From: Candidatus Margulisiibacteriota bacterium
Lineage (GTDB): Bacteria > Margulisbacteria > WOR-1 > O2-12-FULL-45-9 > XYB2-FULL-48-7
NCBI GenBank assembly: GCA_041661965.1
Contig: JBAZTH010000003.1
Location: 5,107-69,106, forward strand
DNA: 64,000 bases
Direction of reading: 5' to 3'
Shown here: positions 1 through 64,000 of the stretch, piece after piece
Numbering within the stretch: position 1 is the first letter of the stretch
Layout of the letters: every line of letters starts with the position of its first letter
Program-made: the position numbers and the translations under genes
Notes under the pieces: model-generated
Told to the model about the DNA's origin: nothing
The model's input: the letters and a program-made list of their open reading frames with translations, nothing else
Database searches by the model: none

Positions 1-623
1 TGGCTTTGCGCTTTTTCGGCAACGATCCGGTCGGCCCGCAGTTCGTCGCGCCGGTGGATGATCGAAACTTTGCCGGCGTAGCGGGTCAAAAAGAGCGCTT
101 CTTCCACGGCCGAATTGCCGCCCCCGACCACGACGATGTTTTTGTCCTGGTAAAACGCGCCGTCGCAAACCGCGCAATAGGAGACCCCCCGGCCGGTGAA
201 GGTCTCTTCGCCCGGGACCCCCAGCTTGGCCGGTTCGGACCCGGTGGCGACGATCACCGCTTTGGCGAAATGGGCCTGTCCGTCGACGGTGACTTCCCGA
301 AAATGCTTGCCGTTTTTGACCCCAACCGCGCGCCCCCAAATGATTTTCGGAAAGAGCTTTTTGATCTGGTTCTCCAACCGCTGGGCCAGCTCCTGTCCGG
401 AGATCCCGTCGGGGAAGCCGGGGTAGTTATCGATCTGATAGGTGGTGGAGGCCAGCCCGCCCAGGATCATTTTTTCGATCAGCAGGACGTTAAGCCTGGC
501 CCGCAGGGCGTAAAGGGCGGCGGTCATGCCGGCCGGCCCGCCGCCGATAATGATCAGATCGTAAGGCTTTTGCTCTTCAATGATGATCGACTGCTGCGGT
601 TTGGTTTGTAATTTTGTCGGCAT
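1..623 (-). CDS. trxB: Thioredoxin-disulfide reductase, N-terminal part; gene continues past the window edge (C-terminus missing).
   Basis: Reverse-strand translation from ATG at 623-621 gives MPTKLQ...YDLIIIGGGPAGMTAALYA...GGNSAVEEALFLT. It has FAD GGGPAG and NAD(P) GGGNSA Rossmann motifs and a CAVCDG redox site. Not in the ORF track because it is truncated by the window edge. Confidence 0.85.
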   Translation of the reverse strand, partial: MPTKLQTKPQQSIIIEEQKPYDLIIIGGGPAGMTAALYALRARLNVLLIEKMILGGLASTTYQIDNYPGFPDGISGQELAQRLENQIKKLFPKIIWGRAVGVKNGKHFREVTVDGQAHFAKAVIVATGSEPAKLGVPGEETFTGRGVSYCAVCDGAFYQDKNIVVVGGGNSAVEEALFLTRYAGKVSIIHRRDELRADRIVAEKAQS

Positions 624-624
624 A

Positions 625-1629
625 TTATTTGTTGATGATCAGCTTGCTTTTTCCGACCAGGGAGATCTTCCGGTCCTTGAGCGAGACCCTGACCTGGTCG
701 CTGGTCAGCTTGTTGGTCCCTTGCTCGGCCCGCGAATTGCCGAAAAGGATAATGTTCTGGTCGTCGGTAAAGTAGTCGGCGGCGTCTCCCCAGGCGTTGA
801 TGTCGCGATAAGCGATCCGGACCTCGTTCTTAAGCTTTAATTTCTTTTTCTGTTGGTAATATTGGACCGCTTTGGCGGTGACCCTGGCGTCCTGCCAGCT
901 GATGCGCGGGTTGCCGTTGGCGGTAAAGATATCCTGCGCGCCGGTCACGCTGAATGTCTCGGCTTCCAGGGTGAGCGGAATACTGCCGGCCGGCGCGATG
1001 ACTATTTTCGGCGAGCCGGACAGGGTCATCATTTTAAATTCGACGTCGCCGCTCAAGGTCTCGGCGTAAGCGGAGGCGTCCCCCTTGTTCAGCATAATTC
1101 CCCCCTGGCAGAGGAGTTTTTGGTCGGCCAGCCGCCAGCGGAGATTCTTGGCCTTGAACCAGTAACCGAGCCCTTTTTTGTATTCCTTGGGGAAAGAAAA
1201 GAACGAGAGCTTGCCGGTCCTGATCGAACTAAGCAGCTGGTTGATCTTGCCGGCGGAGGCCAGGTCGTAGCCGACCGGATTGTCGAGATAGATCTCTTTC
1301 TTGTCTTTTTCCCAGAGGGCGGCGGGGGAGGAGAAGCGCAAGACCGGTTTTCCTTTATTAAAGAAAGTCCCTTCCACGTTTTGCAGGGCGGCGATCCCGG
1401 CATTTTTATTGAGCATGCCGGTGTCGGCTTCCAATTGCCAGTATTTGACCCCGTTGACGACCTCTTCGACCGTGACTTTTTTGAAGATCAGGTCGGCTTT
1501 CTTTTCCTGTTCCTTCAGAGAGTTATAGATCCGGCTGGAGACGTCCTCCTTCGGGACGAAGATCGCCCAGTAGAAGATCCAGACGAAAAAGACCACCGCC
1601 AGGATCGGTATTAAAGTTTTAAATCTCAT
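625..1629 (-). CDS. Membrane-anchored OstA/LptA–LptC-like protein (possible LPS transport component)
   Basis: 334-aa ORF with an N-terminal TM helix followed by beta-rich repeats; overall resemblance to the LptC/LptA OstA-N fold; sits in an LPS-heptose neighbourhood. Sequence similarity is judged by eye only. Confidence 0.45.
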   Translation of the reverse strand: MRFKTLIPILAVVFFVWIFYWAIFVPKEDVSSRIYNSLKEQEKKADLIFKKVTVEEVVNGVKYWQLEADTGMLNKNAGIAALQNVEGTFFNKGKPVLRFSSPAALWEKDKKEIYLDNPVGYDLASAGKINQLLSSIRTGKLSFFSFPKEYKKGLGYWFKAKNLRWRLADQKLLCQGGIMLNKGDASAYAETLSGDVEFKMMTLSGSPKIVIAPAGSIPLTLEAETFSVTGAQDIFTANGNPRISWQDARVTAKAVQYYQQKKKLKLKNEVRIAYRDINAWGDAADYFTDDQNIILFGNSRAEQGTNKLTSDQVRVSLKDRKISLVGKSKLIINK

Positions 1630-1650
1630 AAAATTTAGTTAACTCCCCGA

Positions 1651-1678
1651 ATAACCGCGCAATTAATTGCGCGGTTAT
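1651..1678. promoter_or_regulatory. 28-bp perfect palindrome ATAACCGCGCAATTAATTGCGCGGTTAT between the TPR gene and the LptC-like gene
   Basis: Inverted repeat seen directly; no downstream T-run on the minus strand, so an operator-like site is more likely than an intrinsic terminator. Confidence 0.3.
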
Positions 1679-1717
1679 AGCAAGGAAACCGCGACGATAC
1701 TGTCGCAGGTTTCCATT

Positions 1718-2329
1718 TTAGTATCCCAACGCCCTCAACCTGACCGCTTCCATGGTTTCCAGGAAGCCTTTCCATTTGTCCCCTTTACGGTTGTAGCCTT
1801 CCCCCAGCAGCAGGTGGAGCGCGGCGACGTTGCTGTCGATCGCCAGCCCTTTTTTGGTGACCTCCATGGCGGTGTCGGTTTCGTTGAGTTCCCCGTAGAT
1901 CAGCGCCTGGTAGCCGTAACCCCAGACGTTATAAGGATCGATCTTGAGGACATTTTCCAGTTCCCGGATCGCTTCTTTTTTCCGTTCGTTGAAGTAGTAG
2001 GCGAAGGCAAGGCGGAAGCGGAGCCGCCAGTCGCTGGGACTGTCGGTGACTTTTTTCTCGTACATTTCCAGCCCCTTTTTCTTAAACGAAGGGTCTAGTT
2101 CGACGGTCTTTTTAAGGTTGTTCCAGCCGTCCTGCAGGTTGTTAGTGTAAGCCATGGTGATCGCCAGATCGAAGCGGGTAGCGGCATCGTTCGGATTGGC
2201 CTTGACCGCCGCTTGTTTGGTCTCCAGCTCTTTCTGCAGTTCGGGCGTGATCCGCCAGGCCTGGGCGGAAAAAGCTGTAAGCAGTAAGCAGCAAGCGGTA
2301 AGCAAAAACAAGCCTCTTTTTATATTCAT
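1718..2329 (-). CDS. Secreted TPR-repeat protein
   Basis: Signal peptide MNIKRGLFLLTACCLLLTAFSAQA followed by TPR-like helical repeats; start overlaps the hldE stop by 4 nt. Confidence 0.55.
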   Translation of the reverse strand: MNIKRGLFLLTACCLLLTAFSAQAWRITPELQKELETKQAAVKANPNDAATRFDLAITMAYTNNLQDGWNNLKKTVELDPSFKKKGLEMYEKKVTDSPSDWRLRFRLAFAYYFNERKKEAIRELENVLKIDPYNVWGYGYQALIYGELNETDTAMEVTKKGLAIDSNVAALHLLLGEGYNRKGDKWKGFLETMEAVRLRALGY

Positions 2330-3780
2330 TTCTTCCCTCCCAGTATTTTAGCGACGATGTTAGTGGTCGAGCGGCCTTTGATCGGCGGAATGACGACAAC
2401 TTTGCCGCCAAGCGCTTCGACCAGTTTTTTCTCCGGCAGGTCGTTAACGTTATAGTCCCCGCCTTTGACGTGAATATTGGGTTCGACCGCTTTGATCAGA
2501 TTATCGGGCCGCAGTTCGCCAAACAAGATGACATAGTCGACGCATTCCAGGGAGGCCAGGATCTCCGCCCGTTCCAGTTCCGAGACGTAAGGGCGGGCTG
2601 GTCCTTTGAGGGCGGCGACCGACTTGTCGGTGTTGACCCCGACGATCAGAATGTCGCCGAGCTTTTTGGCTTCGCGCAGGTAGCGGACGTGGCCGAGGTG
2701 GAGGATATCGAAACAGCCGTTGGTGAAGACGATCTTCATCCCTTCGTTTTTCAGGTTCTTGGCGATCGGCCCGATCTCCCGGCGGGTCTTGATCTTGCGG
2801 GTGACCGGCTCATGCCCGGCCAGCGATTCTTCCAGCTCTTCCCGGAAACAGGGGGCGGTCCCGATCTTGCCAACGACAACCGAGCCGGCGAAGTTGGAGA
2901 GGAGGGCTGCTTCCCGCGTCGAGGCGCCGGCCGCCAGGGCCAGGGTCAGGGTGGCGATCACGGCGTCGCCCGCGCCGGTGATGTCGAACACTTCGCGGGG
3001 GACCGCCGGGAAGGTCTTGGCCTCTTTGGCGTCGAAGAGGGTCATGCCGTCGCGTCCCCGGGTGACCAGGACATAGCGGCTTTTGGTTTTCTGCAGGAGG
3101 TTTTTACCCGCTTGCCGCAGGGTTTCGTCGTCTTTGATCTCGACCCCGGCGGCGACAATTGCTTCCCGTAAATTTGGGGTGATGATAGTGACCCCGGCGT
3201 ATTTGGCGTAGTCATTTCCTTTCGGATCGACAGCGACCGGCTTTTTGTGGGCTTTGGCCAGCTTAATGGTCGTTTGGCAAATCGTTTTGGTGACCAATCC
3301 TTTTTCGTAGTCGGAGATAACGATCGCGTCAACGCGGGGGATCAGTTCCTTGAGCCGTTTAACGATCTGTTGGGTTAGGGCGAGAGAGAGGATCGATTTG
3401 TCTTCCCGGTCGACCCGGACGACGTGCTGGGAGGCGGCGATGATTCTCGACTTGAGGATGGTCGGCCTAACATCGTCGACAATGATGAAATTGGTGCTGA
3501 CGTTGATCTTTTTCAGGGCGTTGAGGAGTTTTTCGCCCGAGCTGTCCCGGCCGATGATCCCGATCAGGTAGGGGGTACCGCCCAGGGCGGCGATATTGGC
3601 GGCGACGTTGCCGCAACCGCCGGGGACATGGGTCGTCTTTTTAACGTCGGCGATCGGGACCGGCGCTTCCGGCGAGATCCGGGAGACCGTGCTCCAGATA
3701 TGCTCGTCGAGCATCAGGTCGCCGACGATCAGGACTTTTTTACCGGCAAAATTTGAGATGTATTTTTTTAGGTTGTCCAA
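2326..3780 (-). CDS. hldE: Bifunctional D-beta-D-heptose 7-phosphate kinase / D-beta-D-heptose 1-phosphate adenylyltransferase
   Basis: 484 aa. N-terminal ribokinase-like domain (GAGD motif) plus C-terminal cytidylyltransferase domain (MKIVFTNGCFDILHLGHVRYL). Confidence 0.85.
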   Translation of the reverse strand: MDNLKKYISNFAGKKVLIVGDLMLDEHIWSTVSRISPEAPVPIADVKKTTHVPGGCGNVAANIAALGGTPYLIGIIGRDSSGEKLLNALKKINVSTNFIIVDDVRPTILKSRIIAASQHVVRVDREDKSILSLALTQQIVKRLKELIPRVDAIVISDYEKGLVTKTICQTTIKLAKAHKKPVAVDPKGNDYAKYAGVTIITPNLREAIVAAGVEIKDDETLRQAGKNLLQKTKSRYVLVTRGRDGMTLFDAKEAKTFPAVPREVFDITGAGDAVIATLTLALAAGASTREAALLSNFAGSVVVGKIGTAPCFREELEESLAGHEPVTRKIKTRREIGPIAKNLKNEGMKIVFTNGCFDILHLGHVRYLREAKKLGDILIVGVNTDKSVAALKGPARPYVSELERAEILASLECVDYVILFGELRPDNLIKAVEPNIHVKGGDYNVNDLPEKKLVEALGGKVVVIPPIKGRSTTNIVAKILGGKK

Positions 3781-3831
3781 GGTTTGATCCTTTCCTTCAA
3801 AGGTGCTTATGTAATGGTATAGGAGCGGGGG

Positions 3832-4410
3832 TTATTTTTCAAGAGCTGATCGGCCAAGGAGCCAGTCGGCCGCCGCTGACAGGTCGGAGGCGATAAAGTC
3901 GGCCGGTTTCCGGAGCTTGTTTTTTGATTCGGCCCCCAGGCCGGTCAGGACCAGGATCGTTTTGGTCCCGGCGTTCTCCCCGGCTTCAATGTCGCTCGGC
4001 TTGTCGCCGATCATATAGGAGCGGCTAAGGTCGAGCTGGTGTTCACGGGCCGCTTGCTTCAGCAGACCGGGGGAGGGTTTGCGGCAGTCGCAATCATCTT
4101 TATAAGGGTAAACCCCGTGTTCGGGGTGGTGGGGGCAGTAGTAAGCGCCATCAAGGTGAGCCCCTTTTGCCAGCAGGAGCTTGTGCATCGTTTTATCGAT
4201 CGTCTGGAGCATATCTTCGGAGATAATTCCCCGGGCGACCCCCGATTGGTTGCTGATGATGATCACCGGCCAGCCGGCTTCGTTCAGTTTTTTGATCCCC
4301 TCGATCGCTCCCGGCAGGAATTCGATCTCCCGGGGAGAGCTTAAGTAGTGGGCGTCCAAAATGACCGTACCGTCACGGTCGAGAAAGACGGCTTTACTTT
4401 TTTCAGCCAT
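3832..4410 (-). CDS. gmhB: D,D-heptose 1,7-bisphosphate phosphatase (HAD family)
   Basis: MAEKSKAVFLDRDGTV... HAD motif I DRDGT, and CPHHPEHG...CDCRKP zinc motif typical of GmhB. Start placed at ATG 4410 rather than the upstream in-frame M at 4449. Confidence 0.8.
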   Translation of the reverse strand: MAEKSKAVFLDRDGTVILDAHYLSSPREIEFLPGAIEGIKKLNEAGWPVIIISNQSGVARGIISEDMLQTIDKTMHKLLLAKGAHLDGAYYCPHHPEHGVYPYKDDCDCRKPSPGLLKQAAREHQLDLSRSYMIGDKPSDIEAGENAGTKTILVLTGLGAESKNKLRKPADFIASDLSAAADWLLGRSALEK

Positions 4411-4412
4411 AT

Positions 4413-4466
4413 CGCGATAATTATAACATAATCTACAAAGAAGAGTCATTGTAGACTATTATCGCG
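4413..4466. promoter_or_regulatory. Nested inverted repeat (CGCGATAAT...ATTATCGCG with inner TCTACAA/TTGTAGA) immediately upstream of gmhB
   Basis: Palindromic architecture seen in sequence, in the gmhB 5' region and 3' of the rSAM gene. Confidence 0.25.
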
Positions 4467-4514
4467 AAACCGGGCGTTGGCTACCGGCTGGACATACAGG
4501 CGCTGGAAAAATAG

Positions 4515-5711
4515 TTATTCAAAACAGAAAGAATAGTTCTTTTTTATTTGACGGTTGATATAACTGATCGCTAGACTCTTCTCTTGATAGAGACGGCCCC
4601 AGAAATAGGCCGCTTCTTTGATCAGAAATTTTTTCAATTCGCACAACAGCCGGGCAGGTTCGGTGGAACGGCTCCTAACTGTTTCATAATAGCACTGGCC
4701 GCCGCAGAGCTTTTTGGCGGCGCATTTCTCACATTTGGCCAGGAAGCCGGCCTGCGCCGCCGGCGGTGGGTTTTTAATTCCCTTAACAACGTTGCCAAGC
4801 GAAGTCTCCGGCAGCCGGCTGAAAGAGGGGCACAGGAAAATATCGCCTCCGGCGTCTACATAAAAATAATCCAGCCCGGCCGGACAGCGCCGGGTTTGCT
4901 CCGCGCCGGCGTAGGTCCGCAGCAGGAATTTGCCCAGGTAATCACCCGGATTAAAAAGCGAAAAGAAATAGCCGTAATCGTTTTCTTTAATGATCTTTTT
5001 CAGGATAAAGTCGGTCAGGGCGCGATATTCTTTTTTGACTTTTTTCAGCCGGTCGGCGGTCAGCTTGAATCTCCGATCGCTGCCGCGGTACGGTTTGACG
5101 ATGATGCGGCGAAAGCCGAGCAAGTAAAGCCCCTTGAGCCGGTAGGTCAAGAGGGGATCGTCATAAGTAAAAGTTGAATTGGCATTGTCGATCAGAGAAA
5201 AGGCCTTCTGCTCTTTCAATTCGCCGATCAGCCGCAAAACACGGTCGCCGCTGCCGCGGCCGGACCGATCCCGGCGGTTGATGTCATTGAGGAGCGGAAA
5301 GCCGTCGAAGGTAAGCGAGAAACGGATCAGCCGCCGGCGCCGTTTGTTTAATTTTTTGATCCGGGCGATGAGACCGGGCGTCAAAAGCGTGCCGTTAGTC
5401 GTGAAATGCAAGAAGATCTTGTCGTTTTTGCGGGCGATGACATATTCGGCGAGCCGTTCGATCAATTCAAAATTTAGCAGCGGTTCGCCGGTGCCGGTAA
5501 AATCCACACAATATTCTTGGGGCGGCGGCGACTGTTTCCGGTAATAGTCCAGAAAGAAATCAATGGCTTTGACAGCCGATTCATAGCTCATTTTCTGCGG
5601 CTGCCGGTGCTTTTGCGCTGCGAAACAATAGCGGCAGTTGAGATTGCAGCCCGAACAGTTTTCCAGGCTGATGGTGACAACGCGTTTTTGAAGTGTTGAT
5701 TTGGTTGCCAT
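4515..5711 (-). CDS. Radical SAM protein with C-terminal SPASM-type cysteine cluster (peptide/protein-modifying maturase family)
   Basis: CSGCNLNCRYC (Cx3Cx2C) near the N-terminus; C-terminal cysteine-rich CPAGLDYFYVDAGGDIFLCPSF ... CEKCAAKKLCGGQCYYE resembling SPASM auxiliary-cluster motifs. Confidence 0.7.
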   Translation of the reverse strand: MATKSTLQKRVVTISLENCSGCNLNCRYCFAAQKHRQPQKMSYESAVKAIDFFLDYYRKQSPPPQEYCVDFTGTGEPLLNFELIERLAEYVIARKNDKIFLHFTTNGTLLTPGLIARIKKLNKRRRRLIRFSLTFDGFPLLNDINRRDRSGRGSGDRVLRLIGELKEQKAFSLIDNANSTFTYDDPLLTYRLKGLYLLGFRRIIVKPYRGSDRRFKLTADRLKKVKKEYRALTDFILKKIIKENDYGYFFSLFNPGDYLGKFLLRTYAGAEQTRRCPAGLDYFYVDAGGDIFLCPSFSRLPETSLGNVVKGIKNPPPAAQAGFLAKCEKCAAKKLCGGQCYYETVRSRSTEPARLLCELKKFLIKEAAYFWGRLYQEKSLAISYINRQIKKNYSFCFE

Positions 5712-5712
5712 G

Positions 5713-6117
5713 TTAGCAATAAACCCTGACCGGGTTGAGGTTCGGGCCCGGTTTTAATGGAATATAAGAAAAACGATATTGCCCTCTGGAGCTATTTTCA
5801 TGGCGTAATTTAATAAGGGCGCCTGCTTTTTTGACGATGTCCCTGGTGAATCTCGTCGGATCAGTGATTACTCCGGCGGCGATCATGCTAAGCAGCGTGT
5901 TCAAATAATAAAGACTATCTTTAGGCAGCCGCTTGACAATCGCTTTTTGCACGCTATAAGACTTGTTGAGAAGTTTTAGCGCGAAATCATCGGTAATCTC
6001 GTCCGGCTGGAGGCCAGGGGTTTGATTGGTATCAAACGATTTGAGGAAGACGGCCGCTTCTTTGTCGGCGGCAGCTTGAACGGTGTTAACTCTGTTAGTG
6101 TTTACCGGCTGCGGCAT
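5713..6117 (-). CDS. Hypothetical 134-aa protein, translationally coupled between the lipoprotein and the rSAM gene
   Basis: ORF abuts both neighbours (1-nt gaps) and shares their codon usage; no recognisable domain. Confidence 0.45.
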   Translation of the reverse strand: MPQPVNTNRVNTVQAAADKEAAVFLKSFDTNQTPGLQPDEITDDFALKLLNKSYSVQKAIVKRLPKDSLYYLNTLLSMIAAGVITDPTRFTRDIVKKAGALIKLRHENSSRGQYRFSYIPLKPGPNLNPVRVYC

Positions 6118-9100
6118 TTATTTGCTCCCCGGCGCCAGCCGATTCTCGACCGCCTCGGTCAACTGCGTTAGGGAATCGGTTCTGACTTTATCCAACAACT
6201 CTTTTAATCGCGCTTTAAGCGGACCGTTCCAGGGCAGGGTGGCGATAAAATCCGCCAGGCGGTCTTTGTCGAGCAGGAGATATTTTCTGGCTGATTCTTC
6301 AGCGCCTTCTTCATTTATTCCAGCGCTTCTAATCCTGTTGTTGCCCGGCGGGTCGGCGATCGGTTCCAGTTCGATCGGGATTAAACTATAATTTGGATCG
6401 AGATAGCCGACCGTAAAACCGGGGGTTAGGTCATGGAACCGAGGCCGGTCGACGCCCGGCGCTGTTTCTTGCGGTTCTTCAAAAAGTATCGGGCCGGGTT
6501 CTTGCAGGATGGCAGACAGACCCTGATCGAGAGTGAGTCCGGCCAGGTCGGCGAGCGCCGCCAGCTCGGCCGCCAGTCCCCGGGCTGTCTGCTGGGAGGT
6601 TGCGGTGTTGCGGCCGCTTTCCTTTAGCCGGTATTGAGTGATTGCTTCAAAATGAGCGACCGGTTTAGCGCCGGCCGGTTTGTCATCCGCCGCAGCCAGA
6701 AAGATTTCGTTGCGGTCAAAATATAAAAGATAGCGTTTCAGCAATTCAACAAAGGTCTTGGCGGCCAAACGCGGACCCTGCTTGTTGGGCGAGATCACGG
6801 GAAGCCATCGAATCTTGGCCAGCAACACCCGCTGCCGGTCAAAGTTTTCTTTTTCCCGTCCGGCCGGAACCGGCTTGAGCAGCGCCGGGATATCCTTGGT
6901 TATGACCTCTCGCCTGGCTTCTTCGAAGACCAGACGAGGGACATCTTTATCGTTAATCCCGGCCATGCGCGCCAGCGTGGCGATATCCCGCGCGGCATCG
7001 CTGCCCGCTTCGGCCTGTAGCCGCAAGATCTCGTCGTTAAGCATCAGCTTTTGGTCATCAGGGACGAACGAAAGATTTTGCAGGCGCGCCAGCGCGTCTT
7101 CCTTTAACAACACGACATCGTAATTGAGCGGCTCGGCCAGGCCCAATCCAACCAGCATTCTTTTTGCGTAGGCCGGGGCGGTCTCGGCCACCACCCGCCG
7201 GTAATGATCGTACCCAACGATGATATTGGCGGCCAGGAATTTGAACTCTCCGCTGTCCAGAGAGGTTAAATCTGTTTCGGAGTAGCCGGCCCGCCGCCTT
7301 GTGTTTTCATAACCTGCTTTAACGTTCAGAAGCATTCTGATTTTATTAAGCAGCGTTTTTTTGTCCGCTTGTTTGGGGGAGAGGGCGAAAATTCCTGCTT
7401 TCAGCTCGTCTACCGATAACTTAAATTTATCGCGCACTTCGGTATCGCTGGGCGGCGAATTGGCCACGGACAAGCTAAACTCATCGACTCCGGCATGAAA
7501 ATAGCTGTCAAGATCGTCTTCTATATTATCGGCTAACGGCCGGCCCTGATAGGTGTTGGCCGGATTGGCGTAGATCCGGAAAAAATGACGGACAAAATCC
7601 TCCAGCTTGTAGCCTTCCACCAGACCGTCTTCGTATTCACGAAAGAGCTGGAAGGCCCGGCCGCGGTCCAGAGGATTGGTATAACAGGTCGTGGCGGCAA
7701 AGCGAATATGCCATTTGTCGATCAAATGGTTGCCCCGGTTACGCTCATCCGCTGACAGCGCGTTGGCGCCGTAGACCACGCAGCCGATTTGGTGCAGGCG
7801 TTGCGCGGCCGCCTGCTCTTCTGCATCATTTTTGAATGGGCGGGCCAGCAGGATCCTGGCTTCGGCCAAATATTTATCGGTGACAGCCCTTAATCGCGCA
7901 TAGTCCGGCCGATTGTTCTCCGCAGCTTTATCAATCGGCGCAGGGGCGGGTGGAACGGCTTTTGTTCCGGGCGGGATTTCAGCCGGAACGCTCAATTTAT
8001 CCTGCCTGCTCAAGGTAACCCGGCCGCCGCCTTCATAGAAAGTGTTCCGCGAGCCGCCGCCGCCCCGGTTGGGAGCGGGAGCGCCGCTGCTTTCAACGAC
8101 TATCGCGACATTATCGGTCTGTTTGATGGTGCTTCTATAAACCGTGAGCTTTTCTTCCCTTAATTTCGCCAGCTCCTGAGAGTCTTCGATGGCTATTCCG
8201 GCGACCAGGACCATCGGGTCGAGCAGGTCGGCCCGCAACTCCGAAACCGGCTGCCAGCCGGCATAATTGCCCAGCAAAACCGCCTGGCGGTTCTCGTTAT
8301 AAATCGCCAGGTCGTCGTGATCAGAATATCTGGCCACCACCAGCCGGTTGTCTTCACCGAGCATTTCAGGATAAAAGAGCAGAATGCCGAGCGCCCCGAT
8401 GCCCCGGAGCGTGCACTCCTGGCCGCCCGGGCCGACCAGCTTCGGCCGGCCGTTAACTTTTAATTCTCCGCTGATAATTGAGGTCAGATATTTGGCGTTC
8501 GGGTCATACTTTGATTTCGATTCGATCAGGCCGATCAGTTTTCGCTTTTTTTCTTCGAGGTTCATACTTTGGTCGTGCGCCGCCGGTTCATACTCTTTGA
8601 CCCAGCCGGCGATTTCCGCCTGTAAAATCGGAAGCGGGATGCTCGGATTCGGCATCAGATAAACGGTGTCCCGCGACCGCTGATCCCAGAAATCGGCTGC
8701 AAATAAAAACGCGAGGAGTTTGGGATCAACCCGGTTGCCTGGTTTGCCCAGATCGGCCAGGTATTGGTCAAGCCAGGTTTTGCCCTCCTGCCGCAGGCCG
8801 GCAAGTTTTTGTTGAGCGGCCTTTCGCTCGGCGGGAGAGAGCGGGTTGGGTTTGCCTGCGGGTTTGACCGACATCTCTTCCCAGGGAGAAGTTTCCGAGC
8901 TCGCGTTGGGACTGACTGTAAAGCCGGCGTTAACATCGAAACGTGGTTCGGCGGAAAAAACGGCGTTTTGGCTCGCGGAACGGGCACCGCCCGACGCTTT
9001 ATTTATTTTTTCGACCAGGCGATCGATTTCTTCCTTGCCCGGCGGTGAATTATCGGCTGTTTCAGCTGCCGGGTTAACCAGCAGTGGTTTCCCGGCTTTT

Positions 9101-9288
9101 CCGTTGGGCGGAGGCGGGGTGAGTGTTTGGCCGGTTGGGTTTCCGGGAGTTGAGGAAGTCCTTGTTAGTCTTCTCAATAGGCTGTCCTGGCCGCAGCCGC
9201 CGACAGCCACTGTATGCAGCGCGGCCGAGAAAAGAAAGGTCCGGGCCAGCCGGTTTCTGAATAACGAGCCGATTCTAAGATTAATCAT
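6118..9288 (-). CDS. Large (1056 aa) predicted lipoprotein of unknown function
   Basis: N-terminal signal with lipobox-like AVGGCGQ; Pro/Gly-rich low-complexity linker; long globular remainder; no recognisable catalytic motif. Confidence 0.55.
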   Translation of the reverse strand: MINLRIGSLFRNRLARTFLFSAALHTVAVGGCGQDSLLRRLTRTSSTPGNPTGQTLTPPPPNGKAGKPLLVNPAAETADNSPPGKEEIDRLVEKINKASGGARSASQNAVFSAEPRFDVNAGFTVSPNASSETSPWEEMSVKPAGKPNPLSPAERKAAQQKLAGLRQEGKTWLDQYLADLGKPGNRVDPKLLAFLFAADFWDQRSRDTVYLMPNPSIPLPILQAEIAGWVKEYEPAAHDQSMNLEEKKRKLIGLIESKSKYDPNAKYLTSIISGELKVNGRPKLVGPGGQECTLRGIGALGILLFYPEMLGEDNRLVVARYSDHDDLAIYNENRQAVLLGNYAGWQPVSELRADLLDPMVLVAGIAIEDSQELAKLREEKLTVYRSTIKQTDNVAIVVESSGAPAPNRGGGGSRNTFYEGGGRVTLSRQDKLSVPAEIPPGTKAVPPAPAPIDKAAENNRPDYARLRAVTDKYLAEARILLARPFKNDAEEQAAAQRLHQIGCVVYGANALSADERNRGNHLIDKWHIRFAATTCYTNPLDRGRAFQLFREYEDGLVEGYKLEDFVRHFFRIYANPANTYQGRPLADNIEDDLDSYFHAGVDEFSLSVANSPPSDTEVRDKFKLSVDELKAGIFALSPKQADKKTLLNKIRMLLNVKAGYENTRRRAGYSETDLTSLDSGEFKFLAANIIVGYDHYRRVVAETAPAYAKRMLVGLGLAEPLNYDVVLLKEDALARLQNLSFVPDDQKLMLNDEILRLQAEAGSDAARDIATLARMAGINDKDVPRLVFEEARREVITKDIPALLKPVPAGREKENFDRQRVLLAKIRWLPVISPNKQGPRLAAKTFVELLKRYLLYFDRNEIFLAAADDKPAGAKPVAHFEAITQYRLKESGRNTATSQQTARGLAAELAALADLAGLTLDQGLSAILQEPGPILFEEPQETAPGVDRPRFHDLTPGFTVGYLDPNYSLIPIELEPIADPPGNNRIRSAGINEEGAEESARKYLLLDKDRLADFIATLPWNGPLKARLKELLDKVRTDSLTQLTEAVENRLAPGSK

Positions 9289-9356
9289 TTATTTTATTTA
9301 CTAATATCAAATTGCACACAAAAATTTACGTATGTCACTACAGATCAGTGATATAA

Positions 9357-10724
9357 CTAAAATAGCCGTTTTGCCATCACAGGGGTTAATGAATTAGTTG
9401 TTGTACCGTTCCCTAATTGACCATCGGCATTCTTTCCCCAAGCCCAGAGAATGCTGAATGACCAGGTCGTATTTAATGCCAAAGAGAAACTGCCCCCAGC
9501 ACTAATTGCCGTGACCCATCCCAAATCGGAAACCATGATTGGCTTTGATGAATCGGTTGTCGTACCGTTCCCTAATTGACCATTGATATTCTTTCCCCAA
9601 GCCCAGACAGTGCCATCGTCTATCAGTGCCAAAGACGAGCTACATCCGGCACTGATTGCTGTGACCTGCCTTAAACCGTAAACAGTAACGGGGATTGACG
9701 AATTAGTTGTCGAGTCGTTCCCTAATTGTCCCCAAAAATTATATCCCCAGGCCTTGACCGTTCCGTCATGCAATAAAGCCAAAGAGTGATCGCATCCGGC
9801 ACTGATCGCCATAACTTCCCCCAAACCGGAAACCATGACGGGCGTTGACGAATCGGTTGTCGTACCGTTCCCTAATTGTCCCAAAATATTACTCCCCCAG
9901 GCCCTGACCGTTCCGTCATGCAATAAGGCCAAAGAGTGATCGCCGCCGGCACTGATTGCTGTGACCTGTCTTAAACCGTAAACAGTTATGGGAGTTGGCG
10001 AACTAGTTGTCGCACCGTTCCCTAATTGTCCCCAATAATTAAATCCCCAAGCCCTGACCGTCCCGTCACGCAATAATGCCATAGAGTGAAGGCCTCCAGC
10101 ACTGATTGCCGCGACTTCCCTCAAACCGGAAACCATGACGGGGGTAGGTGAATTAGTTATTGTGAGATCCCCTAATTCACCATTATGATTAGACCCCCAG
10201 GCCCTGACCGTCCCGTCACGCAATAATGCCATAGAGTGAAAGTCTCCAGCATTGATTGCCACGACTTCCCTCAAACCGGAAACCATAATGGGTGTTGCTG
10301 AAGGGCTTGACGTTGTCTTGCCGTTTCCTAATTGGCCAAAATAATTACTGCCCCAGGCCCAGACCGAACCATCATCTTTTAGCGATAAGGAGTGATAGGC
10401 CCCGGCACTAATTTTATTCTCCGGCGGCGTTGACTTACTGCCTTTGATCGATCCGCTTGGTGATAGAGCGGATATTTTTTTACTTATATCTTCAGCGTTA
10501 TAGAATATATAACTGAAAGCTGCAGCTGCCGAAACTATCCCGGCTCCTATTGCGCCCCATCTTTTCCAGGGACAACCGCGGAGCCGTTCATCTTTTCTGT
10601 TAATATTAGCCAGTTCCATTCTAGTTGTGGTGAGTCTTGTGGTTACTCTTTCAATTGCCATTTTATTTCTCTCCTGAATTTCCGATCCCAAGTATTTATC
10701 GGTAAAAAACAAGCCAAATTTCAT
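9357..10724 (-). CDS. Membrane-anchored RCC1-repeat (beta-propeller) protein
   Basis: N-terminal TM segment followed by about 7 repeats of the form DGTVxAWGxNxxGQLGNGTTT...HSLAL, as in RCC1/ATS1. The start could instead be the internal M at about 10661. Confidence 0.7.
   Translation of the reverse strand: MKFGLFFTDKYLGSEIQERNKMAIERVTTRLTTTRMELANINRKDERLRGCPWKRWGAIGAGIVSAAAAFSYIFYNAEDISKKISALSPSGSIKGSKSTPPENKISAGAYHSLSLKDDGSVWAWGSNYFGQLGNGKTTSSPSATPIMVSGLREVVAINAGDFHSMALLRDGTVRAWGSNHNGELGDLTITNSPTPVMVSGLREVAAISAGGLHSMALLRDGTVRAWGFNYWGQLGNGATTSSPTPITVYGLRQVTAISAGGDHSLALLHDGTVRAWGSNILGQLGNGTTTDSSTPVMVSGLGEVMAISAGCDHSLALLHDGTVKAWGYNFWGQLGNDSTTNSSIPVTVYGLRQVTAISAGCSSSLALIDDGTVWAWGKNINGQLGNGTTTDSSKPIMVSDLGWVTAISAGGSFSLALNTTWSFSILWAWGKNADGQLGNGTTTNSLTPVMAKRLF
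9450..10420. repeat. Intragenic tandem DNA repeats (about 150-bp period, about 7 copies, high identity) encoding the RCC1 blades
   Basis: Near-identical stretches seen directly, e.g. 9660-9810 vs 9960-10110 (ctgtgacctgcttaaaccgtaaacagt...). Confidence 0.7.
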
Positions 10725-10759
10725 TGAGAATTCAACGAATATGATATAATACCCGAGCT

Positions 10760-11359
10760 ATGTACGCCGATTCACTGGCTAATATGATCAATGAATTGCA
10801 AAAGCTCCCCGGGATCGGGCCCAAGTCGGCCCAGCGGCTTGCTTTTCATTTGTTAGGCTGTACCGACAAGGGGATCGCCGACCTCTTGGGTGCGATCCGT
10901 TTGGCCAAGGAGACCATCCGCCACTGTTCGGTCTGTTTCAACATCACCGACATTGACCCCTGTAAGGTTTGTGCCGATACCAATCGCGACTCTGCCTCTC
11001 TTTGCGTGGTCGCCGAGCCGAAAGATCTGGTGGCAATCGAGCGTTCTGGTGTGTATAATGGCAAATATCATGTCTTGGGCGGAGTGATCTCCCCTCTGGA
11101 TGGAATGGACCCGGAAAGTTTGAGGATCAAAGAATTACTTACCCGCCTCGGTAAGGAAGAGATAAAAGAGATCGTTTTGGCGGTCAATTCCACGACCGAA
11201 GGAGAAGCGACTATTATCTACCTGACCAGGTTGATCAAGCCCCTGGGGATTAAACTGACCAGGATCGCTTACGGTCTGCCGGTTGGAGCGGATATGGATT
11301 ACGCCGATCCGGCGACTCTTTACAAAGCCCTGGAAGGGCGAAGAGAGGTAATGTCATGA
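10760..11359 (+). CDS. recR: Recombination protein RecR
   Basis: HhH (LPGIGPKSAQRLAFHL), C4 zinc finger (CSVCFNITDIDPCKVC) and Toprim region; 199 aa. Confidence 0.9.
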   Translation: MYADSLANMINELQKLPGIGPKSAQRLAFHLLGCTDKGIADLLGAIRLAKETIRHCSVCFNITDIDPCKVCADTNRDSASLCVVAEPKDLVAIERSGVYNGKYHVLGGVISPLDGMDPESLRIKELLTRLGKEEIKEIVLAVNSTTEGEATIIYLTRLIKPLGIKLTRIAYGLPVGADMDYADPATLYKALEGRREVMS

Positions 11360-12057
11360 ACTTATTAAAATGGTACTGGGGGACTTGGTGGCAGATCATG
11401 GCCCGCCCGATTTATTTCTACGCTAAGCTGGCCGAGGAAAATTGGAAAGAGAAGTCTTATTCCTTTTTCCTGGTTACCGCCTGGCTTCTTTCTTTCGCCC
11501 TGACCCTGGCGATCTTCTTTTTCCAGTATCTGCCGATCGGCCAGACCCTGATCGAAGGGATTACCGGTTATAAATTGATCCTGATCATGCCGGTGATGAT
11601 TACCCTGGCTTTTGTCTTTTTCCTGATCACCTTTTTTATCCTGGCCGGTTTATTGGTCGTCGGCTTAACGGCCACTTTTTTTGCCCTGGCCTACGTTTTT
11701 CATTATGTTTATCTAATGTTGGGAGGGAAGGGGTCGGCCCCGCGGACCCTGCAATGTCTTTTTTACAGTTCCGCTTTCCTGCTTGGCGCGTTCCTGATGG
11801 TTATCGTTGCTTTCCTGACCCGCTACGAGCTCTTGTCGTTCGAGCTTTTCCGGGTCGGTTATAATTTTATTTTCGTGCTGATGATCGTTTACGTTTATGG
11901 AATTTGGGCGGTGGTCGGCCGCCGAGTTTACGGCGTGCCTAAGTGGAAAGCCTTTGCCGGCGCGCTGGTCCCCGTGGTAATAATGTTGATTTTTGTGTTC
12001 GTGTTTGATAAAATCGGAATGGAAAGGTTGAAATCATGGATAACACCGTTGAAATAA
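11356..12057 (+). CDS. Polytopic integral membrane protein (Yip1-like?)
   Basis: 233 aa with 5-6 hydrophobic helices; overlaps the recR stop and the porG start (operon member). Confidence 0.45.
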   Translation: MNLLKWYWGTWWQIMARPIYFYAKLAEENWKEKSYSFFLVTAWLLSFALTLAIFFFQYLPIGQTLIEGITGYKLILIMPVMITLAFVFFLITFFILAGLLVVGLTATFFALAYVFHYVYLMLGGKGSAPRTLQCLFYSSAFLLGAFLMVIVAFLTRYELLSFELFRVGYNFIFVLMIVYVYGIWAVVGRRVYGVPKWKAFAGALVPVVIMLIFVFVFDKIGMERLKSWITPLK

Positions 12058-12611
12058 GATGGCATGGACGTGGCGGACAAGGGGCTAAGACCGCAGCGCT
12101 TCTCTTAGGAGAAGCGGCAATGTCTCTGGGTAAGTACATTCAGGCGTTTCCGGAATATGGACCGGAAAGGATGGGGGCCCCGGTTGCTTCGTTTAACCGG
12201 ATCTCCAGCCAGCCGATCAATCTCCACTGTTCGATCACCAATCCCAGCCTGGTCGTGGTCCTTGACCCGACCCTGATGGGAAAGGTCGACGTGACCGAAG
12301 GCCTGCCGGCCGATGGTTCGATCATTGTCAACACTACTTTGGCCCCGGCGGAGATCAAAAAACAGCTGGGGAAGGGGATCAAGGTCTTTACCGTTGATGC
12401 TTCCGGTATTTCCAAAGCAACGATCGGACGAGATATCCCCAATACCCCGATGCTGGGGGCCCTGGCCAAGGTCAGCGGCCTGCTTGAGTTCGACATGATG
12501 ATGAAAGATATGGAAAAGAAACTGTCCGAAAAATTCAAGAATAAACCCGAGATCGTCAAAGGGAACCTGGAAGCGATCGAACGGGCGTATAACGAGGTAC
12601 ACGGAGAATGA
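12036..12611 (+). CDS. porG: Pyruvate/2-oxoacid:ferredoxin oxidoreductase gamma subunit
   Basis: WHGRGGQGAKTAA motif typical of POR gamma; gene order gamma-delta-alpha-beta. Confidence 0.8.
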   Translation: MDNTVEIRWHGRGGQGAKTAALLLGEAAMSLGKYIQAFPEYGPERMGAPVASFNRISSQPINLHCSITNPSLVVVLDPTLMGKVDVTEGLPADGSIIVNTTLAPAEIKKQLGKGIKVFTVDASGISKATIGRDIPNTPMLGALAKVSGLLEFDMMMKDMEKKLSEKFKNKPEIVKGNLEAIERAYNEVHGE

Positions 12612-12898
12612 CAGAAAAACCAGGCTGGAAAAAATTGCCCCAGGGAGATGTTGTTCAGGCGGGGACCGCGGAAGCCTTTGAGACCGGCGATTGGCGGAGC
12701 GAGCGGCCGACCTGGCATCCCGACCGTTGCATCCAGTGTCTGCAATGCTGGATCTATTGTCCCGACTCTTCGATCATAGTTAAAGACGCGAAAATGACCG
12801 GCATCGATTACAAACATTGTAAGGGATGCGGGATCTGCGCGAAAGAATGCCCCGTGAAGCCGGAAAAGGCGATCACGATGGGGCCGGAAGGAAAGTAG
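12608..12898 (+). CDS. porD: POR delta subunit (2x[4Fe-4S] ferredoxin)
   Basis: CIQCLQCWIYCP and CKGCGICAKECP cluster motifs; 96 aa. Confidence 0.8.
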   Translation: MTEKPGWKKLPQGDVVQAGTAEAFETGDWRSERPTWHPDRCIQCLQCWIYCPDSSIIVKDAKMTGIDYKHCKGCGICAKECPVKPEKAITMGPEGK

Positions 12899-12899
12899 T

Positions 12900-14072
12900 A
12901 TGGTTAAGGTTGTAGCAAAAACAGGCAATGAGGCGATGGCGGAGGCGATGCGCCAGATCAATCCCGATGTTGTCGCGGCTTACCCGATCACTCCGGCGAC
13001 CGAGATCGTCATGATCTTCGCCAAGTACGTGGCCGATGGATTGGTTGATACCGAATTTGTGGCGGTCGAGTCCGAGCATTCCGCGATGTCGGCGTGCGTC
13101 GGCGCTTCCGCGGCCGGCGGCCGGGTCATGACCGGGACCTCTTCGCAAGGCTTGGTCTATATGTACGAGATCTTGCCGATCGCCGCTTCACTCCGTTTGC
13201 CGATCGTCATGTGCGACGTCAACCGGGCGATCTCCGGGCCGATCAATATCCATTGCGACCATTCCGATACGATGGCGGCCAAAGACTTCGGCTGGGTCCA
13301 GATGTTTTCCGAAAATTCCCAAGAAGCCTACGATGGTCTGATCCAAGCGATCCGGATCGCCGAAGATCCCCGGCTCCGCTTGCCGACCATGGTTACGACC
13401 GACGGTTTTATCATCAGCCACTGCATGGACAAGATCGAACTCCTTGATGACGCCGACGTTAAGAAATTCGTCGGGGCCGAACGCAAGGCCGAGGTCCGCT
13501 TGTTGGACCTCGACAAGCCGGTGACCATCGGCCTGATCGACCTTCAGGATTATTACTTCGAGCACCGCTGCCAGGTCGCCGACGCGATGAAAAACGCCAA
13601 ACAAGTCATTTTAGAAGTGGCTGACGAATTTGCCAAAAAGTTCGGCCGCAAGTACGGCTTGATCGAAGGCTACCAGCTTGATGACGCCGAATATGTTGTG
13701 GTTGCCCTTGGTTCGACCTGCGGCACCGCTAAAGTGGTCGTTGACGAAATGCGGGCCAAAGGGGTTAAAGCCGGCCTGCTCAAGATCCGGGTCTTCCGGC
13801 CGTTCCCGGCGGAAGAAATTACCGCCGCGCTTAGCAAGGCCAAAGCGGTCGCCATCCTTGACCGGTCAGACACCTGGTCGGCGCAGGGGGGGCATGTTTT
13901 CACCGAGGTTCGTTCAGGCATGTTTGATCTTAAGGTCCGGCCCAAAATGATCAATTACATTTATGGATTGGGCGGCCGCGAGATCAATCTGGACCACATC
14001 CGCCAGGTCTTCGGCGAGCTCCAGAACGTTGATAAACAGCCTTTAGTCCAATATTTAGGAGTAAGAGAGTAA
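12900..14072 (+). CDS. porA: POR alpha subunit
   Basis: 390 aa; typical POR alpha N-terminus (GNEAMAEAMRQINPDVVAAYPITPATE). Confidence 0.85.
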   Translation: MVKVVAKTGNEAMAEAMRQINPDVVAAYPITPATEIVMIFAKYVADGLVDTEFVAVESEHSAMSACVGASAAGGRVMTGTSSQGLVYMYEILPIAASLRLPIVMCDVNRAISGPINIHCDHSDTMAAKDFGWVQMFSENSQEAYDGLIQAIRIAEDPRLRLPTMVTTDGFIISHCMDKIELLDDADVKKFVGAERKAEVRLLDLDKPVTIGLIDLQDYYFEHRCQVADAMKNAKQVILEVADEFAKKFGRKYGLIEGYQLDDAEYVVVALGSTCGTAKVVVDEMRAKGVKAGLLKIRVFRPFPAEEITAALSKAKAVAILDRSDTWSAQGGHVFTEVRSGMFDLKVRPKMINYIYGLGGREINLDHIRQVFGELQNVDKQPLVQYLGVRE

Positions 14073-15004
14073 TGGCAAATTTAAAGGAATTATCCAAAAG
14101 ACAAGACCCCTTAACCGGCGGCCATCGGCTTTGTCCCGGCTGCGGCGCCTCGATCGTCGTTCGCCAGGTCCTGCTCGCTTCGAAAGACCCGGTAGTGGTC
14201 GTTTCCGCGACCGGTTGTCTGGAAGTTTCGACCACGATTTTCCCGTATGCCGCCTGGCAGGTTCCCTTCCTGCACAACGCGTTTGAAAACGCCGCCGCGA
14301 CGATGTCGGGGGTTGAGGCCTACTACCAGTTCCTGAAACGAAAAGGGAAGACCTCCCAGCACATCAATTTTGTCGCTTTTGGCGGCGACGGCGGGACCTA
14401 CGATATCGGGCTGCAGTCCCTTTCCGGCGCGCTGGAGCGAGGACATGACCTGACTTACGTTTGCTACAACAATCAGGCTTACATGAACACCGGTATTCAG
14501 CGATCGAGCGCCACGCCGAAAGGGGCGAACACGACCACGGAACCGGCCGGCAAGATCAAGCAGGGGAAGATGATGAACCGCAAGGATCTTACCGAGATCA
14601 TCGTTGCGCACGCCATTCCTTACGTCGCTCAAGCGACGGTCGGGAACTGGGCCGACCTGACCCGCAAAGCCGAGAAAGCGTTTTCGATCCGCGGACCGAA
14701 GTTTCTCAATGTTCTTCAACCGTGCCGTTTAGGCTGGGCGTACAAGCCGGAAGATACCGGAGTTGTCGGTCGTTTGGCGGCGGAGACCTGTTTCTGGCCG
14801 CTCTATGAAGTCGAGAACGGCGTTTACAAAGTGACCAAACCGCGGGAAAAGAAACCGGTGACCGAGTTCCTGAAAACCCAGGACCGGTTTCGCCATCTTT
14901 TCAAACCCGGGAACGAGCAGTTGATCGCGGATATTCAAGCGGAAGTCGACCAGCGCTGGGCATTGCTTTTGGCCAAGGAAGCCCCGGCGAAGGCGGCGGG
15001 ATAA
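14072..15004 (+). CDS. porB: POR beta subunit (TPP-binding)
   Basis: CPGCG and GDGG TPP-binding motifs; 310 aa. Confidence 0.85.
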   Translation: MANLKELSKRQDPLTGGHRLCPGCGASIVVRQVLLASKDPVVVVSATGCLEVSTTIFPYAAWQVPFLHNAFENAAATMSGVEAYYQFLKRKGKTSQHINFVAFGGDGGTYDIGLQSLSGALERGHDLTYVCYNNQAYMNTGIQRSSATPKGANTTTEPAGKIKQGKMMNRKDLTEIIVAHAIPYVAQATVGNWADLTRKAEKAFSIRGPKFLNVLQPCRLGWAYKPEDTGVVGRLAAETCFWPLYEVENGVYKVTKPREKKPVTEFLKTQDRFRHLFKPGNEQLIADIQAEVDQRWALLLAKEAPAKAAG

Positions 15005-15016
15005 GAGGAGGATAGT

Positions 15017-15304
15017 ATGAACAAGAAGCAATTGGCGGGAAAAGTCGCGGATAAATCTGATTTGACCAAAGCTCAAGCGGAAGCTCTGATCGACGTTGTT
15101 TTAAAAGAGATCGAAGAAGCGTTAACCCGTAATGACAAAGTCAGACTGGTTGGGTTCGGTAATTTTGTGGTCAGAAAGCGGAAGGGCCGTATTGGCCGGA
15201 ACCCGCAGACTGGAGCGCAGATCACCATCGATGATTCCAAATCTCCGGCTTTCGTTCCGGGGATCAATCTCAAGAACGCGATCAAAGGCAAACCGAGCGC
15301 TTGA
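15017..15304 (+). CDS. hup: HU/IHF-family DNA-binding protein
   Basis: 95 aa; ...GFGNFVVRKRKGRIGRNPQTGAQI... beta-arm signature. Confidence 0.85.
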   Translation: MNKKQLAGKVADKSDLTKAQAEALIDVVLKEIEEALTRNDKVRLVGFGNFVVRKRKGRIGRNPQTGAQITIDDSKSPAFVPGINLKNAIKGKPSA

Positions 15305-16815
15305 CGACTCTTGATGAAGAGTTAAGCAGTCTATTAGAGGTCCTGCCGCCGCTGGTCAAGCAAGCGATAGTCGCTCATCCCGAGATCAAAGGCTTGGTCG
15401 AGGTTGTTTTGGACCTCGGTAAACCGGCCGAAGCCCGTTTTTCCCACAACGTTCATTATTTCCCCGAAATGACGACCTCCCAGGACGACATCGATCATGT
15501 TGTCGGTAAAGTCGGCGATTTTACAACTGATAACCGGGCCGGGGTGGAACGGACTTTGCACCGAATATCTTGTATCCGCAACCGGCGGGGGAAGATCATC
15601 GGTTTGACCTGCCGGGTCGGCCGGACCATCATCGGCACCATTGATATTATCAGGGACGTTGTCGAATCAGGGAAAAACGTCCTCTTTGTCGGACCGCCGG
15701 GAAGCGGGAAGACCACCAAACTGCGCGAAGCGGCCCGGGTCTTGAGCGAACAGTTCAAGAAGCGGGTGATCGTGGTCGATACCTCCAACGAGATCGGCGG
15801 CGACGGCGATATTCCCCACCCGGCGATCGGCAGCGCCCGCCGGATGCAAGTTCCATCCCCGGATTTTCAGCACAAGGTCATGATCGAAGCGGTTGAGAAC
15901 CACATGCCGGAAGTCATTATTGTGGACGAGATCGGGACCGAAGCGGAAGCGGCCGCCTGCAAGACGATCGCCGAACGGGGCGTCCAGCTGATCGGCACCG
16001 CCCACGGGGTGACTTTCGGTAATATTATCAGCAATCCGACCCTGACCGACCTGGTCGGCGGGATCCAATCGGTTATTTTAGGCGATGAAGAAGCCAAACG
16101 CCGCCATACCCAGAAAGCGGTCCTGGAAAGAAAAGGGCCGCCGGCGTTCGATATCGCCGTCGAGATCCAGGAGCGCGACAAGTTCGCGATCTACGGCGAT
16201 GTTGCCCGCTCGGTCGACGCGATCCTGCGCGGCTTCCCGATCCAGCCGGAGATCCGGGTCCGCAAACCGGACGGCAAGATCGAAATTTCGCAAAAAGCGC
16301 TCGAACCGATGGAAATGCCCTCGGATGAAGAGCTTATCCGGGGCGAGGCGGAAAAGGGCGACGGCCCGGTCCGTATTTATCCTTTTGGCGTCAATAAACA
16401 GACTATTGAGCGCTCGCTCCGGGCGCTGCAGCTTCCCGCGGTTGTCGCGTCCGAGATCGATAACGCCGACCTGATCCTGACCGTCAGGTCTAAAGCCAGG
16501 GCGGGGACTAAGATCATGCTGGCGGCGGAAGAGAGGAACATCCAGGTCCACGTGATCAAAAAGAACGTTTCCTCGCAGATCATCAAATTCCTGAAGTTTT
16601 ATTTCGGCACGGCCGGGAAAGAAGAGAACGAAGCGGTCGCCATGCGGGAAGTGGAAGAGGCGATCGACGAGATCAGGAAAGGAAAGAAGGCGACCGATCT
16701 CAATCCCCAAAATTCCTACTTGCGCCGTCTCCAGCACCAGCGGGCCGATGAAGCGGGCTTGCATTCCGAGTCGGTGGGCGAGGAGCCGAAGCGGCGGGTC
16801 AGACTTTATCCCTGA
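15301..16815 (+). CDS. AAA-type ATPase of the SpoIIIAA/ycf45-like family with a C-terminal R3H-like extension
   Basis: Walker A LFVGPPGSGKTT, Walker B IIVDEIG; overlaps the hup stop; apparent TTG start. Confidence 0.5.
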   Translation: MTTLDEELSSLLEVLPPLVKQAIVAHPEIKGLVEVVLDLGKPAEARFSHNVHYFPEMTTSQDDIDHVVGKVGDFTTDNRAGVERTLHRISCIRNRRGKIIGLTCRVGRTIIGTIDIIRDVVESGKNVLFVGPPGSGKTTKLREAARVLSEQFKKRVIVVDTSNEIGGDGDIPHPAIGSARRMQVPSPDFQHKVMIEAVENHMPEVIIVDEIGTEAEAAACKTIAERGVQLIGTAHGVTFGNIISNPTLTDLVGGIQSVILGDEEAKRRHTQKAVLERKGPPAFDIAVEIQERDKFAIYGDVARSVDAILRGFPIQPEIRVRKPDGKIEISQKALEPMEMPSDEELIRGEAEKGDGPVRIYPFGVNKQTIERSLRALQLPAVVASEIDNADLILTVRSKARAGTKIMLAAEERNIQVHVIKKNVSSQIIKFLKFYFGTAGKEENEAVAMREVEEAIDEIRKGKKATDLNPQNSYLRRLQHQRADEAGLHSESVGEEPKRRVRLYP

Positions 16816-16833
16816 TAAACCAGAGGGTTGTAA

Positions 16834-17763
16834 TTATTGTAACTGCGGCAGGGTATAAGTAGGGTACAGCTTTCTTTCCCGCATAAACAAATCTAATTTA
16901 GACCCTCGAACTATCATTGTGCGAAGGCCGGACAATACAAGATAATCTTCTAATGCTCTTTTCTCGTTTGGAAAAGAGGGGTCAATCCACGGTGGAACAT
17001 AGCCTAACTCCCAAGCGTGAAGCCCGGAAAGAACTAATAAACTATCGATCCCCGCGTTGCTTGCCCCTAAAATATCTGTTTCCAATGTATCCCCAATCGC
17101 AAGGATGCGATTTTTGGGCAATCCATTGAGCCTTTGAAACGCAAGTTGATACATGTAAAAGAATGGCTTGCCGATGCCAATTGGGGTAATTCCAGTTTGT
17201 TCTTCAAATTGTTTGCCAATATAGCCGGGTCCGGATGATTGCGAACTGGTGTCTATTGGGATCATTTTATCGGTATTTACCAATAGTGCTGGTTTTCTTC
17301 CTTCTTTACATAATTTCCAGGCCAATGAATAATTTCTTAAATTATATTCTTCAACATGATGACCAAGGATTGCGGCTTCGGCTTCTAACGACTCAACCAA
17401 TATGCCTCCGGCTCTTTTAACGTATTCCTCGGTAGCTTGATTGCCGACGCAAATCAGGGGTTTCCCTTTTAAGCCCAGCTCTTCCAAGGCGATTGATAGA
17501 GCGCTACCGGCTGTGATTACATGCTTTTCATCAGTTTTAACGCCCTGAGCCGCTAGTTCACTACAGAGCTGCTCCGGTAAATGGCTCGCGGTGTTTGAAA
17601 AGATAAACACTTCTTTGCCTTGATCCTGTAATTCTCTCAAGGCTTTATATGCCCTGGGGAAGGGAGCGGTGGCTGTTCTAAGCACGCCATAATTATCGAC
17701 TAGAACAGCACTGTATTTGTTTGTTATATGAAATAAGGTTGGATTTGTTTTCATAAGACCCAT
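16834..17763 (-). CDS. HAD-superfamily IIA hydrolase
   Basis: VDNYGVL (motif I), ...FSNT..., and GDTLETDILGASNAGIDSLLVLSG (motifs III/IV); GC content is locally lower than the surroundings. Confidence 0.6.
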   Translation of the reverse strand: MGLMKTNPTLFHITNKYSAVLVDNYGVLRTATAPFPRAYKALRELQDQGKEVFIFSNTASHLPEQLCSELAAQGVKTDEKHVITAGSALSIALEELGLKGKPLICVGNQATEEYVKRAGGILVESLEAEAAILGHHVEEYNLRNYSLAWKLCKEGRKPALLVNTDKMIPIDTSSQSSGPGYIGKQFEEQTGITPIGIGKPFFYMYQLAFQRLNGLPKNRILAIGDTLETDILGASNAGIDSLLVLSGLHAWELGYVPPWIDPSFPNEKRALEDYLVLSGLRTMIVRGSKLDLFMRERKLYPTYTLPQLQ

Positions 17764-17801
17764 CGATGTTTCGTTAAACTTTGCGGTTAATTTCAGCGGT
17801 A

Positions 17802-19388
17802 TTATGTTTTTTTATAAACCAGGTGCTTCTGCCAGTTTTTATCGTCGGTCGCTGGGTAATCGGTCCGGTAGTGGGCGCCTCTCGATTCTTGGCGGTCAAG
17901 GGCCGCTTTAGCGATCAATTTTGAGATCAAGAGCATATTCTTCAATTCCAGTTCTTCAACTGAACCGACCGGGTAGATCAAATCTTTCTCCAGCTTTTCC
18001 AGTTTAAGCCGGGTGTTTTCCAAACTTTCCTGCGAACGGATAATTCCGGCCCCGTTCCACATCGCGGTTTTAATGATCAGCTTGTAACGTTGGATTTCGA
18101 AGTCTTTAAAACGCGGTTTAAGATTTGGCATTTGAGATTTTAGGCTTGTTTCGAATTTAGTTAGTATTTCGGATTTAGCCGCTAAAGCGGCCCGGTGGCC
18201 GAAGACCAGCCCTTCAAGCAGGGAATTGGAAGCCAGTCGGTTGGCGCCGTGGACCCCGGTGGAGGCGCATTCACCGGCGGCATAGAGACCGGGGATGTTT
18301 GACTGGCCGTCGATATCGGTCTTGATCCCCCCCATAAAATAATGGGCGGCCGGAGCGACCGGGATGTTGTCGCGGGTGATGTCGAGCCCGCGGTCAAGGC
18401 AGGTTTTGTAGATCATCGGGAACCGGTGCTTGATTTTTTCGGCGTTGATCCCTTTCAGAGAGAGGAAAACATGGTCTTCGCCGGTCGTTTTCAGCTCCTC
18501 GATGATCGCTCGCGAGACGACATCGCGCGGCGCCAGTTCACTGATAAATCGTTCGCCCCGGTTGTTTAACAGGACCCCTCCTTCGCCGCGGACCGCTTCC
18601 GAGATCAGAAAGCGGGGGAGGGCGACGATATCTTCAAATTGTTTGAACTGAACCAAGGCGGTTGGGTGGAATTGGACGAATTCCATGTCGGTCACGGCGG
18701 CGCCGGCCCGGTAAGCCATGGCGATCCCGTCACCGGTCGTAAAAGGCGGGTTGGTCGTATAAAGATAGATCTGGCAGACCCCGCCGGTCGCGACTAGGAC
18801 CGCTTTGGCTTGATAGGTATTGACCAAGCCGGTTTTGCTCTCCAGCGCGCGGGCCCCGATACAGCGGCCATTGTCCATTAGCAGGTCGATCCCCATCATT
18901 CCCTGGTGAATTATGACCTTGTTTTCACTGACGACCCGGCGGCCAAGGGTCTTTTCGATCTCTTTGCCGGTCTCGTCTCCGGCGTGGAGGATGCGGCGGC
19001 GTTTATGCGCCCCTTCAAGGGCGAGGGCAAACTCGCCGCTGGCTTCGGTTTCGGCCCGATCGAAGCGGGCTCCCATTTGGATCAGTTCTTTGACCCGATC
19101 GATCCCTTCGGTGACCAGGATCCGGACCGCTTTTTCGTCGCATAATCCGGCGCCGGCGGCGATGGTATCTTCAAAATGGAACTCGGTTGAGTCGCGGAGC
19201 TGGTCGATAGCGGCGGCAATCCCGCCTTGGGCTTTTTCGGTGGCGCTTTCGCCGATTTTCCCTTTGGTCAGGATGACGACCCGTCCGTATTTACTGGCTT
19301 CGAGAGCGGCCGAAAGACCGGCAATCCCGCCGCCGATGATCAAAAAATCACAGGAAAAGAGGTTATCCGACATAAATTCATTATACAC
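17802..19388 (-). CDS. nadB: L-aspartate oxidase
   Basis: FAD-binding DFLIIGGGIAGLSAAL, RSHTVAAxGG-type motifs and C-terminal SRGAHYRTDYP; 528 aa (start may be the M at 19373). Confidence 0.85.
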   Translation of the reverse strand: MYNEFMSDNLFSCDFLIIGGGIAGLSAALEASKYGRVVILTKGKIGESATEKAQGGIAAAIDQLRDSTEFHFEDTIAAGAGLCDEKAVRILVTEGIDRVKELIQMGARFDRAETEASGEFALALEGAHKRRRILHAGDETGKEIEKTLGRRVVSENKVIIHQGMMGIDLLMDNGRCIGARALESKTGLVNTYQAKAVLVATGGVCQIYLYTTNPPFTTGDGIAMAYRAGAAVTDMEFVQFHPTALVQFKQFEDIVALPRFLISEAVRGEGGVLLNNRGERFISELAPRDVVSRAIIEELKTTGEDHVFLSLKGINAEKIKHRFPMIYKTCLDRGLDITRDNIPVAPAAHYFMGGIKTDIDGQSNIPGLYAAGECASTGVHGANRLASNSLLEGLVFGHRAALAAKSEILTKFETSLKSQMPNLKPRFKDFEIQRYKLIIKTAMWNGAGIIRSQESLENTRLKLEKLEKDLIYPVGSVEELELKNMLLISKLIAKAALDRQESRGAHYRTDYPATDDKNWQKHLVYKKT

Positions 19389-19431
19389 CAGGGGAGTGGA
19401 AAGTTAAATTAAAGTAGGCTATAATCTTGTC

Positions 19432-19668
19432 ATGTTCGAATGGGTCGTCGATATCGTCCAATTTACCAATACCAGCCCGTTTTTTAAGGGGTTTGGCGCG
19501 TTAATTGTCGGGGTTGCGGCCTTGCTTTTTGCTTGGTGGATGAGGAAAAGATGGCAGGAACCATTGGCGGGGGGCTTTAAAGTCTTCATTGGCCTGGCAG
19601 TTTTTATTGTCCTATACGGATTGTTTATCCTGGTTTTTCAGCCTCATTGGTGGAATCCGCCATACTGA
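19432..19668 (+). CDS. Small two-TM membrane protein
   Basis: 78 aa; two hydrophobic helices; plausible RBS. Confidence 0.35.
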   Translation: MFEWVVDIVQFTNTSPFFKGFGALIVGVAALLFAWWMRKRWQEPLAGGFKVFIGLAVFIVLYGLFILVFQPHWWNPPY

Positions 19669-19738
19669 AATAATGTCAAATGACCAACCTGCCTGCCGGC
19701 GCCGAGCGAGTCCGCCGCAGGCGGACGAGTCGAGGCGT

Positions 19739-19809
19739 TGGGGGATCGTCTAACGGTAGGACTGCAGCCTCTGGAGCTGCGTATCGGGGTTCGAATCCCT
19801 GTCCCCCAG
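19739..19809 (+). tRNA. tRNA-Gln (anticodon CTG)
   Basis: Hand-folded cloverleaf: acceptor TGGGGGA/TCCCCCA with U1:A72 and G73 as in tRNA-Gln; anticodon stem GCAGC/GCTGC with loop CTCTGGA; T-arm GGTTCGAATCC; CCA not encoded. Confidence 0.8.
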
Positions 19810-20177
19810 TCCTTCGACTCGGTCGCTTCGCTTCCTCGCTCAGGACAAGTTCCTCTTTCGAGTCGAAGGATGTCGAGCGAACGAAGTGAGTCGAGACTTC
19901 TAGATTACTTTATTAAATAAATCGGCTCTACTCCAACAACAGGGGCCAGCACCCAATTTAAGCACATAGTGCTTTGACTCTCAATCTGTAATTTTTAAAG
20001 TTTCTGAAGCCGAAGGCTCTTCGTCCGATCTTATTAGTAAATGTTGGTGTCATGGTCGAACTGCATTCTTTGCACTTGACCATTCCAGGGAATAGGAAAT
20101 GTTTAGCCGGATGCCATTTTGGGACCAATTTCCGTTTGTGAAGCGCTTGATCTGCTCAAATTGTTTGCCACTGATTA

Positions 20178-21083
20178 TTGGTTCATGAATACCCTGATAA
20201 ATCTGACCATTATGCTATACTTTCTGGCATGAATAATATTTTAGCAAAGGCAAAAATAATGTTTTTAAGGGTCGGGTTCTTCTTTGTTTTATTTGTTTAT
20301 TATTTGTTTTTACTGATGATGATTGAGTGTGTCATTTGGTTGTTTTTGGTAAATATATATCCAGCGTCAGCTTGCAATGCTGGCATGGGGAAGGCGACCT
20401 TGTGGGGCCTTATCCTCGCCTTAACTACGGTGGCGTATACTTTTCGAAGCATGTTAATAGCCCCTCCTTTTAGCAAGCAAAGCCTCTTGTTAAGTGCTTT
20501 AATATTGCTTCGAGCAACAGGGATATTTATTTTAATTTCTGGTTTGATTACCATTTTGCTGGTTAATTTAGAGAATGGCAAAGCTAACGTTAGAGAATAT
20601 TATAAGCAACAGACAATCAACTCAAACGTAGCAGAGGGTGTTGTTGGCAACTATGGATTTGATAAAGCAGAGAAAGTTCATGCAAATCTTATAACTGGTG
20701 CATCTGAAGGGAATATTGAGCAAATTAAGTATGCGCTACAAAACGGCGCAAATGTTAATGATGTGGTGGGGCCGGGCTTGTCAGCTTTGTATTATGCGGC
20801 TAGTAACGGCAAATTAAATGTAGTAATGTCCCTGATCAAACATGGAGCTGATATGGAATATCATAATGGTCCAGCCCAACGCACTGCATTGCATGAGGCT
20901 TCGTTGCGAGGGCATTATGATATAGTCAATTATTTGTTGAAAAATGGAGCAAATGTTAACTCAAGAAATAAATTTGATAGAACTCCTCTTTATTATGTGA
21001 CGAGTCCTCCCCCACCATTAAAATTACCTGAAAACCATCAGGAAATCGCAAAATTATTAAAACGCTTTGGCGGAATCATCTGA
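20178..21083 (+). CDS. Membrane protein with C-terminal ankyrin repeats
   Basis: N-terminal hydrophobic helices followed by 3 or more ANK repeats (NGANVNDVV...ALYYAASNGKLNVVMSLIKHGAD...TALHEASLRGHYDIVNYLLKNGANVN). AT-rich gene; start codon uncertain. Confidence 0.6.
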   Translation: MVHEYPDKSDHYAILSGMNNILAKAKIMFLRVGFFFVLFVYYLFLLMMIECVIWLFLVNIYPASACNAGMGKATLWGLILALTTVAYTFRSMLIAPPFSKQSLLLSALILLRATGIFILISGLITILLVNLENGKANVREYYKQQTINSNVAEGVVGNYGFDKAEKVHANLITGASEGNIEQIKYALQNGANVNDVVGPGLSALYYAASNGKLNVVMSLIKHGADMEYHNGPAQRTALHEASLRGHYDIVNYLLKNGANVNSRNKFDRTPLYYVTSPPPPLKLPENHQEIAKLLKRFGGII

Positions 21084-21235
21084 TACATAAAATAATATAC
21101 TGATAGTACCAAGCCACAGGGAATCTTCGGTGTTGATGCGGGCTCATTTAGGGTTGGATGGCGGTGATAGAATAGCGATGAAACATTCCAAGAATATAAA
21201 GAATATTTAGGCAAGTAAAATAAATCAAAGAAAAG

Positions 21236-21577
21236 GTGGTGGAATATATGGGTTTCGACAAACAAATTAAAATATTTATAACGCAAAATGAGGCGTCATG
21301 TCTTATTAATCACGCATTAAAAGTCAATGCTTATAATTGTTGCCGGGGGGTTGATGAAAGCAACTTGAAGAGCATTTACAATAAAATAAGCGGTCAGGGT
21401 GAATATGAATTTAATTCACTAGAGTTAATTATTATGAGAATAATATTAAATTGTTATGATGCTTACTGCAATGATGAAATGAGTGCAAATAGGGAGACTG
21501 GTGGTGAATATCCCGTTAAAGAATTAAAAAGCACTGCAAAATCTCTTAATGATAAAATTAAACAATTGTTGGGGTAA
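21236..21577 (+). CDS. Hypothetical 113-aa protein (AT-rich islet)
   Basis: ORF with AT-rich codon usage like the neighbouring ankyrin gene; no recognisable motif. Confidence 0.3.
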   Translation: MVEYMGFDKQIKIFITQNEASCLINHALKVNAYNCCRGVDESNLKSIYNKISGQGEYEFNSLELIIMRIILNCYDAYCNDEMSANRETGGEYPVKELKSTAKSLNDKIKQLLG

Positions 21578-21593
21578 ATGTAAAAGCAGCTTT

Positions 21594-22316
21594 TTATTTG
21601 CTTTGCTCAAATTTGCGGCATAATTCGCTAAACCCGGCCGCTAGGGCGGGGGCTCTGGCCGCTTCATCATCATCGTGCTTAAAAAAGACGAACACTTTTT
21701 CCCACTTCTGGGTGCCGACCTTTTTTACCCATTGCGCCAGCTGGCGGTCTGTATAGTCCGTCCGGCGCAGGCGCAGGTAACCCCAGGTCGCGGTGCTGAT
21801 GAGCTCTGTGACCGGTTTTTCATCGGTATCCTCGAGGCAGAGGGAGAAATTTCTTTTCCTTAGCAGATCATAAGTCTCTTTATTGAGCCAGGTCGTGCTT
21901 CGGAAATCGAAGGCGCAGGCTATTTTGGGGGGGATATGGCCGATAAATTTCTCGAGTAAAGGGATGTCCTGGCGAAAGCTCGCCGGGAACTGGAAAAGGA
22001 CGGGGCCCAGCTTCTTGCCCAGGACCGAGACGATCGTGAAAAAATATCTGGCTTCTTTGCTGACGTTTTGCAGCCGTTTAATATGGGTGATCATTTGGGG
22101 TGCTTTAACGGCGAAGATAAATCCGGCCGGGACCTGGTCGGCCCAAGCCTCCACCACGTTGATTGTCGGCATCCGGTAAAAAGTGTTGTTTATTTCGACG
22201 GTCATCAGCCGGCTGGCGTAAAAAGAGAGCCTTTTCCCCGCTGAAATCTTTTCCGGATAAAAATTCCCTTGCCACTCCTTGTAGCCGTAGCCGCTGGTGC
22301 CGATATAATAATTCAT
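21594..22316 (-). CDS. DUF72 (YecE-like) family protein
   Basis: N-terminal YIGTSGYGYKEW...FYP signature of DUF72; 240 aa. Confidence 0.7.
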   Translation of the reverse strand: MNYYIGTSGYGYKEWQGNFYPEKISAGKRLSFYASRLMTVEINNTFYRMPTINVVEAWADQVPAGFIFAVKAPQMITHIKRLQNVSKEARYFFTIVSVLGKKLGPVLFQFPASFRQDIPLLEKFIGHIPPKIACAFDFRSTTWLNKETYDLLRKRNFSLCLEDTDEKPVTELISTATWGYLRLRRTDYTDRQLAQWVKKVGTQKWEKVFVFFKHDDDEAARAPALAAGFSELCRKFEQSK

Positions 22317-23848
22317 GGCGACTGCCTCCGCCCGGCTCTTTCGCGGATTGCCTCGGCTGGAGATTTATCTTCGCGGAACCTCACAAATTTCGGCTGCCGC
22401 ATCACGCCGTCTTTTGTCCATTCCGTAAAAGCGACTTCGCAAACAAGCTCCGGCTTTACCCAGGTGACGGTTTCACTCTCGGGCGGGAGGGCGCTAAGCG
22501 GACAGTTCTTCCGAACCAGGGGCCGAAGCCGGTCGTAGATCATTTTGATATTTTGCCCGCCAAACCCGCCGCCTGAATGGCCGACATAAATAAGTTTTTT
22601 GTTTTCGAACGCGCCCAAGACCAGGCTGCCGAAATATCCCCTTGAGCCGCGGGGCCGGGTGAAGCCGACAATAACGCAATCTTGCGTCGGTTGGTACTTT
22701 ATCTTCAGCCACAGTTTGCTTCTGACGCCCGCTTGGTACCGGCTCTTCGCATGTTTGGCGACGATTCCCTCCAGGCCTTGTTTTTTCACCGCCTTGAAAA
22801 AAGAGACGCCGTCCTTTTTTACGTGCTCGGCATACCTGACGCGCGCGTCGTCAGGCAGGACCTGTTTAAGGAGTTCTTTCCTTTTTCGGAGCTCCAAACC
22901 GGTCAGGTCGCGGTTTTGGTAAAACAGGATATCAAATACGTAATAGATCAAACGGCCGGGAACCCGGCGCCGATAATCCTGAAGCAGCTGAAAAACCGGT
23001 TTGCCGGTCTTATCGACGGCGACCACCTCGCCGTCCAGCACGGCGTTAAATTTGAGCTTTTTCAGGGATTCCACGATCCCGGGAAATTTGTCCGCGAGCG
23101 AGCGCTGGTTGCGCGAGTAGAGCAAGACGTTGTTAGGGCTGATCTCGGCGATCGCCCGGTACCCGTCCCATTTGACCTCGAAGATCCAGTCGTCGTTGTC
23201 GAACGGCTTGCCGGCGGCAGTCGCCAGCATTGGCCGGACTTTGTGCGGCCTTGCGCCGGGCTGGGCAGGTGTTTTACCCGCCGGTTCCTCAATGGGCTGG
23301 TGGGAAAGCACGGACCGGTCGCGCTTCAGAATGTCGGCGGTAGATGCGTACCGGTCTTTTTTCTTTATCAATAGCCAGGAGTTTTTGTCCCAGCGCGTCT
23401 TGATCAGCGCGAATTCCCCTTTTAGTTTTTCCCCCGCCAAGATGAATTTTAGATCGCCTTTCTTTAAGCCTTGCAGCAGGAGGGCTTCGCTTTTTTTCTT
23501 GTCCAAGGAAGAGAGCGGGCTGTAAAATCCCCGGTCCCAGAGCAGAACTTTACCGGCGCCGTAATTACCTTCGGGTATGACCCCCTCGAAATCTTTATAA
23601 TCAAGAGGGTGGTCCTCGACCATGACAGCCAGCCGTTTTACGGCCGGATCAAGGGAGGGCCCTTTGGGAACGGCAAAGCTTTTCAGCACCCCCTGCATTT
23701 CCAGCCGGAGGTCGTAATGAAGGCGTCTAGCGGCATGCTTGTGCACGACAAAAATCGGGTATTCTCTCTTGTCTTTGCTGTCGAACCCCCCCGGAGGTTC
23801 CGGGGTTTTATTGAAATGCCTCTTTTTTTTATATTTACTTAAGGTCAT
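22313..23848 (-). CDS. ligD: ATP-dependent DNA ligase LigD: 3'-phosphoesterase domain plus ligase domain
   Basis: N-terminal PE domain (HYDLRLE...VPKGPS); ligase motif I EVKWDGYR, plus motifs III-V; 511 aa. Confidence 0.8.
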   Translation of the reverse strand: MTLSKYKKKRHFNKTPEPPGGFDSKDKREYPIFVVHKHAARRLHYDLRLEMQGVLKSFAVPKGPSLDPAVKRLAVMVEDHPLDYKDFEGVIPEGNYGAGKVLLWDRGFYSPLSSLDKKKSEALLLQGLKKGDLKFILAGEKLKGEFALIKTRWDKNSWLLIKKKDRYASTADILKRDRSVLSHQPIEEPAGKTPAQPGARPHKVRPMLATAAGKPFDNDDWIFEVKWDGYRAIAEISPNNVLLYSRNQRSLADKFPGIVESLKKLKFNAVLDGEVVAVDKTGKPVFQLLQDYRRRVPGRLIYYVFDILFYQNRDLTGLELRKRKELLKQVLPDDARVRYAEHVKKDGVSFFKAVKKQGLEGIVAKHAKSRYQAGVRSKLWLKIKYQPTQDCVIVGFTRPRGSRGYFGSLVLGAFENKKLIYVGHSGGGFGGQNIKMIYDRLRPLVRKNCPLSALPPESETVTWVKPELVCEVAFTEWTKDGVMRQPKFVRFREDKSPAEAIRERAGRRQSP

Positions 23849-24750
23849 ACATTAGGCAGCCTTTGTTTTTTGGTTAAGACTTCCCGGAAAAGGTCCCCGT
23901 CTTTTCCCACTCTTTTAACGGCTTCAGCCGCCAGGACCTGGAACTTATCCGGTTTTTTCAGTTTTAATAATTTCTCGAGCTCCGGCCATTTAAGCGGGCA
24001 AGAAACATACGGTTTTTCCTCGGCGCGCAGGGAATAAGCGCAGACCATCGTCTTGGAGGCGTCATTTTGCGACCAGTTGATAAAAACCTTGTTCCGGCGA
24101 TATTTTTTGTCCATCCTGGCGGTGACCAGATCGGGATATTTATTCTGCATCGTTTCCGCTACCGCCCGGGAAAAGCTCTTGGTATTTTCGAAGCTCGTCC
24201 CTTTTGAATTCAGCGGGACAAACACGTGCAGGCCTTTTCTGCCTGAAGTTTTTACCCAGCTTAAGAGGTGCTGGCGGGCCAGCAGCTCTTTTAGAATAAG
24301 CGCTACTCTGGCGCAGTCCAAGATGTCCGCGCCGTCGCCGGGATCAAGGTCGAAAACCACGGCGTCGGGGGTGCGGTAAGAAGCGGCCCTGGCCAAAGGG
24401 ACATGAAGTTCGATCGACGCGAGATTTTCCAGCCAGATGAGAGTTTCCAGATTATTGGCCAAACAATAAGCTATTTTCTTGTCTTTGCCGTACGGGAGCG
24501 CCGCTGTTTTCACCCAGTTGGGGCGGTGCGCGGGACACCGTTTTTCAAAAAAATATTCCTGGTCGACTCCCTGCGGATAACGTTTTAGGGTCAAGGCCCG
24601 ATCCTTAAGGTGCGGGAGAATGAAACGGGCGACGCGGCTGTAGTATTCAAGAATACGCACTTTAGTAAAACCATAGGCAGGGTAGAGGATTTTTTCGGGG
24701 TTGGACAGGGACAACTCCCGATCATTGATGCTTATGTTTTTTTTGTTCAT
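23845..24750 (-). CDS. LigD polymerase/primase (Pol) domain protein, encoded as a separate gene
   Basis: LigD-Pol-like sequence (VVFDLDPG, GRKGLHVFVPL); 301 aa. Confidence 0.75.
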   Translation of the reverse strand: MNKKNISINDRELSLSNPEKILYPAYGFTKVRILEYYSRVARFILPHLKDRALTLKRYPQGVDQEYFFEKRCPAHRPNWVKTAALPYGKDKKIAYCLANNLETLIWLENLASIELHVPLARAASYRTPDAVVFDLDPGDGADILDCARVALILKELLARQHLLSWVKTSGRKGLHVFVPLNSKGTSFENTKSFSRAVAETMQNKYPDLVTARMDKKYRRNKVFINWSQNDASKTMVCAYSLRAEEKPYVSCPLKWPELEKLLKLKKPDKFQVLAAEAVKRVGKDGDLFREVLTKKQRLPNV

Positions 24751-25552
24751 CGGCTTTTCTCATCTTGCGCATGCTTTCCTGCAGGGCGGCCATGAGATCG
24801 GCCATCCCTTCCTCCGCCTCTTCGTCTTCGATCTCCGGGGCTTCGACCGCCGCTTTTTTCCCTATTTTCTTTTTTATGAGATCAAGAAAAGCCTGCCGGC
24901 GCCGGTCCGAATATTTTTCCGGGGCGAAATCAGCCGTCATCTCCTTAATGATTTTTTTGAGGCGATCTTTTTCTTTTTCCGTGAATCCGGCCTTTTTCCG
25001 GTCCTTGCCGGGAATTATTTCATCGCTGTAATGCAGAGTATTCAGTTCCAGGGCGCCGTCCCTGTTCTTGATTAGGGCCAAGTATCCCCGCTCGTCGAGC
25101 ACGAATTTCGCGATCCCGGCCTTATTGGTCTTTTGCAGGGCCAGGGCGAGAAGCCGATAGGCTTTTTCCCCGCCTTTTAAAGGAACGAGATAATACGGGC
25201 GTTCGTAATAAATGGGGGCGACCTCATTAAGGTCGATGAATTCAGATATTTCAATGGTGCGGCTCCGCTCGGGTGAGACCGATTCCAATTCCTCGTCGGA
25301 GATCATGATGTGCCGGCCGGGCGCTATTTCATAACCCTTGGTAATTTCCTCGGGAGGGACAATGGCTTCATCTTCGGGGCAGAACATTTTCCGCTCCAGA
25401 GGAGAATAGTCCTTGTCATGCAGCAGGCGGAAGGCGATCAGCCCGGGGGCCAACGCCCGGACCAGTCGTACGGGGATCGCTACCAGGCTGAAGCTGATTG
25501 TCCCGCTCCAGATCCCCTGCGGAGCTGTTTTTGGGGGTGAAGTCTTTTTCAT
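24722..25552 (-). CDS. ku: Ku protein (NHEJ), copy 1
   Basis: Ku core beginning IWSGTISFSLVAIPVRL; lysine-rich C-terminal tail; 276 aa. Confidence 0.8.
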   Translation of the reverse strand: MKKTSPPKTAPQGIWSGTISFSLVAIPVRLVRALAPGLIAFRLLHDKDYSPLERKMFCPEDEAIVPPEEITKGYEIAPGRHIMISDEELESVSPERSRTIEISEFIDLNEVAPIYYERPYYLVPLKGGEKAYRLLALALQKTNKAGIAKFVLDERGYLALIKNRDGALELNTLHYSDEIIPGKDRKKAGFTEKEKDRLKKIIKEMTADFAPEKYSDRRRQAFLDLIKKKIGKKAAVEAPEIEDEEAEEGMADLMAALQESMRKMRKADEQKKHKHQ

Positions 25553-26322
25553 CAGGCGGCCGCTTTCTGCAGGCTTTCTTCCAGTACCTCAAGCAGCTTG
25601 CTGGGAACGGTGGCTGTAAGGTGTTTGGGCTTGGAAAGCCTGATCTTTTCACCGCGCGCTTTTTTCCCTATCAGAGCGCGCAATTTTTTCTGATGCTCAT
25701 CGGTATATTTTTCGGGCTGAAAAGGGACGGTCAGCTTTCCGATCAATTCGCCGGCAATGTTCAGCTCTTTTTCGGATATGGAAAACGACTCCAAGCCCAG
25801 GGATTTTGCCCGGATTATCTCATCCGCGAACCTTAAGACGATCAAATTGAGCGATTTACCGTCCGACCGCAAGGCGCCGAGGTGTGCTCGCTTTCTCATC
25901 GTCCAGGTGCAAAGGCCTTGGCGGCCCGTTTCCTTCAGCGCCGCCGCCAGCAGGCCATAGACTTTGCCGGGAGCCGCCGGTTCAAGGCGATAAGTCTGTC
26001 CCATGAAAACCGGATCGATCGCATCGGTCTTGACAAATTCGTGGACCGCAATCGTCCGGCTTGGTTTGGGTTCCGTTTGTGCAAGTTCTTCAGGGGAGAT
26101 CGGGATATAGCTTCTTTCACCAACCCGAAAACCTTTTAACTGCTGGTCTGATGAAACCGGCGTTTTTTCGTAGGCGCAGATCATCTGCTGACGGAGTTTT
26201 ATCCCGTCGGTTTTGTGGAAGAGATGGAGCTGTATTCGGTTCTGGCTAACCGCGGTAAGCAGTTTGACCGGCACATTCGTGGTTTTAAAATGTATGTTCC
26301 CAATCCATAAAGTTTGTGCCAT
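25552..26322 (-). CDS. ku: Ku protein (NHEJ), copy 2 (tandem paralogue)
   Basis: LWIGNIHFKTTNVPVKL Ku core; about 256 aa counted from MAQTLW; adjacent to copy 1 with a 1-nt overlap. Confidence 0.75.
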   Translation of the reverse strand: MAQTLWIGNIHFKTTNVPVKLLTAVSQNRIQLHLFHKTDGIKLRQQMICAYEKTPVSSDQQLKGFRVGERSYIPISPEELAQTEPKPSRTIAVHEFVKTDAIDPVFMGQTYRLEPAAPGKVYGLLAAALKETGRQGLCTWTMRKRAHLGALRSDGKSLNLIVLRFADEIIRAKSLGLESFSISEKELNIAGELIGKLTVPFQPEKYTDEHQKKLRALIGKKARGEKIRLSKPKHLTATVPSKLLEVLEESLQKAAA

Positions 26323-26455
26323 AAATAACCTCTTATGAATACAGGCGATTATATCATAGGTCAAATAGCGGAGGTAGAGCGATATTTGATCTAGCTTGGG
26401 CGCAGGACGAATTGCCTAAGTCGGGAAATTTTGCTAAAATAGATTAATATTCGAT

Positions 26456-26532
<77 letters not shown>

Positions 26533-26683
26533 TTTCCCAATTTTGCTTGGCAAAATTGGGAAACTCTAAAATCCAAACACTAAACCTCAAAATAATCCTT
26601 TACCCCTTGCATTCTGCCATGGACTTTACTAGAATACTGTCCCCTCCGGCAGAGGGGATCAACAAAGGGGGTGAGGGCGAGAC

Positions 26684-26809
26684 ATGAAACCTGTTCATAA
26701 ATGTTATTTGGGGGGTGGTTGCGATGCCGGATACCTTCTTTATTTCGACAGCGTTTATGATCTCGTATCTCCTTCAGGACCAGGATTATTTGAAAGATCT
26801 TTTGTCTAA
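26684..26809 (+). CDS. Possible 41-aa Cys-containing small ORF (MKPVHKCYLGGGCDAGYLLYFDSVYDLVSPSGPGLFERSFV)
   Basis: Hand-translated; G-rich RBS (GGGGGTGAGGG) 6 nt upstream; bracketed by inverted repeats CTCCGGCAGAGG (26645-26656) and CCTCTGCCGGAG (26866-26877). Confidence 0.2.
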   Translation: MKPVHKCYLGGGCDAGYLLYFDSVYDLVSPSGPGLFERSFV

Positions 26810-26905
26810 TTTTTTGAAAGATATTTAATATCTTATTTTAATAAAAGATTGATCCTCTGCCGGAGGCAAGGTCCTCTGATCGTCTGCCAGGTGAGGCGTT
26901 TTCCG

Positions 26906-28270
26906 TTAGTTTCCCCGCAGCATTTTATCGAGTTCATCCGGCGAGGCGTTGGTCACCTCAAAAAGCAGTCGTCCCAAACCTTCATTTTTGATCTCTTCGC
27001 GATTATTCCAGACCCAGGCGCCGAAATTGAGGTAATGGCGGCTCTTTCCCATGTATTCCATTAGCTCGATAAAAGAAGAGACTTTCGATCGTGTTCCATC
27101 GGCAGATTCTTTTTTAAGGAGAGTTTGAATTTCCGGATTACCGATAGATTCGAACATTCTGGCTAGCCTCTCCCGGCCGTGCCGTTCAAAGACCCCTTTG
27201 ATCCGGTCATAATTTTGGACCAACGCATTCTTTAGCCAATCGGGATAAGGGTCCTGCTTTTCAACTTCCATATTTTGTTCCACAAATTGGTCCCGTTCAT
27301 AATCGGTGTAGCCGCCTTCTTCGGTGACCGTGTACGAGCGATAAAGTTTAACCCCCATCTCTTCCAGCCGGGCGACCCGCCGGTCATATTCCTCCTGGAT
27401 AATGGCGCCGTTTTCATCGTACAAGTGCGGCGTCGACAGGGGGAGGGGGAGAGTTTCGCTTGGGAGCTCTTCAACCAAACGAATGCCCATGTTCCCTTCC
27501 CGGACATTGGGGCGGGAGGCGAATTGCATGTCCGGAACGTTAAGATAGCAAGTTATATTTAAATCTGGCTTGTCCATGTAAGGGGTTACTGTCCAGGTGA
27601 CTCGGTCGCCAGTCAGCTGTTCTCTGGCCTGTTGCCATTCCTCTTCAGTTTGAACCAGGAACTTCCTGCCGGTCAGCTCGCTTAGCCGTTTGGCAAATTC
27701 CATGGCGTCGTCCAAACTCACATAAGTGACGGTTTTCCCTTCATTGGCCGGATCAGAAAGGAATTCCCTCAATTTGTCAGCGTTGTGTCCTTTGATTTTA
27801 TAACCGGCCATTACCTGCTTAAACAGAGTAACCGCGACTTCCCCCCTCATGATTTTTCTTTTGCCTGAAAGGGTGAGCATTTCGGGAAGTTCCAAGGCAG
27901 TCTGTTGGACGGCGGCTGGGAACATCTTTTGGATCCCGGCCAGGTTTTCTTTGTCGCCCAGAATGAATAAATGCTCCTCATTTGTCAGAAAGGCCGACAG
28001 CTCCAGGGAAACGAAGATCGTTTCGGCGGTTTCGCCGCCGGCCGCCCTTGTTTCGAGCGAAGGCTGCATGCCCAGCAGCCTGATTTTGGCGATCCGGTCG
28101 AGATGGATGCCATTGAGTTCGATCCTCTGTCGTTGGCAGAGCGCGGTGAGGCAGGGGCCAAGCCGCTCCTTGCCGATCGCAAAAGAAGAGATATCGACAA
28201 CTCCCCGCAAAGCCGGCAGGGCTCTTTGGGACAAGTGAATTATTGATTTATTGGTTACCGGCGTGATCAT
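26906..28270 (-). CDS. Paralogue A (454 aa) of a five-member family: conserved N-terminal domain, degenerate FGE-sulfatase (SUMF1-like) motif region, unique C-terminus
   Basis: N-terminus MITPVTNKSIIHLSQRALPALRGVVDISSFAIGKERLGPCL shared with paralogues B-E. Central LPEM...GEVAVTLFKQVMAGY and TVTYVSLDDAMEFAKRLSELTGRKF..TEEEW resemble the FGE/SUMF1 signature (KYEVT..F..F...GY ; VSWxDAxAYCxWLSxxTGKxYRLPTEAEWE). Confidence 0.6.
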   Translation of the reverse strand: MITPVTNKSIIHLSQRALPALRGVVDISSFAIGKERLGPCLTALCQRQRIELNGIHLDRIAKIRLLGMQPSLETRAAGGETAETIFVSLELSAFLTNEEHLFILGDKENLAGIQKMFPAAVQQTALELPEMLTLSGKRKIMRGEVAVTLFKQVMAGYKIKGHNADKLREFLSDPANEGKTVTYVSLDDAMEFAKRLSELTGRKFLVQTEEEWQQAREQLTGDRVTWTVTPYMDKPDLNITCYLNVPDMQFASRPNVREGNMGIRLVEELPSETLPLPLSTPHLYDENGAIIQEEYDRRVARLEEMGVKLYRSYTVTEEGGYTDYERDQFVEQNMEVEKQDPYPDWLKNALVQNYDRIKGVFERHGRERLARMFESIGNPEIQTLLKKESADGTRSKVSSFIELMEYMGKSRHYLNFGAWVWNNREEIKNEGLGRLLFEVTNASPDELDKMLRGN

Positions 28271-28273
28271 AGT

Positions 28274-30010
28274 TTATTTGTCCTTAAATGATTCGATTTC
28301 CTTGAAAAGCGCCAAAATGACGGGACGCAGGTTCAGTGTCGCGGAACAGCGTAACTGATTCCGGGAAGTTGACCAGACTAAAGGGATCTCCCCGTCAGGC
28401 AGATCGGTGAGACGAATCGTCGTTGGGGAAAAATAGCTTTCAGCGGGTGAAAAAACGATCGTCATTTTGTTGGTTTTGAGCTTAATATTCAGGTAAACAA
28501 TTTTTTCCGTTACTTTAGTTGGCGCGCCGTCTTTTTTCTCTTCATACCTGGCCGGGATGTTGTGGATCACAAAGACAAACTCATTTGGATGGGCGTTCAA
28601 AACTCTCAACTGGTAAGGGCCTGCCTTAAAGAACTTTTCCCGTCTGAAAATACCCGGCTCGGCCACGCGCAGGGCGGCACAAAGAGTTGTCCAGGAAAGG
28701 TCTGTTGATTTTAACAATTCAAGACGAAGGGGTTCAAATTCCGATGGTAGGGCTTCGACAATCTGGCGGAAGTTGAAATCCCTGATATAGTTCCAGCCGA
28801 CCGGGCCATTGCGGGTCTGGGTCCGATTGGGCAGAATTTCCCAGCTTAAAGAGATGTTTTCCAGATCATCCGGAGAAACCAGGTAGGTGTTCAAGCCTTT
28901 ATTGGGAGCGCTTAATTCAATCCCGTTTTCGACCAGCCTGGCGGTCAAAGAGATTTCAGCTGTCCCGGCGGAGGAAGATGGTTCGCTCCCTAATGAGCCG
29001 GTTTCAAATCGCGTGGCGACGTTATGGATCAAAAGCGTCAGGTTGGCCGGATTAGGGTCTAATATTTCAATCTTATGAGGGCCGGCTTCAAACTTTTTTG
29101 CTTTTTCGGCCGGTTGGTCGACCAGCGAGATCCCTTGACCCCGCAATTGCCGCCGCATTGCTCTTAGCCAGGTTTCTGAAAGCGGATCGGCATTGACGTC
29201 TTCGACCAAAACAATCGAACTGCTGGTCGAGCGCTCGTTGAGGCCGCAAGTGTTCAGACCGCCGGCTCTGGAGAGATGACGGCGAAAATATATTTCTTCG
29301 TCTTCGTCAGGCCTCGATTCGGTCAGCGCCCATGAGGGGCGAAACTTAGCCGAATCCTTTTTCAGCGCTCTCAATATTTCCTGATTAGTCGGTACCCGGA
29401 ACCTTCGGCCGGTCAGCTCGCTTAAGCGCTTGGCAAACTCTCTGGCGTCCAATAAGTTGGCAACCAGCCTGTTTGCTGCCTTTGCCGGTTCGCTAAGTTC
29501 CGCCCGCAGCAGAGCGGCATTTTGGCCAACAATGAGATAGCCCTCCATCACCTGCTTGAATAAGCCAACTGTAACGGCGCTTGTCATAATGCGGAGTTGG
29601 TCGGAAACGTCAAACATTTCCGGTAGCGCGAGTTGGGGTTGAGGGGAGGAGAGCAGGGCCGGATTGGAAAATGTCCTGGCCAACAAGCTGACGTTTTGTT
29701 TATCGGCTAAAAGAAAAAGCGCCTGTTCTTGCGTTAGAAAAAGCTCAACCTGTAAATCAGCGAAGATATTTTCCGCAATGGCAAAGCCGGCCGCTCTTTT
29801 TTCCAGAGATGGGGTCATTCCCAGCAACCGGATCTTAGCCGTATTATCGAGATATATTCCCTTTAGCTCAATCCCTAAAAGCCCTCTTAGGCAGGGGCCA
29901 AGCTTTTCTCTCCCAAGGGCAAAATAAGATATCTCGACCACCCCCCGCAAAGCGGGCATGGGCTTTTGCGGCAAACGGATGATCGATTTGTCGCTTACCG
30001 GCGCTATCAT
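28274..30010 (-). CDS. Paralogue B (578 aa), same family, longest and most divergent C-terminal region
   Basis: N-terminus MIAPVSDKSIIRLPQKPMPALRGVVEISYFALGREKLGPCL; LALPEM...VTVGLFKQVMEGY; LLDAREFAKRLSELTGRRFRVPT. Confidence 0.6.
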   Translation of the reverse strand: MIAPVSDKSIIRLPQKPMPALRGVVEISYFALGREKLGPCLRGLLGIELKGIYLDNTAKIRLLGMTPSLEKRAAGFAIAENIFADLQVELFLTQEQALFLLADKQNVSLLARTFSNPALLSSPQPQLALPEMFDVSDQLRIMTSAVTVGLFKQVMEGYLIVGQNAALLRAELSEPAKAANRLVANLLDAREFAKRLSELTGRRFRVPTNQEILRALKKDSAKFRPSWALTESRPDEDEEIYFRRHLSRAGGLNTCGLNERSTSSSIVLVEDVNADPLSETWLRAMRRQLRGQGISLVDQPAEKAKKFEAGPHKIEILDPNPANLTLLIHNVATRFETGSLGSEPSSSAGTAEISLTARLVENGIELSAPNKGLNTYLVSPDDLENISLSWEILPNRTQTRNGPVGWNYIRDFNFRQIVEALPSEFEPLRLELLKSTDLSWTTLCAALRVAEPGIFRREKFFKAGPYQLRVLNAHPNEFVFVIHNIPARYEEKKDGAPTKVTEKIVYLNIKLKTNKMTIVFSPAESYFSPTTIRLTDLPDGEIPLVWSTSRNQLRCSATLNLRPVILALFKEIESFKDK

Positions 30011-31344
30011 GAGCTTTTAATCTCCGATAGATCAGACGCGGCTTTCAAGACTTCAATATACGGCTCTATTAATTCCGCGAGCTTCTTTGGACACCGCGCC
30101 AGCAGGCTGGCGATCCGCTCCATTCCGTTTTCTTCCCGCAAAAACACCCCCAGAAGCTCCGAAGCTTCTTTGGGGAGGAGGTCTTGAACCGCGACGACGA
30201 CACAGGCCGAATCGTCCGCCAGGCGCTGGAAAAGGGGGAGGGCGTAGTCGGGGTGGTTCACGGCCAATTGGTGCATGATCCTGGGCATTACTTTAAAATT
30301 AACATTGTCCCCCCTGATCATCGTCTTTAATATTTCGTTGACATCAGCCTGGTCGATGAGCGAGAGCGCGGCCACGGCCCTTCGGTGTTCCACAACACTC
30401 GCAAGATTAAAGGCCGCATGGCCGAGGTCAAATCGGAGCCAATTAGCCAGATCCTCTGTCTTTCTGTCATCCGTGCGATTGATATATCGATCCATGATTG
30501 AGGGGACGGTGGCGGATGTCCCAATTGGAAGAACCTCGACCAGGCGGATCGCGTTGCTGGAAAAGCGCTCCCAGGGAATATAATTATCGCGGCCAGAGCG
30601 GCCCCGACAGCGGAGAACAAAAGAAGGTTTTTCGTAAGAGGCGCCCGCAGATTGTGTCATCGTCCATTCCCAATTTGAGCCGAACAAATCATCTGTTACC
30701 GCTTCCCATTCTTCTTCGGTTGGGAGCCTGAATTGCCTGCCGGTGAGATCGCTTAATTTCCGGGCAAATTCTACGGCATCATCTAAGCTTGCCCAAGTTA
30801 ATGTGCCGCCTTCTTTTTCTGGATCGGCAAGAATTTTTCTAAGTTCCTTGGACCAAGCTCCTTCAAAGCTATAGCCGGCCATCACCCGCTTGAACAAGCT
30901 GACCGTTACTTCATACTTCATGATCATGAGGCCGTCTGAAATAGGGACCATTTCGGGCAAGGCAATTTGCGGTTGGCCGGCCGCAGCGGGAGGAATCGCC
31001 CCCCTGACCATCAGATCGTCATTCTGTTTGTCGCCTAGAATATAAAGCTGTTTATCTTGCGTTAGGAAGGCTGACAGTCCCAGCGAAGCGAAAATAGCCT
31101 CGGGTGTTTCGGCGACAGTTCTCGTTGCTAGATCAGGGCGCATTCCCAGGAGCCTAACTTTGGCGGCGGTATCGAGCTGAATCCCTATTAGTTTGATCTC
31201 TTGTCGTTGGAAAAGCTTGGTGAGACAGGGGGCGAGATTATCTTTGCCGATAGCAAAAGAGGAAATACTGGCCACTCCCCGCAAAGCCGGCAGGGCTCTT
31301 TGGGACAAGTGAATTATTGATTTATTGGTTACCGGCGTGACCAT
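30007..31344 (-). CDS. Paralogue C (445 aa); best-preserved FGE-like motif (TLTWASLDDAVEFARKLSDLTGRQFRLPTEEEWE); C-terminal domain shared with paralogue E
   Basis: First about 70 coding nt are identical to paralogue A (1 mismatch); C-terminal about 90 aa nearly identical to paralogue E (MHQLAVNHPDYALPLFQRLADDSACVV...). Confidence 0.6.
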   Translation of the reverse strand: MVTPVTNKSIIHLSQRALPALRGVASISSFAIGKDNLAPCLTKLFQRQEIKLIGIQLDTAAKVRLLGMRPDLATRTVAETPEAIFASLGLSAFLTQDKQLYILGDKQNDDLMVRGAIPPAAAGQPQIALPEMVPISDGLMIMKYEVTVSLFKRVMAGYSFEGAWSKELRKILADPEKEGGTLTWASLDDAVEFARKLSDLTGRQFRLPTEEEWEAVTDDLFGSNWEWTMTQSAGASYEKPSFVLRCRGRSGRDNYIPWERFSSNAIRLVEVLPIGTSATVPSIMDRYINRTDDRKTEDLANWLRFDLGHAAFNLASVVEHRRAVAALSLIDQADVNEILKTMIRGDNVNFKVMPRIMHQLAVNHPDYALPLFQRLADDSACVVVAVQDLLPKEASELLGVFLREENGMERIASLLARCPKKLAELIEPYIEVLKAASDLSEIKSS

Positions 31345-31352
31345 GATTGTTT

Positions 31353-32222
31353 TTATTTGCTCGATGGCATTAATTGAGAAAAGAAAGCCATTCCTTCTAA
31401 TACTTCCGGGACCTCTTCGGGCGTTATATTTAATTCTTTTGCTAAAACGTCCGTACCAAGCTTTTGGGTGTGGCCGATCAGTTGCGCGCCGCTTATTGCT
31501 ATGCCTTTGTTTGCATTAGAAAGGTCAGCTATCACTAATTTTAATTGTTCGAACATATTGGAGTAGGTACCACACATATAAATCTGGAATACGAGCAGTC
31601 CCATCAGGGCCGCGCTTTGCGGAGACTCCCGATTGTTAACGACTTCCCTGATCAACGCTACTCCACTTGCCCCGTTCCCCTTTATTAAAATCTCTCGTAT
31701 TAAATCAGCCAGAAAACGTTCTTTTTTAATGAGGTGGTCAGGATAAATAGTTTCTTCCGCTTCACGTATTTGCCCGGTGATTTGAAGAGGGGGAACGCGA
31801 TATTCCAATGCTAATCTAACGTCGGATTTAATTATGCCGGCTATTCTGTCGGGACCAATCTCTGCGGCCATCGGTTTAATATTCCGTTTATCCCCTAAAA
31901 TGTAAAGCGCCTCATCCTGTGTCAGGAAAGCTTGGAGCTGTAAACCGGCGAAGAGGTTGCCGGCGGTCCCATCGGCTGATCTTGTTTCGAGCGAAGGCTG
32001 CATGCCCAGCAGCCTGACTTTGGCGATCCGGTCGAGGTGAATGCTGTTAAGTTCAATCCCCTGTTGTTGGCAGAGTGCGGTGAGGCAGGGGCCGAGCCGC
32101 TCTTTACCGATCGCAAAAGAAGAGATCTCGACCACTCCTCGCAGTGCCACTCTCATTGTAAAAGCTGGCACGGCCTTTTGAGGCAAGCGAATTATTGAAT
32201 TACCGGTTTTTGGCGCTACCAT
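31353..32222 (-). CDS. Paralogue D (289 aa): shared N-terminal domain only, followed by an unrelated C-terminal region
   Basis: MVAPKTGNSIIRLPQKAVPAF..LRGVVEISSFAIGKERLGPCLTALCQQQ; lacks the FGE-like segment. Confidence 0.55.
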   Translation of the reverse strand: MVAPKTGNSIIRLPQKAVPAFTMRVALRGVVEISSFAIGKERLGPCLTALCQQQGIELNSIHLDRIAKVRLLGMQPSLETRSADGTAGNLFAGLQLQAFLTQDEALYILGDKRNIKPMAAEIGPDRIAGIIKSDVRLALEYRVPPLQITGQIREAEETIYPDHLIKKERFLADLIREILIKGNGASGVALIREVVNNRESPQSAALMGLLVFQIYMCGTYSNMFEQLKLVIADLSNANKGIAISGAQLIGHTQKLGTDVLAKELNITPEEVPEVLEGMAFFSQLMPSSK

Positions 32223-33547
32223 GAACTTTTAAGCTCCGATAAGTCGGACGCGATTTCCAATAATTCGATGTGCGGCATAATTAATTCCGCGATCTCCTTT
32301 GGACACCGCGCCAGCAGGCCTACGATCCGCTCCATCCCGTTTTCTTCTTTTAAAAACACCCCCAGAAGCTCCGAGGCTTCTTTGGAGAGGAGGTTTTGAA
32401 CCGCGAAGACGACACAGGCCGAATCGTCCGCCAGGCGCTGAAAAAGGGGGAGGGCGTAGTCGGGGTGGTTCACGGCCAATTGGTGCATGATCCCGGCCAT
32501 TTCTTCAAGATCGCCGTGCGTCAGCATCCCCTTAAATATTTCGTCGACGTTCAGAGTGATCCGCGACAAGGCTGTGGCTGCTTGGGTGGGGTCAAGATAT
32601 TTGAGCTTTGTGGCCGCAGTGCCGAAGTCGCTGTAGCGAAGCTCGTTGACTAAATCATTTAGTCTGTTTTCTTCCACACAGCGGTCATACAGGCCCATGA
32701 TTGGGGGCCGTGCGGCGGGAGGATCAGATAAAATATCTTCGACTAAACGAATCGAGATATCCATGGAGCGGGTCTCCGGTTTTATTGTCTGGCGGTTGCC
32801 GGGGTCGACGCCGTCGTACAGGAGGCAAAGAATATAACCCTCGCTGTTTTTTGTCTCCGTCCATGTAAAATTAAGGCCTGATAACTTGTCCCTTTCCTGG
32901 AACCATTCCTGCTCGGTTTGAACTCTGAACTTTCTGCCGGTAAGCTTGCTTAAACGGTCCGCAAATTCCCTGGCATCAATTAAACTTACATAAACTATTG
33001 GATCATTTGCTCTTGACGGGTCATTAAGGATATCTCTTAGTGAATCGGCGAAATTGCCGGTTATTACGTATCCCCGCATTATCTGTTTGAACAAGCCGAT
33101 CGTCACTTCGTCCCTCATGATCGCGAGCTTGTTTGAAATAGTGATCATTTCGGGCAGGACGATTTGCGGTTGACTTGCGATCGCGGCCGAGGCAGTCGTT
33201 CCCTTGGCCATCAGATCGATGTTTTCTTTATTGCCCAAAATATACAGCGCCTGCTCCTGGGTCAGGAAAGCCGAGAGCCTCAAGGAGGAGAAAAGAACTT
33301 CGGCGGATTCAAAAAGCTCGGTCCGCTTCTCCAGCGAAGGGCCCATTCCCAGCAATCTGATCTTGGCGGTATTATCAAGTTGAATGCTTTTGGGTGTGAT
33401 CCCCAATCGTTGGAAGAGAGTGGTGAGGGCCGGGCCGAGCCGCTCTTTGCCGACGGAAAAGGAGGAGATCTCGACTATCCCCCGCAGAGCTGGTAGGGCT
33501 CTTTGGGGCAATCGAACGATCGATCTATTGGTGACCGGCGCGACCAT
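32216..33547 (-). CDS. Paralogue E (443 aa), same family; start overlaps the ATPase stop by 1 nt
   Basis: MVAPVTNRSIVRLPQRALPALRGIVEISSFSVGKERLGPAL; IVLPEM...EVTIGLFKQIMRGY; IVYVSLIDAREFADRLSKLTGRKFRVQTEQEW. Confidence 0.6.
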   Translation of the reverse strand: MVAPVTNRSIVRLPQRALPALRGIVEISSFSVGKERLGPALTTLFQRLGITPKSIQLDNTAKIRLLGMGPSLEKRTELFESAEVLFSSLRLSAFLTQEQALYILGNKENIDLMAKGTTASAAIASQPQIVLPEMITISNKLAIMRDEVTIGLFKQIMRGYVITGNFADSLRDILNDPSRANDPIVYVSLIDAREFADRLSKLTGRKFRVQTEQEWFQERDKLSGLNFTWTETKNSEGYILCLLYDGVDPGNRQTIKPETRSMDISIRLVEDILSDPPAARPPIMGLYDRCVEENRLNDLVNELRYSDFGTAATKLKYLDPTQAATALSRITLNVDEIFKGMLTHGDLEEMAGIMHQLAVNHPDYALPLFQRLADDSACVVFAVQNLLSKEASELLGVFLKEENGMERIVGLLARCPKEIAELIMPHIELLEIASDLSELKSSW

Positions 33548-36500
33548 TAATCAGGGATCCTTATCGTCAGGATTTTGTTCTCGCCTTCGGACCGGCCGAT
33601 CAGTTCAACCTTCGCGCCTCGGGCCATATTTGCGTAATCTTGCTGGATTTTGGCGATGTCAACCGTTCCCGGCAGGACGAAGGCGACATCTATTCCATCG
33701 GCCGATCTGGTCAGCGAGAGGCTGATCGGCGGGAACTTGGGCGCTTCGGGCAATTCAAGCAGAGTTTTAATGATCTCGGCCTTATATTCCGGGTCCAGAT
33801 TATTATTAGTTAACAGGTCGTTGAATGAGATGATTTGCGGGTTGGCTGAAACAAAAAATTCTCCTATCAACTTATCAAGCGGGGCCATCATTCTCGGCGG
33901 TTGGGATGAGGCTAAGAGAGACGCGGCCAGGTCCTGGATCAACAACACGGCCCCGTTATTCTTAATAATATTGTCGCTAGGATTGAGGATAGGGGCGAGC
34001 GCTTCCGCCAGGGGCTTGGTCGGCGGAGAAAGTTCAATCTTTATCTCTCTGTTCGCGATGATGCTGAAAACAAAGCTGGTGCCGGTTTTACCGGCCTTGA
34101 TGGCCAGAGAGCGGCTGGTCCCGTCGATATATTTCTTCCTGAAGTCCGCCAGTCTTGGCCCTTCCTCGCGGGCTTCTCTGTCCGCGTTATAAACAACGAT
34201 CTGGATATCGTTGGCCCGGCTTATCCGCCAACGCACGATTATCGGTTTGTCCCGCTCATCGCCGGTGAGTTTTTCTTGCCGGTCTTTGGCGGCATAGATC
34301 AGGGTGGAGAGGGCGCGCAGGACGGCTCCCTGTTCGGTTTCGGGCAAGCCGCGGGCCGTCAACAATTCCTTAAGACCGGCCTGGGCTGATTTGATTTTCG
34401 GATCGACTTTGGCCTTGTCTCCGGGGGAAAGAGTTATTTCCCAGTCCGGCTTGTTGGTAAATTGCGCTGCTTCTTTCGCCTGTTGGAGTTCGTCGGCAAT
34501 CGCTTGGGCTAGCGCGACTATCCCGGGATTGCCGCTTTTGAGAAGCTCGGGGAGTTCCGCTTCGAGCGCTTGCCGGTCTTCGGTTGTCAGAGCCTGTTTG
34601 ACCTTGGCTAGCGCTTCGGCCCGGGCTGTTTCGTCCTCCGGCCAGGGATTTTCTTCCAGCCAGAGCTCAACTTTTTCTGCCCCTTTGGGCGGGGAGAGGA
34701 GCCCGCCGATCATGGCGGCGTCGACTTCCGCTCCGGCCGCGACCAGTTCGCGGATTTTGCGTAAAATTATTCCTTTGCGGCCGTGAATTTGGGCGATATC
34801 CATCTGGCGACCCCGCTCCGACTTGTCGGTGGTTTCTTCAAAGCGAAGTTCCCCATCCCGGACCGAGATCTTGATAATATGTTCGCCGTTTGGCATATTA
34901 TTGACCAGCCAGGCGGAAAAAGTATTGTCGAGATGCTCTTCAAGCGCTTGCTTTAGCGGCCGGGCGCCCCCGGCCAGGTCGATTCCTCTTTCCATAATAT
35001 ATTGCTTGACCGCCTGGTATTCAGTCTCATCCCCGCCCAGGACGACCTCAAGCTTTTGGTCGGTTTCTACCTGGGCGACAAAATTTTTCAACTGGATATC
35101 GGCGATGGCCGAGAGGTCGGCTTCGTTCAGATAATCAAAAGGAACAATATCGAGCCGCCGGAGAAAGGCGGGGGGATATTTGTCGCGGCCATATTCATCT
35201 TTCTGGCTTTTAAATGAATTAGCGGCGATCTCGCGGTTTGCTTTGGTCAACCCGTCGGCGATCTTCTTAGCTTCTTCCGGCGCTTTGCCGGCGGCCAGCT
35301 CCCTGATCTGTTCGGGCTTGAGCATTTGGGCTTCCCCCTGGTTCGAGGTCATGATGACCACTACGTCTTCGAGAGAATATTTTTCACCGGTCTCTTTGTT
35401 CTGAACATAACCCTGGTCGAGCATCACTAATAATGATTCATAAACATCCGGGTCGGCTTTGTCCGCTTCGTCAAGGAGGAGGACCCCGTGGCGGTTCTCT
35501 TTTCTTTTAAAGAGCTCCGGCAGCATCCCTTTGGTTTTGTCAAACCCGACAAAACCGGGATCGGGGCCGAAGAGCAGGGTCTTTCCAGCTTTCCCTTCGC
35601 ACTGGGTCATATCGATCGTCATGACCTTTTGCGCGTTGCCGAATAACAGCCAGGCCAGGGTGTGGGCCAGTTCGGTTTTGCCGGTCCCCGTCGGTCCGGT
35701 GAACATGAAAGCGGCGATCGGCGACTGTTTTTTGCGTCGGCCGGTCTTATACCGTTTAACGGCGCCGGCAACTTTCCCGACCGCCTGGTCCTGTCCGATG
35801 AAGCGGGTCCTGATCCGTCCCTCGATCTGGCTAAGCTGTTGAATGTCCAATTCATCCATTTTGCGCAGGTCAAGGCCGGCCATTTTCGAGGCCTGGGCGC
35901 GAATATCGTCTTCGGTAATTGTCAGGCAGCCGGACTCAGCCAGTTTGCGCACAACTTTTTCCACCAGCAGTTCGCTTTCCAGGTAAGCGGCGACAATCCC
36001 GATGACCGATTTCCAGATACCCTCTAATTGCGGGCGGGTGGCTGGATCGGCGGCAAATTCGATCAGGTCGTTGATATCGTCGGCCAGCTTTTTCGGGGTT
36101 TCCGTTACGATCCTTCTTAAGTCGCCGAGCTGGCTCCGTTTACTGCCGATCGCTTCTTTGATCAGGGCGATCGTCGCGTCCGGCGGGAAGCGGTTGACGA
36201 TCAGCGGCGAGAGGTCGATCGCCGCCTGGCGCGAAGCGGGCGGGACCTCGATCTTTTCCACTCCTCTTAGTTTCTCCAGGATGACCGGAATGATATTCCG
36301 GACCAGCCGCCGCAGCTTGTCGCCGGTCAGCGATTCGATATTGATCGGATCGCCGAACCGCCGTTTGGTGGCGTCGTTATTAAAATAGCGATAGAATTCT
36401 CCCGTTGTCGTCGCACCCACGACCTGGAAACCGGGGCGGGCGAGGGGTTCCTTCAACAGTTCGAGAACGCCCGCTTGTTCCATCAGGTGGAGTTCGTCCA

Positions 36501-37122
36501 TCAGGAGGTAAACGGTGTAGCCCTGTTTGAAGGCGTCTTGGACCGTTTCGACGATCTGTTTCAACTGCGGTTCGAGGACCGAGCGGTCGAGATCTTTCAT
36601 CCCCAGGCTGAAGAAGTAGGTTTTTTCCTCATCCTTCCACTCCTGGGCCAGCCCTTCGACGATCGCCGTTTTTCCGACGCCGGTGTTGCCGATCAGAATA
36701 GCGTTGCTGCCGCCCTTCAGCCGTTTGGAAAGCTCCGCCATTTCGTCGCTTCGTTCAAAGACCGGATCGAGATCGCCGGCGCGGGCTTCGCTGGTAATGT
36801 TGCGCAGGCCAAGTTCTTCCAGCTTTTCGATCGGGGTTTTCGGCTCGCCGTCACCCGCGCCGTTGACGCCGTTGGTTCCGTTAACCGCGCCGTTGCTTTC
36901 GAGGCCGGCCGGATTTCTCGCGATCAGGCTTAATTCATCGCGGATCAGGGTCCCGGCGGGCGTCAGGCTTAGCAGGTTGTGAGTCGGTGGGGCAATTTCT
37001 TTTGTTATTCGTCCTCCGGGTAACAAGCTCGGGTGGTTTACAAACGTGCTGCGAGCGGCGATGGTCAGTTCCCTGATCAGGCGGACGCTTTGTCTGATCG
37101 GCAGTCTAGTTAGAGCTTCCAT
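33547..37122 (-). CDS. Divergent Clp/Hsp100 (ClpA/ClpB)-like double-AAA+ ATPase, 1191 aa, with a non-canonical about 130-aa N-terminal region and an about 450-aa C-terminal extension
   Basis: NBD1 Walker A ILIGNTGVGKTA and Walker B YLLMDELH; NBD2 Walker A FTGPTGTGKTELA, Walker B VLLLDEADKA, and the GARPL sensor-2 motif characteristic of ClpA/B D2. No recognisable Clp_N domain; C-terminal region is unique. Confidence 0.75.
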   Translation of the reverse strand: MEALTRLPIRQSVRLIRELTIAARSTFVNHPSLLPGGRITKEIAPPTHNLLSLTPAGTLIRDELSLIARNPAGLESNGAVNGTNGVNGAGDGEPKTPIEKLEELGLRNITSEARAGDLDPVFERSDEMAELSKRLKGGSNAILIGNTGVGKTAIVEGLAQEWKDEEKTYFFSLGMKDLDRSVLEPQLKQIVETVQDAFKQGYTVYLLMDELHLMEQAGVLELLKEPLARPGFQVVGATTTGEFYRYFNNDATKRRFGDPINIESLTGDKLRRLVRNIIPVILEKLRGVEKIEVPPASRQAAIDLSPLIVNRFPPDATIALIKEAIGSKRSQLGDLRRIVTETPKKLADDINDLIEFAADPATRPQLEGIWKSVIGIVAAYLESELLVEKVVRKLAESGCLTITEDDIRAQASKMAGLDLRKMDELDIQQLSQIEGRIRTRFIGQDQAVGKVAGAVKRYKTGRRKKQSPIAAFMFTGPTGTGKTELAHTLAWLLFGNAQKVMTIDMTQCEGKAGKTLLFGPDPGFVGFDKTKGMLPELFKRKENRHGVLLLDEADKADPDVYESLLVMLDQGYVQNKETGEKYSLEDVVVIMTSNQGEAQMLKPEQIRELAAGKAPEEAKKIADGLTKANREIAANSFKSQKDEYGRDKYPPAFLRRLDIVPFDYLNEADLSAIADIQLKNFVAQVETDQKLEVVLGGDETEYQAVKQYIMERGIDLAGGARPLKQALEEHLDNTFSAWLVNNMPNGEHIIKISVRDGELRFEETTDKSERGRQMDIAQIHGRKGIILRKIRELVAAGAEVDAAMIGGLLSPPKGAEKVELWLEENPWPEDETARAEALAKVKQALTTEDRQALEAELPELLKSGNPGIVALAQAIADELQQAKEAAQFTNKPDWEITLSPGDKAKVDPKIKSAQAGLKELLTARGLPETEQGAVLRALSTLIYAAKDRQEKLTGDERDKPIIVRWRISRANDIQIVVYNADREAREEGPRLADFRKKYIDGTSRSLAIKAGKTGTSFVFSIIANREIKIELSPPTKPLAEALAPILNPSDNIIKNNGAVLLIQDLAASLLASSQPPRMMAPLDKLIGEFFVSANPQIISFNDLLTNNNLDPEYKAEIIKTLLELPEAPKFPPISLSLTRSADGIDVAFVLPGTVDIAKIQQDYANMARGAKVELIGRSEGENKILTIRIPD

Positions 37123-47870: not shown

Positions 47871-47941
47871 GATATTATCGAAGAAAATAGCGGGGAATTT
47901 CAGTTTGGCTGTTTTTTAATAGCCGGTGGAGATGTGCTAAA

Positions 47942-48796
47942 ATGTCAGTTATGAAAAGAATTATTCTGTTGGCGGCGTTAACCATTTGTTTTGCCTTTCC
48001 ATTGTTAGCGCTTGGAAAGGCGACCCTCTCGACCGGAGCGATCGAACAGGGGAAGACCCTGGAAATTAAGGTTAGTTCAACTGATGGGATTGAAAATATC
48101 CGGGGAACATTTTTGGGCGAAAAGGTCCGCTTTTTCACGGCGGTTGACGGCTATCGGGCCCTGGTTGGGATCCCCCTGGAACAAAAGCCGGGGGTTTATC
48201 CGCTGGTCCTGACGTTGGAGCAAATTGAAACTCCCCCGCAGGCGATCAAAAAGAGAGTGAAGATCGTCAAAGGAAAATTTCCCGTGGTTTCTTTTTGGTT
48301 GAAGCCGGCGAAGAACAAGCTCCGCAGCCGGGAGATAATCAACAACGAATGGGCGGAAGTTGAAAAAGTCCTGGTCGTCAAAGACCCGGTCCAGCGCTGG
48401 AGCGGCAAATTTTCCTGGCCGGTCGAAGCCCCGACTTCCATGGTCTTTGGGGTGGTCCAGAAAGTTAACGGGAAGCCTTCCGGCCGTCACCGGGGCTATG
48501 ACCTGGCAGTTCCGCAGGGAACCGTCGTCGCCGCTCCGAATGACGGCAAAGTTGTATATACCGGCCGCTTGCGGGCTTTTGGCAATACGATTGTCGTCGA
48601 TCACGGCCAGGGGGTCCAGACCCTCTACTTCCACCTATCCAAATTTCTGGTTGAAGTTGGACAAGTCGTCAATCGGGGGGATCAACTTGCCTTGTCCGGC
48701 AATACCGGGATCTCCTCCGGGGCTCATCTCCATTGGGGGATGTCGGTCAACAATCTGCGGGTCGATCCGACCCAGTGGGTGAGAATGGAGTTGTAA
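47942..48796 (+). CDS. Secreted M23-family metallopeptidase (peptidoglycan endopeptidase-like)
   Basis: Signal peptide; HRGYDLAVPQGTVVAAPNDGKVVY...GNTIVVDHG...SGNTGISSGAHLHW (HxxxD and HxH zinc motifs). Confidence 0.8.
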   Translation: MSVMKRIILLAALTICFAFPLLALGKATLSTGAIEQGKTLEIKVSSTDGIENIRGTFLGEKVRFFTAVDGYRALVGIPLEQKPGVYPLVLTLEQIETPPQAIKKRVKIVKGKFPVVSFWLKPAKNKLRSREIINNEWAEVEKVLVVKDPVQRWSGKFSWPVEAPTSMVFGVVQKVNGKPSGRHRGYDLAVPQGTVVAAPNDGKVVYTGRLRAFGNTIVVDHGQGVQTLYFHLSKFLVEVGQVVNRGDQLALSGNTGISSGAHLHWGMSVNNLRVDPTQWVRMEL

Positions 48797-49806
48797 TGAG
48801 CAGCAACGCTAAGGTCTTAAGAATTATAGACGCGAACATTAACCGCTCCATGGAAGGGTTGCGGGTGGTGGACGAGATCGTCAGGTTTATCTTGAGCGAT
48901 GAAGCGCTGACCGCCAAGGTCAAAGGGTTGCGCCATCTTCTGCAACAAGGGATCCGGCCGATCGGCAACGACTTTTATCTTTACCGCGAATCGGCCGGTG
49001 ACGTTGGCCGGCGGTTATATCCTAAGAGCGAAGGCGAGCGAGCCGACCTGAAGTCGGTCTTTATGGCCAACATCAAACGGGCGGAGGAAGCGGTCCGTTG
49101 CCTGGAAGAATTTTCCAAGCTGATCAAAGCGGACTACGGCCGGGTATTTAAAGAAGCCCGCTTTCAGCTTTACGACCTGGAAAAAGAAATTATTCCTAAA
49201 TTAGAGAAAGCGATCAAGCTCGATTTTGAGCTTTACGTCGTGACCGACCCGGCTCTCGATCATTTGAAAATGGCAGAGCGAACTTTGTCCTCCGGCGCGA
49301 AAATGATCCAGCTCCGGGATAAAAAGATCAGCAAAGAAGCTTATCTCCAGCTGGCGAAGAAGCTCGCCGTCCTGGCCAAACGGGCCGGCGCGACCTTTAT
49401 TCTGAACGATTACTGGGATTTAGTGGCGCAAGTTGGAGCGGATGGGGTCCATCTGGGCCAGGAAGATCTCGCCAAGTTAACGGTGAAGAAGGTTCGGGAG
49501 AAGATCGGCGCCGATAAGATCATCGGGCTCTCGACCCATAGCCTGGAACAGGCGGTCAAAGCGGCCAAAGCGGGGGCAGATTACATCAGTTGCGGGCCGA
49601 TCTTTAAAACGCCGAGCAAGCCGCTGGGCCAGCCGGTCGGCTTAAAGTTATTAAAAAAAGTCCTGGTGACGGTCAAGGTCCCGGTTGTGGCAATTGGCGG
49701 GATCGATGAGACTAATGTCGCGGAAATAAGGAAGGTTGGGGGACAAAGGTTCGCGGCGATCAGGTCGAGCGAGGCGTTAGCCAAGAAGATGGAGCGTGCT
49801 ATTTAA
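48796..49806 (+). CDS. thiE: Thiamine-phosphate synthase (ThiE) with an about 125-aa N-terminal extension of unknown function
   Basis: ThiE TIM-barrel region LYVVTDP...IQLRDKK...GADGVHLGQEDL...VAIGGI; start ATG at 48796 overlaps the M23 gene stop (TAATG). Confidence 0.7.
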   Translation: MSSNAKVLRIIDANINRSMEGLRVVDEIVRFILSDEALTAKVKGLRHLLQQGIRPIGNDFYLYRESAGDVGRRLYPKSEGERADLKSVFMANIKRAEEAVRCLEEFSKLIKADYGRVFKEARFQLYDLEKEIIPKLEKAIKLDFELYVVTDPALDHLKMAERTLSSGAKMIQLRDKKISKEAYLQLAKKLAVLAKRAGATFILNDYWDLVAQVGADGVHLGQEDLAKLTVKKVREKIGADKIIGLSTHSLEQAVKAAKAGADYISCGPIFKTPSKPLGQPVGLKLLKKVLVTVKVPVVAIGGIDETNVAEIRKVGGQRFAAIRSSEALAKKMERAI

Positions 49807-51378
49807 AGCTTCTTCGAGAATTTCCGGTTGGAATGGGTCTTGGACCGCGATAAGTTGTGTTCTCAAGCCGGAGAACTGGATGTGTCCGGCCCGCTTTTTC
49901 GCCTCAAAAACCAGGTTATTGATAAAAAGAGACAAGGCTTCTTCTTTTCTTTGGCTCATGGTTCGGATTAAGCGAGACCAGAGTTCTTTCTCTTTTAAAA
50001 ATAATCTTAAGCGATTGGCGTTAGCCAGGTTTCCGTCAACCTCTTTCATAAGAAAACCGCAAACCAGTGTTTCCGATTGATATTCGAGGGCCGCTTGAGC
50101 GACCCGGGCCCCTTTTTCCGGCAAAGCGCTGGTCATTACCAGTTGATAACCGATCAACAGTTCGTTTGTTACCGCCGAGGATATTCTGGCGGACGGAGTC
50201 AGTTCCAGCATTTGGCCGAGGCGCGTTGTTGCCTGGGCGACATCGTCTTCGGTGCGGAGCTTGTTCAATTGTTTGCGCCAGGCGGAGAGCCTGACTGCCA
50301 GCGCCAGCGTTTCCTTATTGTCGATCTCCCTGCCGGGGCCGTTCAGGTACTCTAAATTATCCTGCATTTGTCCTATTCCCGACAAGACGCTCGCTCTAAT
50401 CTCCCGGCTGGTCGCCTCGACCAATTCCCGGCTGAAGCTGTCGATCGTTTCCGGGTTGGCTTCAAGAAAAACCGTTAACATAACAATCGTTTCCGGTTGG
50501 CGCAGCATGGCATGGATTGTTTTTTGAATGATCGGTTCCAGGACCGCCCGAATGGGCGCTTGGTCTTCCGTTTGATTAAGATAATAAAGCATAGGAAAAA
50601 AGAGGGGCTTGGCTAATTCCTGGACCAGTTCGAGCTCGACCGCGCCGCCTAGATTACGGGGAAGAACCTGATGGTTGGCGGTTTTTCCGGCTAAGGACTG
50701 CTGCAGGATATTGAAGACCGCCTGGGCGTGTCTTGATCGGGCGATCGCCCCGATGTATCGGACGGCCAGTTTTTCCGCGTTGCCGGGTTTTTGGGACGTT
50801 TTCCGCAAGCAATTGATGGTTGCCAACAGAGAGAAAACTGCTTGCGGGCCGATGCCGGTAAAAATTCGCTCCAGAATGTGCGCTTGACGGTTTTTATTGA
50901 TGCCGTTCGGTAAAGGGAGCGCGGCGGCGATTTTACGGTCCTGATAATTTTGAAAGACGGCCAAGAGGGTTGTCGTTTCGCCCCTTTCGATGGCCGATCG
51001 GAGCCGTTCAACATAGCGCCCAAGCGCGATCATCGTCTCAAACGGATTCCGAGCCGCGGCCTTCGGCATAGTTCCTTGCCGCTGACTGTCTTTTAACCGC
51101 TCACCGTCAATCGCGTCCAGCAATTGGTCAAGATCGCCGTTGGCGCAATGATAACAACCATCGGCAAATAAACGACGATTATTTGAATCTGCCAGTATTT
51201 CGCAAGCTAAGTCTTCTTGAGCGGGATAAGTCCGTAAATATTTAGCCACGGCGTCGCTGGCCACTGGCGGCAATTGCCTGGCCAGCCTGCCCCAGGAGGC
51301 TTTAACTTCCGCCTTAACGATGTTTCTTGGCTTAAGAAGAGGCGGCGGCGCGCTTATTCGTTTTGGGAAGATGCTCAT
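49777..51378 (-). CDS. Hypothetical 533-aa protein (alpha-helical), convergent with thiE (30-nt 3' overlap)
   Basis: Long ORF with native codon usage; no recognisable domain. Confidence 0.45.
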   Translation of the reverse strand: MSIFPKRISAPPPLLKPRNIVKAEVKASWGRLARQLPPVASDAVAKYLRTYPAQEDLACEILADSNNRRLFADGCYHCANGDLDQLLDAIDGERLKDSQRQGTMPKAAARNPFETMIALGRYVERLRSAIERGETTTLLAVFQNYQDRKIAAALPLPNGINKNRQAHILERIFTGIGPQAVFSLLATINCLRKTSQKPGNAEKLAVRYIGAIARSRHAQAVFNILQQSLAGKTANHQVLPRNLGGAVELELVQELAKPLFFPMLYYLNQTEDQAPIRAVLEPIIQKTIHAMLRQPETIVMLTVFLEANPETIDSFSRELVEATSREIRASVLSGIGQMQDNLEYLNGPGREIDNKETLALAVRLSAWRKQLNKLRTEDDVAQATTRLGQMLELTPSARISSAVTNELLIGYQLVMTSALPEKGARVAQAALEYQSETLVCGFLMKEVDGNLANANRLRLFLKEKELWSRLIRTMSQRKEEALSLFINNLVFEAKKRAGHIQFSGLRTQLIAVQDPFQPEILEEALNSTLHLLG

Positions 51379-51463
51379 ATCAAGTAATTATCGCCGGCTT
51401 CGTTGATAAATTTCATTTTTTTTGCTATTATTTATACGACGTGAATTGAAGGGAGAAAATAAA

Positions 51464-52516
51464 ATGACATATAAAATTGCGGTAATTGGCGGAGACGGAA
51501 CAGGCCCGGAGGTTGTCGCTGAAGGCTTAAAGGTCTTAAAAGCGGTCGCGAAAAAGTACAATTTCAAATACGAACTCAAGGATTTCGACTTTTCCGGGGA
51601 ACGCTATCTCAAGACCGGCCAACTGGTGACCGATGAAGATGTCGCCGAACTCAAGAAATACAACGCTATTTATTTAGGGGCGGTCGGCAGTCCGGATGTC
51701 AAGCCGGGGATCCTGGAACACGGCGTCTTGCTCAAACTGCGCTTTGCCCTCGATCAATACATCAATCTTCGCCCGGTCAAGCTTTATCCCAATGTCTGGA
51801 CGCCGGTCAAAGATAAAGGACCGGACGAGATCGACTTTGTCGTCGTTCGGGAAAACAGCGAAGGCCTTTACGTCGGTACCGGCGGCTTCCTGAAAAAGGG
51901 GACCCCGGACGAAGTGGCGACCCAGGTTTCAGTGAATACCCGCAAGGGAGTGGAACGCTGTCTCCGCTACGCCTTCGAAATCGCCAGGAAGCGAAACAAA
52001 CGGAAACAGCTGACCCTGGTCGGCAAGACCAATGTTTTGACCTACGCTTTTGATCTCTGGGAGCGGGCCTTCCATGAGATCGGGGAAAAGGACTATCCCG
52101 ATATTAAACGGGAATACGCCCACGTCGACGCGACTTGCATGTGGTTCGTGAAGAACCCGGAATGGTTCGACGTTATCGTGACCGACAACCTGTTCGGCGA
52201 CATCATTACCGACCTGGGGGCGATGATCCAGGGGGGGATGGGGATCGCGGCCGGCGGCAACATTAACCCGCAGGGGGTCTCGATGTTCGAGCCGATCGGC
52301 GGCTCGGCCCCGAAATACACCGGCAAGAACGTCATCAATCCTTTGGCGGCGATCGGCGCCATGCAGCTCCTCTTAAGCAACCTGGGGGAAGAAAAGGCGG
52401 CCGCCGACATCGAAGCGGCGATCATCAAGACCGTGGCCAAGATGCCCTCGCAAGCGGCCGGCAAGATGGGGATGGGGACGAAGGAAGTCGGGGACAGCGT
52501 TGTTGCTAACCTCTGA
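51464..52516 (+). CDS. leuB: 3-isopropylmalate dehydrogenase (or closely related isocitrate/tartrate dehydrogenase-family enzyme)
   Basis: MTYKIAVIGGDGTGPEV...; NLFGDIITDLGAMIQGGMGIAAGGNI signature of the beta-decarboxylating dehydrogenase family. Confidence 0.75.
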   Translation: MTYKIAVIGGDGTGPEVVAEGLKVLKAVAKKYNFKYELKDFDFSGERYLKTGQLVTDEDVAELKKYNAIYLGAVGSPDVKPGILEHGVLLKLRFALDQYINLRPVKLYPNVWTPVKDKGPDEIDFVVVRENSEGLYVGTGGFLKKGTPDEVATQVSVNTRKGVERCLRYAFEIARKRNKRKQLTLVGKTNVLTYAFDLWERAFHEIGEKDYPDIKREYAHVDATCMWFVKNPEWFDVIVTDNLFGDIITDLGAMIQGGMGIAAGGNINPQGVSMFEPIGGSAPKYTGKNVINPLAAIGAMQLLLSNLGEEKAAADIEAAIIKTVAKMPSQAAGKMGMGTKEVGDSVVANL

Positions 52517-52520
52517 ACTT

Positions 52521-53141
52521 CTATATTCCCGCGAGTTTTCGTAAAAATATATCAGCGGCAGTTTTCAGTTTTTGGAGCGGGATGAGCTGGTTCGGACCTT
52601 GGCCTAAAGATAAGACCATCATTTGTCCGGTGAATTTGGCGAGCGGACCAAACATATTGTCGAGTTCTTTTTGGGCGAAGCTATCGGTATCGGACAACTT
52701 GACATGGTTCGGCTCGACCGGTCTGGTGACCGGGAAGCCAGGGCAGGGGACCATTGTTAATTCGCTCTCGTCAGCATTGAAGGCCGGTAAGGCCAAGCTA
52801 GTTACTCTTTTTAGATAGACATCGTCGCAAAAAGCAATCAGTCCGCAATAATCTTGATAATGATCGGAGTTTTGCAGCAGTTCGCGCAGGTCACGGGGGA
52901 GGGCCGCCTTTTCAACCCCTAGGAGGACCTTGAGCTGTTGGGGATTATATTGTGGTTGATTGGTCTGCCAATCATGAATTATTCGTCCCACTTCATTTAT
53001 TGTCGACAAAGGCCGCGCTTTTATTCTGGTTAGAAGCATGATTTCGGAGTTTAAGGAAACAGTATAGCAACGGACCCCGGCCCGGTAGGTTCGTGGTTGG
53101 AATGTTATTCGGTGTTGGGCATCTAAGGTCATATTGATCAT
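52521..53141 (-). CDS. Hypothetical 206-aa protein, kinase-adjacent; paralogue of 45915-46481
   Basis: See the paralogue; lies directly downstream of the Ser/Thr kinase at 53221-54504. Confidence 0.4.
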   Translation of the reverse strand: MINMTLDAQHRITFQPRTYRAGVRCYTVSLNSEIMLLTRIKARPLSTINEVGRIIHDWQTNQPQYNPQQLKVLLGVEKAALPRDLRELLQNSDHYQDYCGLIAFCDDVYLKRVTSLALPAFNADESELTMVPCPGFPVTRPVEPNHVKLSDTDSFAQKELDNMFGPLAKFTGQMMVLSLGQGPNQLIPLQKLKTAADIFLRKLAGI

Positions 53142-53220
53142 TTGTTTTCTCTATATAACATCGGCAGGGGAGAGCTTTAATTTCAGTGGATTTATGATGA
53201 GGGGGAGCGTTTTAACTGGC

Positions 53221-54504
53221 TTAAAATGGGTAGGGCTGTTCTTCTGAAACCCCGGTTACTTCCGCTACTTCGCTGGCCGGCAGCATTTGGTAAACCTCAT
53301 ATTCTTCTATACTTTTTGCTAACCGTTGGGCTTGTCGCAGGGAAGCGATTAGTTCGTTTAACTCACTCGGGCGCTTAGCCGGGTCCTTATCAGTCATGCT
53401 TTGAATGATGTTATCCAGCCGAGAATGTAAACCATTGAGGACGGGACTAAGCCAAATAGCGTTTCGACCTTCAAATCTTTCGGTGATCGCGGCTTTGGGC
53501 AAATTTGGAAAAGGCTCATTGATCTGATTATTTGCCACCGCGAGAAAGCTCCCGCCTCTCATTGGGTTGGTACTCCAGGCGAGCAGACCATAGAGGATTA
53601 TTCCCAGGGAATAAATATCATACGCTGGTCCGAAAGAAGAGATCATTTCTGAAGAATATAAATGTCCAAAAGCTTCTGGCGGCATATAATTAAGTGTTCC
53701 TTTAACTACGCCTTGTTTGATGTCTTTATCTTCTTTGCCAATTTCAATAGCCAGACCAAGATCTATTAGGAAGGCTTTGAGACCAATATTTATTTCATTA
53801 GTAATAAGAATGTTCCCCGGTTTTAGGTCCCGGTGAATCAGACCATTGCTATTGATTGATTTGAGCGCTCCAAGCATTTGAATCGCGATCTCTACCGTCT
53901 GATTAACCGTTAAAGAATTGCTTTCCAAGTAATAATTTAAGGACGGCCCGTCGAGATCCCGCATTGCCAGATAGTAAGGAGTGTTGCCGGAGCTATCCGG
54001 TCTTGAATTTGGCAGAGGCCCTGATTCGACATGCTCAGGGATCCCCAGCGAAACATTGTTTTCAACCGGATTTGAAGTGGTGATTTTTTCCAGGGCCGCC
54101 GCTTCGGAAATTAAGGCTCGTGCCATTCTGTTTTCGGCGCATTTAATGATTACCTTAGTTGAAGCTAGCTCTTTCATACTTTCCAAGGCCTTTAAGCCTG
54201 ATCTGGTGATAGTAAGCCGACAAAGATCAAACAGATCGGCGTCAATAGCGTCCAGTTTGGCCAGATTAATTTTTTTTAGCTTAGCGATCCCTAGGGAGCG
54301 CAACTGTTCGAGGCCTAACATTTGTAGTTTTTTTAAGTCGATCGCTCGATAGGCGGTGGACATTCCTCCCTGTTCAGATAATTTGGAGGTGATCAAATAT
54401 CTTCTAAGATAGATCTGTCCAACGCGAAGGTTATCGCTTCTGATCTCTCGGTTGACCGGGTGAGGGGTTCGCCCGATATTTACCGCGGCTGATGAGTAGG
54501 ACAT
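53221..54504 (-). CDS. Hanks-type Ser/Thr protein kinase (427 aa)
   Basis: GLIHRDLKPGNILI catalytic loop; ...IDLGLA (DFG-equivalent DLG); TLNYMPPEA. Confidence 0.75.
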   Translation of the reverse strand: MSYSSAAVNIGRTPHPVNREIRSDNLRVGQIYLRRYLITSKLSEQGGMSTAYRAIDLKKLQMLGLEQLRSLGIAKLKKINLAKLDAIDADLFDLCRLTITRSGLKALESMKELASTKVIIKCAENRMARALISEAAALEKITTSNPVENNVSLGIPEHVESGPLPNSRPDSSGNTPYYLAMRDLDGPSLNYYLESNSLTVNQTVEIAIQMLGALKSINSNGLIHRDLKPGNILITNEINIGLKAFLIDLGLAIEIGKEDKDIKQGVVKGTLNYMPPEAFGHLYSSEMISSFGPAYDIYSLGIILYGLLAWSTNPMRGGSFLAVANNQINEPFPNLPKAAITERFEGRNAIWLSPVLNGLHSRLDNIIQSMTDKDPAKRPSELNELIASLRQAQRLAKSIEEYEVYQMLPASEVAEVTGVSEEQPYPF

Positions 54505-54643
54505 TAATATCTCTCTCCTCAGGCCTAACCAATAGGCCTTCTGCTTATATTATCGAATATATCGGGGGAAAACTTGCGCAAAGGCCAGTCATATATTTGG
54601 CGTAAAATAAGTAAATACTGGGAGTGTAAGTAGGGGCGGGCAG

Positions 54644-55123
54644 TTACCGGTGTTTTAAATAATTGATCAGCCCGCCCTTGTCGACGATCTTTTGCATGAA
54701 CTCGGGGAAGGCTTGTGCTTTATAGGTTTTACCGCTGGTTTTGTCTTTTATCGTCCCGCTGGATAGTTCAACTTCGAGCTTGTCCCCTTCATTTATTTCT
54801 TCCGCCGCCTGGGGTGATTCCAGAATGGGGAGGCCGATATTGATGGCGTTCCGGTAAAAGATCCGGGCGAACGACTTGGCGATCACCGCCGAGATCCCAG
54901 CCGCCTTGAGGGCGATGGGGGCGTGTTCGCGCGACGAGCCGCAACCGAAGTTATCCCCGGCGACGATAAAGTCGCCCGGGTTCATTTTGTCGACCCATTC
55001 CGAGTCGGCGTCCATCATGGCGTACTGGGCGAGCTCGGCCGGGTCGGAGGTATTGAGGTACCTGGCCGGGATGATCAGGTCGGTATCGATATTATTACCG
55101 AATTTCCACGCTTTACCTTGCAT
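54644..55123 (-). CDS. leuD: 3-isopropylmalate dehydratase small subunit (short archaeal-type LeuD)
   Basis: 159 aa; [17 protein letters not shown] and [14 protein letters not shown] motifs. Confidence 0.8.
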
Positions 55124-55250
55124 AACATCACTATTTTAGCACCCTTAAAGCGGGACTTCAATAAATCCCCTGAAATTTTCTCCTCCAAATATCGATAATT
55201 TTTTAGAGAGCGGCAGCTCCGCGCTTAAAAAAATTTATAAAGGCGGGAAC

Positions 55251-56186
55251 ATGATAATTAAAACGGGATTGCGGAACGCCGGTTCTTTCCCCGCGCGGAC
55301 TGCCGGTTATGAAATATTTCCGAGCCGCAACGGCCGGATCGCGGCTTGCCAGCCTTACAAATATCCCACCAGAGACAACGACCTTGCGGTCGGCGAACAG
55401 GTCTTTCAGGCCGATAACCGGCAAGAGTATCTTTCGGTCCGCCTCACCATGTCCCATCTTTTCTCGGCCATGGGGGCCGACAGCCGCGGCCAGGCGGTTG
55501 AAAACAAGGCGGTCATTACTTCTCCCGGACTGGTCCCGGCGGAGATCGAACGATCTTTCAGCCTGGCCGGACCGGAATTCGCCGCCGATTTTGCCGGCCT
55601 CGCCAATATCGTTTTTTGCCCGCTGGTTTTAGAGGTTGACGATCGCGGGGTCCGCTGGTCGCCGGGTTTTGAATTGGGGATGTTTTATCACGAACCGGTG
55701 CTTCAAAGATCTTTTTTAAGCCAAGCGAAGTATCTTGACGATCCGGCCAGGATCGTCTTTGTCAGCGCTTTTTCCGCGGAAAAACTCCCGATCCCGGGAG
55801 AAGAACTTCACTGGAGCTTAAGTTTTCTGGTCGGTCGGGTCAAGATCAATGCTTTGGCGGTTGCCAAAGGCTTATCGGATTTCGGGGAGAGCGCCCGGGA
55901 TTGCTACGCCCAGATCTATCAGATCAGACTGACCCAGAACTTGCTGGAACAGACTTTGGCCGCTGACCCAAGTTTCAATTCTAATAGTAAATTCATGATT
56001 ATCCTGAAGTACTTGATCGGTTTCGACCAAATGGTCGGCAAAGCGGCCAACCTGATGACCCCGGCTGAAAAACAGCGCTTGGCGGGCTTGTTCGGCGGGG
56101 AGAGCGTCGATACCACACGACGTTATAACCAGGCTTTTGTGGAAGCGATGCTGGGGACCGTAGACAAAGAGCCGACTGCGAGTTAA
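55251..56186 (+). CDS. Hypothetical 311-aa protein, upstream partner of a Ser/Thr kinase; paralogue of 59109-59954
   Basis: Shares LAG.EFA.DF ... PGEELHWSLS(F/W)(L/F)(V/I)GR(V/L) segments with the 281-aa ORF. Confidence 0.45.
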   Translation: MIIKTGLRNAGSFPARTAGYEIFPSRNGRIAACQPYKYPTRDNDLAVGEQVFQADNRQEYLSVRLTMSHLFSAMGADSRGQAVENKAVITSPGLVPAEIERSFSLAGPEFAADFAGLANIVFCPLVLEVDDRGVRWSPGFELGMFYHEPVLQRSFLSQAKYLDDPARIVFVSAFSAEKLPIPGEELHWSLSFLVGRVKINALAVAKGLSDFGESARDCYAQIYQIRLTQNLLEQTLAADPSFNSNSKFMIILKYLIGFDQMVGKAANLMTPAEKQRLAGLFGGESVDTTRRYNQAFVEAMLGTVDKEPTAS

Positions 56187-56251
56187 AAAACCGCTTATAA
56201 AACTGCAATTTTTGTCAATTTGTTACGATAATATAATAGAGGGAGTACCCT

Positions 56252-57265
56252 ATGAGTACAATCAGAAAAATACCTTCGTTCAGTGATCTTAAACCGAGCC
56301 GGAAAATCAGCCGTCCGGCGCCTTCGCGGCTGAAGCAACCGGCGGACAACAATCCCGGCCGCCTCTCGTTGCCCAAGGTTGATTTTACTCATACCGTTGA
56401 CCAAGATCATATCGCCAATTTAATGTCCGCTACCCATAATTGCCTGATGAATACCACGGGGCCGATTGAGTTCGGCCCTTTTCTATTGAGAAGCAGACTT
56501 GGCGCCGGAGGGTATGGCGTAACTTTTAAAGCGATCGACATGCGAGACGGCAAAGAAAGCGTCGTCAAGGTCCCTTTAAGATTTGAAGAGGATAATTTTA
56601 GGGCGCTGATAGAAGAGGGGCAAAAAGCATTGGTCAGCGGCAGTCTTGACGGGCAGGTCGTTACGGTCAAAGGAATAGGGGATGTTAACGGCGTCCCGTA
56701 TATTGCCATGGAATATATCGATGGGTTCGACCTCTCCGCTCTTCTTGAGCTGAACGGCGATTTTTTGCCGCTTAAACGGAGCCTTGAGATCGTCATCGGC
56801 CTTTGCGACGCGGTTGAACACTGTCACTCGCTCGGGGTTTTTCATCGGGACATCAAACCGTCGAACATCATGATCGGCAATGACGGCAGAGTCGTGCTGA
56901 TCGATCCCGGATTATCCGCTGTTGGGAACGACGCGACCGGTTTTGCCGGCACGCCGCTCTATTTTTCACCGGAGCAGTCGAGAGGGGAACAATTAACGCC
57001 GAGATCGGAGATCTTTACGGTCGGCGTGATCCTGTTCGAAATTCTGACCGGCGAACACCCGTTCGGGGCCTACACTCATTCGGCGCTGATGCAAAACATT
57101 CAATCCAATGAACCGGACTTCAGCCTCCTGCCGCAAAAGACCAGGGAACAAAAGCAGCTTTTCTACGTGATCAGGCGGGCGCTGGCCAAAGACCCGAAAC
57201 GCCGGCCGGCTTCGGCCGCCGAACTGCGCAGTCAGCTCGCAATTATCCTCGCCAAACTGCCGTAA
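56252..57265 (+). CDS. Hanks-type Ser/Thr protein kinase (337 aa)
   Basis: GAGGYGVTFKA (Gly-rich loop); VVKV (Lys); VFHRDIKPSNIMI; DPG(L)S; GTPLYFSPEQ. Confidence 0.8.
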   Translation: MSTIRKIPSFSDLKPSRKISRPAPSRLKQPADNNPGRLSLPKVDFTHTVDQDHIANLMSATHNCLMNTTGPIEFGPFLLRSRLGAGGYGVTFKAIDMRDGKESVVKVPLRFEEDNFRALIEEGQKALVSGSLDGQVVTVKGIGDVNGVPYIAMEYIDGFDLSALLELNGDFLPLKRSLEIVIGLCDAVEHCHSLGVFHRDIKPSNIMIGNDGRVVLIDPGLSAVGNDATGFAGTPLYFSPEQSRGEQLTPRSEIFTVGVILFEILTGEHPFGAYTHSALMQNIQSNEPDFSLLPQKTREQKQLFYVIRRALAKDPKRRPASAAELRSQLAIILAKLP

Positions 57266-57354
57266 TTATACGCCGCTTCTAAGCCAGCAAAATATCCTGA
57301 AATTTCCCGGCGGGCTAAAAGATAACTAATCAGCCGCAGTAAAAGGAGATTTTT

Positions 57355-57615
57355 ATGGTATATAAAGTCGGGTCCCGTCAATTAAGGCCGCAGTCGACCG
57401 CGCTGAAAGTCGGCGACGAGATGATTGGGAGCCTTATTTTTAGGGAGAGAAGGAATGTCGGTTTCGGAGAAGCAAGGGAACTTTTGCTGGTCAGGGTCAG
57501 AGACGGTATCATGGGACTCTTGGTCGGTAACCGGGCCGAATTGGACGCGCTGGACCCGAACCTTACGATGCCGCCGACTCTTTGCATCCAAAAAGACGCT
57601 ACGTTTTTGAATTGA
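57355..57615 (+). CDS. Hypothetical 86-aa protein with a strong RBS (AAAGGAG)
   Basis: ORF plus canonical Shine-Dalgarno 8 nt upstream. Confidence 0.35.
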   Translation: MVYKVGSRQLRPQSTALKVGDEMIGSLIFRERRNVGFGEARELLLVRVRDGIMGLLVGNRAELDALDPNLTMPPTLCIQKDATFLN

Positions 57616-57635
57616 TCAATCAATGGCGGCCAAAC

Positions 57636-58010
57636 ATGCCGGCCGCCGCCCCGACCAAGCCCGAAACCACTCCTTCCCGCATCACCGACAAAGCGATCCC
57701 GGCGGTAACAGAGCGGACCGCTTTCCGCAATTTCGGCTACGGCCTGTCAAAGACCAGTTCGAGGGATAAAGGCCAGTTAAGGAGCCTTTCTATGGACTGG
57801 ATTGCCATGGCCAATGATGGCATTGGAACCTATCGCCGGAGCCTGCGGGATGGAGAAATTATCGACCTGGAGGCGTATCAACATTATAAGGGTCTTTATG
57901 AGCTCGTCCAAAAATTGGAGATAAAAAATAAGGGTTGGTCTTCCTTCAGGGATAAATTCTTCCAGTTTTTAAGCCTCCCGGCGGAACCGACGCGGCCGGA
58001 ACGATCATAA
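57636..58010 (+). CDS. Hypothetical about 124-aa protein (start uncertain; ORF track extends to 57582)
   Basis: ORF only. Confidence 0.25.
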   Translation: MPAAAPTKPETTPSRITDKAIPAVTERTAFRNFGYGLSKTSSRDKGQLRSLSMDWIAMANDGIGTYRRSLRDGEIIDLEAYQHYKGLYELVQKLEIKNKGWSSFRDKFFQFLSLPAEPTRPERS

Positions 58011-58072
58011 TCTCGGTTTAGCCATGCAATTTTACTCGTTTTCTTTCGATAATATAGTAGGAGTAAAGTGCC

Positions 58073-59065
58073 ATGAGTACTATACCTAACATTGGTTCCT
58101 CAAGCAGGCTTTCATCGAGATGGGTGGTTTCTTGCCCACCCTCAATTCCGGCGTCGCGTTCTTCCGGGCTTAGCCCGTTAGCGCAGAGCCTCCCAACCCT
58201 TAATTTTCATGCTTTACCGTCGATCAAAGACCAACCGATCGCCTTAAACATCCAAGGAACGCAAGTTACTTTGAGCGACAGCAATAAAATTGGCCAGGGT
58301 GGAATGGCGGCGGTTTACAAGGTTTTTGCCGATGGACGGGAGCTGGCGGCGAAATATACGAGTATCCCCAAATTGGCGGCTTTTTTACGGAAGGAAGGGG
58401 TGTTTGGTTCCCAGCTTAATTCCGCGCCTGGTTTCCATCAGGTCTACGGAGTGGCCGATGCTGGAGGAGGGGCGGTCCTTTTAATGGATTTTATTCCAGG
58501 CGAAAAAGCCTCAAGGTTGGCGGGGATTCTTCCCCAAGCAACAGTAATCAGGTGCATCAGAGACATCAGCTTGCGACTGTATGAAGCGCATTTGCAGGGG
58601 ATAATTCACCGGGACATTAAAACCGAGAATATCATGATTGAGATAGAAAACGGCCGGCACGTCAAATCAAGTTTATTTGATTTCGGCCTGGCCACGACCG
58701 TTGACGAACAGCGGCGTCAGTCCGGTCTTATGGTTGGAACGCCGGCGTTTTTTTCTCCGGAACAAGCCCGCGGTCAAGCCCTTGATCCGCGGTCGGACCT
58801 TTACTCTCTTGGGGTCGTGTTTTATGAAATGCTGACCGGGCGCAATCCAATCGATCCGAGAAATGACATGCCGGCTTATGACCTGATAAACAGTGTCGCC
58901 CTTGGAACGGTCGCCCCCGACCTCACCAAATTGCCCGTCGAACTTCGCCCAATAATCGGTAAAATGTTGGAGCGTAATCGCGAAACCCGCTATCAGGATT
59001 GCCTGGCTGTTTTTCTGGACCTGGCAACCGTCCTGGAAAACATGGGGCTCGACCCGAATTCTTAA
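58073..59065 (+). CDS. Hanks-type Ser/Thr protein kinase (330 aa)
   Basis: GQGGMAAVYKV; AAKY (Lys); IIHRDIKTENIMI; DFGLA; GTPAFFSPEQ. Confidence 0.8.
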   Translation: MSTIPNIGSSSRLSSRWVVSCPPSIPASRSSGLSPLAQSLPTLNFHALPSIKDQPIALNIQGTQVTLSDSNKIGQGGMAAVYKVFADGRELAAKYTSIPKLAAFLRKEGVFGSQLNSAPGFHQVYGVADAGGGAVLLMDFIPGEKASRLAGILPQATVIRCIRDISLRLYEAHLQGIIHRDIKTENIMIEIENGRHVKSSLFDFGLATTVDEQRRQSGLMVGTPAFFSPEQARGQALDPRSDLYSLGVVFYEMLTGRNPIDPRNDMPAYDLINSVALGTVAPDLTKLPVELRPIIGKMLERNRETRYQDCLAVFLDLATVLENMGLDPNS

Positions 59066-59108
59066 ACCGAGTGAAATTTCCCGCTCCTACCCACGATAAC
59101 TAACCGTA

Positions 59109-59954
59109 ATGCTAAAGGTTATTTTCCAACCACAACGGGCCGGGTTTTTACCGGCGGACTTTGCCGGCCGCCGGCTCTCGCCGGCCAAGAACGGCCGGGT
59201 TGAATTAGCCCAATTGGGGCGGCCGCTCCCTGTCGCGCAAGATGACGTGAAGGCCCGTCCGCCGATGATTGGTATTTATGGGCTGGTGGCAAAAATAGCG
59301 GTCGCGGTCGTTGTCGACGTCAATCATTTGCCGGAGGCGATTAAAGCGCCGTATCTTTTGGCCGGAGAGGAATTTGCCAGGGATTTTGAACAGTATCTTT
59401 CCGCCGTCGTCTTTTTTGATTCGATCAAAGGACGGAACGGCGAATGGAACAATGGTTTTGAGCTCTCCATGCTGGGGTTAGATGGGCAGTCCTTTAGCCA
59501 TTTAACGGCGGATGCCACGTCGGAGATTTCCCGGTCCGATGGTCGAGGGGTTGTTTTTTTGAGCTCTACCGCGCCCGAAGGGAACTTGATCCCGGGCGAA
59601 GAACTCCACTGGAGCCTTAGTTGGTTTATTGGGCGGCTTCGTGTCGGGAACTTACCGCTAGGGGAGACGGGCCGCGATTGCGCCGCGGCTATTTATCAAT
59701 CGAAAATGCTGCGGCATTTTATTTCCGGCAAAATGCGGACCGATCAGGGCTTTTATTATGACCCCTTGCTAAGGCAATATTTAAACTGCTTGGTCGGCTT
59801 TAACGAGCTTATTATCAGTAAAGCCAGCTTGCTGACGGAGCCGGAAAAAAACACGATCGCCGCTCATCATGAGAGGGGCTGGTCGATCGACAGCGTGATC
59901 AAGTTTAACCGAATAACCGTTGAGGGCTATCTGACTGCTCTGCAGGAGACGTAA
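59109..59954 (+). CDS. Hypothetical 281-aa protein, downstream partner of a Ser/Thr kinase; paralogue of 55251-56186
   Basis: See the paralogue. Confidence 0.45.
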   Translation: MLKVIFQPQRAGFLPADFAGRRLSPAKNGRVELAQLGRPLPVAQDDVKARPPMIGIYGLVAKIAVAVVVDVNHLPEAIKAPYLLAGEEFARDFEQYLSAVVFFDSIKGRNGEWNNGFELSMLGLDGQSFSHLTADATSEISRSDGRGVVFLSSTAPEGNLIPGEELHWSLSWFIGRLRVGNLPLGETGRDCAAAIYQSKMLRHFISGKMRTDQGFYYDPLLRQYLNCLVGFNELIISKASLLTEPEKNTIAAHHERGWSIDSVIKFNRITVEGYLTALQET

Positions 59955-60559
59955 TGAAGATCAATAAAGTTCGCGCGTTAATGCCGCTGGTCCTGGCCGG
60001 TGCGCTGGCCGGTTGTCAGACAAAAAATACGGCTATTCATAAAGACCCGACCGCGCCGGTTGCTCCGGCCAAAAAGACGGTCTGGCCGCCAAACTATGAA
60101 TATTTTATCGCTCATACTATTGCCGTTAAAAATATCAACCTTAAGAATTACGGCTGTGTCGGCGTTGGCGATAGCTTTGACCGGGACTTCAACGGGACTG
60201 AAGCGAGCGCGGTGGAAAATGTCCGCCAGGCGATGTTTTCGGCCCACCGGAGTTATTTCTCCAGCTGTCGGCTGGCAACGGCCGGCGATAAGCAGCCAAC
60301 AATAGCGAAGTCGATCGATCCGAAGGAGCCGAACTCGCCGCTTTATATGACGATCGCCGGGTCGGATGGGGTTGTCGACAGTTACATCCTGATTTATCGG
60401 CAAGATAAACTATTCCACGCCACCGCTATTGCCGCTGACGGGATCGCCATGGTTAAGGCGGGGGGAAAGCTGAATACTTTTGTCGGGACGATGACCGCTG
60501 AAGGCTGTACGCCGACGATCCCCGATCTTAGTTTGTTGCTGATTTTGAGAGGCAAATAG
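59954..60559 (+). CDS. Predicted lipoprotein (201 aa)
   Basis: Signal with lipobox LAGALAGC. Confidence 0.5.
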   Translation: MKINKVRALMPLVLAGALAGCQTKNTAIHKDPTAPVAPAKKTVWPPNYEYFIAHTIAVKNINLKNYGCVGVGDSFDRDFNGTEASAVENVRQAMFSAHRSYFSSCRLATAGDKQPTIAKSIDPKEPNSPLYMTIAGSDGVVDSYILIYRQDKLFHATAIAADGIAMVKAGGKLNTFVGTMTAEGCTPTIPDLSLLLILRGK

Positions 60560-61021
60560 ATGGGGATTACGCGAGTTTATCATCGCGTCATGGGGGCGCT
60601 TGGTTCGGAAAGTTCACAAGCCAAACTACTGAAGTCCGGCCAACTTCCTAACCGGACGATCCTCCGTTTGGCGTTTACTTCAAGTAACAACCTTAGGCTG
60701 GCCGCCTGGGCGGCGATCAACGCCCGGCCGGAAATTATCTGCGGCGGGGCGCAAAGGGACGAGTTTGGGGTAAAGCGCCTGTTACCGGACGCGGAACTGG
60801 TCTTAAGACAACGGGAAACGGAACCGAAAACGGTTGCCCGGGTTTTGCATTATTTATGTTCCGACGAAGCCAGGGAACTGACCTATGTAATCGATCTGTT
60901 AAGTGAGCACAGCGCAAACAAGCAAGGGGACATTGTCTCCGAACTTGGCAAGATCAACCTTCCTTTGGCGAAAAGAATAGTCGCGATTTGGCAAAGAAGC
61001 CGCGGAAATAAACCAGAGTAA
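60560..61021 (+). CDS. Hypothetical 153-aa protein
   Basis: ORF contiguous with the lipoprotein gene (TAGATG junction). Confidence 0.35.
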   Translation: MGITRVYHRVMGALGSESSQAKLLKSGQLPNRTILRLAFTSSNNLRLAAWAAINARPEIICGGAQRDEFGVKRLLPDAELVLRQRETEPKTVARVLHYLCSDEARELTYVIDLLSEHSANKQGDIVSELGKINLPLAKRIVAIWQRSRGNKPE

Positions 61022-61131
61022 TCCACTTCTTCTGACGATCTGCCCACCTATAGGCCGACTTCTACCTTGTTCTCACGGCACCCTTCATTACCCCAAAACA
61101 TTGACTCTCAAAGAGGGGCACTGCACATGAT

Positions 61132-61170
61132 AAACGGAAACCAGCGGCAATATCGCCGCGGTTTCCGTTT
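61132..61170. repeat. Palindromic element AAACGGAAACC-AGCGGCAATATCGCCGC-GGTTTCCGTTT, copy 1; copy 2 at 63102-63133
   Basis: Core CGGAAACC(A/T)GCGGCAATATCGCCGCGGTTTCC is identical in both copies except for 1 nt; the copies bracket the AT-rich islet. Confidence 0.75.
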
Positions 61171-61242
61171 CCCGACTAAATATGTTTTTTCAGCAGTCTT
61201 AGATTGACTCTATGAGGCGAGAATGGGAGAATAGGCCGCTTT

Positions 61243-61956
61243 ATGAATATGTTAATTTCAAAATCCTCAGATCTTGCCCCTTATATTGACCACACCCTTT
61301 TGAGAAAAGAGGCTACTGAAAATGATATTGAAAAGCTTTGCCTCGAAGCTAAGCAATACGATTTTTATTCGGTTTGTATAAGATTTCAATGGGTTAGAAA
61401 AGCTAAAGAATTGTTGAAAGGAACACAAGTAAAAGTGTGTTCAGTTGTAGGGTTTCCGCTTGATTCTGTTCAAGCTGAAAATTGCCATTTTGGTGCTATG
61501 TCTACTAAAGAAAAAGTGGGTGAAGCCCAAATGGCGATTGCTGATGGGGCGAACGAATTGGATATGGTTATTAATATTGATGCCTTAAAGAAAGGCGATT
61601 ATGAATATATAAAAAACGATATCAACTCGGTTAAAAAGGCTGCGGGTAATAAAACATTAAAGGTTATCATTGAAACGGCTATGCTTAATGAGGAGCAAAA
61701 GAAACAAGCGTGTCAATTAGCACAAGAGGCTGGGGCCGATTATGTTAAAACCTCAACAGGATACGTTAAAGATCAAACAGGCAAGACGCTTGGCGCAACG
61801 ATTGAAGATGTGAAATTGATGAGAGAGATTGTTGGAGGTGATTTTGGGGTTAAGGCTTCCGGTGGAATTAGTGATTATAAAAAAGCAAAAGCCATGATAG
61901 AAGCTGGTGCAAATAGGCTGGGGTGTTCGGCATCGGTTGAGATAGTGAAAGAATGA
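61243..61956 (+). CDS. deoC: Deoxyribose-phosphate aldolase
   Basis: DHTLL..., VCSVVGFP, and VKTSTGY (Schiff-base Lys) motifs; AT-rich codon usage unlike the flanking genome. Confidence 0.75.
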
Positions 61957-62588
61957 ATTGTTTTAAATTAGGGAGGAATGAGATGGATAATAAAGAGTAC
62001 GAATTAAAATTTAAATATGCATGGAACTGGTTTAAGTATCATGCTGTTCAGCGCTATTCATCATTTTATTATTATTTGATAATTATCGGTGCATTGGCTT
62101 ATGGATATATTCAAGGTAATTGTGCGCCAAGAATAAAGCTGATTATTTCTCTATTCGGGGTAATTGTTTCGTTGGCTTTTATTTTTATTGAGAAGCGTAA
62201 CGCTGATTTGGTCGATTGTGGCAGATTAGCGTTAGATGCCTTGGAAAAGGATAAAAAATGTGTTCTTAGCACCTCATATATTAGGTGCAGAGATAGGAAA
62301 AGTAGTTGCGGAGGTAAAAAGGGCAATGTGGAATGGATCAGAACACATACATTTTGGTTTAGGGCGATTATATGCACTGTTTTTACTATATCACTGTTTG
62401 CAATGGTTGATATTATTGTTAATAACTGGGGCAAAATAATGTCTAATATTGTTAATCCGTTAAATTGGATAATACTAATAGTTACATTGGTTGGTTTTAT
62501 TGTTTTTGTAATAATTGCTTGCTCTTCCCTTAAAAGGGTTGTTAATATTAAGATTCCGGATGATTGTTGGAATGGGGACTGCAAATGA
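61953..62588 (+). CDS. Hypothetical membrane protein (211 aa; AT-rich islet)
   Basis: Several hydrophobic helices; overlaps the deoC stop. Confidence 0.4.
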
Positions 62589-62622
62589 AGTTGGGGTATT
62601 CAAACTATATGGTTTTCTCATG

Positions 62623-62958
62623 TTAACCTTATCAGCAAGAATCCTTGCCATTCTCTACATCGCCTTTATCAGCCTTTTCGCCTTAGATGCCTTTAACGGT
62701 GGTTTTAGCTGGCCGGGGACGGTGATCGCGTTATTCATCCACCTTATCCCAACTTTTATCCTGATCTCTTGCCTTGCCGTCGCCTGGAAAAGGGGAGTGA
62801 TCGGCGGGAGCCTTTTTCTGGCAGTGGGAATATTCTTTACTCTCTGGTTTAGGACCTATCAGCGGCTAGATGTCTTCCTCTTAATTAGTTTCCCGTTGCT
62901 GTTGATCGGCGCGCTGTTTATAATAAGTGGGAGACCGACTAGAGGTCTTCGGGACTAA
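62623..62958 (+). CDS. Small membrane protein (about 111 aa; 3-4 TM helices)
   Basis: ORF track frame 62515-62958 with the likely start at M 62623; hydrophobic throughout. Confidence 0.35.
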   Translation, partial: LTLSARILAILYIAFISLFALDAFNGGFSWPGTVIALFIHLIPTFILISCLAVAWKRGVIGGSLFLAVGIFFTLWFRTYQRLDVFLLISFPLLLIGALFIISGRPTRGLRD

Positions 62959-62985
62959 CTATTCGACCGGCGACCGCCGAAGCGG
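62939..62985 (-). pseudogene. 47-nt duplicated fragment of the leuC 3' end (encodes [15 protein letters not shown]) lying 310 bp from the real leuC terminus
   Basis: The reverse complement reads gcc gct tcg gcg gtc gcc ggt cga ata gtt agt ccc gaa gac ctc tag. This is nearly identical to 63297-63343, which is the true end of leuC. Confidence 0.65.
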
Positions 62986-63101
62986 CCGTTAAGTAATAAA
63001 CCCAATTCTTTTTTTCGGCTTTTCTTCAACTTGAAGGGTTCTTTCTCTATGGAGCATGGAGTTATGGTGGCTGAGGAGGGGAAGCGGCAATTGCTAGACT
63101 C

Positions 63102-63133
63102 GGAAACCTGCGGCAATATCGCCGCGGTTTCCT
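63102..63133. repeat. Palindromic element copy 2 (CGGAAACCTGCGGCAATATCGCCGCGGTTTCC)
   Basis: See copy 1. Confidence 0.75.
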
Positions 63134-63203
63134 TGTTATTGAGGGCAAAGAAACTTGGAACCGCGACGTTCAGTCGCAGGTTCCACTAGAAAGATTAAAG
63201 ATA

Positions 63204-63224
63204 CCCCACCGCAAGCGGTGGGGA
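63204..63224 (-). terminator. Probable intrinsic terminator of leuC (CCCCACCGCTTGCGGTGGGG followed by a T-rich tract on the minus strand)
   Basis: Hairpin plus downstream TATCTTTAATCTTTCT on the minus strand. Confidence 0.5.
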
Positions 63225-63294
63225 GTTAGGTCAGAATGTTGACCTCTTTTATTCTTGTTGTCCTTTAAGGTCACAATTTGTGACCTTAAAAGTT

Positions 63295-64000
63295 TTAGAG
63301 GTCTTCTGGGCTAACTATCCGACCGGCAACCGCTGAAGCGGCGGCGACGGCGACGTTGGAGAGGTAGACTTCCGATTTGGGATGGCCCATCCGGCCGACA
63401 AAGTTGCGGTTGGTCGTGGCGATCGCTCTTTCCCCTTCAGCCAAAATCCCCATGTGGCCGCCAAGACACGGCCCGCAGGTCGGGGTCGAGACGGCCGCTT
63501 CCGCTTTCAGGAAAATATCGAACAACCCTTCTTTCATCGCCTGTTCGTAGATCTTTTGAGTTGCCGGGATAATGATCAGGCGGACATCTTTGTGTTTCTT
63601 TTTCCCTTTAAGGACCTTGGCCGCGATCCGGAGATCTTCGATCCGGCCGTTAGTGCAGGAGCCGATGACCGACTGGTCGATCTTTACCGACTTGCATTGG
63701 CTGACCGGTTTGGTGTTGCTGGGGAGATGAGGGAAGGAGACCTGCGGTTCGATCTTGGAAACGTCCCAATCGTAAACCTGGACGTATTCGGCGTCCGGGT
63801 CGGAAGTATAAATAGTGCCTTTTCCCGCTTTGACCTTCTTTAGGTAGGCGACGGTCTTGGCGTCGGCCGGGAAGATCCCGTTCTTGCCGCCCGCTTCGAT
63901 CGCCATATTGGCCATCGTCATCCGTCCCTCGACCGAGAGGGCGTCGATCGCCGGGCCGGTAAATTCCATCGACATGTAACGAGCGCCGTCGACCCCGATC
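63295..64000 (-). CDS. leuC: 3-isopropylmalate dehydratase large subunit, C-terminal part; gene continues beyond the window end (N-terminus missing)
   Basis: Aconitase-family Fe-S ligand motifs (...GSCTNGR..., ...TPTCGPCLG...); the reading frame stays open to the window edge. Confidence 0.8.

Follow-up and report, generated by a model that had tools for sequence, protein, structure and literature searches.

A small cysteine-ended protein and a radical SAM/SPASM enzyme form a conserved gene pair in a few Margulisbacteria

A radical SAM enzyme and its co-encoded candidate targets

The window analyzed here (the whole stretch of 64,000 nucleotides, from a Candidatus Margulisiibacteriota bacterium) carries on its minus strand three ORFs encoding proteins of 1056, 134 and 398 aa, in that order, upstream of gmhB and hldE (Table 1). 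The third protein is a radical SAM (rSAM)/SPASM enzyme, which raises the question of which neighboring protein it acts on. A preliminary description of the locus viewed the three genes as one functional unit, with the 134-aa or the 1056-aa protein as the target, and suggested a link to ADP-heptose and the cell envelope. The contiguous arrangement was confirmed: the junction between the 1056-aa and 134-aa genes reads ...aaa TAA ATG ccg (spacer of 0 nt), the junction between the 134-aa and rSAM genes reads ...tgc TAA c ATG gca (spacer of 1 nt), and the sequence GGGGAG is found 7 nt ahead of the start of the 134-aa gene. Judging from the spacing alone, the three ORFs would be translationally coupled and co-transcribed. 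The best sigma-70-like match on the minus strand (positions 4449..4420) lies just 5' of the probable true start of gmhB (Met14), which suggests that gmhB-hldE may have its own promoter.

Table 1. Positions in the window of the three ORFs, of the downstream heptose genes and of two elements of the 134-aa protein
Feature	Coordinates	Strand	Basis or remark
1056-aa orphan protein	9288..6118	-	ORF; N-terminal signal anchor or possible lipobox
134-aa precursor-like protein	6117..5713	-	ORF; homologs syntenic with rSAM orthologs
Motif S117-Y-I-P-L121 of the 134-aa protein	5755..5769	-	Pattern in 12/12 family members
Cys134 codon, final residue of the 134-aa protein	5716..5718	-	Terminal Cys in 12/12 members
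398-aa radical SAM/SPASM enzyme	5711..4515	-	Pfam and NCBIfam
gmhB	4449..3832	-	3' of the rSAM gene, same strand
hldE	3780..2326	-	3' of gmhB, same strand

Similarity of the enzyme to peptide maturases

The 398-aa protein matched the radical SAM domain (PF04055; 55.6 bits for a cut-off of 29.5) and the SPASM domain (TIGR04085; 38.3 bits for a cut-off of 27). Its translation contains the radical SAM motif C22-x3-C26-x2-C29 and the seven-cysteine SPASM motif that serves two auxiliary 4Fe-4S clusters (C276, C294, C327, C330, C336, C340 and C357), all seven positions being invariant in the orthologs (alignment A4). The enzyme scored below the cut-off of every curated family in NCBIfam. The best match was the PapB model (NF047865; 133.7 bits over nearly the full length, cut-off 340), followed by the SCIFF maturase model (TIGR03974; 115.8 bits, cut-off 425) and, in third position, the QhpD model (TIGR03906; 114.0 bits, cut-off 453), all of them Cys-thioether formers or peptide maturases. 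Lower scores were obtained with the models of the anaerobic sulfatase maturase (anSME, TIGR03942; 62.8 bits, cut-off 349), of the DarE-related DynA (54.5 bits) and of MftC (TIGR03962; 33.6 bits, cut-off 265). These results agree with the earlier view of a maturase-type enzyme fitting no described family. Since the scores are far under all curated cut-offs, however, the chemistry of these families cannot be transferred to the enzyme with confidence. The anaerobic sulfatase maturase was also tried as an identity for the enzyme and was rejected on its score and because no sulfatase domain is present in the unit.

The closest solved structure is CteB (5wgg; E = 6.7e-24 over the rSAM core and the SPASM domain), against E = 1.7e-4 for anSME. 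The enzyme carries no N-terminal RRE: its CX3CX2C motif starts at residue 22 and its alignments begin at profile positions 92-93 (SCIFF and QhpD) and at CteB residue 98. No upstream extension of the ORF is possible because it begins with the first start codon after a stop. Orthologs P0007 and P0009 and the rSAM of locus L017 carry only an N-terminal remnant of about 20 conserved residues.

A two-gene unit conserved in Margulisbacteria

Orthologs of the rSAM (49-90% identity) were found in seven further Margulisbacteria-type lineages. In every ortholog locus, and whatever the flanking genes, a homolog of the small protein (127-155 aa, without Pfam match) is encoded directly upstream of the rSAM, and none of the loci examined belongs to a genome with an rSAM ortholog and no small Cys-terminal gene. 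One genome contains three tandem paralogs of the small gene ahead of a single rSAM, an arrangement typical of precursor genes. In lineages whose small protein retains only 28-40% identity to that of the window, the pair remains intact among flanking genes as different as EF-Ts/S2, a methyltransferase with SAICAR synthase, and carbamoyl-phosphate synthase. The conserved unit is thus composed of two genes, encoding the small Cys-ended protein and the rSAM, and is present only in a few Margulisbacteria. With about eight lineages the family is tiny, and few independent events underlie these conservation statistics. Neither a protease nor a transporter is conserved next to the ortholog pairs, and none is found among the window neighbors scanned, so that the pair is not a classical secreted RiPP cluster.

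The preliminary description had also considered that the rSAM could be a housekeeping enzyme unrelated to its neighbors. Such an enzyme would be of the cofactor or heme SPASM type, and the 134-aa ORF would be unrelated or spurious. The NirJ/AhbD-type SPASM models do match related rSAMs weakly, and the window neighbors that we scanned encode housekeeping or repeat proteins. However, peptide-maturase models far outscore the cofactor models, the pair is syntenic despite the divergence of the small protein and wholly different flanks, and the small ORF is conserved at the protein level with invariant termini. An accidental adjacency of the two genes is therefore extremely unlikely.

The small protein and its terminal cysteine

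The 134-aa protein has no match in Pfam or NCBIfam, and only 4-8 homologs were found among 5.8 billion proteins, all of Margulisbacteria type. It contains a single Cys, which is its last residue (the tail ends ...SYIPLKPGPNLNPVRVYC-stop). A terminal Cys is present in 12/12 members of the family and is their sole conserved Cys; for comparison, only one of 58 crude window genes ends in Cys and the frequency of Cys is 1.0%. The proteins end in RVYC, RIFC, RVFC, RIYC, SRC or PRC, and this terminal R[VI][YF]C or xRC is the most conserved element of the tail. All 12 members share a helical N-terminal domain and the same tail pattern: a [ST][YFH][ILV]xL motif located 16-26 residues ahead of the terminal Cys, 11-21 variable residues, and Cys-COOH. 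Both ends of the tail are thus conserved and the loop between them is variable. Among the candidate acceptor residues, only L121, G124 and R131 are invariant in alignment A2, a point against the mechanism proposed below. We propose that the element S117-Y-I-P-L121 represents either the acceptor side of a ring or a recognition element.

The AF2 model of the small protein presents a helical N-terminal domain (residues ~7-108, with helices 7-28, 43-50, 54-63, 66-80 and 92-108 at pLDDT ~80) and a tail (residues ~109-134) at pLDDT ~40, and we interpret the C-terminal tail of the family as probably disordered. Given that the rSAM lacks an RRE and that this folded domain is approximately of RRE size, the small protein could alternatively be an adaptor or chaperone that takes over from the lost RRE and supplies the enzyme with an unlinked peptide or protein. 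This role appears very unlikely: the predicted fold is all-helical, without the beta-sheet of the winged-helix PqqD/RRE fold, and the protein has no PF05402 match. In addition, the small protein has the traits of a precursor, with its invariant terminal Cys, its hypervariable tail and, in one genome, three tandem paralogs, and in three ortholog lineages the enzyme itself still carries the N-terminal remnant. Synteny, tandem paralogs and terminal Cys strongly indicate instead that the 134-aa protein is the substrate of the rSAM, in line with that part of the earlier proposal of a co-encoded target.

The 1056-aa protein and the heptose genes

We found no match to the 1056-aa protein in Pfam or NCBIfam, and only seven matches among 1.84 billion representatives. 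Near its N-terminus it presents the lipobox-like sequence ...HTVAVGGC32 (tested pattern [LVI][ASTVI][GAS]C). Cys32 is absent or outside a lipobox in homologs P0130, P0132 and P0133, and the homologs retain only a hydrophobic FSAGxH segment at the N-terminus; that the protein is a lipoprotein is only plausible. Residues ~150-390 form a conserved domain of about 250 aa with invariant Cys292 and His324 (alignment A5). In the AF2 model (pTM 0.70), a helix has this Cys at its N-terminus, this His lies one residue ahead of a strand, and the resemblance to transglutaminase-fold proteins is weak (all E > 0.1). This putative Cys-His domain shows no synteny with the gene pair elsewhere.

The 1056-aa protein could be an envelope protein that is the substrate of the rSAM, or it could act with the small protein, once modified, in a process related to heptose or the envelope. 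Beside the spacers of 0 and 1 nt, this scenario agrees with the closest relative, L002 (88% identity), in which the small gene directly follows a C-terminal fragment of this large protein, and with L001, in which gmhB is also located 3' of the rSAM. However, the window and L001, which are close relatives, are the only loci with gmhB in this position, and in L001 the small gene is preceded by 130 nt or more of non-coding DNA. The large protein and the heptose genes are both absent from four other ortholog loci, and homologs P0130 and P0131 come from samples that also contain rSAM orthologs, yet they are carried by separate contigs, among unrelated neighbors. Moreover, the 1056-aa protein does not end in Cys. 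The C/SxPxR target motif that had been suggested for the co-encoded proteins was not found in the 134-aa protein (pattern C/S-x-P/A-x-R), and [CS]x[PA]xR occurs in the 1056-aa protein only as two Ser-type matches, SPAER151 and SDAAR763, which is about the number expected by chance; the Ser of SPAER is replaced by Thr in homolog P0131. We consider this scenario highly improbable. The co-occurrence anticipated for the three genes holds for the small gene and the rSAM and does not extend to the 1056-aa gene, and neither the three-gene unit nor the envelope link is borne out.

A possible mechanism

Our results indicate that the small protein and the rSAM are an undescribed variant of peptide-maturase systems, in which the enzyme most likely modifies the terminal Cys of the small protein. 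On balance, we consider it probable, if only modestly so, that they constitute a precursor-maturase pair acting on the C-terminal Cys, probably through a thioether macrocycle of reversed topology; by analogy, the thioether chemistry and the acceptor site may be assigned with moderate to weak confidence. The helical domain of ~100 residues would be a large leader or docking domain built into the protein, standing in for the RRE lost by the enzyme, and the flexible tail would be presented to the active site. By analogy with PapB, CteB/Tte1186 and QhpD, the Cys134 thiolate would then bind an auxiliary Fe-S cluster, the 5'-deoxyadenosyl radical would take a hydrogen atom from an unactivated carbon, and a C-S bond would be formed. 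Contact between the substrate Cys and the auxiliary cluster was observed in PapB and Tte1186 by means of Sec-substituted peptides (PMC10177961). With no residue beyond the Cys, the acceptor has to be located upstream, likely in or near the [ST][YFH][ILV]xL motif, which would give a macrocycle of 17-27 residues with a hypervariable loop.

In CteB, QhpD and the sactisynthases, the Cys precedes the acceptor. PapB presents the same order and leaves transposed substrates unprocessed (PMC9413430). For a terminal Cys, the topology would have to be the reverse of that of these thioether formers, and this counts against a ring. The only rSAM thioether former that we know of with its acceptor N-terminal to the Cys, as the window pair would need, is NxxcB. 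This enzyme reportedly forms a beta-thioether between Cys and an upstream Asn and is said to originate from a streptococcal quorum-sensing-linked short-peptide system. By this description the window family differs from it, as the NxxC spacing is absent and position -3 is Arg in most members. The name NxxcB appears in PMC11851443.

Comparison with described systems

PapB, the freyrasin ranthipeptide maturase, is the best-scoring curated family and belongs to the same enzyme class, that of rSAM/SPASM enzymes joining a Cys sulfur to an unactivated carbon. Its precursor, the short peptide PapA, contains repeats of a CX3D motif in which the Cys is upstream of the acceptor (PMC9413430). In contrast, the only Cys of the 134-aa window precursor is its very last residue, and the window enzyme has no RRE. 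The CX3D/E pattern of PapB precursors is absent, since nothing lies downstream of the sole conserved Cys.

CteB/Tte1186 and the SCIFF peptides (TIGR03974) offer the closest solved structure and a similar genetic organization. Indeed, SCIFF systems are conserved two-gene pairs without dedicated protease or exporter among housekeeping genes, as is the window pair. They differ in that CteB residues 1-97, which form the RRE, have no counterpart in the window enzyme, that SCIFF peptides of ~45 residues contain six Cys whereas the window family has one conserved Cys in 127-155 residues, and that they are found in Clostridia rather than Margulisbacteria. In QhpD/QhpC, which act in the maturation of the gamma subunit of quinohemoprotein amine dehydrogenase, Cys thioethers are likewise formed in a small protein instead of a short secreted peptide. 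QhpC contains several internal Cys-Asp/Glu links, in contrast to a terminal Cys, and no qhpA, qhpB, qhpE or amine dehydrogenase gene was found among the window neighbors scanned.

The target of the rSAM/SPASM enzyme in the mycofactocin system (MftC/MftA) is also the extreme C-terminus of the precursor. The last two residues of MftA are Val-Tyr, and its maturation depends on the RRE protein MftB and on the peptidase MftE; the window precursor has Tyr-Cys in this place, and the locus contains no PqqD-like gene, MftB or MftE. Finally, DarE recognizes its precursor DarA (darobactin) independently of an RRE (PMC10705402), as proposed here for the window enzyme, but the links that it forms on Trp and Lys are of the ether and C-C type, and it keeps an N-terminal lobe of ~60 residues that is needed for binding.

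Related enzymes and the nature of the modification

The nearest non-orthologous rSAMs (31-33% identity) fall in the sister clade, according to a crude NJ tree computed without support values. In 5/5 loci these rSAMs precede a secreted protein ending in [STP][STP]C, which favors an action of such enzymes on a terminal Cys, and these partners belong to at least four unrelated families that have only their last two or three residues in common. Tentatively, and as a reading that we hold to be somewhat improbable, the window pair would be a branch of an unrecognized PapB/SCIFF-like rSAM/SPASM clade targeting the C-terminal Cys of the neighboring protein. The targets would then be full-size secreted enzymes in low-GC bacteria (S8 peptidases, DUF6973 and others, ending in [STP][STP]C) and a small cytoplasmic helical protein in Margulisbacteria. 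The outcome would not be a conventional RiPP but a C-terminus modified in a new way at the level of the protein (as a staple, tag, warhead or cofactor).

The similarity of the sister-clade partners in their last two or three residues only argues for chemistry local to the C-terminus over a long-range ring. The rSAM could indeed transform the C-terminal Cys itself, without a cross-link to a distant residue, by MftC-like oxidative decarboxylation (yielding an enethiol or aminovinyl-type end), by anSME-like Cβ oxidation or by closing a short ring with residues -1 to -3, so that the C-terminus would become a warhead, cofactor or tag. We consider this unlikely although far from negligible. It is consistent with the strong conservation of the last residues of the window family, with the free carboxylate that a terminal Cys places beside the thiol, and with the weak matches of the enzyme to the anSME and MftC models, as MftC acts on a C-terminal residue. 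On the other hand, the scores of the thioether-forming families are roughly double those of anSME or MftC, and CteB is by far the best structural relative. The [ST][YFH][ILV]xL motif and the variable loop that follows it are also better explained by a ring, as in the macrocycle proposed above, or by recognition.

The conserved gene pair

The preliminary description proposed a three-gene operon (a large protein of 1056 aa, a small protein of 134 aa and a radical SAM/SPASM enzyme, hereafter rSAM) whose position beside gmhB-hldE hinted at an envelope function. The three ORFs are indeed contiguous: the large-protein and small-protein genes meet at TAA-ATG (0-nt spacer), the small-protein and rSAM genes at TAA-c-ATG (1-nt spacer), and GGGGAG is found 7 nt 5' of the small-protein start. 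The conserved unit, however, is the pair formed by the small protein and the rSAM rather than the trio, and the adjacency to the ADP-heptose genes is a lineage-specific trait without functional signal.

Besides the window enzyme, only five close rSAM clusters were found among 5.8 billion proteins (49-68% identity), after which identity dropped to 33%. Scans of GTDB species genomes and JGI metagenomes with the rSAM alignment brought in no more than two species and two additional loci, and the more distant L014, L015 and L018 offered no useful information. Both families are very small, and their contigs are metagenomic; NCBI attributes the proteins of the window to a Candidatus Margulisiibacteriota MAG. 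In every ortholog locus (L001, L002, L003, L005, L007/L008, L009 and L017), a gene of 127-155 aa without Pfam match is located directly upstream of the rSAM gene, and these products are homologous to the small protein of the window (28-91% identity). The small gene is present in three tandem copies in L005. The flanks are wholly different among loci (EF-Ts/S2; GH8, methyltransferase and SAICAR synthase; or carbamoyl-phosphate synthase). L002, the closest relative, is the sole ortholog locus where the large gene abuts the small gene, and L001 presents non-coding DNA where the large gene would adjoin it.

Coordinates of the features in the window and in the homologous loci (L numbers)
Feature	Location	Strand	Description
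Large protein	window 9288..6118	minus	ORF, 1056 aa
Small protein	window 6117..5713	minus	ORF, 134 aa
rSAM/SPASM enzyme	window 5711..4515	minus	ORF, 398 aa
Orphan domain of the large protein	window 8085-8850	minus	~250 aa, residues ~147-402
Sigma-70-like match	window 4449..4420	minus	ATGACT-18-TATAAT with TG
Probable gmhB start	window 4410-4449	minus	Met14
Apparent fused LptC-LptA bridge protein	window 625-1629	minus	single ORF, 334 aa
RCC1-repeat protein	window 9357-10724	minus	455 aa, seven RCC1 repeats, upstream of the large-protein gene
Ankyrin-repeat protein	window 20178-21083	plus	eukaryote-like repeats
N-terminal remnant	L003:1044-1180; L005:10001-10210; L017:~1030-1200		conserved motif in rSAM orthologs
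Nucleotidyltransferase-like gene	L007:8453-9220; L008:4228-4932; L009:3352-3969; L003:16-342 (-)		just 5' of the small gene
Class I methyltransferase (Methyltransf_24)	L005:11419-12051; L006:1830-2462		27 nt downstream of rSAM
89-aa ORF	L021:6548-6817; L022:10976-11245		after P0131
Related-clade rSAM and partners	L010:1971-4876 and 6001-8342		484 aa, ...ISPC; 305 aa, DUF6973, ...PSSC
Related-clade rSAM and partner	L011:6001-9334		639 aa, S8 peptidase, ...QATC
Related-clade rSAM and partner	L023:5001-9061		572 aa, ...VSSC
Related-clade rSAM and partner	L026:1505-4911		645 aa, S8 peptidase, ...IPSC

An enzyme outside the described families

At the superfamily level, the rSAM is an ordinary rSAM/SPASM maturase. 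It presents the motif C22x3C26x2C29 (PF04055, 55.6 bits) and a SPASM domain (TIGR04085, 38.3 vs 27) whose seven cysteines are all invariant across the orthologs. It reached no curated NCBIfam family cut-off: PapB ranthipeptide maturase (133.7 bits; cut-off 340), SCIFF maturase (115.8; 425), QhpD (114.0; 453), nif11-type maturase (103.3; 518.7), anSME (62.8; 349) and MftC (33.6; 265). Assignments to PapB, SCIFF, QhpD, anSME, MftC or an RRE-dependent system (RRE, RiPP recognition element) were rejected on membership tests. PADLOC returned only generic viperin-like matches to the core of the rSAM and one chance match of 12.5 bits.

Among solved structures, CteB, a SCIFF thioether synthase, is the closest (5wgg; E = 6.7e-24). 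Because the alignment begins at CteB residue 98, the N-terminal RRE is missing in the window rSAM, and upstream extension of this ORF is impossible. A short N-terminal remnant, I(K/N)H(H/R)G..F.FD.D...F...P, is kept in three ortholog lineages; it has been lost in two others and in the window enzyme, and resembles the opening strands of a degraded RRE.

The small protein as candidate substrate

A C-terminal cysteine was observed in all 12 small-protein members (RVYC, RIFC, RVFC, RIYC, SRC or PRC), and it is the only conserved Cys of the family. The small-protein gene is also the only Cys-ended gene among the 58 crude genes of the window, whose overall Cys frequency is 1.0%. The AF2 model, of moderate confidence and built from a shallow alignment of 8 sequences, shows five predicted helices between residues 7 and 108 (pLDDT ~80), followed by a tail that is probably disordered (pLDDT ~40). 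Comparing the model to the PDB with Foldseek returned nothing better than E = 1, which suggests a helical domain without recognisable fold relative. The possibility that the small protein is itself a discrete RRE was rejected, since the all-helical prediction speaks against it.

The tail carries the conserved motif [ST][YFH][ILV]xL, a loop rich in Gly/Pro/Asn/Ser and variable in both length and sequence, and finally the terminal Cys, with 16-26 residues from motif to Cys. We did not detect any conserved stretch of 7-10 columns in the small-protein alignment, and scans of the small and large proteins against Pfam, NCBIfam and PADLOC yielded nothing useful. Four traits of the small protein are those of a precursor: its ends are conserved around a variable loop, it has tandem paralogs, its tail is flexible and its gene is tightly linked to that of a maturase-type rSAM.

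Cys-ended partners in a related clade

Outside the orthologs, the most similar rSAMs (P0011-P0022) present 31-33% identity and score under every NCBIfam cut-off. A crude NJ tree, computed without support values, places them in the clade sister to the Margulisbacteria group. Their hosts have a GC-content of ~30%. In all five related-clade loci inspected, a Cys-ended protein with signal peptide or secreted character is encoded just downstream of the rSAM, and the pattern [STP][STP]C was given for all these partners (individual ends in the table). Homology among the partners is limited to the two S8 peptidases, and at least four independent families are therefore represented. This offers independent support for the C-terminal Cys as the feature recognised by these enzymes. 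The related clade may constitute an unannotated C-terminal-Cys modification system acting more widely at the protein level, as the presence of such partners among large secreted enzymes suggests.

Proposed modification of the terminal cysteine

We propose that the small protein would be the substrate of the rSAM, that its helical domain would stand in for RRE-mediated recognition and that Cys134 would be modified. Very probably, the two are enzyme and substrate and the site is the C-terminal Cys. DarE offers a precedent for RRE-independent recognition (PMC10705402). By homology, the default chemistry would be to form a thioether: PapB and Tte1186 bring the substrate Cys into contact with an auxiliary cluster ahead of C-S bond formation (PMC10177961). 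The Cys precedes the acceptor in PapB, and transposed substrates fail (PMC9413430), whereas the small protein has no residue after its Cys. One option is that the ring would close backwards, towards the [ST][YFH][ILV]xL motif; a long-range thioether is a credible but tentative candidate for the product. Alternatively, the chemistry would be confined to the C-terminus, by decarboxylation, oxidation or closure of a short ring. We retain this option because the last 2-3 residues are all that the related-clade partners have in common.

The logic of an rSAM/SPASM enzyme with an adjoining precursor is already familiar. The new elements are the large helical leader, the lack of an RRE, the single terminal Cys, the lack of a protease or exporter and the restriction to Margulisbacteria. 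NCBIfam 20.0 and Pfam contain no model for the enzyme subfamily or for the precursor, and no description of the family was found in the full-text literature on Margulisbacteria radical SAM, C-terminal cysteine/SPASM and RRE-independent maturases. If the enzyme-substrate assignment is true, this architecture would be unlike described rSAM-RiPP systems in three ways: a folded helical leader of ~100 residues would replace the short leader and RRE; a single reactive Cys at the last residue would require reversed cross-link topology or new C-terminal chemistry; and the layout would be pair-only and cytoplasmic, in a candidate phylum without cultured biochemistry. It would also give annotators a rule for the substrates of orphan SPASM enzymes, namely an rSAM next to an ORF ending in Cys.

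The large protein

The large protein yielded seven matches, itself included, among 1.84 billion representatives. Its long homologs P0130 and P0131 (36-37% identity) were found in the same samples as rSAM orthologs, on different contigs, and we infer that they belong to the same genomes. One is located beside a RelA/SpoT-domain gene; after the other come an 89-aa ORF and a glycosyltransferase gene. At the P0131 loci, the stop of the homolog overlaps the start of this ORF (no Pfam match), and the glycosyltransferase is of the GT2 type; a large protein abutted by a small ORF resembles the layout of the window.

The domain common to the homologs (residues ~150-390) presents invariant YLMP, DP, GGQxC292xxR and H324. 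In its AF2 model (pTM 0.70), which rests on a shallow alignment, a helix carries the Cys at its N-terminus and the His lies one residue ahead of a strand. Foldseek returned weak matches to menin (E = 0.16), a TGase (E = 1.3) and PNGase (E = 1.3); these three transglutaminase-fold matches, all with E > 0.1, were treated as suggestive. Together with the predicted Cys/His placement, they make a Cys-His hydrolase or transglutaminase-like domain plausible, and the domain could be a Cys-His effector or hydrolase of a new kind. In three shorter homologs, the same domain is fused to leucine-rich repeats (LRR). The lipobox Cys32, relevant to the initial lipoprotein call, is not conserved, and the C-terminus is not Cys. 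The suggested search for a target motif revealed no convincing anSME motif in the large protein; with the rSAM scoring 62.8 vs 349 bits for anSME, an anSME-type reading was rejected.

Neighbouring genes

On the same strand, gmhB (NF006506, 186 bits vs a 178-bit cut-off), hldE (cut-off exceeded by both domain models), a TPR protein and the LptC-LptA fusion lie 3' of the rSAM. The N-terminal part of the fusion is LptC-like and its C-terminal part LptA/LptD_N-like. A promoter and terminator scan defined no clear operon boundaries. The top sigma-70-like match on the minus strand is located just upstream of gmhB Met14, which is probably the start of this gene (MAEKSKAVFLDRDG), given that the alignment to the GmhB model begins at residue 18. 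This match suggests that gmhB-hldE may be transcribed separately from the rSAM.

Among the ortholog loci, four present a nucleotidyltransferase-like gene with GSxxxGxxxxFSDVDL. The NTP_transf_2 match is clear for L003 and weak for L007, whose protein alone was scanned among those of L007-L009. We recognised no such gene in the window. The Methyltransf_24 gene belongs to the lineage with three precursor paralogs, where it may provide an extra tailoring step. In the window, the RCC1-repeat protein presents a hydrophobic segment at its N-terminus. Taken with the large-protein homologs that carry LRR, the eukaryote-like RCC1 and ankyrin proteins may point to a lifestyle in association with a host or protists.

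Follow-up and report, generated by a model that had tools for sequence, protein, structure and literature searches.

Gene conversion tracts in a tandem array of N-domain genes located downstream of a divergent Clp/Hsp100 ATPase gene in a Margulisbacteria genome

Five consecutive paralogous genes of a Margulisbacteria genome share short patches of near-identity, while the remainder of their sequence is strongly diverged. This raises the question of whether sequence is exchanged between these genes and, if so, by which process and with which consequences for the encoded proteins. The locus is part of a 64-kb stretch of DNA, referred to here as the window, that stems from a metagenome-assembled genome (MAG). 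The genes are organized in the order 330-aa protein, Hsp100-type ATPase and tandem array E-D-C-B-A:

37106..38098, minus strand: gene for a 330-aa protein, first of the operon (ORF list and translation)
33547..37122, minus strand: divergent class-I Clp/Hsp100 ATPase, 1191 aa (Pfam AAA_2 and ClpB_D2-small)
32216..33547, minus strand: paralogue E, 443 aa; N-domain, truncated FGE-like domain and helical "CE" module
31353..32222, minus strand: paralogue D, 289 aa; N-domain and "D" module, without FGE-like domain
30007..31344, minus strand: paralogue C, 445 aa; N-domain, truncated FGE-like domain and helical "CE" module
28274..30010, minus strand: paralogue B, 578 aa; N-domain, truncated FGE-like domain and two copies of the "B" module
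26906..28270, minus strand: paralogue A, 454 aa, last gene of the array; N-domain, truncated FGE-like domain and "A" module

The stop codon of the first gene overlaps the start of the ATPase gene, and little or no space separates the array genes, some of which overlap; none of the five reading frames is interrupted or truncated, and together they form a single compact operon. The N-domain of about 115 aa was detected in 32 proteins among 1.84 billion representatives. It is an alpha/beta domain without detectable relative, having neither a Pfam nor a PDB fold match, and is located at the N-terminus, with a few proteins carrying a second copy upstream. Its partner domains in the family are FGE domains and WD40 and PQQ propellers. 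Paralogue C matched the FGE-sulfatase profile (PF03781) with an E-value of 9.3e-08 and 32.5 bits versus a gathering cut-off of 23.3, covering profile positions 23-136 of 255 only, with the C-terminal half missing; in Pfam, paralogue E remained below this cut-off (22.1) and A, B and D gave no match to this profile. Relatives such as P0003 carry an extra full-length FGE domain. The name given to C by NCBI refers to SUMF1/EgtB/PvdO, and its fold weakly resembles PvdO and ToxD, but the partial profile match makes an enzymatic role for the FGE-like domain appear doubtful. The AF2 model of E comprises three domains (pLDDT 79), and the helical modules resemble ARM repeats.

The patches of near-identity correspond to three tracts:

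about 28201-28270, minus strand: tract 1, A copy, codons 1-24; 69/70 nt shared with C
about 31275-31344, minus strand: tract 1, C copy, codons 1-24; 69/70 nt shared with A
30007..30293, minus strand: tract 2, C copy, last ~90 codons of the helical module (BLASTN, synonymous sites, site patterns)
32219..32505, minus strand: tract 2, E copy (BLASTN, synonymous sites, site patterns)
28047..28209, minus strand: tract 3, A copy, codons about 21-75; 90.2% over 163 nt (MEGABLAST)
31981..32143, minus strand: tract 3, D copy; 90.2% over 163 nt (MEGABLAST)

The original prediction that the first ~70 coding nucleotides of A and C are identical except for a single one was borne out, with a longest exact run of 67 nt. 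No synonymous difference was found at the 14.2 sites of codons 1-25 (dS 0), whereas pS was 0.51-0.74 and dS ranged from 0.85 to saturated beyond the tract. The sliding-window identity of 98% drops to about 68%, and at the other end the identity stops at the start codon, the same point as the homology. The match of about 150 nt predicted between A and D is equally real, with 143/161 identical positions (88.8%; 28040-28200 versus 31974-32134, offset 3934), sliding-window identities of 84-95% in the tract, 72% before and 54% after it, and a dS of 0.47 and dN of 0.06, versus saturated dS further along. In A, this tract adjoins tract 1 at codon 24/25, and the N-domain of D has a 6-codon insertion after codon 19. 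Site patterns in which A equals C but not D, versus those in which A equals D but not C, were 18:0 in codons 1-24 and 12:43 in codons 25-85, demonstrating a topology switch within A (Fisher 1.6e-9).

The near-identity of about 200 nt between C and E was also found, but at 186/201 positions (92.5%; 30080-30280 versus 32292-32492, offset 2212) it fell short of the predicted ~95%. The final 292 nt of both genes are 87.7% identical (BLASTN), a value that becomes 85.5% over 345 nt once the start of the next gene is counted, and the core of the tract reaches 96-97% with a pS of 0.07. Its 5' edge is sharp, with an identity of about 50% upstream of codon 361; outside the tract pS is 0.5-0.75, a 5- to 10-fold change in synonymous divergence at the boundary. 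The related locus L001, of which the first array gene is the positional orthologue of E, served as a reference. In the upstream half of the CE module, E grouped with its L001 orthologue at 56 sites, versus 22 and 22 for the other groupings. Within the tract, C and E agreed against L001 gene 1 at 48 sites, E and L001 gene 1 against C at 16, and the third grouping was found at 7 (Fisher 3.9e-8 for the topology switch). Since E keeps its orthology signal upstream and C joins E only in the tract, C predates the exchange. Near-identical 63-codon ORFs are present on the plus strand opposite this tract, as predicted; they differ at 13/192 nt, and 8/9 changed codons are non-synonymous in that frame, which identifies them as antisense by-products.

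The concordant-site test proposed along with the original prediction was carried out as our own GENECONV-style permutation implementation (10,000 permutations, 179 polymorphic sites). For A/C, 31 concordant polymorphic sites form one run (global P<=1e-4), and a fragment score of 49 was obtained for A/D (P<=1e-4), whereas no other pair was significant in the N-terminal region. The homogenization of synonymous sites, the permutation tests and the tree switches relative to an outgroup locus, with tracts lying inside homologous sequence, together show that exchange between paralogues has occurred and that the three tracts are footprints of intragenomic gene conversion among paralogues that lie as direct repeats on the same chromosome. 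The tracts overlie an older array, the first and last genes of which are still positional orthologues of those of a related genome. Gene conversion, with re-assortment of the modules over longer times, is considered the best explanation of the pattern, with a probability of about 80%.

The AAA core of the ATPase provides a time scale, since window and L001 differ there by a dN of 0.04 and a dS of 0.55. By this measure, the A/C tract (dS 0) and the C/E core (pS 0.07) are younger than the split from L001, whereas the A/D tract (dS 0.47) is about as old as the split and may represent an old partial duplication instead of conversion. The prediction that exchange is ongoing is consequently consistent with the former two and not with the latter.

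Several processes other than conversion might generate such a pattern. Because the sequence comes from a MAG and repeats often mislead assemblers, paralogues may have been collapsed or chimerically joined. However, an ENA MEGAHIT contig (L005; k141_661446, 264 kb) matches the window without a single difference (100%) over 21,278 nt comprising the whole operon, the longest exact repeats of 67, 52 and 37 nt are far below k=141, and on a 24-kb contig of a second NCBI MAG the encoded A, B, D and E proteins are the same, while C differs by 3 aa only. The two assemblies may share reads, leaving their independence uncertain, but with five intact reading frames an artefact is highly improbable, and the combination of uniform divergence with assembly collapse, named as the finding that would speak against exchange, is at odds with the sharp tract edges and the agreement between both assemblies. 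Equally, the similarity may have been retained because the protein, or a nucleotide signal such as translation initiation or RNA structure, is under purifying selection. The N-domain is indeed conserved (19 columns are invariant across 10 sequences), and coupling signals are plausible in packed or overlapping genes. Yet the synonymous identity is restricted to A and C, with B, D and E differing in codons 1-24 at synonymous positions that these two share, and over the first 24 codons the identity of the L001 paralogues to A or C is no more than 65-82%. As, in addition, the topology relative to the outgroup is inverted from one side of the breakpoints to the other and protein-level selection is unable to take pS from ~0.6 to 0.07, conservation without exchange is very unlikely.

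The genes may also have been mosaic from birth, created by partial duplication and illegitimate shuffling, with the tracts as their least diverged remnants. Whole modules have been inserted or lost between architectures, the C/E tract has a 5' flank of low identity, and the A/D tract is old, all of which agrees with this view. In contrast, A/C and A/D lie within continuous homologous sequence, and the diverged but homologous sequence on their 3' side indicates that these joins are homologous; the L001 signal kept by E upstream of the tract and the synonymous jump across the boundary point in the same direction, so that this origin is judged unlikely. Programmed variation, by cassette-based phase or antigenic variation or by a diversity-generating retroelement (DGR) acting on lectin-fold domains, deserved attention because DGRs usually act on FGE/C-type-lectin folds (PMC7159879) and tandem arrays with conserved 5' ends look like cassette systems. 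However, tblastn and blastn searches with all modules revealed no family fragments in the 64-kb window outside the five complete genes of the one operon, hence no silent copies, and the only repeat pairs were the paralogue tracts and RCC1 repeats, none of them resembling a TR/VR pair. No reverse transcriptase or invertase was identified by Pfam among the 17 window ORFs scanned, the tracts are located in the N-domain and the helical module, outside the lectin-like domain, and the two assemblies are base-identical and without heterogeneity. Programmed variation is accordingly hardly credible, and the cassettes of the original prediction were not found.

Gene conversion thus being preferred, the arrangement of the array suggests how it may proceed. 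The genes present repeats in one orientation, spaced by 0.9-1.7 kb, that consist of the N-domain and, in four of the five genes, the truncated FGE/C-type-lectin-like domain, and these recurring blocks supply homology for recombination. RecA-type strand invasion would begin in such a conserved block, and the heteroduplex would grow until homology fails, namely at the start codon for A/C and where the modules fall to ~50% identity for C/E, leaving patches of about 70, 165 and 290 nt. In the case of C/E, the 5' flank is not well conserved, and one end may have been resolved illegitimately; alternatively, the flank may have diverged rapidly after the exchange. In the longer term, the same anchors would permit gene gain and loss and the re-assortment of C-terminal modules. 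Across the entire N-domain, A is nearest to its L001 orthologue (81% and 75%), and in the C/E tract E is nearer than C to the L001 orthologue (16 versus 7 sites), which tentatively suggests A as donor to C and D, and E as donor to C. The abutting A/C and A/D boundaries could also reflect the opposite polarity, with A as recipient of one event; non-reciprocity and direction are beyond proof from one genome. Concerted evolution of bacterial multigene families has been described for rRNA operons and for RF1/RF2 exchanges (PMC8022953, PMC4530459). Similarities include short, seemingly non-reciprocal patches of near-identity in diverged paralogues, synonymous homogenization and a tree that changes along the gene. 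In contrast, the present paralogues are in tandem and have only part of their length in common, and recombination has a double effect, making the common domain more uniform and placing unrelated C-terminal modules in new combinations.

The architectures of A to E are N+FGE+A, N+FGE+2xB, N+FGE+CE, N+D and N+FGE+CE, versus N+CE+extension, N+2xFGE, N+FGE+D and N+B+A at L001. The D module matches residues 291-446 of L001 gene 3, the B module residues 141-259 of L001 gene 4 as well as a 317-aa protein of L003, and the A module the C-terminus of L001 gene 4, whereas P0013 has 84% identity to the extension of L001 gene 1 without the CE module. The diverged parts that had been considered hypervariable segments are thus non-homologous C-terminal modules in different architectures and not alleles of one sequence. 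Nor was diversifying selection supported: L001 orthologues have a dN of 0.18-0.28 and, for most modules, a dS of 0.6-0.9 (dN/dS ~0.3), and between paralogues dS is saturated outside the tracts. Other related arrays likewise contain tracts of 90-93% identity, and the combinations of modules vary from genome to genome, so that recombination has acted repeatedly in the N-domain family. The copying within the array is ordinary gene conversion; what is rare and has no earlier description is the family of genes together with its operon.

In related loci, the 330-aa gene, the divergent Hsp100 ATPase and the array are again found as a group, with the modules in other combinations. Directly 3' of the ATPase gene there are 5 N-domain genes in the window, 4 in L001, 3 in L009 and 5 in L010, and L006 contains nine in tandem; the L002 family member is a single gene among housekeeping genes, and its 8.7-kb contig carries no ATPase. 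The 330-aa protein, to which no Pfam or NCBIfam match assigned a family, has a homologue at the equivalent position in L001 (65% aa) and in L010. The ATPase possesses the two AAA+ modules with Walker A/B motifs (GNTGVGKT and LLMDELH in D1, GPTGTGKT and LLLDEADKA in D2, as aligned to ClpC) and the D2-small domain of class-I Clp/Hsp100 proteins. Its closest solved relative is ClpC (PDB 3j3s, E=5.5e-67 over residues 87-764, the span of both modules), whereas the N-terminus (1-86) and a C-terminal extension of ~430 aa are unique. In this alignment, the D1 pore loop KYRGEFE corresponds to a gap, the D2 GFVGF motif is present, and the ClpC segment KYVGFN, containing the VGF ClpP loop, is opposite AAGKAP. 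Clp_N is absent among the best 25 of 28 Pfam matches, the homology to ClpC starting at residue 87, and the best NCBIfam scores, for ClpB (268.8 bits, cut-off 1232) and ClpV (242.7, cut-off 885), missed the equivalog cut-offs, as did those for ClpA, ClpG and ClpK. The ATPase N-terminus and C-extension, the 330-aa protein and the N-domains have dN values of 0.21-0.28 between window and L001, compared with 0.04 in the AAA core, which is compatible with co-evolving interfaces. Judged from sequence, the array proteins may be interchangeable receptors or clients of the ATPase. The latter would act as a stand-alone Hsp100-type unfoldase and single motor for the array, with the shared N-domain as putative docking or recognition handle, and the variable modules (FGE/lectin-like, ARM-like and, in relatives, WD40/PQQ propellers) would choose different targets. 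No catalytic or toxin domain was found in the proteins, leaving "effector" readings without support.

An architecture of this type has parallels in NTPase-centred conflict systems, which combine effector-associated adaptor domains (EADs) with FGS, propeller and repeat domains (Kaur, Burroughs, Iyer and Aravind 2020, PMC7159879). In both cases, one NTPase is accompanied by a set of proteins whose common element is a small, adaptor-like domain at the N-terminus, fused to domains of the FGE/lectin-like, WD40/propeller or helical-repeat type, with many paralogues and shuffled architectures. The EAD hallmark of a shared domain beside an NTPase was found in the window, L001, L009 and L010, a resemblance that is architectural only. 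Here, the motor is a two-ring Clp/Hsp100 protein and not a STAND, MoxR or GTPase; Hsp100 is unmentioned in PMC7159879, with ClpB appearing solely in its reference list. Homotypic coupling was not detected, as probabilities were <1% when the N-domain profile was compared with the ATPase and with the 330-aa protein by hhalign, and the locus is without recognised effector (Pfam, PADLOC), vWA or peptidase component.

MecA, McsB and ClpS are adaptor proteins of ClpC/ClpA that work with Hsp100 unfoldases. The present operon similarly co-encodes a Clp/Hsp100 motor with proteins that are candidates for constant docking and variable recognition. However, the array proteins resemble MecA or ClpS neither in sequence nor in fold, the ATPase differs from ClpC/ClpA in lacking Clp_N and the ClpP-docking loop, and no Clp is known to have five to nine tandem candidate adaptors. 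Another parallel is that of polymorphic toxins, Rhs and CdiA-CT, in which a constant N-terminal part is likewise combined with swappable C-terminal modules and recombination at the conserved part brings the modules into new combinations. The locus yielded neither toxin nor immunity domains, nor any orphan promoterless cassettes, and, unlike in those systems, the modules resemble binding domains and each copy is a complete gene.

Paralogues A to E are encoded on the same strand and packed end to end, directly behind the gene of a Clp/Hsp100-type ATPase. Because stops and starts overlap or sit a few bases apart, the array, the ATPase gene and the gene of a 330-aa protein were read as one operon. 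On the 3' side of the array, a convergent tRNA-Ile is the only feature before an NHEJ cluster. The features concerned are located in the window as follows.

37106-38098, minus strand, gene of the 330-aa protein
33547-37122, minus strand, gene of the 1191-aa ATPase, with the array directly behind it
32216-33547, minus strand, paralogue E
31353-32222, minus strand, paralogue D
30007-31344, minus strand, paralogue C
28274-30010, minus strand, paralogue B
26906-28270, minus strand, paralogue A
24722-25552 and 25552-26364, minus strand, two Ku paralogues in tandem (NHEJ set, 22313-26364)
23845-24750, minus strand, LigD Prim-Pol (NHEJ set)
22313-23848, minus strand, LigD phosphoesterase-ligase (NHEJ set)

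The NHEJ set adjoining the array (two Ku, Prim-Pol, ligase) is complete. A promoter and terminator scan returned nothing above background. With a GC content of 0.48-0.52, the array does not stand out in composition and shows no sign of recent horizontal acquisition.

Gene conversion within this array is well supported. As the original prediction had stated, A and C are nearly identical at the gene start (69/70 nt, with a longest exact run of 67 nt), and A closely matches D in the stretch of A that follows (143/161 nt, 88.8%; 90.2% over 163 nt). The third tract, at the 3' ends of C and E, is real, but its identity at the coordinates proposed for it is 92.5% (186/201 nt) rather than the predicted 95% or so; BLASTN gave 87.7% across the final 292 nt, and upstream of codon 361 a 96% core gives way sharply to about 50% identity. 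The near-identical 63-codon ORFs reported on the opposite, plus strand are present and were shown to be antisense by-products, as 8 of their 9 codon changes alter the amino acid in the plus-strand frame.

In codon alignments, the collapse of synonymous divergence is confined to the tracts. Paralogues A and C show no synonymous difference at 14.2 sites in codons 1-25, compared with a pS of 0.51-0.74 beyond; the dS of A and D is 0.47 in codons 26-85 and saturated further on, and for C and E, pS is 0.5-0.75 except in the core, where it falls to 0.07. A signal at the nucleotide level does not explain the identity of A and C, because B, D and E differ at synonymous positions where these two agree. 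A GENECONV-style permutation on the N-terminal region (179 polymorphic sites) was significant for A/C (P<=1e-4, a run of 31 concordant sites) and A/D (P<=1e-4, fragment score 49), and all other pairs in this region were non-significant.

The sites at which A agrees with C and not D, or with D and not C, divide 18:0 over the first 24 codons and 12:43 over codons 25-85 (Fisher 1.6e-9), so that A is a mosaic whose patches abut at codon 24/25, within the invariant ALRG block. For C and E, the syntenic locus L001 of another Margulisbacteria MAG (JAQUOB010000012) served as outgroup. Over the upstream half of their helical module, E groups with its L001 positional orthologue at 56 sites versus 22 and 22, whereas the tract unites C with E at 48 sites versus 16 and 7 (Fisher 3.9e-8 for the shift). 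From this switch of partner it follows that C predates the exchange and later received or shared its 3' end. With a dS of 0.55 in the conserved AAA core marking the split between the window and L001, the A/C tract and the C/E core are younger than this split, and the A/D tract is of about the same age. The predicted ongoing exchange under diversifying selection is only partly supported: the exchange postdates the split for A/C and the C/E core, but a dN/dS of about 0.3 between the window and L001 provides no evidence of positive selection.

The tracts are unlikely to be an assembly artefact such as a collapse of repeats. A second assembly of the operon (ENA MEGAHIT contig k141_661446, 264 kb) is 100% identical to window 20007-41284, and all exact repeats are below k=141. 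In a second NCBI MAG the proteins A, B, D and E are identical, and C, the sole differing paralogue among the five, departs by three residues (G33C, one Pro to Thr, one Glu to Val); the assemblies compared may come from related samples.

Beyond the tracts and their statistics, which were measured directly, we infer a mechanism in which the segments coding for the N-domain, the N-terminal domain of about 115 aa common to all five, and for the FGE-sulfatase (FGE)-like domain would act as homology anchors, as they form direct repeats every 0.9-1.7 kb. RecA-type gene conversion, either intrachromosomal or between sister chromosomes, would take place at these anchors. Tracts would end where homology is lost, namely, at the start codon for A/C and at the zone of 50% identity for C/E, and the other ends would lie in ALRG (codons 20-24), the block with the highest conservation. 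Unequal exchange at the anchors would likewise be possible and would account for variable array length and re-assorted modules. Similarity to the outgroup suggests that C and D received their tracts from A, and that C received its 3' tract from E; given the abutting A/C and A/D boundaries, the exchanges of A may instead have had the opposite polarity. Paralogue D carries an 18-nt insertion (AFTMRV) in codons 20-25, immediately 5' of ALRG, the invariant block at which the A/C tract borders the A/D tract; this insertion may have acted as a heterology barrier in the A/D exchange. Gene conversion within tandem families is textbook biology, and at the DNA level the phenomenon is ordinary concerted evolution by this process.

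Related loci show the same arrangement. In four of the loci examined, N-domain genes lie directly behind a divergent ClpB/ClpC-like ATPase; in L001, L009 and L010 an ATPase of the same kind is followed at once by 4, 3 and 5 such genes, respectively, and the 330-aa gene is kept in L001 and L010. Locus L006 contains a tandem run of nine N-domain genes, L003 and L004 are pieces of further arrays, and L002 is a solitary member. Module order differs between genomes: L001 encodes N+CE+extension, N+2xFGE, N+FGE+D and N+B+A, the related protein P0015 is N+FGE+linker+A, and P0013, which has no CE module, matches the extension of the first L001 gene at 84% identity. Tracts of 90-93% identity between paralogues occur in other arrays, and L001 has a segmental mosaicism of its own. 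Taken together, the re-assorted modules, the tracts in other arrays and the mosaicism of L001 imply that recombination at repeated conserved segments is general in the family. Neighbouring genes of L009 share tracts of 93.5% (8368-8737 vs 9775-10142) and 92.9% identity (5229-5497 vs 6747-7015); the former pair corresponds to the starts of two genes without an N-domain profile match, which points to another kind of shared N-terminal segment.

The N-domain has neither a Pfam model nor a structural relative, and only 32 carriers were recovered by a profile search of 1.84 billion representative proteins. It is located at the protein N-terminus, and about three proteins have a weaker second copy, all in L006: P0018 (418-1890, E 8e-07), P0022 (7208-8596, E 2.7e-04) and P0024 (5382-7208, E 0.026). 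In A, B, C and E it is followed by a truncated FGE-sulfatase/C-type-lectin-like domain, for which the Pfam match covers positions 23-136 of 255 and passes the cut-off in C alone; in the model of full-length E, residues 134-271 form a compact alpha/beta domain (pLDDT 85-93). NCBI probably over-annotates C as a 'SUMF1/EgtB/PvdO family nonheme iron enzyme', since only half of the FGE domain is matched. The C-termini are unrelated, namely, an A module in A, two B modules in B and, in both C and E, an all-helical ARM-like CE module; in D the D module comes straight after the N-domain. The segments originally described as hypervariable are therefore different domains and not fast-evolving alleles. 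In relatives, complete FGE domains and WD40 or PQQ propellers occur as well. Neither PADLOC nor NCBIfam matched the paralogues or the 330-aa protein, a scan of viral contigs found no relatives, and Foldseek with full-length E returned nothing at E<=1e-3, with weak likeness to ARM-like proteins (FliG, MgtE) and PvdO/ToxD.

The ATPase aligns to ClpC/ClpB over residues 87-764 (3j3s, E=5.5e-67); the Walker motifs of both rings are intact, and D2 has a GFVGF pore motif. The Clp_N domain is not among the best 25 of 28 Pfam matches; in the ClpC alignment the ClpP-docking VGF loop is absent, and the D1 pore loop KYRGEFE of ClpC falls in a gap. It scores below every NCBIfam equivalog cut-off, PADLOC gave generic AAA+ matches only, and a literature search found nothing joining Margulisbacteria and ClpB. 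The N-terminal 86 aa and the 430-aa C-terminal extension have no detectable relatives, the query with the latter being uninformative as it missed even its parent protein. In the comparison of the window with L001, the AAA core has hardly changed (dN 0.04), whereas evolution is 5-7 times faster (dN 0.18-0.28, dN/dS about 0.3) in the 330-aa protein, both ATPase termini, the N-domains and the modules, which is compatible with co-evolving interfaces.

The conversion result is clean, unsurprising and of modest interest alone; the part worth follow-up is the rare operon of an Hsp100 plus an array. It is proposed, with a probability of roughly 0.3-0.35, that the N-domain is a handle for a dedicated Hsp100 unfoldase and the modules are target-binding parts. 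Alternatively, the paralogues may simply be clients or cargo of the ATPase. The array architecture resembles that of NTPase-centred conflict systems with adaptor domains and FGS/propeller modules (PMC7159879), but the homotypic adaptor on their NTPase is missing here: hhalign found the N-domain similar to neither the ATPase nor the 330-aa protein, and this argument is therefore unavailable. The effector and toxin domains of conflict systems and toxin loci were not found either. Clp adaptors are alike in architecture, but there is no similarity to MecA or ClpS. Polymorphic-toxin cassette loci are alike as well, but no silent cassettes were found in the 64-kb window, and a cassette-variation reading was rejected on this basis, as was a DGR reading because no DGR parts were found (no TR/VR-like repeat pair in the 64 kb, no reverse transcriptase among the 17 ORFs scanned against Pfam). 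If the N-domain is a handle for the ATPase, this would be the first Hsp100 with multi-member, recombining specificity factors, which would connect unfoldases of the chaperone type with the logic by which conflict systems diversify. A wider, similarly tentative scenario is that of an undescribed Hsp100-centred system, in which one stand-alone unfoldase with a private N-terminus and the 430-aa C-extension would be served by 3-9 recombining proteins, the new alpha/beta N-domain docking them to the motor and the lectin-like, ARM-like or propeller modules choosing targets; such a battery would correspond, in bacteria, to exchangeable substrate receptors and might serve in conflict with phages or hosts, its repertoire renewed by conversion and module swapping at conserved 5' segments.

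Upstream of the operon, a radical-SAM/HhH protein and then a DUF4130 protein are encoded at 39088-41009 (minus strand), and a divergently oriented 250-aa gene without a family match lies between these two and the operon (38302-39054, plus strand). The segment 20001-22000 has a GC content of 0.40 versus 0.47-0.57 elsewhere, holds an ankyrin-repeat gene (20178-21083, plus strand), lies near a tRNA-Gln (19738-19812) and could be an acquired island. The gene at 9357-10724 (minus strand) contains a tandem repeat at 9374-10395 (period 150 nt, 5-6 copies, 62-83% identity) and is an ordinary repeat protein, with seven RCC1 repeats (beta-propeller) in Pfam.

Follow-up and report, generated by a model that had tools for sequence, protein, structure and literature searches.

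The window, a 64,000-nucleotide stretch of a contig from a Candidatus Margulisiibacteriota bacterium, carries a minus-strand cassette in which the gene for a Clp/Hsp100-type double AAA+ ATPase is preceded by that of a conserved protein and followed by an array of five paralogous genes (Table 1). The ATPase reading frame is real, and the plus-strand frame across 33547..37122 is interrupted by many stops. Start and stop codons within the cassette overlap or nearly abut: 17 nt are shared by the end of the upstream gene and the start of the ATPase gene, and the start of paralogue 1 overlaps the ATPase stop. A promoter and terminator scan of the cassette gave nothing above shuffled expectation. The neighbours in the window are DNA-repair, stress and housekeeping genes, without hallmarks of a defence island. 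Integration of an island at the adjacent tRNA-Ile was also considered and rejected, as the tRNA 3′ end occurs only once in the window.

Table 1. Genes of the cassette and segments of the ATPase, with positions in the window.
Feature	Position	Strand	Basis or content
Conserved upstream cassette protein, 330 aa	37106..38098	minus	ORF; no Pfam domain
Clp/Hsp100-type double AAA+ ATPase, 1191 aa	33547..37122	minus	ORF, Pfam, NCBIfam, ClpC homology, alignments
N-terminal extension, residues 1-100, replacing Clp_N	36823..37122	minus	Pfam null, five-sequence alignment
NBD1, residues 101-330	36133..36822	minus	Walker A, Walker B, GATT and RRF arginine finger kept (ClpC/ClpB alignment)
Middle region, residues 331-420	35863..36132	minus	Short, helical, of ClpC-like length, not a long ClpB M-domain
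NBD2, residues 421-765	34828..35862	minus	Pfam AAA_2 and ClpB_D2-small, alignments
Family-specific helical domain, residues 766-890	34453..34827	minus	AF2 model (helices at model residues 15-120), alignment
Alpha/beta module A, residues 891-1035	34018..34452	minus	Modelled GHKL-like fold; AF2 model, Foldseek, alignments
Alpha/beta module B, residues 1036-1191	33550..34017	minus	AF2 model, Foldseek
Paralogue 1, 443 aa	32216..33547	minus	N-domain, truncated FGE-sulfatase-like domain, ARM-like helical repeat
Paralogue 2, 289 aa	31353..32222	minus	N-domain and short helical C-terminus
Paralogue 3, 445 aa	30007..31344	minus	N-domain, FGE-sulfatase-like domain, ARM-like repeat
Paralogue 4, 578 aa	28274..30010	minus	N-domain, FGE-sulfatase-like region, two internally repeated C-terminal modules
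Paralogue 5, 454 aa	26906..28270	minus	N-domain, FGE-sulfatase-like region, distinct C-terminal module

The ATPase is a genuine yet very unusual Clp/Hsp100-type protein-remodelling motor. Its residues 87-764 align to ClpC (3j3s) with an E-value of 5.5e-67, and Pfam recognises AAA_2 (PF07724) at residues 468-659 (E 2.9e-29) and ClpB_D2-small (PF10431) at residues 665-742 (E 2.4e-8). A sequence-only reading had called both AAA+ cores canonical, and for the nucleotide-handling elements this is borne out. NBD1 has Walker A GNTGVGKT at residue 145 and Walker B LLMDE at 206, while NBD2 has GPTGTGKT at residue 476, VLLLDE at 547, sensor-1 SN, an FLRRL arginine finger and the sensor-2 GARPL at residue 719. 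The Walker motifs of both rings are kept in the family alignments, and, judged from their sequence, both rings retain the motifs for nucleotide binding and hydrolysis. The NBD1 pore loops, however, are degenerate. In comparison with ClpC and ClpB, the Tyr pore loop has lost three residues (KDLDRSVLE; KDFIRGEIE in the relative at locus L006) and the second one, GAxDAxN, is missing altogether, so that an aromatic pore loop is found in NBD2 only (GFVGF) and the protein departs in this respect from the two-ring Clp pattern.

A ClpP-binding loop is likewise absent, as had been suspected. An IGF/LGF-type search found none at the ClpC site, where ClpC sequences have VGF or LGF and the ATPase aligns with EAQMLKPEQIRELAAGKAPEE, and a helical insertion in NBD2 occupies the place of the loop. 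No [ILV]G[FL] tripeptide lies between sensor-1 and the arginine finger, and the only [ILVM]G[FLM] tripeptides in the whole protein are LGL104, LGM173 and VGF525, of which the last is the NBD2 pore loop and none falls at the ClpC position. The ATPase is therefore a remodeller rather than a protease partner, in agreement with the earlier suggestion of a remodelling-type unfoldase. Nor does it contain Clp_N (PF02861), which nearly all the other proteins among the matches listed carry, and the middle region is gapped against ClpB, the long coiled-coil M-domain being absent. Proper alignment thus brought to light no standard Clp_N, no ClpB middle domain and no ordinary C-terminus.

The known Clp/Hsp100 classes are few (ClpA, ClpB, ClpC, ClpE, ClpL, ClpV, ClpG and ClpK), and the ATPase is outside every named Clp subfamily. 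Its highest NCBIfam score is 268.8 bits against the ClpB model TIGR03346, which has a cut-off of 1232.1, followed by 242.7 bits for ClpV/TssH (TIGR03345, cut-off 884.95), 224.4 for ClpA (TIGR02639, 993.15), 209.8 for ClpB PRK10865 (1417), and 194.1 and 191.6 for ClpG and ClpK, respectively, where the exception-model cut-off is 1900; these scores amount to 10-27% of the subfamily cut-offs. The phylogeny that had been proposed as a check sets the family apart on a long branch of its own, and its core is 27-33% identical to those of ClpA, ClpB and ClpC. Only four relatives with the full architecture were found among 5.8 billion proteins, and a profile search with the C-terminal extension over 1.84 billion representatives returned family members only, as did searches for distant homologues of this extension, the paralogues and the upstream protein. 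The family has so far been found only in Margulisbacteria. A literature search turned up neither a Clp-GHKL fusion nor a Margulisbacteria Clp system, and we know of no description of GHKL-type modules fused to a Clp motor.

The homology to ClpC starts at about residue 87-105 and stops at 764, and the atypical N-terminus therefore comprises about 100 residues and the C-terminal extension 425 (767-1191). The sequence-only reading had put these at residues 1-130, described as Pro/Leu-rich and lacking Clp_N, and at about 450 residues; the missing Clp_N and the long extension stand, while the atypical N-terminal part is shorter and only mildly enriched (over residues 1-130, P makes up 7.7% and L 13.1%, compared with 4.1% and 10.9% for the core). 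The N-terminal extension, in which a conserved N-terminal stretch (MEALTRLPIRQSVRLIRELTIAA) is accompanied by a variable and a Gly/Asn-rich part, is 37-42% identical to that of distant family members. When residues 1-120 and 752-1191 were searched separately, Pfam was empty at E <= 10 except for one chance-level match (E 0.011). The statement that the C-terminus resembles no Clp C-terminal domain likewise agrees with our results, which revealed no sequence relatives outside the family. The helical domain contains invariant KSERGxQMD and KGxxKxELWxEEN motifs. Module B, made of helices and then a beta-sheet ending in LTIRIPD, is the fastest-evolving part of an ATPase whose termini evolve faster than the rest, with an identity to distant members of only 19-21%.

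An AF2 model of the C-terminal extension, built from an input of three sequences (pLDDT 76), consists of the helical domain and two alpha/beta modules. Its best Foldseek match is RsbW (6m37_C; E 6.6e-4, target TM-score 0.76, rmsd 3.0 Å over 128 columns), with SpoIIAB, UsfX, SiaB, DesK and EL346 among the further top matches; the output does not assign the RsbW, SpoIIAB and histidine-kinase matches to module A or B. The best fold matches are thus GHKL domains, and the C-terminus appears to be GHKL-like in fold, as judged from a three-sequence model and Foldseek E-values near 1e-3. By sequence, Pfam (E <= 10) and PDB profile searches gave nothing significant for GHKL, including no Pfam HATPase_c match, and the only hint is a weak profile match of module B to the helix region of histidine kinase 8f71 (E 0.61). 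The N-box Asn, G1 (DxGxG) and G2 ATP-binding boxes are not recognisable in the family alignment of these modules, with the N-box and G1 placed by eye against the RsbW pattern rather than by structural alignment. A near-invariant Y(A/V)AK(D/G)xQEK is found in module A where the N-box would be, the putative G1 position varies in the family (YNADRE/SNSDT/SSSST) and the 'NxD' is not conserved. An origin of modules A and B by internal duplication was also considered, and hhalign detected no similarity between them. Neither the GHKL-like fold nor the degenerate NBD1 pore loops nor the conserved upstream protein had been mentioned in the sequence-only reading.

The upstream protein has one hydrophobic segment at about residues 33-62, where five orthologues all have their 19-residue Kyte-Doolittle maximum (1.8-2.2), and on this ground it is probably a membrane protein. 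Mean column identity across four aligned orthologues is 77%. It has no Pfam, NCBIfam, PADLOC or PHROG match and only eight relatives in 5.8 billion proteins, and the three of these with a source name are all labelled Margulisiibacteriota. The paralogues share an N-domain of about 110 residues, modelled as alpha/beta and about the size of a STAS domain, to which swappable lectin-like FGE-sulfatase, LRR and ARM-like modules are attached. Homology between the N-domains extends to divergent loci (hhalign E 3.8e-5), and the N-terminal peptide MVxPV...I..L.Q, with nearly invariant P4, I10, L13 and Q15, is conserved even between N-domains that are about 25% identical. The first eight or so residues are disordered in the model, and the paralogues lack a signal peptide and a long disordered initiation tail. 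FGE-sulfatase (PF03781, cut-off 23.3) matches paralogue 3 (p445) with 32.5 bits and L001_456 with 41.4, and falls just under the cut-off in paralogue 1 (p443; 22.1 bits); the matches are partial and cover profile positions of about 16-141 of 255. Foldseek finds ToxD/PvdO-like and ARM-like folds in the paralogues and, for the FGE-like part, a match to the FGE-like protein of Microcystis phage LMM01. All the variable parts thus appear, from sequence and models, to be non-enzymatic binding modules of the FGE-sulfatase/lectin-like, LRR and ARM-like types. A lone FGE-like relative, P0132, has loci without the ATPase, and a 331-aa neighbour there is unrelated to the upstream protein.

The order of upstream protein, ATPase and N-domain array is kept in every informative Margulisbacteria locus and is constant despite differing flanking genes, and complete arrays contain three to seven tandem paralogue genes. 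Between loci L001 and L005 identity is 86% for the ATPases and 95% for the upstream proteins, while the arrays contain five and seven genes, respectively, with shuffled modules, and DNA repeats between paralogues reach 84% over 300 nt; the module at the C-terminus of paralogue 5 recurs in paralogues at other loci. The array is therefore changing fast and recombining while the ATPase and the upstream protein stay conserved. A diversity-generating retroelement was considered as well, but the repeats are copies of paralogues only, and no reverse transcriptase is among the Pfam matches of the cassette genes or of the ten genes closest to them. The earlier proposal that the ATPase is specialised for the downstream paralogues agrees with the strong genetic link and the recurrent order, although it is not established that the paralogues are its clients.

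The new domains at both ends of the ATPase and its fixed place between a membrane-type protein and a paralogue array point to an undescribed machine. Our preferred reading, plausible though still somewhat short of probable, is that of a lineage-specific, ClpP-independent two-ring remodeller with the paralogues as receptors or adaptors and a membrane tether, operating in a surveillance setting. The ATPase would be the NBD2-driven motor of a three-part cassette, and the paralogue N-domain would dock on the family-specific parts of the hexamer, either the N-terminal extension or the C-terminus with its helical domain and GHKL-like modules. The paralogues, as interchangeable receptors or adaptors, would offer the ligands of their variable module, or perhaps themselves, to the NBD2 ring, which would perform the ATP-driven pulling, while the upstream protein would tether or couple the machine to the membrane. 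The setting would most likely be a diversifying surveillance or conflict-type system, for instance one that recognises and neutralises foreign proteins, and not housekeeping proteostasis. As the variable modules are non-enzymatic binders, receptors or adaptors fit them at least as well as clients do, although the paralogues could equally be clients. LRR and HEAT/ARM repeats have sensor roles in bacterial NLR-like proteins. The N-domain shows no detectable similarity to the ATPase or the upstream protein, and neither profile nor Foldseek searches gave it a fold assignment, which speaks against the receptor role; a homotypic 'effector-associated domain' was accordingly not supported, as hhalign of the N-domain against both gave probabilities below 1%. 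Against a conflict system stands the lack of a recognisable effector enzyme in the cassette, of the defence-island surroundings and of a PADLOC match for any cassette partner or neighbour, while the occurrence of single-ring ClpB-like ATPases in candidate defence systems (DolB, PDC-M37B) speaks for it. A still bolder version, possible but on the unlikely side, would make this a Clp-centred modular system whose hexameric unfoldase has lost the grip of its first ring and gained pseudo-kinase (GHKL-like) docking domains, with fast-diversifying plug-in receptors (lectin-like, LRR, ARM) that capture foreign or specific proteins at the membrane, as a bacterial counterpart of F-box/cullin or NLR-type surveillance based on an Hsp100 motor.

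In an alternative that is doubtful but has to be taken seriously, the ATPase would recognise the shared peptide and N-domain and then unfold or disassemble the paralogues themselves, for assembly of a paralogue complex or for hand-over at the membrane to the upstream protein for export, by analogy with ClpV and its sheath or with Plasmodium HSP101 in PTEX. The conserved peptide with its disordered start, the tight translational coupling and the conserved partner with a probable transmembrane segment are all consistent with this, and without a ClpP loop unfolding would not lead to degradation. LRR and lectin-like modules are, moreover, frequent in secreted bacterial proteins. However, the loci share no conserved channel, secretin or further component of a secretion system, a single hydrophobic segment is little for a translocon, the paralogues lack both a signal peptide and an initiation tail, and the number and identity of the supposed clients shift quickly while the motor is conserved. 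It is improbable that active GHKL-like modules bind and phosphorylate a STAS- or receiver-like N-domain and so couple signalling to remodelling: the fold matches to anti-sigma Ser kinases and histidine-kinase DHp+CA units, the module B hit and the near-STAS size of the alpha/beta N-domain would suit such partner switching, but the ATP-binding boxes and a HATPase_c match are missing, and the N-domain gave no STAS or receiver match either in profile searches (PDB, Pfam) or among the top 50 Foldseek matches (PDB, BFVD).

The remaining explanations are weaker still. A divergent housekeeping ClpB or ClpC with lineage-specific decorations, next to functionally unrelated paralogues, would account for the clearly Clp/Hsp100 core and the stress and DNA-repair genes nearby, yet it is very improbable given the scores far below every subfamily cut-off, the absence of Clp_N, intact NBD1 pore loops, M-domain and ClpP loop, the extreme rarity of the family and the invariant company of its two partner families, which every informative locus keeps although the flanks differ. 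Least credible of all is a role like that of ClpV in type VI or another contractile secretion system; ClpP independence and the TssH score of 243 bits would agree with it, but the cut-off is 885 bits and no T6SS or contractile-system families are found among the called genes at the loci.

Among known systems, the best sequence match is ClpC (B. subtilis ClpC/MecB, 3j3s; S. aureus, 6em8), which likewise combines a pair of AAA+ rings with a middle region that is short and needs docking partners, so that a MecA-like logic may by analogy apply to the ATPase; in contrast to ClpC, the ATPase lacks Clp_N and the VGF/LGF loop, has degenerate NBD1 pore loops and the 425-aa C-terminal extension, and shares about 30% core identity. 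It resembles the ClpB/Hsp104 disaggregases in its ClpP independence, D2-small domain and GARPL, but has neither their M-domain nor Clp_N, and its gene lies in a dedicated cassette, not in a heat-shock setting. As in ClpV/TssH, a specialised Clp-type ATPase is linked genetically to its own set of partners instead of ClpP, although T6SS genes are absent from the loci and the N-terminus is different. RsbW/SpoIIAB and the CA domains of histidine kinases (GHKL/Bergerat) come closest in fold to the modelled C-terminus, without sequence similarity. Cyanobacteria are the sister lineage of Margulisbacteria. The Dodola DolB and PDC-M37B candidate anti-phage systems similarly have a Clp-like ATPase within a non-housekeeping system of several genes, but their PADLOC models match NBD2 only (E 1e-22 and 8e-20, with DolB at 7.9e-20), no DolA partner is present, and architecture and cassette differ. 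Identification through PADLOC and PHROGs was not successful, yielding only generic NBD2 and FGE-domain matches. The NTPase-centred conflict systems (Kaur et al. 2020, PMC7159879), described largely from cyanobacteria, contain FGE-sulfatase-type ('FGS') domains and, like the cassette, combine FGS and diversifying modules with a central NTPase; unlike in these systems, Pfam finds no vWA, MoxR, STAND or GTPase domain in the cassette proteins, and the ATPase and paralogues have no effector-associated domain in common. A Clp-centred system is absent from that description (PMC7159879).

Few protein machines have been studied as thoroughly as the Clp/Hsp100 motors, and the ATPase lineage departs from several rules of this family at once. 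If the paralogues are interchangeable receptors, it would represent an Hsp100 motor with a swappable specificity panel, an arrangement that, to our knowledge, is familiar from ubiquitin ligases and NLRs and not from Clp ATPases, and a function would be assigned to orphan genes from a phylum that is uncultured and related to cyanobacteria. Should the paralogues instead be clients, the cassette would constitute a new dedicated pair of unfoldase and client. On either reading, the ATPase offers a natural test of what the second ring of a Clp motor can do alone.

The double AAA+ ATPase is encoded by a single ORF of 1191 aa on the minus strand, the plus-strand reading of the same interval being interrupted by stops throughout, and an identical protein has already been deposited from a Candidatus Margulisiibacteriota MAG (544-kb contig) with the mere annotation "AAA family ATPase". 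Pfam places AAA_2 at residues 468-659 (E 2.9e-29) and ClpB_D2-small at residues 665-742, and gives only generic P-loop matches in the first nucleotide-binding domain (NBD1); neither Clp_N nor the NBD1 lid family is matched in the protein. When the ends were searched separately against Pfam at E <= 10, residues 1-120 returned nothing and residues 752-1191 one chance-level match (E 0.011). The closest relative with a solved structure, B. subtilis ClpC (E 5.5e-67), aligns over residues 87-764, which leaves an atypical N-terminus of about 100 residues and a C-terminal extension of 425 residues. The sequence-only reading of a Clp/Hsp100-like protein with atypical ends is therefore confirmed as a whole, with the strand set to minus and the boundaries refined, the N-terminal part comprising about 100 and not 130 residues. 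It had also seen no ClpP-binding loop, and here the tripeptide search and the ClpC alignment agree. The protein contains just three [ILVM]G[FLM] tripeptides, LGL104, LGM173 and VGF525, of which VGF525 is the pore loop of the second nucleotide-binding domain (NBD2). At the VGF/LGF site of ClpC the ATPase instead carries a charged helical insertion, to which two family members add some 50 residues.

The AAA+ cores, previously described as canonical, are so in part: Walker A and Walker B are found in both rings and GARPL is also present, but the NBD1 pore loops are degenerate. In an alignment with ClpC- and ClpB-type sequences, NBD1 retains both Walker motifs, the RRF arginine finger and the GATT sensor. 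At its Tyr pore loop (AGTKYRGEFEERLK) the ATPase is three residues short and reads KDLDRSVLEPQLK (KDFIRGEIE in the distant member from locus L006), and the second loop (GAxDAxN) is absent, falling in a 7-residue gap. NBD2 retains the aromatic pore loop GFVGF, with Phe for Tyr, as well as sensor-1, the arginine finger and sensor-2. Since only NBD2 keeps an aromatic pore loop, threading, if any, most probably depends on this domain, judging from the established Hsp100 mechanism. The middle region has the length found in ClpC, not that in ClpB. Its motifs thus mark the protein as a Clp-type ATPase of two rings, in which the nucleotide sites are intact, NBD2 alone is fitted for gripping substrate and a ClpP interface is absent; both of its termini are specific to the lineage.

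The C-terminal extension is modelled as a helical domain (residues 766-890) and the alpha/beta modules A (891-1035) and B (1036-1191), which have no mutual similarity. An HMMER profile of the extension run against 1.84 billion representatives recovered family members only, and no sequence-level relative was significant, a histidine kinase matching the helical part of module B at E 0.61. The structure models were built from shallow alignments of 3 and 10 sequences; that of the extension, an AlphaFold2 model from 3 sequences (mean pLDDT 76, pTM 0.39), has a helical domain at model residues 15-120 and after it two units, both built from helices plus a beta-sheet on which further helices pack. The top match of this model in the PDB by Foldseek is B. 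subtilis RsbW (E 6.6e-4, prob 1.0; target TM-score 0.76, rmsd 3.0 Å, 128 columns), and other top matches are SpoIIAB, UsfX, SiaB, Rv1364c-RsbW and the histidine-kinase DHp+CA units of EL346, DesK and LOV-HK. The matches apply to the C-terminal model, the output being silent on module A or B, and indicate a predicted GHKL/Bergerat-type fold in the extension.

The ATPase gene sits in a tight minus-strand operon, in which neighboring start and stop codons overlap or nearly abut. The 330-aa upstream protein has no family match in Pfam, NCBIfam, PADLOC or PHROGs, a mean column identity of 77% among four orthologues and just eight relatives in a 5.8-billion-protein collection, the three with a named source all labelled Margulisiibacteriota. 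A single hydrophobic segment, of a kind found in no other cassette protein of the window, spans its residues ~33-62 (Kyte-Doolittle maximum 1.8-2.2 in all five orthologues), and the protein is probably membrane-associated. Downstream are five paralogues with a common N-domain of ~110 aa, in most of them followed by a truncated FGE-sulfatase-like domain, which has Pfam support in two (over the cut-off in the 445-aa paralogue) and Foldseek matches of a paralogue model to ToxD, PvdO and a cyanophage FGE-like protein. Past this domain the C-terminal modules differ; the modelled 443-aa paralogue has an ARM-like helical repeat, and an N-domain protein of L006 ends in leucine-rich repeats (LRR_4, E 1.1e-12). 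The N-domains of locus L002 share only ~25% identity with their window counterparts, yet are homologous to them over the full length (hhalign E 3.8e-5) and retain the extreme N-terminal pattern M-V-x-P-V...I..L.Q. The paralogues are composed of a constant N-domain and swappable non-enzymatic binding modules. An R-L-P-x-R...L pattern is common to the ATPase N-terminus (TRLPIRQSVRLIR, residues 5-17) and the paralogue starts (IVRLPQRALPALRG, residues 9-22); too short for homology, it could be a shared docking peptide or a coincidence.

The order of upstream protein, ATPase and N-domain array recurs at several other loci (L001/L003, GCA_028717325.1; L002, JGI 3300035660; L005, a 234-kb JGI contig; L006, GCA_975901625.1; L009, ENA), all in metagenome assemblies of one candidate phylum, and on the short contigs L007 and L008 the upstream protein and ATPase genes are visible before the contig ends. 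The flanking genes vary from locus to locus and the array has 3 to 7 genes. The closely related loci L001 and L005 have ATPases of 86% and upstream proteins of 95% identity, but arrays with unequal numbers of genes and other combinations of modules; together with DNA repeats of up to 84% over 300 nt among the window paralogues, this indicates that the array recombines and turns over. Within the ATPase, comparison with distant members finds the AAA cores most conserved (63-78%) and the N-extension (37-42%) and module B (19-21%) least. The L001 and L005 arrays also contain, between their other genes, members of a second small family that is absent from the window; these proteins have 342-359 aa, start MVLLSNQIIDSIRSQTIP... 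and carry a hydrophobic stretch around residue 117. P0132, an isolated FGE-sulfatase-like protein related to the paralogues (252 aa, without N-domain), occurs at two loci without the ATPase and adjoins a HicAB toxin-antitoxin pair; its 331-aa neighbor has no relationship to the upstream protein of the cassette.

Immediately downstream of the cassette, on the far side of a tRNA, is a set of genes for non-homologous end joining, with Ku encoded twice in tandem (270 and 276 aa), LigD primase-polymerase as a stand-alone protein (301 aa) and LigD phosphoesterase+ligase (511 aa). DNA-repair genes are near the cassette at two further loci (UvrB at L006, RecA at L002), which may be chance. The tRNA separates the Ku operon from the last paralogue and is followed by ~370 nt of AT-rich non-coding DNA, and as no second copy of its 3′ end occurs within the window, nothing points to an integrated island. 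It is 18 kb from a complete 16S rRNA gene, and 23S and 5S rRNA have no match anywhere in the 64-kb window, so the rRNA genes appear unlinked. A LexA repressor gene is just upstream of the cassette region, and near a tRNA-Gln the G+C content dips to 0.40 from about 0.50-0.57 elsewhere.

Coordinates of the ATPase gene and of further features in the window and at other loci
Feature	Sequence	Position	Strand
ATPase	window	33547-37122	-
R-L-P-x-R...L pattern, ATPase	window	37072-37110	
R-L-P-x-R...L pattern, a paralogue (example)	window	33482-33523	
Non-homologous end-joining set	window	22313-26364	-
tRNA-Ile(GAT)	window	26456-26532	+
tRNA-Gln	window	19738-19812	
G+C dip	window	20001-22000	
DUF4130 protein and radical-SAM/helix-hairpin-helix protein (pair); LexA repressor	window	39088-41009, 41648-42238	-
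23S rRNA intervening sequence protein	window	41173-41523	
16S rRNA	window	44252-45745	+
Second small family	L001	7776-8855	
Second small family	L005	12847-13875, 14935-16008	
P0132	L010	10001-10759	
P0132	L011	2733-3491	

All NCBIfam scores of the ATPase fall far under the cut-offs: ClpB 269 bits (cut-off 1232), ClpV/TssH 243 (885), ClpA 224 (993), ClpG 194 (1900) and ClpK 192 (1900). In a rough neighbor-joining distance tree of 663 core columns, which covered E. coli ClpA and ClpB and various ClpC-/ClpB-like matches, the five full-length family members group on a separate long branch and share 27-33% identity with all other sequences. By these comparisons the protein belongs to no named Clp subfamily. 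ClpC is nearest by sequence, and ClpB and ClpV resemble the ATPase in their ClpP independence, but it lacks defining features of each of the three. A housekeeping ClpB or ClpC is very unlikely, and so is a ClpV. Models of the PADLOC ClpB-like defence ATPases DolB and PDC-M37B match NBD2 alone, and no partner protein has a PADLOC match. The eLife 2020 survey of NTPase conflict systems lists FGE-sulfatase-type (FGS) domains with vWA-MoxR, STAND and GTPase cores and describes no Clp-centred system (PMC7159879), and a literature search did not find the ATPase architecture described.

In all cases so far, the ATPase gene is coupled with genes for a protein that is probably membrane-associated and for a diversifying paralogue family. 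This coupling and the missing ClpP interface speak for the suggested remodeller tied to the paralogues, but clients and receptors are not separable by sequence. An active kinase or partner-switching function of the GHKL-like C-terminus is improbable, since the sequence shows no ATP-binding boxes and the searches gave neither a STAS nor a receiver signal. The paralogues could themselves be clients of the ATPase, perhaps for export, a reading supported by their conserved N-terminal peptide and the hydrophobic upstream protein; no conserved channel or secretion component accompanies them, however, and we consider clients somewhat less likely than receptors. Tentatively favored are paralogues acting as receptors or adaptors that deliver other proteins, because all variable modules are of ligand-binding types, turnover is far quicker in the array than in the motor and the paralogues have no long disordered tails for initiation. 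LRR and HEAT/ARM repeats are sensors in bacterial NLR-like proteins. FGS domains have been reported from bacterial NTPase-centred conflict systems (PMC7159879). In the proposed mechanism, the constant N-domain would dock on family-specific parts of the ATPase hexamer, NBD2 would supply the pulling force and the upstream protein would localize or couple the machine at the membrane. The ATPase, a putative remodeller, is classified as a new Clp/Hsp100 lineage of very narrow distribution, which combines a new domain architecture with a new conserved gene context.

Follow-up and report, generated by a model that had tools for sequence, protein, structure and literature searches.

Between leuC and leuD of the genome studied here, AT-rich genes lie together with two copies of a palindrome and a copy of the leuC 3' end, and the question that this arrangement raises is whether the three go back to a single event. 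The window (the whole 64-kb stretch of DNA that was analysed) had been interpreted before, in a sequence-only reading, as carrying either an insertion at the end of leuC that duplicated its target or the product of recombination between REP-like palindromes. Our analysis suggests that the islet, the palindromes and the leuC-end copy are probably three separate and mostly ordinary things, and not one palindrome-bracketed insertion. The islet would then be a cassette of two genes that can be swapped, the palindromes mobile repeat hairpins, and the leuC-end copy a scar left by recombination.

Judging from LeuC, the host clade is Candidatus Saganbacteria/Margulisbacteria (WOR-1): the protein showed 97-98% amino acid identity to WOR-1/Margulisbacteria proteins in the protein database, and the top match in a GTDB scan was just 73% identical. 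Relatives were gathered via the protein database and their contigs (L083-L088, L171-L176 and L165-170). The functional leuC gene (PF00330) is present with its 3' part (63295..64000, minus strand) and runs off the window; the full 419-aa gene is found in L001. It is parted from leuD (54644-55123, minus strand) by a variable accessory block on the opposite strand (55124..63294, plus strand) that includes, besides Ser/Thr kinases and unknown genes, the cassette slot discussed below and a gene for a DUF7670 protein, and that ends at the leuC stop (63295). A leuC...leuD wedge of varying content was found in all of the relatives L083-L088 and L171-L176, for instance with a length of 4-7 kb and other genes in L083-L088 and with one 128-aa gene in L174. 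In this clade leuC and leuD are split by strain-variable accessory genes on the opposite strand.

The GC content had been described as dropping sharply between about 61240 and 62960. This holds for the first two genes (61243 to about 62600) and not for the third. The first gene, deoC (61243..61956, plus strand; GC 0.384, GC3 0.315), encodes a deoxyribose-phosphate aldolase (DERA), with a TIGR00126 score of 254.6 bits (cut-off 117.3), a match to PF01791 and the catalytic lysine motifs DYVKTSTG and VKASGG in its translation. Its conserved partner (61983..62588, plus strand; GC 0.333, GC3 0.307) encodes a multi-pass membrane protein of 201 aa that was assigned to the 8xMP family (PF24838) by transitive homology: the protein itself gave no Pfam match at E <= 0.01, the L165 homologue and P0361 scored 21 and 23.8 bits and remoter phmmer relatives 30-38 bits, the cut-off being 30. 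The third gene (62620..62958, plus strand; start according to NCBI call P0511) encodes the DUF7670 small membrane protein of 112 aa (PF24709, E = 2.5e-23) and has a GC of 0.48 and a GC3 of 0.575, similar to its neighbours (GC 0.52-0.53). The GC3 of leuB/C/D is 0.72.

The association of deoC with the 8xMP gene was conserved: the two adjoin in every case found (L165-170 and L176), and they are fused in the DeoC-8xMP proteins P0387, P0496 and P0501, while P0389 and P0392 have a DeoC domain in Pfam and a C-terminal part that matches the membrane protein of the window. The pair is AT-rich with respect to flanks of 0.50-0.53 in L165 and L169 too. This composition can be read directly from the sequences, and since the pair keeps its own low GC in every host examined, in differing contexts, it behaves as horizontally exchanged cargo.

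We also found a candidate site for such an exchange. Its left border is a 153-aa gene (60560..61021, plus strand) with no match in Pfam or PADLOC and thus no family match, of which the nucleotide identity is 81-84% to L083, L087 and L088 and 90.6% to L176. At its right border, 62636-62932 of the DUF7670 gene is 82-87% identical to the same four relatives, and by this synteny DUF7670 is evidently ancestral to the locus. In a blastn map, the DNA in between (61119-62635) had no homologue in L083, L087 and L088. In L087 and L088 the slot is empty: the left-border gene, there of 154 aa, is separated from DUF7670 by no more than some 30-50 nt, so that the AT-rich genes are indeed inserted relative to some sisters, as had been proposed. 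In L083 the slot holds a DUF4145 gene (PD-T7-4-like, E = 2.5e-9) and a 267-aa gene, with a GC of 0.35 and 0.31, respectively, and in L176 it holds deoC and the 8xMP gene with 85% nucleotide identity to the window and a different left junction. These alternative fillings were directly observed. The adjacency of leuC and deoC is, as expected for an insertion by the sequence-only reading, not conserved: among the seven lineages examined it occurs only in the window and in L176.

The promoter of the slot appears to be present twice. A truncated copy (61101..61120, plus strand) consists of the -35 sequence TTGACT and half of the spacer, and the homology to L083 stops there, at about 61118-61120; past this point, L083 runs on in the alignment as ...agTGGGAGAATA followed by another cassette, which is predicted to be driven by the same promoter motif. 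An intact copy was found by promoter scan (ATTGACTCT-N12-TGGGAGAATA; 61203..61233, plus strand; -35 TTGACT, extended -10 TGnGAGAAT) and ends 9 nt before the ATG of deoC. The arrangement suggests a promoter-equipped slot between the 153-aa gene and DUF7670 that is here filled by an AT-rich DERA and 8xMP pair. It resembles integration hotspots, defence islands and capsule or O-antigen cassettes in that the same flanks and promoter enclose foreign alternatives or nothing, and it differs from known hotspots in its position inside the leuC/leuD wedge and in that neither an integrase nor an att site could be found.

The two palindrome copies proved to be real. P1 (61135-61166, plus strand, A-bulge variant) lies where it had been placed, and P2 (63101-63132, plus strand, T-bulge variant) lies one base off the earlier position (63102-63133); they match at 31 of 32 positions (97%) in the same orientation, and none would be expected by chance. 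The hairpins that they form as DNA have folding energies of -13 to -18 kcal/mol. P2 is followed after a 24-nt spacer by an inverted variant, Q (GGAACCGCGACGTTCAGTCGCAGGTTCC; 63157..63184, plus strand), with which it forms a REPIN-like doublet. P1 has a 3' spacer (61167-61190) of the REPIN-subfamily type and its inverted partner is missing; a REPIN in L103 matches the segment 61132-61178 with 98% identity, and one in L126 matches 61127-61180 with 94%. A further copy, P3 (1684..1715, minus strand), has a compensated inner stem (GCGAC/GTCGC) and stands directly past the stop codon of a gene. The three REP sites in the 64 kb are all intergenic.

A degenerate 31-mer search yielded 85 further copies on 76 JGI metagenome stretches, at least nine of which come from one 1.67-Mb WOR-1 genome, and at least nine copies lie on one 183-kb contig. 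Together with the three of the window this gives 88 copies. The element has a length of 31-33 nt, an outer stem of 7-8 bp, a 1-nt bulge, an inner stem of 5 bp and a loop of 6 nt, and the folding energy of the DNA hairpin is -12 to -18 kcal/mol (z = -5.6 to -7.2). Two positions of the stem are free to vary, and they pair in every copy (G..C in 31/88, A..T in 57/88), and other compensated inner and outer stems are also present in the family. An inverted unit follows within 60 nt after 40/88 copies (about 45%), as in REPINs and BIMEs. Some copies overlap the 3' end of an ORF, and 47/88 fall inside some open frame by a crude six-frame stop-free test that is uninformative. The element begins with (C)GGAAACC, and no conserved tetranucleotide (GTAG or CGTC), the end mark of two REP super-families (PMC3733652), was found in the flanks of the 88 copies. 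A search of Rfam gave only two sub-threshold chance matches.

Another important finding was the association of the palindrome with a transposase. Single ORFs for a Y1_Tnp protein lie between inverted REP copies in L110 (3607-4071) and L149 (2217-2681), with E-values of 6e-20 and 3e-20 for PF01797, respectively. In both, P(+) is found upstream of the gene and P(-) overlaps its 3' end, at a site between ligA and pheS. Homologues adjoin REP copies in L091, L092, L138 and L161, and L110 has a second Y1_Tnp homologue (46% identity). No RAYT or Y1 transposase was found in the 64-kb window or in L001. That the palindrome forms a family and is linked to a transposase was observed directly, and the palindrome, which had been called REP-like, is by these signs a true REP family of a REP/RAYT-like system with an associated Y1 transposase. 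The REP/REPIN-RAYT systems and BIMEs of Enterobacteria and Pseudomonas (PMC3116915, PMC3337134 and PMC3333891) share with it the imperfect palindrome of 31-33 nt, numerous dispersed copies in a genome, frequent inverted doublets with short spacers, clusters with other hairpins, structure-preserving variation and a Y1 (HUH) gene that stands among housekeeping genes with an inverted copy on either side; the present system differs in its candidate-phylum host, the absence of the GTAG/CGTC end and its low density of three sites in 64 kb. A further difference lies in the transposase, for which the IS200 model (NF033573, 68.6, above the cut-off of 55) gives a better score than the RAYT equivalog (NF047646, 57.9, below the cut-off of 80). 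A literature search found no report of a REP/Y1-transposase system in Saganbacteria/Margulisbacteria.

Two other identities were considered for the palindrome and rejected. P2 and P3 stand after genes and are followed by TTG(T/C)TAT, as a terminator might be, and a terminator-only role fails to explain the copy number, the doublets and the transposase link; a terminating or mRNA-stabilising side effect is possible. The 6-nt asymmetric centre had suggested an integron attC or a Xer/dif-like palindrome, an idea that was dropped on finding inverted copies flanking Y1 transposases.

The sequence-only reading held that a palindrome occurring throughout the genome would speak against its tie to the islet, and genome-wide dispersal is what we observed. 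Nor do the palindromes bracket one insertion, as the DNA that they enclose includes DUF7670, a gene with conserved synteny in relatives that lack REPs near leuC (in L083, L087, L088, L171 and L176, none was found up to some 10 kb from leuC). A mobile unit reaching from P1 to P2 (1,966 bp, flanks cactgcacatgataaa / ttgttattgaggg), inserted or mobilisable as a whole by Campbell-type REP recombination or in an IS200/IS605-like manner with a RAYT in trans, would fit the direct orientation and near-identity of P1 and P2 and the location of both REPs in DNA that is missing from the sister loci; directly oriented hairpins recognised by Y1 transposases also form the ends of IS200/IS605 elements (PMC3333891). 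We nevertheless consider such a unit very unlikely: it would contain DUF7670, the slot of L176 is filled by deoC and the 8xMP gene although that locus has no REP, the segment was not found a second time anywhere, and the leuC relic would still require a separate illegitimate join. In addition, the exact core variants occur elsewhere (8 further copies for P1, 20 for P2), and because both are common variants, the near-identity of P1 and P2 is family-level and no sign of a shared event. P1 and the doublet of P2 and Q would rather be non-autonomous repeats, spread through intergenic DNA by a putatively single-copy Y1 transposase, that settled in the non-coding DNA of this locus and mark it while delimiting no mobile unit. 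The non-coding segments specific to this strain are two, and each coincides with a REP site, so that the REPs possibly had a causal part in the rearrangements.

The copy of the leuC end was found at 62939..62986 (minus strand), where it comprises 15 codons and TAG and starts exactly at the stop codon. As had been noted, it has the orientation of the true tail (63295-63342) and lies some 310 bp from it (308 nt between the two, repeat spacing 356 nt). Its antisense strand supplies the last six codons and the stop of the DUF7670 ORF. The resulting C-terminus, RPTRGLRD, was found in no other DUF7670 homologue examined. The two tails are identical at 42 of 48 positions and encode the same 15-aa peptide; the six differences are scattered over all 48 nt, leave no identical run of more than 11 nt and are all silent third-position changes (P = 3.6e-4 under random substitution), which is a direct observation. 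As all six are silent, the copy represents the tail of a second functional allele and not a target-site duplication, the role in which it had first been seen, and it sits beyond DUF7670, away from the edge of the AT-rich DNA. The variant bases of this relic occur in leuC alleles of other lineages (closest tail L176, 43/47), and the CGACTAG that precedes it matches the 3' end of a Bact_hydrolase gene, which in L083 and L087 overlaps with the stop of leuC.

The tandem orientation and the close spacing of the repeats suggest that the leuC end and the DNA downstream of it were duplicated in situ and then diverged, possibly with a later allelic replacement of the functional copy, an origin that is quite unlikely. 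When polarised on the relatives, at least three of the changes are derived in the non-functional copy, and all are silent (P about 0.02), in addition to the low probability for all six; the 12.5% divergence of the tails contrasts with the 97% identity of P1 and P2, and a 48-nt duplication around 308 nt of new DNA fits no known mechanism.

The spacer between the tails (62987..63294) is non-coding, has no homologue in the sister loci and consists mostly of repeat-family hairpins. Its first 114 nt (62987-63100) matched nothing anywhere, and tblastx for coding remnants matched hairpin families only. Apart from P2 and Q, it contains an intrinsic-terminator-like hairpin downstream of leuC (CCCCACCGCTTGCGGTGGGG; 63204..63223, minus strand), which belongs to a repeated hairpin family and is followed by a T-rich tail, and a perfect palindrome (AAGGTCACAATTTGTGACCTT; 63264..63290) 5 nt past the leuC stop; this palindrome also comes immediately after leuC in L171/L172 and recurs at other places in the WOR-1 genome.

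Islands and ICEs that integrate in the 3' end of a gene reconstitute the ORF, for instance ICESt1/ICESt3 at fda and the tRNA-gene islands. Like these, the locus has a direct repeat of a gene end that begins exactly at the stop codon, silent-only differences and a reconstituted, functional ORF, so that the spacer and one tail might be a small integrative element with the 48-nt repeats as attL and attR. We regard this as quite improbable. Unlike in ICESt1/ICESt3 and the tRNA-gene islands, recombinase domains are absent between leuD and leuC, the nearest gene of the Phage_integrase family being a conserved Xer-like one about 8 kb upstream of leuC (present in all relatives covered that far); the putative element is 308 nt of hairpin-rich DNA from host repeat families; the repeats are 87.5% identical and differ across their whole length, without an identical core above those 11 nt; and L176 and L088 carry unrelated, repeat-less insertions at the same boundary.

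Two partial copies remain to be explained, of the slot promoter and of the leuC end. DNA of two sister lineages appears to be joined here without homology at two points (61120/61121 and 62986/62987), each of which would leave a truncated and an intact, diverged copy of one functional sequence, and the leuC tail of one lineage would survive as the 48-nt relic that now also ends DUF7670. Most likely, DNA of a sister lineage was imported by recombination in which one end or both were illegitimate, as in homology-facilitated illegitimate recombination.

Homology-facilitated illegitimate recombination is known from the uptake of foreign DNA by Acinetobacter, Streptococcus pneumoniae and Pseudomonas stutzeri. 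The locus resembles it in having a non-homologous join with the other side anchored by homology and a truncated resident end beside an imported intact copy; in contrast to the studied cases, it is here inferred from the end product alone, and the same holds for the sequence of events and for the roles of donor and recipient lineage. The relatives match the whole locus at much the same level (82-93% identity), so that donor and recipient segments are indistinguishable. Neither DUF7670 or the hydrolase overlapping leuC with the exact tail of the relic, nor leuC followed by the 308-nt spacer, was found as a parental arrangement in the sampled genomes. The scenario as a whole, of an exchanged cassette, REP hairpins and a recombination scar, has good but not overwhelming probability.

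A junction of two lineages could also have been made by a metagenome assembler from two strains. The contig is from a megahit metagenome assembly, assemblers break at REP repeats, and Logan contig L002 begins within P1. Such a chimera is extremely unlikely, as no k-mer could join the tails given that their shared exact run is never above 11 nt. Judged by cluster membership, two proteins that span critical junction regions recur in an independent 544-kb assembly (NCBI MFA6170320-22 / JGI): DUF7670, identical up to and including its junction-spanning C-terminus SGRPTRGLRD, and an identical 46-aa ORF through P2 and Q. The 544-kb MAG also has a deoC (P0121). In a Logan contig of a different sample, 61142-62797 is matched with 100% identity; this independent evidence consists of the proteins and that segment, with the junctions 61120/61121 and 62986/62987 themselves lying outside.

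What the cassette does can be approached from its company. The slot could be a defence-type hotspot, and DERA and 8xMP an uncharacterised mobile two-component system instead of part of housekeeping nucleoside catabolism; for example, a deoxyribose-phosphate enzyme may be coupled to an oligomeric membrane effector against phages or competitors. The constancy of the pair with its fusions, its foreign composition in every host, its location amid accessory genes (Fic, ORF6N) in several different genomic contexts, and the PD-T7-4-like gene in the same slot, a resemblance to a known defence gene as in defence-island hotspots, are in line with this. Unlike in those hotspots, the cargo is a metabolic-type enzyme and a membrane protein that match no defence model: the enzyme is an ordinary equivalog-level DERA, deoC, the 8xMP gene and DUF7670 had no match among the PADLOC defence models, and the 8xMP protein gave none in phages or plasmids (tblastn) or in a PDB sequence search. 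A role in defence therefore seems rather unlikely, and a membrane-tethered metabolic role for DERA-8xMP is just as possible.

A REP/Y1-transposase repeat system is shown to operate in Saganbacteria/Margulisbacteria, and its REPs break short-read MAG assemblies and can pass for the borders of islands. Silent-only differences in a displaced gene end provide a clean criterion to tell a recombination relic from a target duplication. The recurring pairing and fusion of DERA and 8xMP offers a small testable lead on an uncharacterised family of membrane proteins. The locus, with its promoter-equipped slot, its split leuCD operon and its alternative AT-rich two-gene cargoes, is a compact case of accessory-gene exchange in an uncultivated lineage.

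The sequence-only reading had described a copy of the last 15 codons and stop of leuC, and such a copy is indeed present at 62939-62986 on the minus strand: it spans 48 nt, agrees with the real tail (63295-63342) at 42 of 48 positions in the same orientation and lies 308 nt from it. The copy (GCCGCTTCGGCGGTCGCCGGTCGAATAGTTAGTCCCGAAGACCTCTAG) begins exactly at the stop codon, and its opposite strand encodes the last codons and stop of a DUF7670 ORF (62620-62958, plus strand). Both tails encode the same 15-aa peptide, and all six differences fall on third positions and alter neither the peptide nor the presence of a stop (TAG versus TAA), an outcome with P = 3.6e-4 for six random substitutions and P = 0.023 for three. 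At least three of the changes are derived in the copy when polarised on relatives, several of its variant bases also occur in functional genes of other lineages, and the closest tail is that of L176 (43/47; L-numbers denote loci or contigs of relatives or of other metagenomes). Since the differences are exclusively silent and several variant bases are those of other lineages, the copy is a second allele, shaped by coding selection in another lineage, and not the duplicated target that had been proposed; a duplication of the tail in situ is improbable. Just before the copy, CGACTAG corresponds to the last codons of a Bact_hydrolase gene; in L083 (a WOR-1 RIFOXYA12 genome) and L087, this gene and the leuC stop have 4 nt in common. 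The match and the overlap are only suggestive of a source lineage in which hydrolase and leuC overlapped, most of the hydrolase gene having been lost later.

The 308-nt spacer between the two tails (62987-63294), for which blastn gave no counterpart in any relative, consists largely of hairpins of repeated families: P2 and Q, two hairpins of the palindrome family treated below, a terminator-like CCCCAC..GTGGGG that serves leuC, and GGTCACAATTTGTGACC, which stands directly after leuC in L171/L172 and has further copies elsewhere in the WOR-1 genome. Insertions have occurred repeatedly at the leuC stop boundary: a 183-aa gene lies there in L088, and L176 has another insertion (2707-3249), where 537 nt with a 156-aa gene lie exactly between the overlapping Bact_hydrolase and leuC stops (CTAG ... 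TTAG), both of which are intact.

The drop in GC content noted at approximately 61240-62960 is real but shorter than described: only deoC (61243-61956, plus strand; GC 0.38, GC3 0.32) and the next ORF (61983-62588, plus strand; GC 0.33, GC3 0.31) are AT-rich, and DUF7670 (GC 0.48, GC3 0.58) is like its neighbours. The GC3 of leuB/C/D is 0.72. The pair is also AT-rich compared to its flanks elsewhere (0.42/0.33 versus 0.53 in L165, 0.40/0.34 versus 0.50 in L169, and also in L176). A homology map (blastn of the window against relatives) showed that L087 and L088 share homology with 58025-61014, that the homology to L083 extends to ~61118-61120, and that 62636-62932 (DUF7670) has 82-87% identity to the DUF7670 gene of L083, L087, L088 and L176; no counterpart of 61119-62635 was found in L083, L087 or L088. 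The slot between the 153-aa gene (60560-61021, plus strand) and DUF7670, which holds deoC and its partner in the window, is empty in L087 and L088, where the 153/154-aa gene and DUF7670 are only ~30-50 nt apart. In L083 (12073-13570) it holds an alternative AT-rich cassette (GC 0.35, 0.31), which encodes a DUF4145 protein similar to PD-T7-4, a single-gene defence system (E = 2.5e-9), together with a 267-aa protein that matches DUF3800 weakly, and in L176 it holds deoC and partner (85% nucleotide identity) with another left junction and no REP. The reading of the AT-rich genes as an insertion is supported, and the slot is an allelic cassette slot inside a variable block, a known kind of arrangement.

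At the left junction, the first element right of the 153-aa gene is a truncated promoter copy (61101-61120), followed by the palindrome P1 with a spacer of the REPIN-subfamily type whose partner is missing (61127-61190; 94-98% identity to L103 and L126) and by an intact promoter (61203-61233), 9 nt upstream of the deoC ATG. The L083 cassette is preceded by the same promoter, ATTGACTCT-N12-TGGGAGAATA. The conserved module, (cccc)aaaaCATTGACWC..AAAGA.GGGG.GTGGGAGAATA, recurs before unrelated genes (window 61101-61120 and 61203-61233; L083 13608-13638; L169 2130-2160 and 5853-5883), and its -10 box is only 6-9 nt from the deoC ATG in the window, L165 and L169, a distance that suggests leaderless or near-leaderless transcripts. 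In L169, deoC and its partner are followed by 56 nt from the 5' end of a DUF7670 gene (7458-7513; 86% identity to the DUF7670 of the window), and an intact DUF7670 (8646-8981; 69% identity) lies 1.1 kb beyond. The fragment is another displaced gene-end relic and suggests that the cassette moves together with adjoining DUF7670 sequence.

As had been observed, the 32-nt palindrome is present in two copies here: P1 (61135-61166) and P2 (63101-63132) match at 31 of 32 positions in the same orientation, with 0 expected by chance. A third copy, P3 (1684-1715, minus strand), immediately follows a gene's stop codon and has a compensated inner stem (GCGAC/GTCGC in place of GCGGC/GCCGC). Searching JGI metagenome contigs with the degenerate 31-mer GGAAACCNGCGNCANTATCGNCGCGGTTTCC yielded 85 copies on 76 stretches, at least nine of these stretches from the 1.67-Mb WOR-1 RIFOXYA12 genome and at least nine copies on one 183-kb contig. 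Together with those of the window, the two free stem positions are paired in 88 of 88 copies (G..C in 31, A..T in 57, mismatch in 0), and a looser scan gave further compensated inner (GAGAC/GTCTC and GCGAA/TTCGC) and outer stems (GGAAGCC/GGCTTCC and GGAACC/GGTTCC). An inverted variant lies within 60 nt after 40 of the 88 copies; in the window, Q (63157-63184) comes after P2 across a spacer of 24 nt, the layout of a REPIN/BIME doublet. A second palindromic family, AACCGCGCAATTAATTGCGCGGTT (window 1653-1676; L095, L098, L106, L126, L130, L150 and L155; eight copies among these loci), often stands beside a copy of the first, and one of its copies has a compensated centre (CACTTAAGTG). The Logan contig L002, from another sample and equivalent to window 61142-62797, begins inside P1; the repetition of REP sequence is a probable cause of breaks in de Bruijn assemblies at sites of this kind.

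The palindrome is linked to a transposase. Both L110 and L149, of which L149 comes from the 1.67-Mb genome, carry a 154-aa ORF flanked by inverted palindrome copies, the downstream copy overlapping its 3' end, with ligA on one side and an rRNA-methyltransferase/pheS pair on the other. It encodes a Y1/HUH transposase (PF01797, E = 6e-20; 68.6 bits with the IS200 model, above the cut-off of 55), scoring 57.9 bits, below the cut-off of 80, with the RAYT equivalog model, and its homologues adjoin palindrome copies at four further loci. The order at this locus (L110 2761-4986; L149 1650-2673) is three direct REP copies spaced 139-140 nt, each repeat unit also with a GGGACAGGGCTTGTCCCTGTCC hairpin, then a 160-aa gene, the transposase and two inverted REPs, which overlap the 3' ends of the transposase and rRNA methyltransferase genes (peptide GNRDDIVAGFQ). 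Palindrome and transposase fit the published definition of REP/RAYT systems (PMC3116915, PMC3337134, PMC3333891), although the GTAG/CGTC tag of REPs (PMC3733652) is not visible at the copies of the window's family. With its dispersed copies, compensated stems, inverted doublets and a Y1 transposase between inverted copies, the palindrome is REP-like, as the earlier reading had supposed, and appears from sequence to be a REP family with an associated Y1 transposase, that is, a REP/RAYT system in a new lineage.

That the palindromes bracket one inserted unit is not supported. Further exact copies exist of the cores of both P1 (8) and P2 (20); these are common family variants, so their likeness is only family-level and uninformative on a shared event. 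Near leuC in the sister loci, no REP-type hairpins were found within ~10 kb, and the copies at this locus are strain-specific arrivals. Insertion of a REP-to-REP unit, or RAYT mobilisation, is very unlikely. The two junctions are non-homologous and share one topology, in which a functional sequence is present twice in succession, once truncated and once intact but diverged: this is the slot promoter in the case of 61120/61121 and the leuC end in that of 62986/62987. A site-specific mini-element with att repeats is unlikely. An assembly chimera is most improbable of all, as identical junction-spanning proteins occur in an independent 544-kb assembly, the one that encodes MFA6170320-MFA6170322, and the Logan contig (window 61142-62797) is 100% identical. 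The simplest account would be that sister-lineage DNA was imported with at least one illegitimate end, either as one fragment (61121-62986) from an L176-like donor or in two events, each with a homology anchor on one side, and that REPs colonised the non-coding DNA after or before import. We take the junction pattern to resemble homology-facilitated illegitimate recombination; neither parental arrangement was found in any sampled genome. The leuC copy is a recombination relic of a known kind.

The deoC product matches the DERA model TIGR00126 at equivalog level (254.6 bits), carries the lysine motifs KTSTG and KASGG, and is predicted to have DERA activity. Its 201-aa neighbour, with ~4 hydrophobic segments, adjoins deoC in all contexts found (L165-168, L169-170 and L176). 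An exhaustive profile-free search gave 800 related representatives, several of which reach the threshold of Pfam 8xMP (PF24838). At least three single polypeptides (P0387, P0496 and P0501) combine an N-terminal DeoC with a C-terminal 8xMP domain, the DeoC part of P0387 matching solved DERA structures with E = 2e-67; likewise, P0389 and P0392 have a Pfam DeoC domain and a C-terminal part that matches the membrane protein of the window. Conserved adjacency and fusion show that the two proteins are coupled. The 8xMP domain is also found behind other, unannotated N-terminal domains (P0397, P0446, P0495 and P0440). The accessory neighbours of the pair differ by host (NUDIX and Fic in L165, ORF6N and others in L169), PADLOC models gave no match for the pair, and the membrane protein had no phage, plasmid or PDB match. 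We read the two genes as a functional pair and as horizontally exchanged cargo.

The slot lies in a block of opposite-strand genes that splits leuC and leuD, which are usually neighbours (window 54644-63295; L083, L087, L088, L171, L174 and L176). In the window, 8.2 kb with Ser/Thr kinases, unknown genes, deoC and others separate leuC (minus strand) from leuD (54644-55123, minus strand). A wedge was seen in all close relatives fetched, with differing gene content: it measures 4-7 kb in L083-L088, starts with a kinase gene and a 313-aa gene directly after leuC in L171-173 (leuD lying beyond the sequence reached), and is a single 128-aa gene in the more distant L174. Overall, the block ranges from this one gene to a size of 4-8 kb, at which it contains between one and three Ser/Thr kinases along with many genes without a family assignment. 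The window belongs to a 264-kb ENA metagenome contig. Its LeuC is 97-98% identical to candidate division WOR-1/Candidatus Margulisbacteria-Saganbacteria proteins, and the content of the block varies even between genomes with LeuC at that identity. The REP/RAYT family, the cassette slot and the recombination relic are all of known kinds, the lineage of the REP/RAYT system being new. The most unusual by-products are that a block of antisense accessory genes splits leuCD and that DERA and 8xMP are repeatedly found paired and fused.
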